NCBI GenBank assembly: GCA_023480925.1
Contig: JAMCWY010000022.1
Span: 1-32,000 of the forward strand
Length of the DNA stretch: 32,000 nt
Reading direction: 5' to 3'
Source: Patescibacteria group bacterium
Lineage (GTDB): Bacteria > Patescibacteriota > Minisyncoccia > UBA6257 > HR35
Below the pieces are notes generated by a model. It did not search any database. It saw nothing but the letters and a program-made list of their open reading frames with translations, and was not told where the DNA came from. Made by a program: the position numbers and the translations under genes. This document shows positions 1 through 32,000 of this stretch, piece by piece; position 1 is the first letter of the stretch; the number at the start of each line of letters is the position of its first letter.

Positions 1-343
1 AGGCCCGATCCTGGGTCAGGTAGACTTTAAGCTCCGGGTAGTATAAGGCGACGCATTGAGCCACCTTCTCCTTGTCCGCCCAGCCGTAGCCGCAGATGAA
101 CTTCTTAACCGTGCTGGGCGCGTACCAGACACACCTGATCTTTTTCCGTTTGGCGATGGCTCTGATCTCGGAAACAAAGACATTCACCAGCGCAAGACGA
201 GAACGGTTAGGGGGAACGAAAACCTTCTCAACCGCCAAAAGGTCGGGCTTGAAGTCGTTGATCAGATGAAGGATGATCCGACGTCCATCCCGCAGGATAA
301 GGCGGGACGACTGATGACTCCTAATCTCCTTTACCGCGTGGTA
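1..343 (-). pseudogene. RuvC-like Holliday-junction resolvase remnant (lacks N-terminal catalytic segment; runs off window start)
   Basis: The minus-strand frame is open from 343 to the window edge. It reads ..SSRLILRDGRRIILHLINDFKPDLLAVEKVFVPPNRSRLALVNVFVSEIRAIAKRKKIRCVWYAPSTVKKFICGYGWADKEKVAQCVALYYPELKVYL.. This is colinear with the central and C-terminal RuvC pattern (RL..I...I..F.PD..A.E.VF ... Y.P..VK....G.G.A.K.QV). An in-frame TAG sits at 344-346, no ATG/GTG/TTG precedes the homologous part, and no GIDPG-type N-terminus appears in any upstream frame. Hand count gives ~54% G+C over 1-360. The listed + strand ORF 56-352 is its antisense shadow. Confidence 0.5.
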
Positions 344-494
344 CTACCATAAGGCTCCCTACGAGTTGAAGCGGCAATACCTGGGTCTGTTTTTCGATAA
401 GATACTGGTTGAAAACAAAAGGATTGTAAAGGTCTTGCCGACGCCGCTTGTTCAAAACCTAATATGGAAGCAAAAAGTTAGATTAAGGGGTCGG

Positions 495-583
495 TGGTGC
501 CCGGGGTGGGAGTCGAACCCACAAGGCCCGTTAGGACCAATAGATTTTGAGTCTATCGCGTCTGCCAATTCCGCCACCTGGGC
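495..583 (-). tRNA. tRNA-Leu (anticodon CAA), class II with long variable arm, CCA encoded
   Basis: The reverse complement reads GCCCAGGTGGCGGAATTGGCAGACGCGATAGACTCAAAATCTATTGGTCCTAACGGGCCTTGTGGGTTCGACTCCCACCCCGGGCACCA. It folds by hand into a cloverleaf. The acceptor stem is 7 bp with one A:C mismatch at 5:68. The D stem is GCG/CGC with a GG loop. The anticodon stem is ATAGA/TCTAT with loop CT-CAA-AA. The variable arm is 5 bp (GGTCC/GGGCC). The T arm is GTGGG-TTCGACT-CCCAC, followed by discriminator A and CCA. Confidence 0.93.
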
Positions 584-608
584 ATAAATAAATTCGTTTC
601 TCCTACTT

Positions 609-636
609 ATTTTACAAAAAATTTTTATTTTAACAA
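609..636 (-). promoter_or_regulatory. Candidate sigma70-type promoter for tRNA-Leu
   Basis: On the minus strand there is TTGTTA (636-631), a 16-nt spacer and TAAAAT (614-609). This lies about 25 nt upstream of the tRNA 5' end. Motif match only. Confidence 0.3.
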
Positions 637-773
637 ATCTGTGATAAAATTTTGACATTGGAAAGAAGATTAATGGTTAAATAATCGCTTCTCCAAGTCG
701 ATCTTATTATTATCTCGTCTCTTCTGTACTTCATCAACTTCCGAAGTCAATCAAGAGATAAAAATCAATCACG

Positions 774-1040
774 ATGACTGATAAAATTGACGAGATCAAA
801 GGCAAGTTAAAAAAACTGCTCTCGCTCTGGATCGAGCCAGAAAAAGTCGACCAATTAGAAATTGAAGCGAAAATTGACGAGAAGGGCGTTTTGATCGAGG
901 TCAACGGCCCCCAAGAAGTTCTAAGTTTAATCATCGGCAAGGGCGGTCAGACTGTTAACGCGGTCAGGACCATCCTTAAAAGCGTCGGCGGGTCAATCGG
1001 CGCGGCCATCTCATTGAAAGTTCAAACCAGAACTGTTTAA
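774..1040 (+). CDS. Small KH-domain RNA-binding protein (KhpA/UPF0109-like)
   Basis: The 88-aa ORF has a KH-type GxxG loop in context (LSLIIGKGGQTVNAVRTILKSV). Its size is typical of single-KH proteins, and a strong hairpin terminator follows. Confidence 0.7.
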   Translation: MTDKIDEIKGKLKKLLSLWIEPEKVDQLEIEAKIDEKGVLIEVNGPQEVLSLIIGKGGQTVNAVRTILKSVGGSIGAAISLKVQTRTV

Positions 1041-1058
1041 AAAATAAAAACCAATAGC

Positions 1059-1090
1059 AAAAAGGGGCAGCGAGTCTGCCTCTTTTTTTA
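1059..1090. terminator. Bidirectional rho-independent terminator
   Basis: The sequence is AAAAA-GGGGCAG-CGAGT-CTGCCTC-TTTTTTT, a GC-rich hairpin flanked by an A-run and a T-run. It sits between the convergent genes 774-1040 (+) and lysS (-). Confidence 0.75.
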
Positions 1091-1115
1091 TTAAAAAATT
1101 TTTTTCTTCGCGCTT

Positions 1116-2570
1116 CTAATCTTCGCGGATAAAGGGAAAATAAATGACTTTTTTGAGCGACGGCTGATTGGTTAAGATCATCGTCAATCGGTCAATGCCG
1201 ATACCCAAGCCGGCGGTCGGCGGCAAACCGTACTCAAGCGCCTCAATAAACGTCTGATCAAGAGGGTGGGCCTCCAAATTCCCTTGTTTTAACTCCAACG
1301 CTTCTTTTTTAAAACGTTCTTCTTGATCAACTGGATCGTTTAGTTCGGCGAAGGCGTTAACCACCTCTAAACCAGCGATTAAAAGCTGAAATCGGAGAGT
1401 TAAGTTTGGATTTTTGGGATCAAGTTTGGCCAAAGGCGAAAGATCAAGCGGTTGATTGATGATGAAAACCGGACCGATTAATTTTGGACGAACAACTTTT
1501 TTATAAATCTCGTCGACGATCTTGCCTTTATTGACGACCTTGGGATTAAGTTCAATTTCAAGTTTTTGAGCCAAACCAATAAAGTCGCCAATGGAATTTT
1601 TAAAGTAATCCAAACCGGTTTCTTTTTTGATTAACTCGACAAAATCCAAGCTTGGCCATTTTTTGTCGAAATCGATTTTTTTTGATTGAAATTCAATTTG
1701 AGCGGATTTCCGCCGATGAACCTTTTGATTAAATTGTAAAACAAGCTCTTTCAAAAATTCCTGAGTAAAGTTGATCAAGCCGGCGCGGTTTTGGTAAGCG
1801 TAATAAAGTTCCATCATCGTGAATTCGGGATTATGTTCACGGTCGACGCCCTCGTTTCGAAAAACCTTGCCGATCTCAAAAATTTTTTCAAAACCGCCGA
1901 CGATAAGTTTCTTCAGATAAATTTCCGGCGCGATCCGAAGATAAAGTGGTTGCCTCAAAGCTCTAAGAAATGTTTCAAAGGGCGAGGCCAAGGCACCGCC
2001 GTAATAATTTTGAAGAATTGGCGTCTCGACTTCAACAAAGTCTTTTTGCCATAAAATTTGGCGCGCCAGCCTGATGATCAAAAAACGCTGATCGAAAATC
2101 GCCTTCTCATCTTGATAAAAAATAGTTTTTAAGTAGGGTGACCGACTCAACAATTCTTCGTCCCGAACTTTATAATAATCTTTGGGGAAGTTTTTTAAAG
2201 TTTTGGCCGCCAATTGGAACTGACTGACCAAAAAACTTTTTTCTTTTGACTGGGGCAAAAAAGCCAAACCTTTGACGCTGATGAAATCACCCAGATCGAA
2301 AATTTCTCCAAGTTGAGAAAAGTTTTTTGTTTTAGTCTGATTAAAAACAAGTTGAATTTGGCCGGACTCGTCTTTTAGGTTGGCAAAAATTATTTGACCG
2401 TGGTCTCGCCAAGACATCAATCGACCGGCCAAAATTATTTTTTTCTTATTTTTTAAGAATTGGTTGAATTTTTCAACGAACGCGGCCACGGCCAAATCGC
2501 GTCCAACCGTTTCCGGATAAGGATTAATTTTAAGGTCTTTAACCGCCTTAATTTTGTCTTTTCTTGTCAT
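1116..2570 (-). CDS. lysS: Lysine--tRNA ligase, class II
   Basis: The 484-aa ORF has an N-terminal OB anticodon-binding region. Class II motifs are present, including FRNEG (KVFRNEGVDREHNPEFTMME) and the C-terminal GLPPTAGLGIGIDRLTMILT..IYFP. Confidence 0.95.
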   Translation of the reverse strand: MTRKDKIKAVKDLKINPYPETVGRDLAVAAFVEKFNQFLKNKKKIILAGRLMSWRDHGQIIFANLKDESGQIQLVFNQTKTKNFSQLGEIFDLGDFISVKGLAFLPQSKEKSFLVSQFQLAAKTLKNFPKDYYKVRDEELLSRSPYLKTIFYQDEKAIFDQRFLIIRLARQILWQKDFVEVETPILQNYYGGALASPFETFLRALRQPLYLRIAPEIYLKKLIVGGFEKIFEIGKVFRNEGVDREHNPEFTMMELYYAYQNRAGLINFTQEFLKELVLQFNQKVHRRKSAQIEFQSKKIDFDKKWPSLDFVELIKKETGLDYFKNSIGDFIGLAQKLEIELNPKVVNKGKIVDEIYKKVVRPKLIGPVFIINQPLDLSPLAKLDPKNPNLTLRFQLLIAGLEVVNAFAELNDPVDQEERFKKEALELKQGNLEAHPLDQTFIEALEYGLPPTAGLGIGIDRLTMILTNQPSLKKVIYFPFIRED

Positions 2571-2579
2571 GATTGATTT

Positions 2580-3860
2580 TTAGAAAGCGCCGGCGGAATT
2601 ACCGCTACTACTGCCGCCAAGCTGGTTGGCGACCTGCTGATAGATCGGAACGATAACGGAAAGAGCGACCAGGGCAACAATTAAACCGACGAAGATTAAT
2701 AGAGCCGGCTCGACCAAGTTGGTCAAATTTTTCGCCATTGTTTTAGACTCGTCGTCATAATACTGATCGAGAATTTCAAGAATCTCGACGAGGTTGCCGG
2801 TTTTAGAGGCAATCGCGATAATGCCGGCAAAACTTTTTGGGAAGATGGTTTTTTTTAACATCGCATCGCCAAAATCAACGCCCTGACTAATTTCTTGACG
2901 GATTTCAAACGTTGCTTTTTTTAAGGCTGGGTGAGTGAGCGAATTGGAGAGCAGATCGAGGGCGGTTGAAAGCGAGACACCGGAATTCAAAAGCGAAGCG
3001 AGAAAAAAACTAAATGTTCTTAAATCAAAAAGCAAGATCATTTTTTTTAATATCGGCGTCCGAACGACGATATTGATGGCGGTCCGGCGACCGACTCGAG
3101 TCGAAAAAAACGCGGTTAAACTCAAAAGGGTAAAAATAACGATCGAGATGATAACGCGGACATGCTTGCCGATAAACAAACCGACCGTGATAAAAATTTT
3201 CGAGGCGAGCGGAACATTACCTTGAAACTGACTGACCAACAAAGCGATCTTGGGCAAGACAAAAGTCGCCATCAACAAAACCACGCCAAAGGCGCCAACC
3301 AAAATAATGGCGGGATAAATTAGGGCTGAAGTTATCTCGGACCGAGCGATTTTTGATCGTTCCAAATCGGACGCCCATTTTTCAAAAACTTTGGCCAAAT
3401 TGCCGGAATATTCGCCGACGCGAACAATCTCGATCTCCATCGGCGAAAAATAATTCGGGAACAGAGCAAAGGCTTCGTAAATCGAAGCGCCTTTTTCCAG
3501 ATGTAAATTTAGATAAACGAGAAAGTTTTTGAGCGCATGCGAGTTTGTATCTTGCATCAAAATCGTCACGCCGTCTTTAAAGTTCATACCTGACTTGAAA
3601 ACAACAAAAAGATTCCGAACCAAAAAAATTTTGTCTTTAATCGACAATCGACCGAAAAAATCGTTGATTAAATAAAACGGAAAAAGCCGCCTGGTTTTGG
3701 CAATTTTGATCGGCGTCCAACGCAACATCAAAAGGTAGCTCAAGACCTCATCTTCGGACTGAGCCAAGACCGAACCCTTTTGAGATTTACCTTCTTGGCT
3801 AACCGCTGAAAATTTATATGAATCCATAATTTTTAAATTCACGCTTTGCCAGAATTTCAA
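2580..3860 (-). CDS. pilC: Type IV pilus / T2SS platform protein, GspF/PilC family
   Basis: The 426-aa ORF has two repeated GspF-type halves, each with cytoplasmic helices followed by TM segments. It lies immediately downstream of the PilB ATPase (3-nt gap). Confidence 0.9.
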   Translation of the reverse strand: MKFWQSVNLKIMDSYKFSAVSQEGKSQKGSVLAQSEDEVLSYLLMLRWTPIKIAKTRRLFPFYLINDFFGRLSIKDKIFLVRNLFVVFKSGMNFKDGVTILMQDTNSHALKNFLVYLNLHLEKGASIYEAFALFPNYFSPMEIEIVRVGEYSGNLAKVFEKWASDLERSKIARSEITSALIYPAIILVGAFGVVLLMATFVLPKIALLVSQFQGNVPLASKIFITVGLFIGKHVRVIISIVIFTLLSLTAFFSTRVGRRTAINIVVRTPILKKMILLFDLRTFSFFLASLLNSGVSLSTALDLLSNSLTHPALKKATFEIRQEISQGVDFGDAMLKKTIFPKSFAGIIAIASKTGNLVEILEILDQYYDDESKTMAKNLTNLVEPALLIFVGLIVALVALSVIVPIYQQVANQLGGSSSGNSAGAF

Positions 3861-3863
3861 ATT

Positions 3864-5570
3864 TTACTCTCGAATCACCCGCATGACCTCTTCGAGTGTT
3901 GTCTGGCCGGTAAAAATTTTATTCAAGCCATCCTCAAACATCGTCTTGAATCCCCCTTTTTTAAGCATCTCCCGAAACTCAACTAGGTGAAAATTTTTTT
4001 GGGAAATATAATCCTTAGCCTCCTCGTCGACCTTAAGCGTTTCAAAAATACCGATCCGACCACGATAGCCAGAAGACGAACAAATCACACAACCCTTGCC
4101 TCGATAAACGAATTCGGGCAGACCGATATTTTTAATTTCTGTTTCAGTCAAATTTAAATTTTTCAACTGGGCCTTAATCATTTCTTTTTGAGTAATCGAG
4201 ATCTTTTCCGAAATAATACAATCAAGACAAATCTTTCGGACCAAGCGCTGGGCAAGAATGATGTCAATCGTGGCGGCGATGAGGTAATTTGGCACGCCCA
4301 AATCGATTAACCGCGGAATTGAAGACGGCGCGTCGTTGGTGTGAAGGGTGGAAAGAAGGAGATGCCCAGTAAGAGCGGCCTGGATGGCAATGTCGGCAGT
4401 TTCAAAATCGCGAATCTCGCCAACCATAATCACGTTTGGATCTTGGCGCAAAAACGATCTAAGGCCGTTGGCAAAATCAAAACCGATCTTTTGGTTGACT
4501 TGGCTTTGGTTAATGTAAGCCAACTCGTACTCAATTGGATCTTCGATCGTGACGATATTAACCTCGGGCCGATTTAAAAGTTGAAGAACTGTGTAAAGAG
4601 TCGTTGTCTTACCCGAGCCGGTTGGACCAGTCGACAAAATTAAACCATAAGCTTTATTTAATGATTCTTTAATAGCAACCTCGTTCGCTTGAGGCATACC
4701 CAACTCCTCAAACGAAGATGGTTTGAAATTTGCGGCCAAGAGCCTCATCGCGACCTTTTCACCGTAAAGTGTTGGCATAATTGAAACACGGATGTCAAAA
4801 GGAAAGTTACTGACAACAGTTTTAAAACGACCATCTTGGGGCTTGAAGTGTTCGTCCAGTTGGAGATTGCTTAAAATTTTAACCCGGGCGACAAGAGGCA
4901 GATGAAGTTCCTTAGGTAAACGCATAATTTCTCGCAGGACCCCGTCGACCCGGAATCGAATCAGCGAGAACGTTTCCGTAATTTCAAGATGAATATCCGA
5001 AGCGTTCATACCCATAGCGTAGCCAAGAAGATTATCGATTATCTGAATAGCGGAAAGTTCTGTCTTTTCGTTCGTGAGTGTGGCTAAGTCTATTTCCGAA
5101 AGTTGTTTTTTAATTAATTCGTTATACTTTTCTCGATAAAGTTTCTGATAGCCGGTTAAGGCGTAACGAAAATCTTCCTCGAGCGTCAAGTAAGGTTCGA
5201 TTTTTAAACCGGTCAGGTTGCCAACCAAACTGACCGTTTCGAGATCTTGAGGATAGACCATCGCCAGTTTTAAAACTTGATCCTTGAGTTCAATCGGTAA
5301 AATTTCTTTTTCACTAGCGACATTCTCCGGGATCAATCGCAAAACCGAAGCTGGAATATCAATTTTTCTCAGATCCACAAGCGGCACTTTTAAATAATCG
5401 CTTAAAAGTTGCGCGAAATAATTTTTATCCAACAAACGTCGGCCAAAAAGAATATCCAAAGGAGTCAAATTGAGTTGCTGCGCCTCTTGGAGGATGTCGT
5501 GCCAGGTCGATTTGTCCACAACCTGATTTTTGAACAAAATTTCTTCAACTTGTTTCTCGGGAATGTTCAT
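3864..5570 (-). CDS. pilB: Type IV pilus assembly ATPase, GspE/PilB family
   Basis: The 568-aa ORF has a GspE N-terminal domain and Walker A GPTGSGKTTTLY. Asp/His box context is present (VGEIRD, LTGHLLLSTLHTN). A tetracysteine motif is present (CLDC ... GCVICSSSGYRGRIG). Confidence 0.92.
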   Translation of the reverse strand: MNIPEKQVEEILFKNQVVDKSTWHDILQEAQQLNLTPLDILFGRRLLDKNYFAQLLSDYLKVPLVDLRKIDIPASVLRLIPENVASEKEILPIELKDQVLKLAMVYPQDLETVSLVGNLTGLKIEPYLTLEEDFRYALTGYQKLYREKYNELIKKQLSEIDLATLTNEKTELSAIQIIDNLLGYAMGMNASDIHLEITETFSLIRFRVDGVLREIMRLPKELHLPLVARVKILSNLQLDEHFKPQDGRFKTVVSNFPFDIRVSIMPTLYGEKVAMRLLAANFKPSSFEELGMPQANEVAIKESLNKAYGLILSTGPTGSGKTTTLYTVLQLLNRPEVNIVTIEDPIEYELAYINQSQVNQKIGFDFANGLRSFLRQDPNVIMVGEIRDFETADIAIQAALTGHLLLSTLHTNDAPSSIPRLIDLGVPNYLIAATIDIILAQRLVRKICLDCIISEKISITQKEMIKAQLKNLNLTETEIKNIGLPEFVYRGKGCVICSSSGYRGRIGIFETLKVDEEAKDYISQKNFHLVEFREMLKKGGFKTMFEDGLNKIFTGQTTLEEVMRVIRE

Positions 5571-6274
5571 GGTTTAATCCGGGCAAACCAGTAAAACTGG
5601 TTTAGATAAAAATTAAGCGGGATGAAAATCAAAATTAGACCTAACCAAAAATTTCTTAAGCTGACCCGCTCGAAACCCGATCGCCTTTTGTTAATTATAG
5701 ACCAAAATTGGACAACAACCAACAAGATCAAACCAAAAATAAAAAAACCGAGATTAAGAGGAAAGTCGATCAAAAGACCGGCGAAAAAAAGAAAATAAAA
5801 CTCTTCGCGATAAAAAAACCGACCTCGAAAAAGCTTGGTTAGAAGCCCCATTAAAAAAATAATCAGCCCGGCGCCGATTAAACGCCAAAGCGGAATTTTT
5901 ATAAAATGCTGGTAGCTGTAACCGAGATAAAATTTGCCCAAATCTTTATAGGGCGGCAAAGAATAACGCATAAACGAATCAAGCTGCCATTCGCGATACT
6001 GGAAAAAAGACAGACTAGTTGAATAAAAAATAAAAAAGGCTAAAATTATAAAAATAGCCAGGCGATAAGACCGAAAAGGCCAGACGCCGCCGTAAGCGCC
6101 CGTTTTTTTAAAAATCAGATCAAGGCCAAATAAAAACAAAGCAATTAAAAAACTAACGAGATAAAAAAAATTACTTATGACAAAAGTTAAAAAATTCGAC
6201 ATCGGCGCGGTTAGTTTTTGGTTGATTGAAAAACCAGATAATAATATTTTAACCGAGATTAAAACGATTATCAA
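5567..6274 (-). CDS. Polytopic membrane protein of unknown function, translationally coupled to pilB
   Basis: The ORF (235 aa as listed) has about 6-7 hydrophobic helices. Its stop overlaps the pilB start (ATGA at 5567-5570). The true start may be the Met at 6202 (MSNFLTFVISNFF..). No prepilin-peptidase Asp motifs are seen. Confidence 0.55.
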   Translation of the reverse strand: MIIVLISVKILLSGFSINQKLTAPMSNFLTFVISNFFYLVSFLIALFLFGLDLIFKKTGAYGGVWPFRSYRLAIFIILAFFIFYSTSLSFFQYREWQLDSFMRYSLPPYKDLGKFYLGYSYQHFIKIPLWRLIGAGLIIFLMGLLTKLFRGRFFYREEFYFLFFAGLLIDFPLNLGFFIFGLILLVVVQFWSIINKRRSGFERVSLRNFWLGLILIFIPLNFYLNQFYWFARIKP

Positions 6275-7091
6275 TTTAAATCAGTCAACCTTGACCGAGT
6301 TGGCCGAACCATCGAACCAACCCAAGAGCGAAGAGTATCAAGATTATTTTTACTTTATTCTTCATCTACCCATTTGGCAAAAATTGGAAAAGAAAAATAA
6401 AAACGTCGAGATTGATTTGATCTACGCGGAAAATTTTTTGGCTTGCGTCAGCTATGAAGAAACTCTACCATTGGTCGAATTCGAGCAAGAACTTGAAAAT
6501 AATACTTATTTCCGCGACAATCTTATCGTGGCCAATGATAGCTTTTTTGTTTTTTACGAACTGCTCCGATTCGTATTCAAATTTCTCTCGCGCCAACTCC
6601 ATCATCTTCAAAAGAAGGTTGACCAGGTCGAAGACAAAATTTTTACTTTCGATCTCAAGCTCCTCGGCGACTTTCGTGAAATCAAAATGGATGTCCTTGA
6701 TTTTATTAAGATCATTCAGCAAAATCAGCGGGGGTTGATTGATCTTGACCAGTATAAAATCTTCGCCCAAGTCGACCGTTACCTTTTTAAAAAACTCGAG
6801 TCTGATTATTTAAAAATCATGGACCAACTTATTTTTTTTCAAACGGCGACCAACTCGCTTGAAGCCTCCCAGCTTAACTTTCTCAACCTTCAGTTCACTA
6901 AAATTGTCAGAACCTTCACGACCTTAGCCTTCATTACTTTTCCCTTGATGCTCTTGGTCGGATTAGTCGGACTGGGTTATGATTCCAACCCGCTCTTCCG
7001 CCTCGGCCAATCGTTTTGGTTGGTGTTGGGCTTAACTTTGACCGCCGCTATTTTGATGATTATTTACTTTAAAAACAAAAAATGGCTTTAA
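6177..7091 (+). CDS. CorA-superfamily divalent cation channel-like protein with GMN motif replaced by GLG
   Basis: The 304-aa ORF has a C-terminal 64 aa (TKIVRTFTTLAFITFPLMLLVGLVGLGYDSNPLF..IIYFKNKKWL). This aligns without gaps to the CorA TM1-loop-TM2 tail as I recall it (..[15 protein letters not shown]...YFKKKKWL). Size and N-terminal soluble domain also fit CorA. Confidence 0.75.
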   Translation: MTKVKKFDIGAVSFWLIEKPDNNILTEIKTIINLNQSTLTELAEPSNQPKSEEYQDYFYFILHLPIWQKLEKKNKNVEIDLIYAENFLACVSYEETLPLVEFEQELENNTYFRDNLIVANDSFFVFYELLRFVFKFLSRQLHHLQKKVDQVEDKIFTFDLKLLGDFREIKMDVLDFIKIIQQNQRGLIDLDQYKIFAQVDRYLFKKLESDYLKIMDQLIFFQTATNSLEASQLNFLNLQFTKIVRTFTTLAFITFPLMLLVGLVGLGYDSNPLFRLGQSFWLVLGLTLTAAILMIIYFKNKKWL

Positions 7092-7630
7092 AAAAAACAC
7101 GACGGCGATTGTCAAAAATAAGAAATTTTTTCAATCAAAGCGCTGGCCCTTCAGCCGGCTTTACTTTAGTTGAAATTATTATCGTCATGGCTTTGGTCGT
7201 GATGGTTGCCATAATCGCCACGGCCTTGGTCAATTTTTCCAGTCGCGGCCTCTTGCTTAGATCCGAATCGGAAAAAATTCAAAAAACAATCGAGACGGCC
7301 AGAGAAAGAGCCGACCTCAGCATTAATGGTTTAGGCTGGGGCGTTTATTTTCTTAACACCAGCACCGAGCAATCTTACTCAATTTTCTCCGGCTCGAACT
7401 TTGCCTCAGCCAGCACGACCGTTAAAACCTTATTACCAAACACCGTCATCTTTATCGTCCCCACAACCTCATCCTCGACCGAAATCGATTTCGCCAAATT
7501 CACCGATCAGATCAGCCTCAACGGCACCAACCTCAACACCACAACCGCCATCATTATTAGTTCAGCCGATGGCGCGACTAGGGCGACGATCTCAATTAAC
7601 CCCCTGGGCCAAACTTCGATTAGTTATTAG
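7082..7630 (+). CDS. Prepilin-type N-terminal cleavage/methylation domain protein (type IV pilin or pseudopilin)
   Basis: The 182-aa ORF has a class III signal: ..SAG|FTLVEIIIVMALVVMVAIIATALV, with Glu at +5 and a hydrophobic helix. The C-terminal half is Ser/Thr-rich. Its start overlaps the CorA-like stop by 10 nt. Confidence 0.8.
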   Translation: MALKKTRRRLSKIRNFFNQSAGPSAGFTLVEIIIVMALVVMVAIIATALVNFSSRGLLLRSESEKIQKTIETARERADLSINGLGWGVYFLNTSTEQSYSIFSGSNFASASTTVKTLLPNTVIFIVPTTSSSTEIDFAKFTDQISLNGTNLNTTTAIIISSADGATRATISINPLGQTSISY

Positions 7631-7727
7631 ACTTGGCCAATTTAATCCTTCGTCTCGATTGTTTGTTTTTTTAAAACCGCCGATTAAATTTCGAATCAAC
7701 GTCGGTTTGTGTTAGAATTAAAAAGAA

Positions 7728-7958
7728 ATGAGACGCGTTATAATTTATTCAACCAGTCACTGCCCTTACTGCCAACTGGCTAAAGAATTTTTAACCAAAA
7801 AAGGCGTTGCTTTCGAAGAAAAAAACGTTGAAACCGACCTAAACAGCCGGAATGAATTAATTCAAAAAAGCGGTCAGTTGGCCGTTCCGGTCATAGAGAT
7901 CGACGGAAAACTTATAATCGGTTTTTCCGCCGATGAGATTGAAAAAGCTTTGGACTAA
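7728..7958 (+). CDS. Glutaredoxin-like small redoxin (YruB/NrdH-like)
   Basis: The 76-aa ORF has a CPYC active site at residues 12-15 and a thioredoxin-fold pattern (..VPVIEIDGKLIIGF..). It lies directly upstream of trxB. Confidence 0.85.
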   Translation: MRRVIIYSTSHCPYCQLAKEFLTKKGVAFEEKNVETDLNSRNELIQKSGQLAVPVIEIDGKLIIGFSADEIEKALD

Positions 7959-8002
7959 GTTTGGAATTGAAAATTAAATTGTTTTTTTTATAAAACCCCT
8001 CG

Positions 8003-8935
8003 ATGAAAAAAGCTCTAATTGTTGGCGCCTCCGCCGCCGGCCTAAGCGCCGCCATCTATCTTAAACGTCACGCCGTTGACTTTAGTCTTATCGCCAAAGA
8101 TATTGGTGGTGAGATGATCCTGTCAGGCGAAATCGGAAATTACCCGGGCATAGCCGCAACAACTGGCTTTGAATTGACCAAACAGTTTCGAAAACAAGCC
8201 GAGCTTAACCAAATTGAGGTCGAGACTGGCATTAATGTTAATGAAATTAAATCAATTGCCAACGGTTTTCAGGTTAACGGCCAAAAAAATAATCAGCTCG
8301 TCCAGAACGAGGCAAACGCGATCTTGGTCGCGACCGGCTCAACACCGAAAAAGCTTGGCCTGCCCGGCGAAAAAGAATTCTATCAACACGGCCTGAGTTA
8401 TTGCGCCGTTTGTGACGGACCGGTTTTTAAAAATAAAAATGTCGCGATCATCGGCGGCGGCAACTCCGCCCTAGAAGCCGGTTTAATGTTAACCGAACTT
8501 TGTCCGCAAGTTTACCTGATCACAATCAATGACGCGCTCCAGGGCGACGTGATTTTAATTAGAGCCTTAATAAAAAAATCAAACGTTAAAATAATCTACC
8601 GCGGTCAGACCAAAGAATTTTTTGGCGAAAATAATTTTCTTAAAGGCCTGGCTTATCTTGACTTGAACAGCGGCCAAATCGAAAAAATTTTGGTTGACGG
8701 CGTTTTTGTCCACATCGGCCTAAACCCGAACAGCGACCTTGTCCCGGAAATATGGGGTATAAAAAATAATTTAAACGAAATTAAAATTGACCGCCTCGGC
8801 CAAACTTCTCAACCCGGCCTTTTCGCCGCCGGCGACGTGACTGATTTGCCTTATAAACAAATCGGCGTCGCGACCGGCCAGGGCGTTATCGCCGGCCTTT
8901 CTTTGATTAACTTCCTCAATAATCTTGATGCCTGA
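8003..8935 (+). CDS. trxB: Thioredoxin-disulfide reductase
   Basis: The 310-aa ORF has an FAD GxGxxG motif (VGASAAGLSAA) and the redox-active CAVC (SYCAVCDG). An NADPH site (IIGGGNSALEAG) and the C-terminal GDV motif (FAAGDVTD) are also present. Confidence 0.93.
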   Translation: MKKALIVGASAAGLSAAIYLKRHAVDFSLIAKDIGGEMILSGEIGNYPGIAATTGFELTKQFRKQAELNQIEVETGINVNEIKSIANGFQVNGQKNNQLVQNEANAILVATGSTPKKLGLPGEKEFYQHGLSYCAVCDGPVFKNKNVAIIGGGNSALEAGLMLTELCPQVYLITINDALQGDVILIRALIKKSNVKIIYRGQTKEFFGENNFLKGLAYLDLNSGQIEKILVDGVFVHIGLNPNSDLVPEIWGIKNNLNEIKIDRLGQTSQPGLFAAGDVTDLPYKQIGVATGQGVIAGLSLINFLNNLDA

Positions 8936-10349
8936 ATTTAAAAATTTGACCGTTTCTGATTTTAAAAAATTATTTTTGGGCGGGTACGATTTGAATGATT
9001 TTTATTCAACCTACCTCGATTGGTTAAAGGCCGCCGATGAAAAAATTAACGGTTTTCTTTACCTAACTGAAAAAACAGTCGCTCAGAGCATTGCCGAAAT
9101 AAAAACAAAACCAAAAACCCTGCCGCTTTGGGGCGTGCCGGTCGCGATTAAAGACGCGATCTTAGTTAAATCCGAACGCGCGACTTCGGCCTCGAAAATA
9201 TTGGAAAATTTCATCGCTCCCTACGACGCGACCGTGGTAAAAAAAATCAAGGCGGCCGGCGGCATCATCGTTGGTAAAACCAATATGGACGAATTCGCCA
9301 TGGGTTCGTCAACTGAAAATTCAGCCTTCAAAAAAACCAAAAATCCGTTCGACCCAGAGAGAATTCCCGGCGGCAGCTCGGGCGGGTCGGCCGCGGTCGT
9401 TGGCGCCGGCCTTGTCCCGCTCAGCCTAGGCTCTGATACGGGCGGTTCAATCAGACAGCCAGCTAGCTTTTGCGACGTCTACGGCCTTAAACCAACCTAT
9501 GGCGCTGTTTCTCGTTACGGCCTAATGGCAATGGCTTCATCGCTTGACCAGATCGGTCCGTTTAGCCGCCGCCTCGAAGATTTAACCGCGATCTTTGACA
9601 TAATCAGGGGCGCCGATCCAAAAGACAGCACCAGTCAAACCGGACCGGCTTCAAACCAAACCAACTTAAATAAAATTAAGAAAAAATTAAAGCTCGGTCT
9701 GCCGATTGAGTGTTTTGACGACCTTGATCCAAAGATCAAAAATCTTATTTTGGAAAAAATTAAATCAACCGGACTCGAGTGGGTTGAAATTTCTTTAAAC
9801 GAACTAGCCCAAAGCTTGGCCTGCTATTATTTAATTATGCCGGCCGAGGCCAGCGCCAACCTCGCCCGCTACGACGGCATTCGTTATGGCCTGAGCGCCG
9901 AAGCGGATGAAATTTGGTCAGTTTATAAAAAATCGCGCCGACGCGGTTTTGGTCAAGAGGTCGTTCGACGAATTATCCTCGGCACATTTATTCTCTCGCA
10001 CGGTTATTACGACGCCTATTACCTCAAAGCCCAAAAGCTCCGCCAGAAAATTTTTTCCGATTTTAAGAAAGCCTTAACTAGGGTTGATTTAATCTTGATG
10101 CCAACCTCGCCGAGTTTGCCTTTTAAATTCGAGGAAAAAACCAGCGATCCATTGGCGATGTATCTAAGCGATATTTACACTGTTTCGGCCAACCTTGCTG
10201 GCATTCCCAGCCTTAATATCCCGATTGGCCTAATTGAACCGCCCGAGCGAACAAAAAAATTGCCGGTCGGCCTTCAAGTTATCGCCGGCCTATTCGAAGA
10301 GAATAAAATATTTTCTTTTGCTAAAATCTTAGAAGATGCCAATCATTAA
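8925..10349 (+). CDS. gatA: Glutamyl/aspartyl-tRNA amidotransferase subunit A
   Basis: The 474-aa ORF carries the amidase signature GGSSGGSAAVV..GSDTGGSIRQPASF. The GatA-type N-terminus and C-terminus are present (PVGLQVIAG). No gatB or gatC lies adjacent in this window. Confidence 0.95.
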   Translation: MMPEFKNLTVSDFKKLFLGGYDLNDFYSTYLDWLKAADEKINGFLYLTEKTVAQSIAEIKTKPKTLPLWGVPVAIKDAILVKSERATSASKILENFIAPYDATVVKKIKAAGGIIVGKTNMDEFAMGSSTENSAFKKTKNPFDPERIPGGSSGGSAAVVGAGLVPLSLGSDTGGSIRQPASFCDVYGLKPTYGAVSRYGLMAMASSLDQIGPFSRRLEDLTAIFDIIRGADPKDSTSQTGPASNQTNLNKIKKKLKLGLPIECFDDLDPKIKNLILEKIKSTGLEWVEISLNELAQSLACYYLIMPAEASANLARYDGIRYGLSAEADEIWSVYKKSRRRGFGQEVVRRIILGTFILSHGYYDAYYLKAQKLRQKIFSDFKKALTRVDLILMPTSPSLPFKFEEKTSDPLAMYLSDIYTVSANLAGIPSLNIPIGLIEPPERTKKLPVGLQVIAGLFEENKIFSFAKILEDANH

Positions 10350-10983
10350 ACAACTCCTTGAGCTTTTCGGAGTCTTTAGTGGATTAATTTACGAAAACAC
10401 CAACTCGTCGATCTTCCGCTTAATCGTTTTCACCATAGCCATCGCCACGAGCTTGGCCGGATTTTACTACTGGTACGTTTTGGAAAAAAAATACGAGTGG
10501 AGTAGGTGGTTGTGGGGAAACCTTTTTCGTTTCTTTAGCCAGGCTCGAATCGACTTCAATGATTTTAAAAAAGATTGGATTAATTTAAAAAAACCTTTCT
10601 TGGTCAATCCGCTTAAATCGGTCATCGACGCAGAAAAATTTTTCGATCAAGTTTTCGATCTTTACGGCTATCTCGGCAAAAGCCTAACCGAACAAATCGG
10701 TCAAGCCTCACTCTTAACTCTGCCGCGTCGCGAACGACTCCAAAAAACCGTCGCGATTGTCGAAGCGATTAAGTTGCGAATCAAAACCGGCGGAAAAATC
10801 GACCTAAGTAAAAAAGAAATTCTAACTATTTTAGAAGAATTTGAAAATAATCTTTTCGACCTCTTAGTTATCGGCGAAACTGAACGTTGGGTCAAAAATC
10901 AAATCGCCGAGTTTAACCACTATCGCGATCACAATAACGCCACCAAACCAACCAACAACCAAGCAAGTAATTTTAAATCTTAA
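10336..10983 (+). CDS. Hypothetical membrane-anchored protein
   Basis: The 215-aa ORF overlaps the gatA end by 14 nt. It has one or two N-terminal hydrophobic helices followed by a charged helical region. No family is recognised. Confidence 0.5.
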   Translation: MPIIKQLLELFGVFSGLIYENTNSSIFRLIVFTIAIATSLAGFYYWYVLEKKYEWSRWLWGNLFRFFSQARIDFNDFKKDWINLKKPFLVNPLKSVIDAEKFFDQVFDLYGYLGKSLTEQIGQASLLTLPRRERLQKTVAIVEAIKLRIKTGGKIDLSKKEILTILEEFENNLFDLLVIGETERWVKNQIAEFNHYRDHNNATKPTNNQASNFKS

Positions 10984-11029
10984 ATTAAAAAGTTTACGTT
11001 TTAAGTTTGAAAGGCTCGTTAAAAACAAT

Positions 11030-11071
11030 AGAGGCAACGAACGAAAAAATTTCGTTGCCTCTTTATGCCCG
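11030..11071. terminator. Hairpin terminator between convergent genes
   Basis: A 12-bp perfect stem AGAGGCAACGAA / TTCGTTGCCTCT surrounds a 9-nt loop. The T-rich tail is better on the minus strand (ATTGTTTTT), which serves htrA. It may also stop the + strand gene 10336-10983. Confidence 0.6.
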
Positions 11072-11179
11072 TGCAAAGGAGGAAGCGCGAACTATTTTTA
11101 GTTTAGTGCTATTTTCGCCAAAGTCAAGATTTTAAAAACGCCAAAAGACCAATGACATTCTTATCGCAATTACGGTTAA

Positions 11180-12490
11180 TTATAACGTGGTCGGGTAGGC
11201 TTGGAGTTGAACGGGGATAGAAATAATTTGATCGCCTCTTAAAATTTTCAAAACAACTATTTGACCAATTTGATCATGGCTAATAATTTGCGTTGGCGTG
11301 GTTTGTTGATTGATCGCCCGGCCGTCAATAGTTAAAATAATATCGCCTGGTTTAAGACCGGCTTTGGCCGCGGGCGAGTTTGGCAAAATCGCCGGCTGAT
11401 TCGGGTCGGCGCTATAGATATAAGCACCCTGGTCAACGGCCAAATTAAACTTATTCTTAGCCTGGTTGTTAATGAGCAAATAACGAATACCCAGATATGG
11501 CACCTCGATCCGGCCAGTCGCTTCAACTTGGCTCAAAACCTGTTTAAACCGGTTAATCGGCAAAGCGAAACCGATGCTTTGGGCGCCGGAAACAATTGCT
11601 GTGTTAACGCCGATAACTTGACCGCGGAGACTGATCAGCGGACCGCCGGAATTGCCAAAATTTATCGCCGCGTCTGTTTGAATCAGATCTTCTAAATTTT
11701 CCACATTGCCAAAATTATCCGAAGCAACGAGATTTCTTTTAAGACCGGAAACGACGCCGACGCTTACTGTGTTTCTAAACTCGCCCAAGGCGTTGCCGAT
11801 CGCCACGACCGTTTGGCCGAGAACAATCTTGTCAGAATCGCCCAGAGTTAAATAAGGTAAATCGTCCGCCTGAATTTTAATAATGGCAATGTCGTCAAAA
11901 GGATAAATGGCCGCGACCGTAGCTTGAAATTTCCTGCCGTCGTTCAAATAAACCGTATAGGTGGCCTTAGGATCGTCGACAACGTGTTTGTTGGTGATAA
12001 TATAACCGTCGGGCGAAACGATAAAACCCGAACCGCCGCCGACCTGTTCTGTCGTCGTCCCCTCTTGAACCGGAGCTTGAAATTGGAAAAAATTGCCAAA
12101 ACCGTTTTGTTGCAAAAATTGATTCAAGCCATTATTATTAAGGGGACTAATGTTTTCCTGATTTGTGATTGGGACGGTTTTACTGATAGCGATACTTACA
12201 ACCGCGGGCGAGGCTTGATTAATAACGTTGATAACGTCACGCTCGTAGCTGTCAACCGGCTGGTATTGGTCCGATTGGGCTTGATTTTGAAAGACGCTCT
12301 CGAGGCCGCGGCTTGATTGGTTCGGCTGATTTGATTGATTTAACTGATTTTGATTTTTGGTCTGGATCAAATTTCTAAGCAAATCTATAAATCGACTAAT
12401 CGAACTAGTCTGGGCCTGAACCAGTCCAAGTGAAGCGAACAAAAAAACCATAGTGGTAACAATAAAAATCGTCAATCTTTTTTTGCTCAT
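11180..12490 (-). CDS. htrA: HtrA/DegP-family serine protease with C-terminal PDZ domain
   Basis: The 436-aa ORF has an N-terminal signal/anchor. The catalytic triad contexts are TNKHVV, DDIAIIKI and GNSGGPL. A PDZ-like tail (GLKPGDIILTIDG) follows. An N/Q-rich low-complexity linker follows the anchor. Confidence 0.92.
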   Translation of the reverse strand: MSKKRLTIFIVTTMVFLFASLGLVQAQTSSISRFIDLLRNLIQTKNQNQLNQSNQPNQSSRGLESVFQNQAQSDQYQPVDSYERDVINVINQASPAVVSIAISKTVPITNQENISPLNNNGLNQFLQQNGFGNFFQFQAPVQEGTTTEQVGGGSGFIVSPDGYIITNKHVVDDPKATYTVYLNDGRKFQATVAAIYPFDDIAIIKIQADDLPYLTLGDSDKIVLGQTVVAIGNALGEFRNTVSVGVVSGLKRNLVASDNFGNVENLEDLIQTDAAINFGNSGGPLISLRGQVIGVNTAIVSGAQSIGFALPINRFKQVLSQVEATGRIEVPYLGIRYLLINNQAKNKFNLAVDQGAYIYSADPNQPAILPNSPAAKAGLKPGDIILTIDGRAINQQTTPTQIISHDQIGQIVVLKILRGDQIISIPVQLQAYPTTL

Positions 12491-12600
12491 TGTTTTTATT
12501 TTTTAAAATGGAATAATTTTTAAACCCCTAATTATTTTATTAAATTTTTTTTCTAAATCAAGGCCACTAACTAATTTTTCACGCCCGCTTTATTAAACCC

Positions 12601-12843
12601 TTAGGGGCTTGTCGGGGTTTTGACAAAACTTATGACAATCGCGGGGATGGCATTGGCTAAAAACAAAAGGGCTAAACCGGTCAGAACGATCATTAGGGCC
12701 TTACTTAAACCGCTCCAATTTCTGGCTTTGACTGAATAAGTCAGATTAATGCCCAACCAAACCAAAATAACAACCGCGCCGGCCAGACTAATAAGAAAAA
12801 TAAAATTTTTAATCCTGATTAAAATATCAATCGCGTTAGCCAT
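12601..12843 (-). CDS. Small two-helix membrane protein, possibly VirB2/T4SS-pilin-like
   Basis: The 80-aa ORF has two hydrophobic helices (FIFLISLAGAVVILVWLGINL and ALMIVLTGLALLFLANAIPAIVISF) separated by a short polar loop. This architecture resembles the pilin-like module of ORF 23320-24342. The functional call is weak. Confidence 0.4.
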   Translation of the reverse strand: MANAIDILIRIKNFIFLISLAGAVVILVWLGINLTYSVKARNWSGLSKALMIVLTGLALLFLANAIPAIVISFVKTPTSP

Positions 12844-12887
12844 AACTGTCTGACAGTATTTTGTTTATTCTTATATATTTTAACAAA

Positions 12888-14081
12888 TTAACGCTGATTA
12901 TTAAACTTGGCCGCTCTGTTTAAAAAAACTTCAATTAACCCAACGGTTCGATCAATTTCTTTTTTTGTTGTCGACCGGCCAAATGAAAACCGGAGACTGC
13001 GTCTAGCTCGTTCCGACGAGTTGAATTGGCTATAAACCGTCGGGCTTGGAATTGGCGCGCGAGCCTTACAGGCCATACCCGCTGAAACAAAAACGTTGTT
13101 TTGGTCCAAAAAAATCATCAGGTCGCGAGCCTCGGCTCTAGGCAGATAAATATTCAAAATCTTGGCCGAGGAGTTAACTAACTGATGATTTAGTTCAAAA
13201 TCAATCTTGGTTGAATTTAAACGTTCGATTAAATAACTTCTGATCCGATCGAGCTTAGGTCTCGTCTGGTCCAGCTCGTTCTGGCTCAATTCTAAAGCTG
13301 TAGCCAAACCGACAACCGCGGCCACATTCTCGGTTCCGGCTCGACGGCCAAACTCCTGGTCCGAACCGGACAGCAACCGAACTAGTTTAATTTTTTGGTT
13401 TAAGACTAAGGCGCCTGCGCCTTTAAGTCCGCCGATCTTGTGGCCAGACAAAGTCAAACCGTCAAGCCCAAGCGCCCCAATCGAGATCCTTTCCGTCGTG
13501 GCGGCCTGGCTAACATCGCTGTGAAAAATAATTTTAACTTCGCTGCTTTGATTGATTGTTCCAATCCCTTCGGCGATTTTTTTAATTTCTTGAATCACGC
13601 CCGTCTCGCTATTAACCAGATGAATCGAAATCAAAATTGTGTTTGGCCTAATCACTCGTTCGATCCCCGACCACGAAATTAAACCAGACCGATCCGGCTT
13701 AATTAAAGAAAGATGAATCTGGCCGAGTCGTTCCAACTCCTTCATTGTTTCGACGACCGATGGATGGTCGATCTCGCTTGAAATTAAGTGCGGTATTTTC
13801 TTAAATCGGCCAAGGTAATCAAAAACCAAACCTTTGATGATTAAGTTGTTCGCCTCGGTCGCCGAACTGACAAAAATAATCTCGTTTAAAGACCGCGCCT
13901 CGACAACTGTCTGAATCTTGACCCGAGCCTGGTCCAACGCCGCCAACGCCTCTTGGCCAAGCCGATGAAGACTTGAAGGATTACCAAAAGATCGGCCAAA
14001 AAACTTCGCCGTTGCCGATTTAACCTCGAGCCGAACCGGCGCGGTCGAAGCGTAATCAAGATAAATAAAATCGCCTGACAT
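12888..14081 (-). CDS. Cysteine desulfurase, class V aminotransferase (NifS/IscS-like)
   Basis: The 397-aa ORF starts with YLDYASTAP. The PLP lysine context is LSGHKIGGLKGAGALV. A C-terminal active-site Cys loop is present (SAGMACKA). Confidence 0.9.
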   Translation of the reverse strand: MSGDFIYLDYASTAPVRLEVKSATAKFFGRSFGNPSSLHRLGQEALAALDQARVKIQTVVEARSLNEIIFVSSATEANNLIIKGLVFDYLGRFKKIPHLISSEIDHPSVVETMKELERLGQIHLSLIKPDRSGLISWSGIERVIRPNTILISIHLVNSETGVIQEIKKIAEGIGTINQSSEVKIIFHSDVSQAATTERISIGALGLDGLTLSGHKIGGLKGAGALVLNQKIKLVRLLSGSDQEFGRRAGTENVAAVVGLATALELSQNELDQTRPKLDRIRSYLIERLNSTKIDFELNHQLVNSSAKILNIYLPRAEARDLMIFLDQNNVFVSAGMACKARAPIPSPTVYSQFNSSERARRSLRFSFGRSTTKKEIDRTVGLIEVFLNRAAKFNNQR

Positions 14082-14111
14082 TTTTAAGATCTTAAACCGC
14101 CACCGGTGAAA

Positions 14112-15785
14112 TTAATTTGAAACGATCGGGCCTGTTACTCGTTCAACCTCGTCAATTGTCGTCACACCTAAAAGTATCTTAATAATCGCGTCCTGTTGAA
14201 GCGAAACAAATCCTTCTTTTTTAATCTGAGCCAATAAATCCGCCTCGGTCATCTCGCCGTATATAATTTTTTCAACCGCCGGCGTGATTTTAATAAATTC
14301 AAAAACGCCGATTCGACCCTTATAGCCGGTTTTAAGACAGTAATCGCAGCCAACCGCTTTGACGAGTTTGATTTTTTCTAAATCAAGAGAGCTTTTCACG
14401 ACCGGGCCCAGATCGGCTAGACTTAATTTGATCCGCTCGACTATTTTTTGATCCGGCCGATATTCTTGCCGGCACCTGGGACAGACTTTTCGGACTAAGC
14501 GCTGGGCGACGATCAGCCTTAGGCTCGGCGGAATCAGAGTTTTGTCAACGCCAAGTTCGATTAAGCGCGGCATCGCTCCGAGCGAGTTGTTGGTATGAAG
14601 AGTGGAAAGAACAAGGTGGCCGGTCAAGGCCGCCTGGATTGCCGTTTCGGCCGTATCATGATCACGAACCTCGCCAACTAAAATCACGTCCGGATCTTGA
14701 CGCAAGGCGGAACGCAAACCATTGGCAAAGGTGTAACCTTCGCGAACATTAACCTGCGTTTGAGAAATGCCTTCGAGTTGGTATTCAACCGGGTCTTCAA
14801 TCGTAACGATTTTTATCTCCGGCCTTTTCAACATATTTAAAATTGAATAAAGCGTTGTTGTCTTACCTGAGCCGGTTGGACCAGTATTTAAAATCAACCC
14901 ATTGGGCAACTTAATCGTGGTCTTAACCAACTCCAAATCATCCGGACGAAAACCAAGTTCGTTTAAGTTTAAAAGGACGGATTTAACGTTTAAGATTCTC
15001 ATCACGATCGTTTCGGCGTGAATTCCCGGCACGACCGAAACCCTAACATCAAGCAAGTCGTCTTTTAAATTTATGGCGAAGCGACCATCTTGGGCTCGAT
15101 CCGACACATCTAAAAACATCCCGGCCGCCAGTTTAATCCGGTTTTTAATCAATCTGTAAACTTTAAGAGGAATTTCGGCAACCTGGTATAAAATTCCGTC
15201 AATTCGAAACTTGAGATTAACTCGATCCTCTTCTGGTTCAAAATGAATGTCTGACGCGCCAAAAATAAAAGCGCCGGCCAGGACGTAATCAAGGATATCG
15301 AACGGATTCGACTCAGTACTTGTTTCAATCTTAGATTTAATCTCGGCGATCGTTTTCACGCCCTCAATCGCGGCCAAAAGCTTCTCTGGGCTAATCTCTA
15401 GTGTTTCCAAGTATTTGACGCTTTTGCTTTGGCTAAAGTGATAAACCGGCCAAACCGACTCAAGACTATTAAGCGAAATAATTCCAACCTCGAGCCGGTA
15501 CCCGGCCTGTTTTAATTTTTCCAAATAATTTTTTACTTTCAAATCGTCGGGGTTGTAGACGCCCACAATAAGAACGCCGGCTTCTTTTTTGATCGGCGCG
15601 ATTTTTAGTTCTCTGGAATCGGCTTCGGGGATTAAACGTAAAATATCGGGAGCCGGCTTTCGTAATTCCAAATCAAAATATTTTAAACCAAGACTCTGGG
15701 CCAGGGCCTGAGCCAGTTCTTCCGCTTCGGTTTTCTTTAGTTTGATAAAATAATCATTAAGATTTAGTTGATCTTGGTCGGCCAT
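14112..15785 (-). CDS. pilB: Second GspE/PilB-family secretion ATPase (orphan paralog)
   Basis: The 557-aa ORF has a GspE N-domain, Walker A GPTGSGKTTTLYS, VGEVRD, LTGHLVLSTLHTN and a tetracysteine motif (CPRC ... GCDYCLKTGYKGRIG). No PilC/GspF partner is adjacent. Confidence 0.9.
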   Translation of the reverse strand: MADQDQLNLNDYFIKLKKTEAEELAQALAQSLGLKYFDLELRKPAPDILRLIPEADSRELKIAPIKKEAGVLIVGVYNPDDLKVKNYLEKLKQAGYRLEVGIISLNSLESVWPVYHFSQSKSVKYLETLEISPEKLLAAIEGVKTIAEIKSKIETSTESNPFDILDYVLAGAFIFGASDIHFEPEEDRVNLKFRIDGILYQVAEIPLKVYRLIKNRIKLAAGMFLDVSDRAQDGRFAINLKDDLLDVRVSVVPGIHAETIVMRILNVKSVLLNLNELGFRPDDLELVKTTIKLPNGLILNTGPTGSGKTTTLYSILNMLKRPEIKIVTIEDPVEYQLEGISQTQVNVREGYTFANGLRSALRQDPDVILVGEVRDHDTAETAIQAALTGHLVLSTLHTNNSLGAMPRLIELGVDKTLIPPSLRLIVAQRLVRKVCPRCRQEYRPDQKIVERIKLSLADLGPVVKSSLDLEKIKLVKAVGCDYCLKTGYKGRIGVFEFIKITPAVEKIIYGEMTEADLLAQIKKEGFVSLQQDAIIKILLGVTTIDEVERVTGPIVSN

Positions 15786-15843
15786 CCTTTAAATTTGATT
15801 AATTTAATTGTCTCGTTTAAATATAACCAGTTATAATTATTTT

Positions 15844-17946
15844 ATGGCAAGAATAAAAAAAATAAAAAAAATTCGAATCGCCAACCTAACTAAAAATATT
15901 CTTTTTTTAATCGGCATTCTTTCTTTTAGCCTCGTTTCTTTTTTTATCCTCTACGTTTCTCTCTCGTCTTTGAACCTACCGCCGATCGATCTAGTTGGCC
16001 AAAAACTCGCTGGCGGCGGCACTCGGATTTACGATCGAACCGGGAATGTTTTGCTTTATGACATTGGCAGCCGTCGTTACTGGGTCAACTATAATCAGAT
16101 TCCGAAAAACGTCGTCATCTCGATTCTGGCGGCGGAAGATAGCGGTTTTTTTTACAACCCCGGCATCAGTCTCAAAGGCATAGTCCGGTCCGCCTGGCTT
16201 GACCTAAAAACGATGAGTTTTCAATATGGCGGCTCGACCATCACCCAACAACTCGTCCGCAATCTTTTTCTAACCGACCAAAAAACACTGGTTCGAAAAA
16301 TCGAGGAAATTATTTTGGCGCTTGAATTTGAAAAAAAGTACACCAAAGAAGAAATTTTAACGATGTACTTAAACGCGATAAGTTTCGGCGAAGACAATTA
16401 CGGTGTCAAGGCGGCGGCTGATTTTTATTTCGGCAAGGATCTTAAAGATCTCAGTCTAGGCGAAGCAGCGACTCTGGCCGCCATCCCAAACGCGCCCTCG
16501 TATTATGATCCGGACATCCCCGGTAATTACAACCGATTAATCGAACGCCGCAACTTTATTCTTAAACATCTTCTCGATCTTGGTTGGATTAACCAGACCC
16601 AATACCAAACGGCCGTAAGTGAAAAGATTAAAACTATCCCGCGGCGATACGTTCGAATGGCCGCGCCTCATTTCGTTTTAGAGGTCAAAAGTATTTTGGA
16701 AAAAATGTTTCCGGGCGTCGATCTTAGCACCGCCGGCCTAAAAGTCATCACCACGCTCGACTACAACGACCAAAAAATAGCCGAGGCGGCGGTCCAAGCC
16801 GGCGTAATTAATAACGAAAAACTTTATAAGGGCGACAATGCCAGCCTCTTAATGATGGACAATCGCACCGGTGAAATCTTGGCCATGGTTGGTTCAGTCG
16901 ATTTTAATAACAACGCCATTGACGGACAGGTTAATATGACTATTTGGCCGCGCCAACCCGGTTCGGCTTTTAAGCCCATTTCTTATGTCACTCTCTTCCA
17001 ACTTGGTTATCCAATCGACACAATTGTTTTCGATTTGCCGACAAATTTCGGCACGGCCCAAGATCCTTATCAACCGAAAAATTTTGACCACCGCTATCTC
17101 GGTCCCGTCAGTCTCCCAATCGCCCTTGACCAATCTCGAAACGTTCCGTCGGTAAAAGTTTTTTACTTGGCCGGACCGGATCGTGTCATTGAAAACGCGA
17201 GAAAATTTGGCTTAACCACGATTAAAAATTACAGCCACTATGGTCTTTCTCTCGGTCTTGGCACCGCACCGGTCAGAATGATTGATATGATTCGCGTCTA
17301 CGGCGTTTTTGCCGACGATGGCAATTTAGTCAGTCAAACCTTAATTAAAAAAATCACTAACGCCCAAAACGACGTCATCTACCAATACAAACCAAACCTG
17401 ACCCGAGTCATCGACAGCCAACCCGTCAGAATGCTGAATAAAATTCTTAGCGACATTAAAGATAAAGCCGGACTCTTTCAAAGTAGCCTTAATTTGGTTC
17501 AAATCCCAGGTTACCAAATTGCCCTCAAAACCGGCACGACCGATAATTATCGCGACGCTTGGACATTTGGTTACACGCCCGACTTCACTGTCGCGGTTTG
17601 GGCCGGCAACACCAATGGTCAACCAATGGAACCGGGCGGCATCAGCATCTTGGCCGCCCTGCCGATTTGGCACGACTTCGTCTCGCAAGTAATCAAAAAT
17701 TTTCCCGCCAACACCTTTCCCCAACCCCTACCCATTGAAACAACCAAACCAATGCTTGACGGCAGCTGGTTGACGCCATCCGGCATCCATAATATTCTTT
17801 ATTACGTTAATCCAAACGATCCCCTTGGGCCGGCGCCAACCAACCCCGCCGACAATCCTCAGTACCTCAACTGGGAAGAGCCAGTCCAAAACTGGGCTAG
17901 GTCTCTAATTGAGAAAAAATCTGGCTTTCCGGGAAATAATTTTTAA
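15844..17946 (+). CDS. Class A penicillin-binding protein (bifunctional glycosyltransferase/transpeptidase, PBP1A-like)
   Basis: GT51 motifs are present (EDSGFFYNPG, GGSTITQQL, RKIEE). Transpeptidase motifs are SAFKP (SxxK) and KTGTT, and there is an N-terminal TM anchor. The ORF track starts at TTG 15808. I prefer ATG 15844 (MARIKKIKK..), which leaves a 58-nt divergent spacer. Confidence 0.92.
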   Translation: MARIKKIKKIRIANLTKNILFLIGILSFSLVSFFILYVSLSSLNLPPIDLVGQKLAGGGTRIYDRTGNVLLYDIGSRRYWVNYNQIPKNVVISILAAEDSGFFYNPGISLKGIVRSAWLDLKTMSFQYGGSTITQQLVRNLFLTDQKTLVRKIEEIILALEFEKKYTKEEILTMYLNAISFGEDNYGVKAAADFYFGKDLKDLSLGEAATLAAIPNAPSYYDPDIPGNYNRLIERRNFILKHLLDLGWINQTQYQTAVSEKIKTIPRRYVRMAAPHFVLEVKSILEKMFPGVDLSTAGLKVITTLDYNDQKIAEAAVQAGVINNEKLYKGDNASLLMMDNRTGEILAMVGSVDFNNNAIDGQVNMTIWPRQPGSAFKPISYVTLFQLGYPIDTIVFDLPTNFGTAQDPYQPKNFDHRYLGPVSLPIALDQSRNVPSVKVFYLAGPDRVIENARKFGLTTIKNYSHYGLSLGLGTAPVRMIDMIRVYGVFADDGNLVSQTLIKKITNAQNDVIYQYKPNLTRVIDSQPVRMLNKILSDIKDKAGLFQSSLNLVQIPGYQIALKTGTTDNYRDAWTFGYTPDFTVAVWAGNTNGQPMEPGGISILAALPIWHDFVSQVIKNFPANTFPQPLPIETTKPMLDGSWLTPSGIHNILYYVNPNDPLGPAPTNPADNPQYLNWEEPVQNWARSLIEKKSGFPGNNF

Positions 17947-18112
17947 CGATTAGACTAATTTCTTTAAAAACCAAATTATCAAACTTGCCTTTAAGATAAA
18001 TATTGTCGCCCTTAAATTGGATCTTTAGTTCAAGTTTTGGATATCTTGATTTTATCTCCTCGACGCACCTTAAAATTCTTGGTTTAAAAAAAAATGGTTT
18101 TATTAAAGCCAT
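17897..18112 (-). CDS. Small hypothetical protein coupled to dnaN (possibly a minimal DUF721/DciA-like protein)
   Basis: The 71-aa ORF starts in a TAATG overlap with the dnaN stop (18110-18114). Its 3' end overlaps the convergent PBP gene by 50 nt. Resemblance to DUF721 is limited to position after dnaN and one beta-rich segment (KIQFKGDNIYLKGKFDNLVFKEISLIV). Confidence 0.4.
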   Translation of the reverse strand: MALIKPFFFKPRILRCVEEIKSRYPKLELKIQFKGDNIYLKGKFDNLVFKEISLIVKNYFPESQIFSQLET

Positions 18113-19242
18113 TAAAGCGGCATTAAAACATAAAGAAAATCATCATCGATTGGCGATTTAATCAAGATTGGCTTAGGGCTACCCTGATCGGAAAAATTAA
18201 ACCCGATCAAAACTTTCTCAGTCGAAACCGATTCCAAGCCGTCTCTAAAAAAGTCGACGTTAATTGAGATGTTAAAGTTTTCATTCTCCATTAGTGTGTT
18301 TTCTTTTATCTCCGTCTCGATTAAATTTTTTGACTCGCCCAACAGGTCGTTTTTTGAATAAAGTTCAATTTTTTTTATTTTAGGCGTAATCGTTAATTTT
18401 ATTTCTTTATTTTGATCGACAAAAATTTTATTCAGCTTCAATTTTTCATCAATCTCGTCTCGATTAACCAAACAAATTAATGAAAAAATTTCCGGCAGAA
18501 TCTGTTGATAGTTAGGATACTCGACCGCCGTCACTTTAGTAATTAAACTCTGGTCGCCCAAGTCAAAAACGACCTGATCTTCTTCAAGGCAAATTTTTGT
18601 CTCTCGGGGTTTTTCTTTTACACTTAAATATTCTTGAATAATTTTTTTGGGTATTAATATTTTTTTTGATTTTATGTTTGTTTTAAAAAAACTCGATTTT
18701 AATTTGACCTCAGCCAAACGGATCGTGTCTGTCGTCACTAATTTTAATAAATCGTGTTCCAACCATAAATAAACGCCATCAAATTCAGGTTTAAAAATAT
18801 CGGCGGTTCGAAGAGGCGCCATCACCCTGATCAAAAAATCCGCGAATAAAACAGAATCAATTTCAATAAACTTATCCGAGTTGAAGTTTTGGTTGATGGG
18901 ATAGTCTTCGTGGCTTAAGGTGGGCAAACTTGAAAAACTTTCGCGACCTTTTATGATAATAGTGCTGTTATTAACTTCCAATTCAACCTCTTCTTCAAAA
19001 AAATTACTAATAATCGCGAAAAATTGTTTGGCCGGAATTAAAACTTCGCCGGTTTTAACCACATCAGCTTTTAATTTGGCTTGATAGGAAATTTCAAGAT
19101 CAGTCGCGTTAATTTGGATTGTATTATTTTCCGCTTTTAAGCGAAAGAAATTAAGTATTTCCAAGTCGCCCTTTTTTCCAGTGATACGATTGACGATTTC
19201 AATCAAATTTTTTAATTTGTTCTTATTAACTTTTAGATTCAT
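18112..19242 (-). CDS. dnaN: DNA polymerase III beta sliding clamp
   Basis: The 376-aa ORF has a typical DnaN N-terminus (..L...I..V.R....K..L.IL..F.L.A....I.I.ATDLEIS). It has three-domain length and sits directly downstream of dnaA. Confidence 0.93.
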   Translation of the reverse strand: MNLKVNKNKLKNLIEIVNRITGKKGDLEILNFFRLKAENNTIQINATDLEISYQAKLKADVVKTGEVLIPAKQFFAIISNFFEEEVELEVNNSTIIIKGRESFSSLPTLSHEDYPINQNFNSDKFIEIDSVLFADFLIRVMAPLRTADIFKPEFDGVYLWLEHDLLKLVTTDTIRLAEVKLKSSFFKTNIKSKKILIPKKIIQEYLSVKEKPRETKICLEEDQVVFDLGDQSLITKVTAVEYPNYQQILPEIFSLICLVNRDEIDEKLKLNKIFVDQNKEIKLTITPKIKKIELYSKNDLLGESKNLIETEIKENTLMENENFNISINVDFFRDGLESVSTEKVLIGFNFSDQGSPKPILIKSPIDDDFLYVLMPL

Positions 19243-19386
19243 TTATTATTTAATAATACTTTATTAATATAAATAATAATTATAGACGCTGTGAATATGG
19301 GGATAATATTAAAACTATTTAAATGTTAGTTAAATTTATTTTTTAGTTTTTAAAACATCTATAAATCGGGTTGATAAGGTGTTTAA
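19243..19386. other. Candidate oriC segment (dnaA-dnaN spacer: AT-rich stretch plus degenerate DnaA boxes)
   Basis: The 144-nt spacer has a nearly pure A/T stretch at 19243-19284. Box-like 9-mers are TGTGAATAT (19290-19298, 2 mismatches to TGTGGATAA), TGGGGATAA (19298-19306, 1 mismatch) and GGTTGATAA (19369-19377, 2 mismatches). No perfect box is seen. Confidence 0.3.
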
Positions 19387-20757
19387 TTATAATTCTAAAA
19401 TCTTTGTCCTCAAGATTTCCACTTCTTGGCTAAGTTCGATATTGGTGTTAAGTTCTTTAACGATTTTTTCGCAAGAATAAATAATTGTGGTGTGATCGCG
19501 ATTACTTAAAACTTCGCCGATCGAAACGTAAGACATCTTGCCCAGGTCGCGCAAAAGGTACATAACAACCTGGCGAGGTTTAATAATATTAACCTTTCTT
19601 GATTTCTTCAACATGTCTGTTTCTTGAATATTGTAAAAATCGGAGACGATCTTGATAATCTTTTGCGGAGTAATTTTTCGATAAAGTTGCGTCAGATAAT
19701 CCTTTAAAATCTCGTTGATTCGTTCTTCGGTGATTGTTTCAATTTTTTTCTCTTTAATAACATAAACGACTAAATTTAACGCTCCTTCCAGTTCTCTGAT
19801 ATTCCGATTTATTTTTTTCGCGATTAGTTCAAGTATCTCGTTGTCCAAAAGAAAGCCCTTTTCTTGGCACTTTATTTTGAGAATAGCCAATCTTGTTTCA
19901 AGGTCGGGCGTGGTGATGTCTATAATTAGGCCGCCTTCAAATCGGGATCGAAGCCTTTGTTCGATGTCGGGGATTAAGGCCGGCGGCCGATCAGAAGAGA
20001 AGACAATTTGTTTCGAGGCGTTGTAGATGAAATTAAAGGTATGAAAAAGTTCTTCTTGTGACTTGGTTTTGCCTGAAAAAAACTGGGTGTCGTCAACGAT
20101 TAAAAAATCAAGGCCTCGAAATTTCAACTTAAACTCGTCAATCGAGTTGTTTTTAAGCGAATCAATTAGTTCGTTCGTGAACTGTTCGCTTGTGATATAT
20201 TTAACCTTTTTGTCTTTGTGGTTTTTTAAAATTTCATTGCCGATTGATTGAAGCAAATGAGTTTTACCCAAACCCACTCCGCCATAGATAAAGAGAGGAT
20301 TAACTTTGGCCGAGGAGTCGTTGACAATGCCTTGGGCGGCGGCAAAGGCCAATTCATTATTCCCGCCCACGACGAAATTATCAAAGCGATAACGATGATT
20401 AAGATTGGTTGAAGGATCAGCCTCAAAGAGGCTGGTTTTTTTGTAATAACTAAAAGTTTTTTGGGATTGGCTAATTTTGGTCGTGGTTTTAAGCCGTTCC
20501 TCGATTAAAACATAATCGATTTTTTCCAACTCGGGGATAAAACTTTTGGCCGCCTTTAAAAGAGTGTAATGAAGTTTTTGCTCAACCCAAAACTTAACCA
20601 TCTTATTGGGTACGTTTAACTTTAAAACACCGTCGCTAAAGCTAACCGGTCGAATTTCACTGAACCAAGTTTTAATTGTTGGCCGGCTCGTCTGTCCCCC
20701 TAGTTCATTAATCGTCTTGTTCCAAATTTCATTTAAACTTGCTTCGGTTATGTCCAT
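19387..20757 (-). CDS. dnaA: Chromosomal replication initiator DnaA
   Basis: The 456-aa ORF has AAA+ Walker A GGVGLGKTHLLQSIGNE and Walker B LIVDDTQF. A sensor/box VII region is present. The domain IV HTH is present (..KPRQVVMYLLRDL...SIGEVL.NRDHTTIIYSCEKI). Confidence 0.97.
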   Translation of the reverse strand: MDITEASLNEIWNKTINELGGQTSRPTIKTWFSEIRPVSFSDGVLKLNVPNKMVKFWVEQKLHYTLLKAAKSFIPELEKIDYVLIEERLKTTTKISQSQKTFSYYKKTSLFEADPSTNLNHRYRFDNFVVGGNNELAFAAAQGIVNDSSAKVNPLFIYGGVGLGKTHLLQSIGNEILKNHKDKKVKYITSEQFTNELIDSLKNNSIDEFKLKFRGLDFLIVDDTQFFSGKTKSQEELFHTFNFIYNASKQIVFSSDRPPALIPDIEQRLRSRFEGGLIIDITTPDLETRLAILKIKCQEKGFLLDNEILELIAKKINRNIRELEGALNLVVYVIKEKKIETITEERINEILKDYLTQLYRKITPQKIIKIVSDFYNIQETDMLKKSRKVNIIKPRQVVMYLLRDLGKMSYVSIGEVLSNRDHTTIIYSCEKIVKELNTNIELSQEVEILRTKILEL

Positions 20758-20833
20758 GCTAAAATTTTATTACATTTTATTATATAATATCAATAAGGTT
20801 AAAAATTAAAATAATCGATCGGATAAATTTAAA

Positions 20834-20950
20834 ATGACCAAAAAGAAAAGAAAAAGAAAGGTTGGTTTTCTGGTTCGATCAAGGAAAAAGAACGGTCGAA
20901 ATATCTTAAAATCAAGGCGTCAAAAAAAGAGAAAAAAGATTAGTTCGTGA
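20834..20950 (+). CDS. rpmH: 50S ribosomal protein L34
   Basis: This ORF is not in the ORF track because it is only 38 aa. Hand translation gives MTKKKRKRKVGFLVRSRKKNGRNILKSRRQKKRKKISS. This matches the L34 pattern KRKR..GFR.R...K.GR.IL..RR.KGRK.L. It is divergent from dnaA, and its stop overlaps the rnpA start (GTGA). Confidence 0.85.
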   Translation: MTKKKRKRKVGFLVRSRKKNGRNILKSRRQKKRKKISS

Positions 20951-21276
20951 TGTTGGCGAGAAAATTTTGTCTCAGCCGCTCGGACCGGCTTAAGTTTGAT
21001 CGCGGCTCGGAATCAGATCGAGGTAATTTTTTTAAAATTTACAGCCGCGCCAATAGTTTAAACCACGCTCGCTTCGCCGTTCAAATCAAAAAAAACCTAA
21101 TTAAAAAATCAGTTGATCGGAATAAGCTCAAAAGAAAAATTAAACAAATTTTGGAATTAGGAATTAAAAAAAACACCATTACTTCAAACCGCGACTATCT
21201 TATTTTGGCGAAAAATAACCCGATCGGATTAAGTTTCAGCCAACTCAAAGAAATTTTTACCAATGAACTTTTTTAA
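20947..21276 (+). CDS. rnpA: Ribonuclease P protein component
   Basis: The 109-aa basic protein has the RNR motif region (KKSVDRNKLKRKIKQIL). It holds the conserved rpmH-rnpA-yidC position. The start is GTG 20947 or ATG 20950. Confidence 0.85.
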   Translation: MMLARKFCLSRSDRLKFDRGSESDRGNFFKIYSRANSLNHARFAVQIKKNLIKKSVDRNKLKRKIKQILELGIKKNTITSNRDYLILAKNNPIGLSFSQLKEIFTNELF

Positions 21277-21910
21277 TCTGGTTTTAATCAACCCGCTCTT
21301 GAATTTACTTTTAAATATTTTTTCCTTGACTCATGATTTTGGTTGGGCGATAATTTTGACCACGGTTCTTTTAAAATTTTTTTTGCTGCCGTTCGCTTAT
21401 TTGGCCCATCGCGAAGAAGGCCGAGTTAGGCAGGTCAGCCAAAGAGTCAACCGCGAAACAAAGGGAATAAAAGATATGATTGAAAAATCAAAAATCATTC
21501 AAAATGTTTACGCGGAAGAAAAATTTAATCCGATGAAAAATTTTGGCGTCCAAATAATCCAGCTGCCGATTTTTATCGGGTTTATCGCCGCGCTCAACCG
21601 GGCGAAATTAATAATTGCCAATCCGTTTTTCCTTGGTCTGATCGATTTGCGTCTAGTTAATTTTTATTTGGCCCTGCTTGCTTTTTTGCTTCAATTTCTT
21701 CTGATTTTTAGCCAACCGGCCGAGGGTCGCAAAATTGCTTTTATTGTTTTGTTTTTTATTGGTTTGATTCTTTTCCGTCTGCCGGCGATATTCACCGTTT
21801 ACTGGCTGGCCCTTTCAATTTTTATTCTCTTAGAGCGAAAAATTTTTCATTGGCATGAAGTAAAGTTTGCGGTCAAGCCGGTTAGTGAAAAAGAGGCCAG
21901 CCTGAGTTAG
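21263..21910 (+). CDS. yidC: YidC/Oxa1-family membrane insertase (short form)
   Basis: The 215-aa ORF has the N-terminal pattern ..FGWAIILTTVLLKFFLLPF.., followed by an amphipathic charged hairpin and further TM helices. It follows rnpA with a 14-nt overlap. Confidence 0.88.
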   Translation: MNFFNLVLINPLLNLLLNIFSLTHDFGWAIILTTVLLKFFLLPFAYLAHREEGRVRQVSQRVNRETKGIKDMIEKSKIIQNVYAEEKFNPMKNFGVQIIQLPIFIGFIAALNRAKLIIANPFFLGLIDLRLVNFYLALLAFLLQFLLIFSQPAEGRKIAFIVLFFIGLILFRLPAIFTVYWLALSIFILLERKIFHWHEVKFAVKPVSEKEASLS

Positions 21911-22981
21911 CTGCGGCTTGAGGACATCATAATTACCGTTTAAATCAATGGTTTTTTCCTTATTGTCATTTGGGTTGTAAATAAAGATCTTGTCGGTAAA
22001 AGACTTTTTTAATTGAAGCCAGTTCTCGGGTAGGCCGGTTAGGTTTTGGTTGGTTGGGACGCCACAAACAAGATACTGCTCAAACGAACACTTGGAGTCG
22101 GCGAAGGTGCCGAAGTTGAAAGCTTTTTGAATCTTGCCACCAAAATCAATTAGATTAGAGATCCAACTTGATTGGCTGAAATAACTAATAAAAATTAAAT
22201 TGGAATTTTTTTGGCCGATCGCGGTTAAGCCCGGTTCGGCTTGAAAAATTTCTTTAATTAGAGATTGACTGGGGTCATAGAGGAACAGAGGCGAGGCCCG
22301 GCCAGTTTGAGGCTTGTCGTAAAAAATGACCTCTTGGCCGTCGGGACTAAAGAATTCAGGTTCAAGTAAGGAAAAGTTAAAAAGTTTTTTTTCAACGCCT
22401 TGGCGGTTAAGCTCGGCGATATAATTGATATTACCTTCATTGGAAACGTAATAAAGGGGAAGATTACCGATCCAGCCGGCCGCTCGGGTCAATAAATTGA
22501 GTTTAGTTAGGTTGTCGGCGGTGATATCCAAAACGAAGTAATGGTCAATGACGCCGCGGCTACTTTTGATTAGTAAGCTTTGTTTGTCCGGCGACAGACT
22601 TAGAAAACTAATATTGGGATCATCGTAAAGTTGCTGGAAGGTTTTATGTTCAAGATCAAAAGCGGTGACGGTTTTCGATTGATAATCGTAGGCGTAAATT
22701 TTTGGATAGTCAATTTTGGCAAAACCAAGAGGTTCTTGAAAAACTGGTCCAATCGCGCCGACCGCCGGCGCGGTCGTGGCATTAATTGTGTTTATTGGGG
22801 TTGATTTAAAGTTTGGCCCTAGTTCGTTGTTGGAAATCTTATAGACTTTTTGACCAGTGCCATTGATTTGATAAGATGTTTGAATCGGCGGTTTTTTTAT
22901 TATCTCTTCAACCATTAAAAAAGTAAAAGTGATCAAAATAATCGCGCCGAAGACAATAAAGACGTTCTTGATTTTTCTCAT
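21830..22981 (-). CDS. Membrane-anchored PD40/TolB-like beta-propeller repeat protein (last gene of T4SS-like operon)
   Basis: The 383-aa ORF has an N-terminal anchor (VFIVFGAIILITFTFLMV). PD40-like repeat signatures are present (LSLSPDKQSLLI; FFSPDGQEVIFYD..SPLFLYD). Its start overlaps the upstream ORF's stop (ATGA 22978-22981). Confidence 0.6.
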   Translation of the reverse strand: MRKIKNVFIVFGAIILITFTFLMVEEIIKKPPIQTSYQINGTGQKVYKISNNELGPNFKSTPINTINATTAPAVGAIGPVFQEPLGFAKIDYPKIYAYDYQSKTVTAFDLEHKTFQQLYDDPNISFLSLSPDKQSLLIKSSRGVIDHYFVLDITADNLTKLNLLTRAAGWIGNLPLYYVSNEGNINYIAELNRQGVEKKLFNFSLLEPEFFSPDGQEVIFYDKPQTGRASPLFLYDPSQSLIKEIFQAEPGLTAIGQKNSNLIFISYFSQSSWISNLIDFGGKIQKAFNFGTFADSKCSFEQYLVCGVPTNQNLTGLPENWLQLKKSFTDKIFIYNPNDNKEKTIDLNGNYDVLKPQLTQAGLFFTNRLDRKLYFMPMKNFSL

Positions 22982-23310
22982 CGTTGTTTTGAATTATAAA
23001 AATAAATCGAGCCAAAAATAAGACCAATCACAACTAGGCCGACAATAAATTCAATTATAAGGTTAATAAAAATTTTTTTCCCGCCGACGCGGTTTTGATT
23101 TTGGTCGGGTTGACGGGAGGACGAAGAATTTTGATTGGCGGTTACGACTTGGCCCGAAGGCAGAAGCAGGGGTTTGATCGCGGCCGAGCTTGAGCCGGTT
23201 CGAGGCGTGGCCGGCTTGACTAAGTTTTGGCCAAAAGAAAATTTTACTGGGTTGGTCAAAACTAAGAAAATTATCAGGCCGACTAAAAATAAAAATTTAT
23301 TTTTTGGCAT
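22978..23310 (-). CDS. Small bitopic protein (N-terminal signal/anchor, Ser/Gln-rich linker, C-terminal TM helix)
   Basis: The 110-aa ORF lies 9 nt downstream of the pilin-3D gene and overlaps the next gene by ATGA. No family is recognised. Confidence 0.5.
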   Translation of the reverse strand: MPKNKFLFLVGLIIFLVLTNPVKFSFGQNLVKPATPRTGSSSAAIKPLLLPSGQVVTANQNSSSSRQPDQNQNRVGGKKIFINLIIEFIVGLVVIGLIFGSIYFYNSKQR

Positions 23311-23319
23311 TATTTTTTA

Positions 23320-24342
23320 CTAATTACAATTGTTCATTGTTTGGTCATAAGTTGAGTATGTCGTCACTACAACCGCGGCCGTGTTAATGGCGGCGTACTG
23401 TCTAAACGCGTCTTTGCCAACGCCAACATAAAGATCAATATGATTACCGTTAATGCCGCCACCTCGGTCTGTGCCGCAAAACACGCCGTATCTTTGGTTG
23501 TTTATATACATAACGACTTTTGAGGGTAACCACTCGGTTGGCACAGCCACAGTTTTGCCGGAGATAAGGACGTGGCCTTCGGCGTCAAGTGGTTGAGAAA
23601 TTTCTTGAAAACTAGAGTTGATATAACGGCCTTGTTTGCCTTGACAAATAAGGCCGTTGCCTTGGTCGCAATAGCCGGTGCCTTGCATCTGGACGTCTGC
23701 TTTAAAAGAGTTTTCGCTTTGAGCCTGACTTTCGAGAGGAACATAATAACGGGTGACTTGAACTGGAATGCGTTGGCCGGTGTTTGGCGAACTAGCTTGG
23801 CCACTAGTAACAGGGGCGTTGGCGGCGAAACTGTTTTTGCCCGTGACAAATGTTTGACCGTCAACGGTAACGAAGCCGGGTATATCGATATTTTGGACTC
23901 GGTAAAGAAGAAGATCGGCGTTAAAAATTTGAGGGTTGATCCAATAGAGAACCGAGCCGCTGAGAAAAATTACGATTAAACCAAAGACGGCGTTCTTGAT
24001 TTTTTCCTTGCCGGCGGCCTTTAGGTTGACGGTTGAACTAAGCATGTATTCAAACGCGCCAACGATGACAAAGATAAAGGCGAGAGCGACAGCGATAACG
24101 GCGATCAGGTTGTAAACCGCTTGGAGGCAGCCCTGAAGACTAAAGGGATTATTGTTGGTTTGGTTTGAAATTGGGCATTCGGTTTGGAAATAACTGAACG
24201 GCGAAGCGAGATTGTTAAGGGGGGCGGCGAAAGAAATTATCGGTAAAGTCAAAATAAAAATTAAAACAAGGATCAAGTTAAGATTGCCCAGCCGGAATTT
24301 TTTATTAAAGTTTTTTCCCGAATAAAATTTTTTTAAACTCAT
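23320..24342 (-). CDS. Fusion protein: T4SS-pilin-like (VirB2-like) TM hairpin plus C-terminal 3D/MltA-like cell-wall lytic domain
   Basis: The 340-aa ORF has a signal/anchor. A two-helix module follows (AVYNLIAVIAVALAFIFVIVGAFEYMLSS..KAAGKEKIKNAVFGLIVIFLSGSVLYWINP), typical of small T4SS pilin-like proteins. The C-terminus carries a 3D-domain-like signature (..VTRYYVP..MQGTG..GKTVAVP...GVFCGTDRGGGINGNHIDLYVG). Confidence 0.7.
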   Translation of the reverse strand: MSLKKFYSGKNFNKKFRLGNLNLILVLIFILTLPIISFAAPLNNLASPFSYFQTECPISNQTNNNPFSLQGCLQAVYNLIAVIAVALAFIFVIVGAFEYMLSSTVNLKAAGKEKIKNAVFGLIVIFLSGSVLYWINPQIFNADLLLYRVQNIDIPGFVTVDGQTFVTGKNSFAANAPVTSGQASSPNTGQRIPVQVTRYYVPLESQAQSENSFKADVQMQGTGYCDQGNGLICQGKQGRYINSSFQEISQPLDAEGHVLISGKTVAVPTEWLPSKVVMYINNQRYGVFCGTDRGGGINGNHIDLYVGVGKDAFRQYAAINTAAVVVTTYSTYDQTMNNCN

Positions 24343-25031
24343 TAAATCGTTAATTTGGTCGAGGCGCTTTGGTTTGGTTGATTTTGATTTTGGATAATCA
24401 ACTCAAGCTCGTTTTGAGCGCCTAAGCCCATATCGGGATTTAATTGGATTGACCAAGCGTTTGAAAAAATTCTGTTATTTTCTGCCCAGAAATAATCCAG
24501 CAAAGGCGAAGAAAAATTAAAAGCCAGGCCGGTTAAGTTGTCATTTGATTGAAGCTGACGCGCGGGCAGATAAAAGTTAGAGCCGGGTTCGAACTTAACG
24601 ATCGTAACGCTTGGTTGGGGGACGTTAATGTCAATCGGTTCGGTTAAAGTTAATTTGAAATCTTTTGAGACAAGTTTGACCGCACCAGTGATAACGCTAA
24701 TATTGGCGTCGCCTAGGGGCAGCCTTAAAAATGGCAAAGTAGTTTGTTCACTGAGCGCGAGATTCGTTTGAGCATTCCAGGTGTAGTTAAAATCTTGGGC
24801 GGAGTAGATTCGGCCGCCTTGACTGATTTGAACCTCAGCTCCAAGAATAATCGAGTCGCCAACTTTTTTACTTGAGAGATAAAAATAATTTTGGTTCGAT
24901 TGGGCTTGGCTAAAATTAATATCAATAAGACCAAGAATGCAGATAAGTCCAAGCACCAAGACTAATTTTCGCGGGTTAAATTTTGAAATCATTTTTAATC
25001 GAGTTGTTTTTAATTTTTGATCTTTAATCAT
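24342..25031 (-). CDS. Secreted or membrane-anchored beta-rich protein of unknown function (candidate VirB8/PrgL-position protein)
   Basis: The ORF track gives 24342-25175, but that N-terminal extension overlaps the upstream gene by 152 nt. The Met at 25031 (MIKDQKLK..) lies in an ATGATTAA overlap with the upstream stop. It precedes an anchor (LVLVLGLICILGLIDINFSQA), and Met 24992 is an alternative start. The stop overlaps the next start (TAATG). Confidence 0.6.
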   Translation of the reverse strand: MIKDQKLKTTRLKMISKFNPRKLVLVLGLICILGLIDINFSQAQSNQNYFYLSSKKVGDSIILGAEVQISQGGRIYSAQDFNYTWNAQTNLALSEQTTLPFLRLPLGDANISVITGAVKLVSKDFKLTLTEPIDINVPQPSVTIVKFEPGSNFYLPARQLQSNDNLTGLAFNFSSPLLDYFWAENNRIFSNAWSIQLNPDMGLGAQNELELIIQNQNQPNQSASTKLTI

Positions 25032-25572
25032 CGCTGATAGTCGGGCCGGCGATTTCTTGGCTTGGTCTAGAAATGACTTCGCCATTATCCTGGCCGGTTG
25101 TTTCAAAATGAGAAGCGATTTTTGGCCAAAGAAAAAATAAAAATATAACACTGATCGTTTCAAGGGGGAGAACACTTACGATTGTGCCGATGATTGGCAA
25201 TTCATCGGCGACAACCTCGCCGCCCGTGACGAGTCGGGTGATAATCGAAATATTCCGGCGGGCTCGATTAAGTTGGCTCTTGCCGCCGCTGAATTCGGGT
25301 CGGTAACTTAAATAAAGAAACAGGCCGAAATAAATTAAACGGAAAACTCCCAAGATTAATCTGATAATCCAGCCAACCAGACCTCCCGTGGGAATGTCAA
25401 GGATGTCGGCGATAATGTCGACTAAGTCAAGCCAAATCGCCAAACCCAAAAGAGAAAAAAGCAAAAAGTAAGTCGGGCCGCTTCGGCTGTCCCCCGGCTC
25501 GGCCTGGCTGGAATCGTTCAAGTCGGTTGGGCCGGTTATTTTTTGTGTTTCCGGTTCGGAAATTATTTCCAT
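25024..25572 (-). CDS. Polytopic membrane protein of unknown function in T4SS-like operon
   Basis: The 182-aa ORF has an acidic N-terminus followed by about 4 hydrophobic helices. It starts 1 nt after the VirB4 stop. No family is recognised. Confidence 0.6.
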   Translation of the reverse strand: MEIISEPETQKITGPTDLNDSSQAEPGDSRSGPTYFLLFSLLGLAIWLDLVDIIADILDIPTGGLVGWIIRLILGVFRLIYFGLFLYLSYRPEFSGGKSQLNRARRNISIITRLVTGGEVVADELPIIGTIVSVLPLETISVIFLFFLWPKIASHFETTGQDNGEVISRPSQEIAGPTISDD

Positions 25573-25573
25573 T

Positions 25574-27394
25574 TTATAAGCCTTTGTCCGCCGCGGCTTT
25601 TTTTAGAGCCATTAATTGTTCTAAGTCGGAACGAATAATCTGATCTTCGGCGTATGAACCGAGGATGTAAATCGGGACGCGCTTAAGGCCGGCGACGATA
25701 ATGCCGCGGCCGCGTTCGGCCTGAAGGAGAAAATTTTTTTCGCCCTCAGATAAAGCGAAAACTTGGCCAATTAGGTCGATCGTCGCCGGCGATTGTTTCA
25801 TCAAAAAAACCAGGGCCGAGTTGGTAATAATCGGTTTGCCGAAAGACGAGCTAAGAAAGTCCTCGACGTCTTGAGTAATATTGGTGACGCCCAGAAGATA
25901 TTTTCGGCCGCGCTTAATCACGTTCAAAAGAAACTCGCCGCCGGCTTTTTGTTTCATAATCCACCAGGCTTCATCGATGATGATGACCCGTCGCCGGACG
26001 TCGCGTCGGGCTCGATTCATAATAAAAGAAAGAGTCAGGTACATGCCGATTGGCCGAAGTTGTTCGACCAGATCGCGAAAGCCAAAAACAATCAAGCGCC
26101 GGTCCAGCTCAACGTTGGTGGGTTTGTTGATAAAACCGGAGAAGTTGCCTTGGGTGTAAGGATAAATTCGGTCGGCTATTTTTTCGCCGCCCTCGACGTT
26201 CCGGAGTATTTTTTCGAAGTCGTCGAGAGTCGGGAAGATATCGATTTTACTAATGTCGCTTTCGGGCAAAATATTAAACGAGGCGTAGGTTTGGGTTAGG
26301 GCCCGATCGATAATCGTCAGCTCTTCTGAATCGAGATCTTTTTCTGTGATGATTTGGATCAAACCAACCAGATCGGAAATTTTTTCTTTAAAGACTCCAA
26401 CCGGATCTTCATCCGCCAAAGGCAAAGAAAGATCGAATGGGTTGATGTGAAGATCGGATTTGAGCGAGACGGGGATAAAGCTGCCGGCGTAAATTTCAGC
26501 GATTGAACGGTACTCGTCTTCAGGATCGAGAATAATCGTGTCGGTGCCAAGGACCAGATTTCGCATTACTTCAAGTTTGGCCATGTAAGATTTGCCCGAA
26601 CCCGATCGGGCAAAAACAACCATGTGAGCGTTTTCAAAAGCGAAGCGGTCAAAAATAACCAGGCTGCTGTCTTGGAGATTGATGCCGAATAAAACACCTT
26701 GTTCCATTGAGAGTTCGGAGGAGATGAAAGGGAAAAAAGAAGAAGCGGGAGATGAGTTGAGTTGATAGCGGAGACTAATCTCGTCTAAGCCGAGCGGCGT
26801 GGTCGAGATAAACCCGGATTCTTGTTGAAAAAGAACAGTCTTGGGCAGTATCAGAGCGCTTTCAAGGATTTTTATCACTTGTTTTTCTTTAATGACAAGA
26901 TCGTCTTTAGTCTCGGCTAAAATCGTTAAATAAAGGCCAACCTCGAACATTTTCTCGCGCGCCTGGATCAGGGCGTCTCGAAGCGATTCGATGTCTTGGT
27001 AAGCGGTTTCGAGTTCGGGCGAGCGAACTAACCCACGCTCGACTCTTTCTTGAATTTGACCTTCGACTCGGGCAAGTTGTTTTTCGAATCTTTTCAAGAG
27101 CGCCGGTGTTTCTAAGGGGAAGAAAAAAAGAGAAAGATTAAAGGCTTCTTCAAGGGAAATAATGTTTTCAAGCCAACCAGCCAAAAGATAGCGAGGATAA
27201 GTCAAGATAAAAATCGTTTTGCCGAAAATGTCGCCGATTTGAAAATCGGAAAGATTAAAAATCGCGCCTGCCGGCGAAATTATTTCTTTAATATTCTCAA
27301 AGCCGGATGATTCTTTGACCGTTGGAATGACCAAGACTGGCTTATTCGGCTCGACCGCGCTTTTAAATTTCGGCAACTTTAAATTTAGCTTCAT
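25574..27394 (-). CDS. virB4: VirB4/TrbE/PrgJ-family T4SS ATPase, main part (middle domain plus ATPase domain)
   Basis: The 606-aa ORF has Walker A VVFARSGSGKSY and Walker B VIIIDEAWWIM (the DEAW typical of VirB4). The motif GVTNITQDVEDF is present. The pre-ATPase region carries the family pattern YPRYLLAGWLENI. Confidence 0.9.
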   Translation of the reverse strand: MKLNLKLPKFKSAVEPNKPVLVIPTVKESSGFENIKEIISPAGAIFNLSDFQIGDIFGKTIFILTYPRYLLAGWLENIISLEEAFNLSLFFFPLETPALLKRFEKQLARVEGQIQERVERGLVRSPELETAYQDIESLRDALIQAREKMFEVGLYLTILAETKDDLVIKEKQVIKILESALILPKTVLFQQESGFISTTPLGLDEISLRYQLNSSPASSFFPFISSELSMEQGVLFGINLQDSSLVIFDRFAFENAHMVVFARSGSGKSYMAKLEVMRNLVLGTDTIILDPEDEYRSIAEIYAGSFIPVSLKSDLHINPFDLSLPLADEDPVGVFKEKISDLVGLIQIITEKDLDSEELTIIDRALTQTYASFNILPESDISKIDIFPTLDDFEKILRNVEGGEKIADRIYPYTQGNFSGFINKPTNVELDRRLIVFGFRDLVEQLRPIGMYLTLSFIMNRARRDVRRRVIIIDEAWWIMKQKAGGEFLLNVIKRGRKYLLGVTNITQDVEDFLSSSFGKPIITNSALVFLMKQSPATIDLIGQVFALSEGEKNFLLQAERGRGIIVAGLKRVPIYILGSYAEDQIIRSDLEQLMALKKAAADKGL

Positions 27395-28023
27395 TTATAA
27401 TTTAACGTTGTCTGGCTTAATTGTTCAAAAAGTTGGATCGGCGCCAAACCCCAACGCAGGCTTGGGTTGTATGTTTCGAAAAGCAGTTGAATCAGCTCCG
27501 AAGTTTGAAGACGGATCGGCTGAAGACCAATGATGGAAAGTTTTTCGGAAAGGTAAACGATTCTGGTTTCAAGTTGTTCGAGTTTTTCTTCGTAGCGCTC
27601 TTCTTTGCTCGAATCGTTTTTGCGCAACTTGCTCATGTCTAAATTTGACTCGTAGGGGACGACCAGATAAAACATTTTTTTCATAATTTTGTGGTTTTCG
27701 ATATAACCGGCGAGAAATTCGATGTACTCTTGGAGTTGAAGCCGGATCAGCGGTTCTTTTTCGTTTTCCAAAACCGACTTAAGGTAGTTGAGATAATTTT
27801 CAATATTAGCCAAGCGCGAGACGGTTAAAATTTGAAGGGGAAAGTCAATGCCGTTTAGAAGATTTTTAAACTGGTCAATCACCAACTCTTTTTCTTTCTC
27901 GGCTAAGAGATAAAAATTTATTCCGGGCACCATTAAAACCGCCCGGAGACTACCGTTCGTTAAGATCATCGTATCGTCGCGAACATCCGCGACTTTAATC
28001 AAATTAAATGTCGGTTTTACCAT
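27391..28023 (-). CDS. virB4: VirB4/PrgJ N-terminal domain encoded as a separate ORF
   Basis: The 210-aa ORF follows the N-terminal pattern of full-length Gram-positive-type VirB4 proteins as I recall it. This includes I.V..VRDDTMILTNGSLRAVLMVPGINFYLLAEKEKELVIDQFKNLLNGIDFPLQIL, then ..FYLVVPY.. and ..LQTSELIQLLFETYNP. Its stop overlaps the start of the ATPase ORF (ATGA 27391-27394). Confidence 0.75.
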   Translation of the reverse strand: MVKPTFNLIKVADVRDDTMILTNGSLRAVLMVPGINFYLLAEKEKELVIDQFKNLLNGIDFPLQILTVSRLANIENYLNYLKSVLENEKEPLIRLQLQEYIEFLAGYIENHKIMKKMFYLVVPYESNLDMSKLRKNDSSKEERYEEKLEQLETRIVYLSEKLSIIGLQPIRLQTSELIQLLFETYNPSLRWGLAPIQLFEQLSQTTLNYK

Positions 28024-28661
28024 CGTCTTTTTGGAAATTTTGGTAAAGGAAAATTTTTATATGGATTATAGTTATTTAGGGTTGGTTGGAGCTTTTTGAC
28101 GACACTAATCAGGGGCTGGTTATTTATTCGGGTTTGGACCGGCGTCGCCGGTGCTGGCGGTTGAATTTTTATTTCTGGCTTCGGCGCGATTTGTTTTTCC
28201 GGGCCAAGCCATGGCGTTTCTTTGATTGTCGGAATCGGTTCGGCCGAGCTGATGGGCGGCGGCGGTGTTTTTGGTTTTCTAATTAATAATTGTTCCGTTG
28301 TCTCGATCTGTTTTTCTCCTGTGGGCGGTTCTTTTAAATATTTTTCCAATTCAGGCAACTCAATCGTTTTATTGACAATCTTGGTCATCGATTGCCAGAC
28401 ATATTTTCGGTTTGAACCAAAGAAGTAAAAAAGCGAAGGTAGCGACGATAGGACCGGTTTGCCGTTAAGATTAATGAAGCCCAGGGCGACAGCCAGACCA
28501 AACGAGATTATAACGATTATGAGTTCGATTAAACCGCCGACAACTTTGCTGCCGATATAACTGATAATAAAGGCGGCCAAAAATAAAAAGAGTTGTTTAA
28601 ACGTGACTAAGCCCATTAGCTTGTCTTCGACGCCGATGTATTGAGGAACGCTCGATCTCAT
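28017..28661 (-). CDS. PrgI/VirB3-like T4SS membrane protein with Pro-rich C-terminal extension
   Basis: The 214-aa ORF has an N-terminus (VPQYIGVEDKLMGLVTFKQLFLFLAAFIISYIG.. plus a second TM helix and ..YVW). This matches the PrgI-family pattern (P..I...E.K+.G.LT.RQL). It sits immediately upstream of VirB4, as in known T4SS loci, with a 7-nt overlap. Confidence 0.7.
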   Translation of the reverse strand: MRSSVPQYIGVEDKLMGLVTFKQLFLFLAAFIISYIGSKVVGGLIELIIVIISFGLAVALGFINLNGKPVLSSLPSLFYFFGSNRKYVWQSMTKIVNKTIELPELEKYLKEPPTGEKQIETTEQLLIRKPKTPPPPISSAEPIPTIKETPWLGPEKQIAPKPEIKIQPPAPATPVQTRINNQPLISVVKKLQPTLNNYNPYKNFPLPKFPKRRW

Positions 28662-28673
28662 TTTTAAATCTAA

Positions 28674-29540
28674 TTATAAATTAGAAAGATCGATCACGGC
28701 GCGATCTTTTTTTCCCGGTTCGGCCTTTTTAATGATGATTTTGGGGCCAAGATTGGATGAGTCTGACGATTGGTTTGGGCTTGGCGCGTTGGCTGGTTGG
28801 GTTGAACTTGGTTGGTTCGTCGGCCATTTAATCTCCTTAACGTTGACAAAGGTTGAATTTGAATCAGGCCGGTCGGCGTCTTTTAATTTAAGGTTAGTTG
28901 GTTCGGCCGGAATTTCCAAAATATTTTTTCCCAAAGGGTTAAAATTTTGATCCGCGCTCATCGGTTTCGGCGTCGCGCTCGTCGTCATCGGCTGGCTTTC
29001 TATTTTGATTGGTTCGGGTGGCTTGGCGATTGGTTCGGCCGGCGCTTGAAATGGTTCGCTTCCGTCGTCAAGAGAAGTTTGCTTTGGCGCCGCGGCGACA
29101 ACTCGGTTTTGGTTTAAATTCGGCGCGGCGCGATTAAGATTAATCACGGGAGAGTTCATTCTGGGCGTTTCTTGTTTCTTAATTTCGTCCAAGAGGGCTT
29201 GAATGTCGCTTTGTTTTTCCGCTTCGACTTGTTCGTTCCAGCTTTCCCACCTTTTTTTAATTAAAGGCAAAAAGCGGCTGAAAATAAAATGGCCGAGTCC
29301 GGATGCTTGCTCTTGATCGAAATTTAATCTTGATTTTATTTCAGCCACGATCGTGTTAATCGAGTCCGCCTCAATCGCTTTGACCGCGATGTCTCGGAGA
29401 AGAAAATCCAAAGCGATCTCGTTTTCTTCCAACTCAAACTTTTTCGCGTACTCGTCCAAGAAAGAAAAATAATTTTCCGAGTTGAGAAAATTCTTTATGC
29501 TTTCCGGCGCCTGGTTGTATTTTTCAAAAAAGTTTAACAT
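28674..29540 (-). CDS. Hypothetical protein: helical N-domain plus long Pro/Ser/Asn-rich tail
   Basis: The 288-aa ORF has no TM helix that I can see. Residues ~130-288 are low complexity (APKQTS.., PAEPIAKPPEPIKIESQP.., PSSTQPANAPSPNQSSDSS). It lies between the VirB6-like and PrgI-like genes with 23-nt and 12-nt gaps. Confidence 0.6.
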   Translation of the reverse strand: MLNFFEKYNQAPESIKNFLNSENYFSFLDEYAKKFELEENEIALDFLLRDIAVKAIEADSINTIVAEIKSRLNFDQEQASGLGHFIFSRFLPLIKKRWESWNEQVEAEKQSDIQALLDEIKKQETPRMNSPVINLNRAAPNLNQNRVVAAAPKQTSLDDGSEPFQAPAEPIAKPPEPIKIESQPMTTSATPKPMSADQNFNPLGKNILEIPAEPTNLKLKDADRPDSNSTFVNVKEIKWPTNQPSSTQPANAPSPNQSSDSSNLGPKIIIKKAEPGKKDRAVIDLSNL

Positions 29541-29563
29541 TAAAATAATTATGGGTTTAGCGG

Positions 29564-31663
29564 TTAATCTCTAAAATTAAGACCCAAACCATTGAGCGAA
29601 TACGGATTTCCACTATTATCTTTGACGTTTCCGATAATTGAATCAATGTGATTGGCTAATTCGTCGCGCGTGTTTTTGTCAGTTATATTTTTTCGAATTT
29701 CTTCGACAATGTCTTGGTTATTCTGGATCGCCGCCAGAGAATTAAGGGCGGCCGAGGCTTTATTTTGACTTTTCTGGTTACCCTGTTCAATTAAGGCAAT
29801 GGTCGCGGCTAATGTTTCTCCCGATGTTCCTTTAGCGGTCATCAAAGCGTTTAACTCGGGCGTTGCGACAAACCCGCGGTTGAAGAAACGGTCGTCGGTG
29901 AATCCAAGATTCTTGGCTATATTAAAGTGATCAAGGCGGCTGCCGAACTCCATTTTTTGGTTAGCCGGCATTTTCAGCCATGCGTCTGAGAGGATCTGGT
30001 TCGTACTTGTTCCCTTTGGTCCGCCCCACCCAGCGGTTTCGCTGGTTTGGCTTACGATTGGTTCAAGTTGATCCCAGCCGCCGGCGGAAGAGATGTTAAT
30101 TTTGGCCAAAGCCGCGATCATGCTTTCTTTGTCCGGAGAGTTAAAGCCTCGCCATTTTTTCGCCAAAACCGCTCTAAGTTTTTCATCTTTAAGGCTATCT
30201 TTGATGCCGGGTATGCCCGAGATATTTCTAACCCAATCTTCCGTGTCCCAATCAATGTCGGTGGATTGGAGAAAATTTTTGAGCACGCCGTAATTTTTGT
30301 CTTGAATTAAACTTGACATTGTTTCTTTAACCTTATCCGGGTTACCGCTGGTTTTTTCAACCAGAGCCTTACCCCGTATCTCTTCGCGTTCTTTTTTCGG
30401 TTTAAGTAACGATTCGGAAAGACTTTCAAGTTGTTTGGAAAACTTGGCCGTGCCGGCGATACCGGACGCGCCCATAGTCGTACTCCAATCTTTTAATTTA
30501 GAACCCATTTTTTCTCGGACTGGCGACATTGCCTTTTGGCTTGTCCATTTGATTCCGCCACCGATAACGTTGGCCCAAACTGTTCGAGCGGCGGTCATGC
30601 CGCCACCGGCGAACTTACCCGCCCAATCAATAGCGAAAATGATGGCGAAGCCGTAGTAAATAGCAATAAAGATAAAACGAAAAACGGTCATTAAAATATA
30701 TGGGCCAATGGCAAAGCTCGAACCGAGTAAGCCGCCGTTGACGCCGCTGCCGGCGCCTTGTTGGGCCGGCGCGACAAACGTGTTGTAAAAATCGCCTGTG
30801 GCTCCGCCAACACCGTTGGCGGAGCCGGTTGTGATCGGTTGGGTAAAGGCGGTTGAGATAAGACTGAAACCAACCAGAATCATTAATAATAGTATCGCTG
30901 GCAGAGCCGACCATTTTAAGAAAGATTGAATTGTTTGGTTCAGATGGTTGCTGTTTTTCCCGAACGCGGTTGAGACGATCGCGAGTGGCAGGAATCCAAC
31001 CAAAAGAGCAATAAAGATAAATCGACCGACAAAAATGCCGGCGAAGATAAACATAAAAGCGGTCCAAAGAAAAGAAAGAGCCAAACCGGCCAACTCAAAA
31101 GCAAGGTCGGGTACAACCCGCAATGTTTGGTTGGAAATATTGGCTGCGACACCTTGGGTCGCCTGTTCGGTTAACTGGCTGGGTGAGAAGTGAGAAAGGC
31201 TGGCAAAAATGGCTGTGCCGACATAATGGCAGTTATTAACGTCACTGCTGTTGGCGGGAGTGAAGAGACAGGCAAGCGAGTAGGTGATTGAGTTGAAGAT
31301 ATTAAATATTTCTTCGGCGAAAAAGAAAGAGAAGTTGATTAAGAGCGCGATTAAAATTAAGACAAAAATTTTCTTGCGCGCTTCTTCGCCGTGGTTAATA
31401 ATAAAAAGAATGCCGATATAGAGGCTGGCGAAAATAATGCCGAGATAGGCAATGTTTTTAAAAATTTTCCAAACCTGGGACGCGAAGTTTAGATCGGAAA
31501 AAGGATTGGCAACAGCAAAGGCATTGATCAAAAGCGCGGCCAGCCGGCCCAATATTTGGAAGAGAAAAGTGGTGATAGTATTCAAAATACCCAGAAACCA
31601 GATCAAGATTCCACCATACGTGTTGACGTTTATATTAAACAGATAAGATATAAATGAATCCAT
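29564..31663 (-). CDS. VirB6/TrbL-like polytopic membrane protein with ~300-aa C-terminal soluble domain
   Basis: In the 699-aa ORF, the first ~390 aa contain about 8 hydrophobic helices with a Gly-rich loop (GSANGVGGATGDF..GAGSGVNGGLLG). The position upstream of the VirB3-like and VirB4 genes matches VirB6/PrgH placement. The assignment rests on topology and synteny, not on a sequence motif. Confidence 0.55.
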   Translation of the reverse strand: MDSFISYLFNINVNTYGGILIWFLGILNTITTFLFQILGRLAALLINAFAVANPFSDLNFASQVWKIFKNIAYLGIIFASLYIGILFIINHGEEARKKIFVLILIALLINFSFFFAEEIFNIFNSITYSLACLFTPANSSDVNNCHYVGTAIFASLSHFSPSQLTEQATQGVAANISNQTLRVVPDLAFELAGLALSFLWTAFMFIFAGIFVGRFIFIALLVGFLPLAIVSTAFGKNSNHLNQTIQSFLKWSALPAILLLMILVGFSLISTAFTQPITTGSANGVGGATGDFYNTFVAPAQQGAGSGVNGGLLGSSFAIGPYILMTVFRFIFIAIYYGFAIIFAIDWAGKFAGGGMTAARTVWANVIGGGIKWTSQKAMSPVREKMGSKLKDWSTTMGASGIAGTAKFSKQLESLSESLLKPKKEREEIRGKALVEKTSGNPDKVKETMSSLIQDKNYGVLKNFLQSTDIDWDTEDWVRNISGIPGIKDSLKDEKLRAVLAKKWRGFNSPDKESMIAALAKINISSAGGWDQLEPIVSQTSETAGWGGPKGTSTNQILSDAWLKMPANQKMEFGSRLDHFNIAKNLGFTDDRFFNRGFVATPELNALMTAKGTSGETLAATIALIEQGNQKSQNKASAALNSLAAIQNNQDIVEEIRKNITDKNTRDELANHIDSIIGNVKDNSGNPYSLNGLGLNFRD

Positions 31664-31665
31664 GA

Positions 31666-32000
31666 TTAAATTTGAATTTTATTTGGACTGAATAAATTAA
31701 AAATATTCGCGACCAACCCGCCGGCTAACTTAAACGGCAGTTCAACCAAACCAAGAAGATGATCAAGAAATCCGCGGCCAGCGATTGTCGTTTGATTTTT
31801 ACTCCCATTGATATTAACCGCGACCGGTGGGCTGGTGGTAAAATCGTGAATTTCAGTGTTTAAGAACATAATGGCGCTTCTCAGGCTTGGGTCGCTTACT
31901 TTCGTTTCAAGATCATTTAGGCTTTTTTCAAGTGCTTGAATTTGCTGATTGATGTTGTCTAAATTAAAGTTGGTTTGGTCAATGTGGAGGTTGGTCAAGT
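31666..32000 (-). CDS. Hypothetical protein, 5'-partial (frame open to window end)
   Basis: The ORF stops 2 nt before the VirB6-like start. It has a coiled-coil-like N-part (NINQQIQALEKSLNDLETKV) and a hydrophobic or amphipathic C-terminus (FLDHLLGLVELPFKLAGGLVANIF). The listed TTG start at 31998 is probably an artefact of the window edge. Confidence 0.45.
   Translation of the reverse strand, partial: LTNLHIDQTNFNLDNINQQIQALEKSLNDLETKVSDPSLRSAIMFLNTEIHDFTTSPPVAVNINGSKNQTTIAGRGFLDHLLGLVELPFKLAGGLVANIFNLFSPNKIQI

Follow-up and report, generated by a model that had tools for sequence, protein, structure and literature searches.

Type IV secretion systems of Patescibacteria

The patescibacterial type IV secretion system (T4SS) is the only T4SS known to be essential to the growth of its owner. 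It is also a leading candidate for how ultra-small epibionts exploit their hosts. Through Tn-seq, the gene cluster SEML1_0006-0019 was found to be essential for the epibiotic growth of a Saccharibacterium, Southlakia epibionticum ML1 (Wang 2023, Cell, PMC10633639). This cluster has pilins and no recognisable coupling protein (T4CP) or relaxase. A survey of 3,035 Patescibacteria genomes described the T4SS repertoire as a VirB4 clade nested in MPF_FATA, with a separate TrsD, PrgI, VirB6 and VirB2-like pilins; relaxases are not found nearby, and in Paceibacteria dnaA, dnaN, rnpA and rpmH lie close by (Quinonero-Coronel 2025, Microb Genom, PMC12102498). The patescibacterial systems have been reviewed (PMC12857230), and a 2026 preprint reports tubular structures, possibly T4SS pili, at the parasite-host interface. 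The original prediction for the locus studied here regarded the composition of these systems as unresolved, which is not so: PMC10633639 and PMC12102498 describe the split-off TrsD, the pilins, the lack of a relaxase and the proximity to dnaA.

The window analysed here is a 32,000-nucleotide stretch from a Patescibacteria group bacterium. Its operon is a genuine, intact T4SS gene cluster, located next to the origin of replication in an ultra-small genome of Patescibacteria (Paceibacteria type). The locus is a further example of the kind of T4SS described in 2023-2025 across thousands of genomes and adds no new principle. It is a compact Paceibacteria example, in which a rare pilin-hydrolase fusion and fold-level labels for two conserved genes hint at how the missing VirB1 function may be supplied.

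Operon layout

ORF analysis placed eleven ORFs at 21830-32000, all on the minus strand (Table 1). All of them are open and closely packed, and the GC content of the operon resembles that of its flanks. The recomputed junctions are +2, +23, +12, -7, -4 (ATGA), +1, -8, -1 (TAATG), +9 and -4 (ATGA) nt, identical to the gaps of 23 nt or less and the overlaps listed earlier. Scans for promoters (22 vs 16.6 +/- 4.6) and terminators (23 vs 16.6 +/- 4.7) stayed at the shuffle level and are uninformative on the transcription unit.

The terms 'eleven-gene' and 'minimal', used in the original prediction, are artefacts of the window edge. The first ORF is truncated there, its start codon being absent within the window, and its frame remains open to the edge and for 41 nt further in L001. 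In the two closest relatives (L083 and L003), which served as proxies for the DNA past coordinate 32000, there are 13 co-directional genes. Exact-protein look-ups for the window proteins led to Logan contigs of 2-5 kb, and searching JGI metagenome contigs for the exact last 50 nt or so of the window, as a 50-nt pattern, gave no match.

Table 1. Genes of the operon and its neighbours, with positions in the window
Gene	Product	Position	Strand	Method
g01	C-terminal ~110 aa of a ~1000-aa coiled-coil-rich protein, start past the window edge	31666-32000	-	
g02	Extended VirB6/TrbL-like polytopic membrane protein	29564-31663	-	
g03	Soluble accessory protein	28674-29540	-	
g04	PrgI/TcpE (VirB3-like), two TM helices, Pro-rich tail	28017-28661	-	
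g05	TrsD/TraD-like, detached N-terminal part of VirB4	27391-28023	-	
g06	VirB4 ATPase, C-terminal 606-aa part with P-loop domain	25574-27394	-	
g07	Small 3-TM membrane protein, no assigned family	25024-25572	-	TM scan
g08	Exported or anchored, tandem Ig-like beta-sandwich domains	24342-25031	-	
g09	VirB2-like T4SS pilin hairpin fused to C-terminal 3D (YuiC/MltA-like) lytic-transglycosylase-type domain	23320-24342	-	
g10	Small bitopic protein: N-terminal signal/anchor, low-complexity middle, C-terminal TM	22978-23310	-	TM scan
g11	Membrane-anchored TolB/PD40-like beta-propeller, last operon gene	21830-22981	-	
yidC		21263-21910	+	
rnpA		20947-21276	+	
rpmH		20834-20950	+	
dnaA		19387-20757	-	
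dnaN		18112-19242	-	

Translocon components

By sequence, the cytoplasmic-membrane translocon set consists of an extended VirB6-like protein, a PrgI/VirB3-like protein and a VirB4 split into TrsD-like and P-loop pieces. These identities had been proposed originally, and profile searches bear them out, for the VirB3-like protein through its family and for the VirB6-like protein through its family and Foldseek; the VirB3, VirB4 and VirB6 relationships were recovered in profile and structure searches. The reading of the locus as a T4SS core operon of monoderm (MPF_FATA-like) ancestry is likewise supported.

The P-loop part of VirB4 scores 339 bits against the CD1110-family VirB4 model NF045971 (cut-off 325; E 4.6e-101), with lower scores of 143 bits for the F-type TraC model and 92 bits for the generic model VirB4_CagE. 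It covers positions 293-883 of VirB4_plasma, contiguous with positions 105-278 covered by the TrsD-like protein (1.1e-12). It also matches Pfam P-loop_TraG (1.4e-21) and the structure of VirB4 from the Firmicute Thermoanaerobacter (PDB 4AG5, E 3.9e-32), and its Walker A (ARSGSGKS) and Walker B (VIIIDE) motifs are both intact. The best 80 species-level genome matches of VirB4 (44-63% identity) carry titles of Patescibacteria-group, uncultured or unclassified-bacterium MAGs, with no other phylum among them. The TrsD-like protein matches NF041427 TrsD (5e-7) and positions 13-158 of VirB4_CagE, and its precomputed Pfam assignment is TraC-like. TrsD is a separate ORF directly upstream of virB4 in 77 of 81 loci.

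The match of the VirB3-like protein itself to PrgI is weak (E 0.043; 14.8 bits, under the Pfam cut-off of 27). PrgI is matched by 46 of the 47 aligned members of its family (best 9.7e-12) and TcpE by 16. The TM scan placed its helices at residues 15-33 and 45-63, and the family lies directly upstream of TrsD-VirB4 in 65-79 loci.

For the VirB6-like protein, the TM scan gave ~6 TM helices in residues 1-340, followed by a ~360-aa helical hydrophilic domain. The protein itself has no Pfam or NCBIfam match. Its family, found in 52 loci, matches Pfam TrbL in 6 of 42 members (best 1.9e-7) and TrbL_4 in three, while the family profile run against PDB sequences returned coiled-coil noise or nothing. 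The AF2 model, built from an 11-sequence alignment, is poor (pLDDT 58); its top PDB hit in Foldseek is TrwI/VirB6 of R388 (prob 0.97-0.99, E 0.25-0.6). The protein is called VirB6/TrbL-like as a putative assignment, the link being transitive, via family members and a low-confidence model.

A pilin fused to a wall-lytic domain

The envelope and surface set, again by sequence, comprises the pilin hairpin with its 3D domain, the Ig-like protein, the small bitopic protein and the anchored TolB-like propeller. The first of these has a leader and two helices in residues ~1-137 and the 3D domain at ~190-340. Both halves pass their Pfam cut-offs, T4SS_pilin with 33.8 bits (cut-off 26.6) and 3D with 29.7 bits (cut-off 23.8), which bears out the fusion of a pilin-like hairpin to a 3D wall-lytic domain that had been suggested earlier. 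The C-terminal domain can be aligned with YuiC of B. subtilis and MltA of E. coli, and the motif TDxGxxIxGxxIDLY (D292, D303) is preserved in it, as it is in the proteins of L083 and L003. Of the three signature Asp residues, the first has no Asp opposite it in the alignment; hydrolase activity of the domain is predicted from sequence.

Of the positional homologues in Paceibacteria, 39 of 46 match T4SS_pilin and ten match TrbC/VirB2; a 3D score is seen for the window protein only among the 46. Only 37 relatives of the C-terminal domain were found among 1.84 billion representatives. When ten of these were scanned, P0030 and P0031 passed both Pfam cut-offs and P0036 matched both more weakly. As a detail of the source lineage, the fusion of pilin and 3D domain is rare. 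No other wall-lytic domain is present in the operon, VirB1-type SLT, muramidase and CHAP domains being absent.

If the fused subunit really polymerises, its 3D domains would coat a filament or channel. It is doubtful, though worth stating, that such wall-cutting domains make up a peptidoglycan-drilling pilus, possibly acting on the host's wall, and that with the TolB-like propeller and the Ig-like protein they constitute an undescribed extracellular module.

Other operon products

At least five to six products had originally been considered unnameable. Folds could be assigned to two of these conserved 'grey' genes, the Ig-like protein (g08) and the propeller (g11), whereas g01, g03 and g07, three further conserved families, remain without a name.

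The Ig-like protein has one N-terminal hydrophobic helix in the TM scan. Its family profile (A6) matches the Ig-like domains of phage T4 Hoc (E 2.9e-10), BiPBP_C is found in 12 of 48 members and a Cadherin-like beta sandwich in four, and residues W85 and W182 do not vary across the alignment; the window protein belongs to this family at the level of alignment and position, not of phmmer. A VirB8-like identity was considered for this protein and rejected, as the family is an Ig-like beta-sandwich and not NTF2. No operon product has a sequence or profile match to a VirB8-like protein (NTF2; PrgL/TraM type).

The propeller family occurs in 59 loci and has an invariant KC...C close to the C-terminus. 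Its profile (A2) matches TolB structures (E 1e-8), the remoter matches being PD40/TolB proteins. In the AF2 model (pLDDT mostly 70-90), a TM helix (3-28) is followed by a disordered linker (29-87) and the propeller (85-377), for which Foldseek returned Lp49, TolB and prolyl-peptidase propellers (E ~1e-9).

The truncated first product is collinear with residues 926-1020 of a 1025-aa L083 protein encoded just upstream of the VirB6-like gene (E 3e-6); the orthologues of L083 and L003 have no Pfam family. The soluble protein g03 has a ~100-aa helical N-domain, a Pro-rich disordered tail and a short conserved C-terminal tip with motifs. Its family occupies the same operon position in 54 loci, and no Pfam, NCBIfam or PDB-profile match was found for it. 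The g07 family accounts for 52 of the 71 proteins compared (those encoded directly after virB4 in 70 loci, and the window's own), with no consistent Pfam or PDB match. For both families, profiles searched against PDB sequences gave coiled-coil noise or nothing. The bitopic protein g10, which has no Pfam or NCBIfam family match, is by alignment a shortened copy of the 210-aa orthologues in L083 and L003 and is without their Cys-rich segment.

Genomic position and inheritance

The chromosomal, origin-adjacent location proposed originally is supported by the annotated neighbours, yidC-rnpA-rpmH and dnaA-dnaN, and by synteny. The GC skew changes sign at ~19-21 kb, consistent with an origin in that region; no enrichment of DnaA boxes of the E. 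coli type is seen. The gene order of related genomes agrees with that of the window. The order PrgI-TrsD-VirB4...pilin...propeller-yidC-dnaA-dnaN is found again in ~50 Paceibacteria genomes. Of 80 Patescibacteria loci, ~50, among them all with sufficient flank, show PrgI-TrsD-VirB4 followed further on by yidC on the opposite strand and by dnaA-dnaN. Order and position are kept across ~50 species-level Paceibacteria genomes, in which VirB4 identity is 44-63%. Upstream of the operon, the closest relatives carry the housekeeping genes DivIC and YraN (L083 and L003) and LeuRS (L083), and KsgA usually occupies this position in other Paceibacteria. The convergent overlap of the propeller gene with yidC was rejected as a conserved trait, not being general. 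The comparison suggests that the locus was inherited vertically and that its position is fixed.

This conservation bears on the proposal that the operon is a decayed, non-working remnant of a conjugative element integrated by chance beside the origin. The absence of local transfer genes, the division of VirB4 between two ORFs and the g10 product, half as long as its orthologues, would fit such decay. However, the TrsD/VirB4 split is nearly universal in the loci compared and normal in pGO1-type systems, the Walker motifs are intact, and the eleven ORFs are all open and tightly packed. Order and position persist at the VirB4 divergence given above, there is neither an integrase nor att repeats, and essentiality has been shown for the homologous S. 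epibionticum cluster (PMC10633639). A decayed remnant is thus extremely improbable, and the locus is treated here as an intact T4SS.

Transfer and mobility genes

Neither a relaxase nor a VirD4/FtsK-like ATPase, a VirB11 or an integrase turned up in Pfam and NCBIfam scans of the eleven operon products and 20 other window ORFs. Two PilB-type T2SSE ATPases elsewhere in the window are type IV pilus genes; a VirB11 identity was rejected for them, as they are of PilB length, have an MshEN domain, and one adjoins PilC. Repeats within 18000-32000 are only short and imperfect (~16-40 nt), with no att-like repeats among them and no att-like pair flanking the operon. These absences from the window had been noted originally and hold. 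The upstream flanks of L003 and L083 likewise have no relaxase, coupling protein or integrase. An ordinary ICE was rejected, there being no integrase or att repeats, with synteny extending class-wide.

The absence of a coupling protein and relaxase is a statement on the neighbourhood of the locus, the contig being 34,985 bp long (~35 kb of the genome). The claim of a missing coupling protein extends to this neighbourhood only; VirD4-like T4CP homologues are present in 2,918 Patescibacteria genomes, mostly distant from virB4 (PMC12102498), and a distant T4CP or relaxase may exist in the source genome too. A working conjugation system that exports DNA, with its coupling protein and relaxase encoded elsewhere in the chromosome, would agree with these distant homologues, with the limited part of the source genome covered, and with the presence of every core MPF_FATA translocon part except VirB8. 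Nevertheless, just 103 of the 3,035 surveyed Patescibacteria genomes were found to have relaxases, and the distant T4CP of S. epibionticum is non-essential while its T4SS genes are essential (PMC12102498). The dnaA-adjacent position is also fixed across the class and not on a mobile element. Conjugation is, on balance, very unlikely.

Proposed function

There is no relaxase or coupling protein at the locus, and a homologous cluster is essential in a Saccharibacterium; therefore, macromolecule transport is likelier than DNA conjugation. The operon probably encodes an MPF_FATA-descended machine that carries proteins or macromolecules of host origin across the contact between epibiont and host. 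The role suggested for the source genome draws on its gene content and on the Saccharibacterium homologue. In such a machine, VirB4 docked on VirB3 and VirB6 would drive the pilin-like subunit to assemble into a channel that spans the wall or into a short pilus. Local opening of the peptidoglycan, which is the job of VirB1 elsewhere, may fall to the fused 3D domain, and the Ig-like and propeller proteins could form or stabilise the extracellular part that contacts the host.

Alternatively, the machine may import host DNA, RNA or nucleotides, as in H. pylori ComB or archaeal Ced, and so supply a cell unable to make nucleotides. The P-loop part of VirB4 weakly matches the CedB and CedD DNA-import ATPase models (9.3e-13 and 9.6e-6). 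The T4SS has been proposed as a nucleotide-acquisition route, since competence (comEC) is dispensable in S. epibionticum (PMC11665869), and a connection between the conservation of VirB4 and feeding on RNA of the host is drawn in the 2026 preprint. The Ced matches, however, reflect the common VirB4 ATPase fold, the far best match being the conjugative CD1110 family, and Pfam and NCBIfam give no nuclease, DNA-binding or ComEC-like gene in the operon. Uptake is a possible but somewhat unlikely role, and transport of proteins or host-derived macromolecules is preferred.

Comparison with known systems

Like H. pylori ComB and crenarchaeal Ced, which serve uptake and not conjugation, the locus is T4SS-derived, has a VirB4-type ATPase and is without a relaxase. 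The similarity is confined to VirB4; neither the diderm VirB2-10 set of ComB nor the CedA membrane proteins peculiar to Ced are seen in the window.

Closer parallels are found in Gram-positive conjugation. The order VirB6-like, VirB3-like, VirB4, wall hydrolase parallels prgH-prgI-prgJ-prgK of pCF10 (PMC12857230), as the original prediction held. As in pGO1 (pGO1/pSK41 trs), a separate TrsD precedes the VirB4-type ATPase, and as in the pGO1/pSK41 trs and pCF10 cores, the VirB3 and VirB4 genes overlap. Unlike in pGO1/pSK41 and pCF10, no relaxase, oriT, T4CP, adhesin (PrgB) or NTF2-type VirB8 (PrgL/TraM) was found, and the locus is chromosomal and non-mobile. Where pCF10/pGO1-type systems use an SLT/CHAP/muramidase protein, the predicted wall hydrolase of the window is the 3D domain that the pilin hairpin carries, and a VirB2-like pilin is present, which the Gram-positive systems are without.

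The S. epibionticum cluster (PMC10633639) is likewise chromosomal, its locus tags starting at 0006, and shares the Gram-positive-conjugation-like composition plus pilins, and neither a coupling protein nor a relaxase can be recognised within it. The TrsD, PrgI and VirB6 homologues common to both are essential in S. epibionticum, which belongs to another class (Saccharimonadia), and the essentiality data come from that class. Downstream of virB4 it carries an array of six pilins that diverge from one another, along with distinct genes for peptidase and lysozyme; the window has one pilin-hydrolase fusion.

The closest likeness is to the T4SS of Paceibacteria (PMC12102498). In both, VirB4 is of MPF_FATA affinity and its gene directly follows a separate TrsD-like gene; PrgI/VirB3, VirB6 and a VirB2-like pilin are encoded close to virB4, a relaxase or T4CP is missing from the vicinity, and dnaA, dnaN, rnpA and rpmH lie alongside. 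The TolB-like propeller, the Ig-like protein and the g03 and g07 families are conserved in the operon and are unmentioned in the main text of PMC12102498. The window differs from the described Paceibacteria systems in the 3D wall-lytic domain fused to the product of its single pilin-domain gene.

Components of the T4SS operon

The operon beside the origin, whose genes are called g01 to g11 along the minus strand, had been predicted to encode a VirB6/TrbL-like protein, a PrgI/VirB3-like protein, a VirB4 in two pieces and a pilin hairpin with a 3D domain. Profile searches confirmed every one of these parts, and the locus is very probably a member of the patescibacterial T4SS.

Features of the operon, the origin region and the type IV pilus genes
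Feature	Coordinates	Strand	Description
PilC/T2SSF	2580-3860	-	type IV pilus
PilB-type T2SSE ATPase	3864-5570	-	type IV pilus; MshEN domain
N_methyl pilin	7082-7630	+	type IV pilus
PilB-type T2SSE ATPase	14112-15785	-	type IV pilus; MshEN domain
dnaN	18112-19242	-	other side of origin region from operon
dnaA	19387-20757	-	other side of origin region from operon
rpmH	20834-20950	+	38 aa; downstream of operon
rnpA	20947-21276	+	downstream of operon
yidC	21263-21910	+	downstream of operon
g11	21830-22981	-	TM anchor, disordered linker, beta-propeller
g10	22978-23310	-	110 aa; shortened copy of 210-aa bitopic protein
g09	23320-24342	-	above Pfam cut-offs: T4SS_pilin 33.8 bits, 3D 29.7 bits
g08	24342-25031	-	one N-terminal helix
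g07	25024-25572	-	3-TM protein
g06	25574-27394	-	VirB4 ATPase; CD1110-family model 339 bits (cut-off 325)
g05	27391-28023	-	TrsD/TraD match, 5e-7
g04	28017-28661	-	PrgI on own sequence just 14.8 bits
g03	28674-29540	-	soluble; ~100-aa helical domain, Pro-rich tail, short conserved C-terminal tip
g02	29564-31663	-	VirB6/TrbL-like; no family match for own sequence
g01	31666-32000	-	no start within window; frame open at edge

The ATPase g06 also matches Pfam P-loop_TraG (1.4e-21), carries Walker A (ARSGSGKS) and Walker B (VIIIDE) motifs, and has Thermoanaerobacter VirB4 (4AG5, 3.9e-32) as its nearest solved structure. Judged by model coverage, g05 and g06 are one VirB4 split in two, because both cover the same VirB4_plasma model at successive positions (105-278 and 293-883, respectively). 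A frameshift artefact is ruled out: of 81 related loci, 77 have the TrsD/VirB4 split, and systems of the pGO1 type normally show it as well (Quinonero-Coronel et al. 2025, PMC12102498).

The assignments of g04 and g02 come from their families. In the aligned family of g04, which has two N-terminal TM helices by TM scan, 46 of the 47 members match PrgI (best 9.7e-12) and 16 match TcpE. Similarly, six of 42 members of the g02 family match TrbL/VirB6 (1.9e-7) and three match TrbL_4. The AF2 model of g02 is poor (pLDDT 58), and its best three PDB matches are R388 TrwI/VirB6 (prob 0.97-0.99, E 0.25-0.6). The protein fits the 'extended VirB6' type, as a helical C-domain of ~360 aa follows about 6 TM helices.

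Extent of the operon and its position at the origin

The 11 minus-strand ORFs between 21830 and 32000 were borne out by an ORF recheck, and recomputation returned the predicted junctions of +2, +23, +12, -7, -4 (ATGA), +1, -8, -1 (TAATG), +9 and -4 (ATGA) nt. The count of eleven genes, on the other hand, needs correction to about 13, as in the two closest relatives' loci (L083 and L003) the VirB6-like gene is preceded by two more genes in the same direction. They encode a 219-231-aa membrane protein and a coiled-coil-rich protein of 1025-1102 aa, together spanning 4249-8018 in L083 and 1720-5684 in L003; neither matched a known family. The g01 frame stays open 41 nt further in a Logan contig, and its product aligns with residues 926-1020 of the 1025-aa protein of the closest relative (E 3e-6). 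In other Paceibacteria, proteins with TSP3 or PKD repeats occupy the equivalent positions. Beyond the extra genes lie DivIC and YraN in both L083 and L003, and LeuRS in L083; the corresponding upstream gene in other Paceibacteria is usually KsgA.

The assignment of the origin to ~19-21 kb is reasonable because the GC skew turns there from negative to positive and the GC content falls to 0.33-0.35. There is no enrichment of E. coli-type DnaA boxes, of which 8 occur where 5.5 would be expected. The + strand has positive GC skew at the operon; the operon is transcribed from the minus strand toward the origin, head-on with replication and on the lagging-strand side. The relatives are all head-on too, with the same orientation relative to yidC and dnaA in ~50 of them.

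The convergent genes g11 and yidC were also seen to overlap at their 3' ends, by 81 nt in the window (21830-21910) against 57 nt for L003 and 144 nt for L083. This overlap is lineage-specific, since a ~145-aa minus-strand gene intervenes in most other Paceibacteria.

The best 80 VirB4 matches in a species-level genome collection (44-63% identity) all come from MAGs that are either Patescibacteria-type or unclassified, with Paceibacterota/Parcubacteria in the majority. Wherever the flank is long enough (about 50 loci), the order is PrgI-TrsD-VirB4, then 4-6 kb, an opposite-strand yidC and dnaA-dnaN. The locus is thus syntenic in relatives, and its being a dead remnant is hardly credible.

Transfer genes and the rest of the window

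As predicted, no relaxase, FtsK/VirD4-type ATPase, VirB11 or integrase came up in Pfam/NCBIfam scans of the window, and a search of 18000-32000 yielded no att-like repeats. The upstream flanks of L083 and L003 likewise carry no ICE signature just outside the operon. The rival reading is conjugation with distant partners. In a survey of 3,035 Patescibacteria genomes, VirD4-like genes are mostly distant from virB4 and relaxases occur in just 103 (PMC12102498); such conjugation is improbable.

The other window genes include the housekeeping class II aaRS, CorA, TrxR, glutaredoxin, GatA, HtrA, a NifS-like enzyme and PBP1a. The ORFs at 5567-6274 (-), 10336-10983 (+) and 12601-12843 (-), of 235, 215 and 80 aa, matched no Pfam family at E <= 1e-4. 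The sole RNA gene is a tRNA-Leu (CAA) at 495-583 (ARAGORN; Rfam at gathering thresholds). The type IV pilus genes lie across the origin from the T4SS operon, so that oriC has on either side, all within 32 kb, a surface machine associated with epibiotic life.

Accessory proteins

The g11 family profile matches TolB structures (1e-8), and the remoter sequence matches are PD40/TolB proteins. The AF2 propeller (pLDDT mostly 70-90) finds Lp49, TolB and prolyl-peptidase propellers in Foldseek at about 1e-9, and a KC...C close to the C-terminus is invariant. The family of g08, in which the protein is placed by position and alignment rather than by phmmer, matches by its profile the Ig-like domains of phage T4 Hoc (2.9e-10), while members match BiPBP_C and Cadherin-like sandwiches; a VirB8-type NTF2 protein was rejected on this account. 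These two fold labels are a small addition to the literature, because the main text of PMC12102498 mentions no TolB-like propeller (nor a 3D domain) and accession searches of its supplementary files, the large table in part, were negative.

The proteins encoded immediately behind virB4 were compared for 70 loci and the window; 52 of these 71 belong to the g07 family, for which family and profile searches found no known relatives. The g03 family occurs in 54 loci, and profile searches matched it to no known family. In its alignment a long Pro-rich linker precedes the conserved tip, which is DPYRE in about 20 of 42 members; the others, including the window clade, carry a terminal V/I-D/N-L-S/R/K-N type motif (...IDLSNL). 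This tip resembles a short motif for docking to some partner. In g10, the N- and C-terminal hydrophobic helices are kept and the Cys-rich CNEN.CEP.E.NLCP.DC segment of its 210-aa orthologues (L083 16300-16932, L003 14071-14703) is absent.

The pilin-3D fusion

YuiC and MltA align with the C-domain of g09, in which TDRGGGINGNHIDLY (D292, D303) is retained; the first signature Asp of the 3D domain has no Asp aligned to it. The window protein is the only one of 46 positional homologues to score as 3D, the motif still being kept in L083 and L003. The fusion is rare: only 37 of 1.84 billion representatives are C-domain relatives at E <= 1e-3, and of ten scanned, two (P0030, P0031) exceed both Pfam cut-offs, with a weaker match to both families in P0036. 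VirB1 is missing from most VirB2-carrying genomes (PMC12102498), and a hydrolase domain on a pilin-like subunit may be one way to supply it. A hydrolase-decorated pilus or channel as such is doubtful.

Proposed role and comparison with known systems

The split VirB4, VirB3 and VirB6 would form a membrane translocon, and the pilin-like protein a channel or short pilus, with its 3D domain opening the peptidoglycan. The Ig-like and propeller proteins would build an extracellular, host-facing part. Such a machine would serve epibiont-host exchange and not conjugation; this non-conjugative host-interaction role, with export and import taken jointly, is moderately favoured. The original prediction had speculated on host contact, exchange or DNA uptake, which coincides with the present open question on patescibacterial T4SS, for which effector delivery or nucleic-acid uptake has been proposed (PMC11665869; 2026 preprint).

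The feature is real and was correctly read; its T4SS type is already known. The accompanying view that T4SS composition in Patescibacteria is unresolved is out of date, since the system was described in 2023 and 2025. In Southlakia epibionticum, the essential T4SS cluster SEML1_0006-0019 is Gram-positive-conjugative-like and includes pilins; neither a coupling protein nor a relaxase is recognisable in it (Wang et al. 2023, PMC10633639). Patescibacteria VirB4 forms a monophyletic clade nested in MPF_FATA; TrsD is the most abundant accessory component, and PrgI, VirB6 and VirB2-like pilins lie near virB4 (PMC12102498). In Paceibacteria and Microgenomatia, the system is close to dnaA, dnaN, rnpA and rpmH (PMC12102498), and a 2025 review counts the patescibacterial T4SS as newcomers to the T4SS superfamily (PMC12857230).
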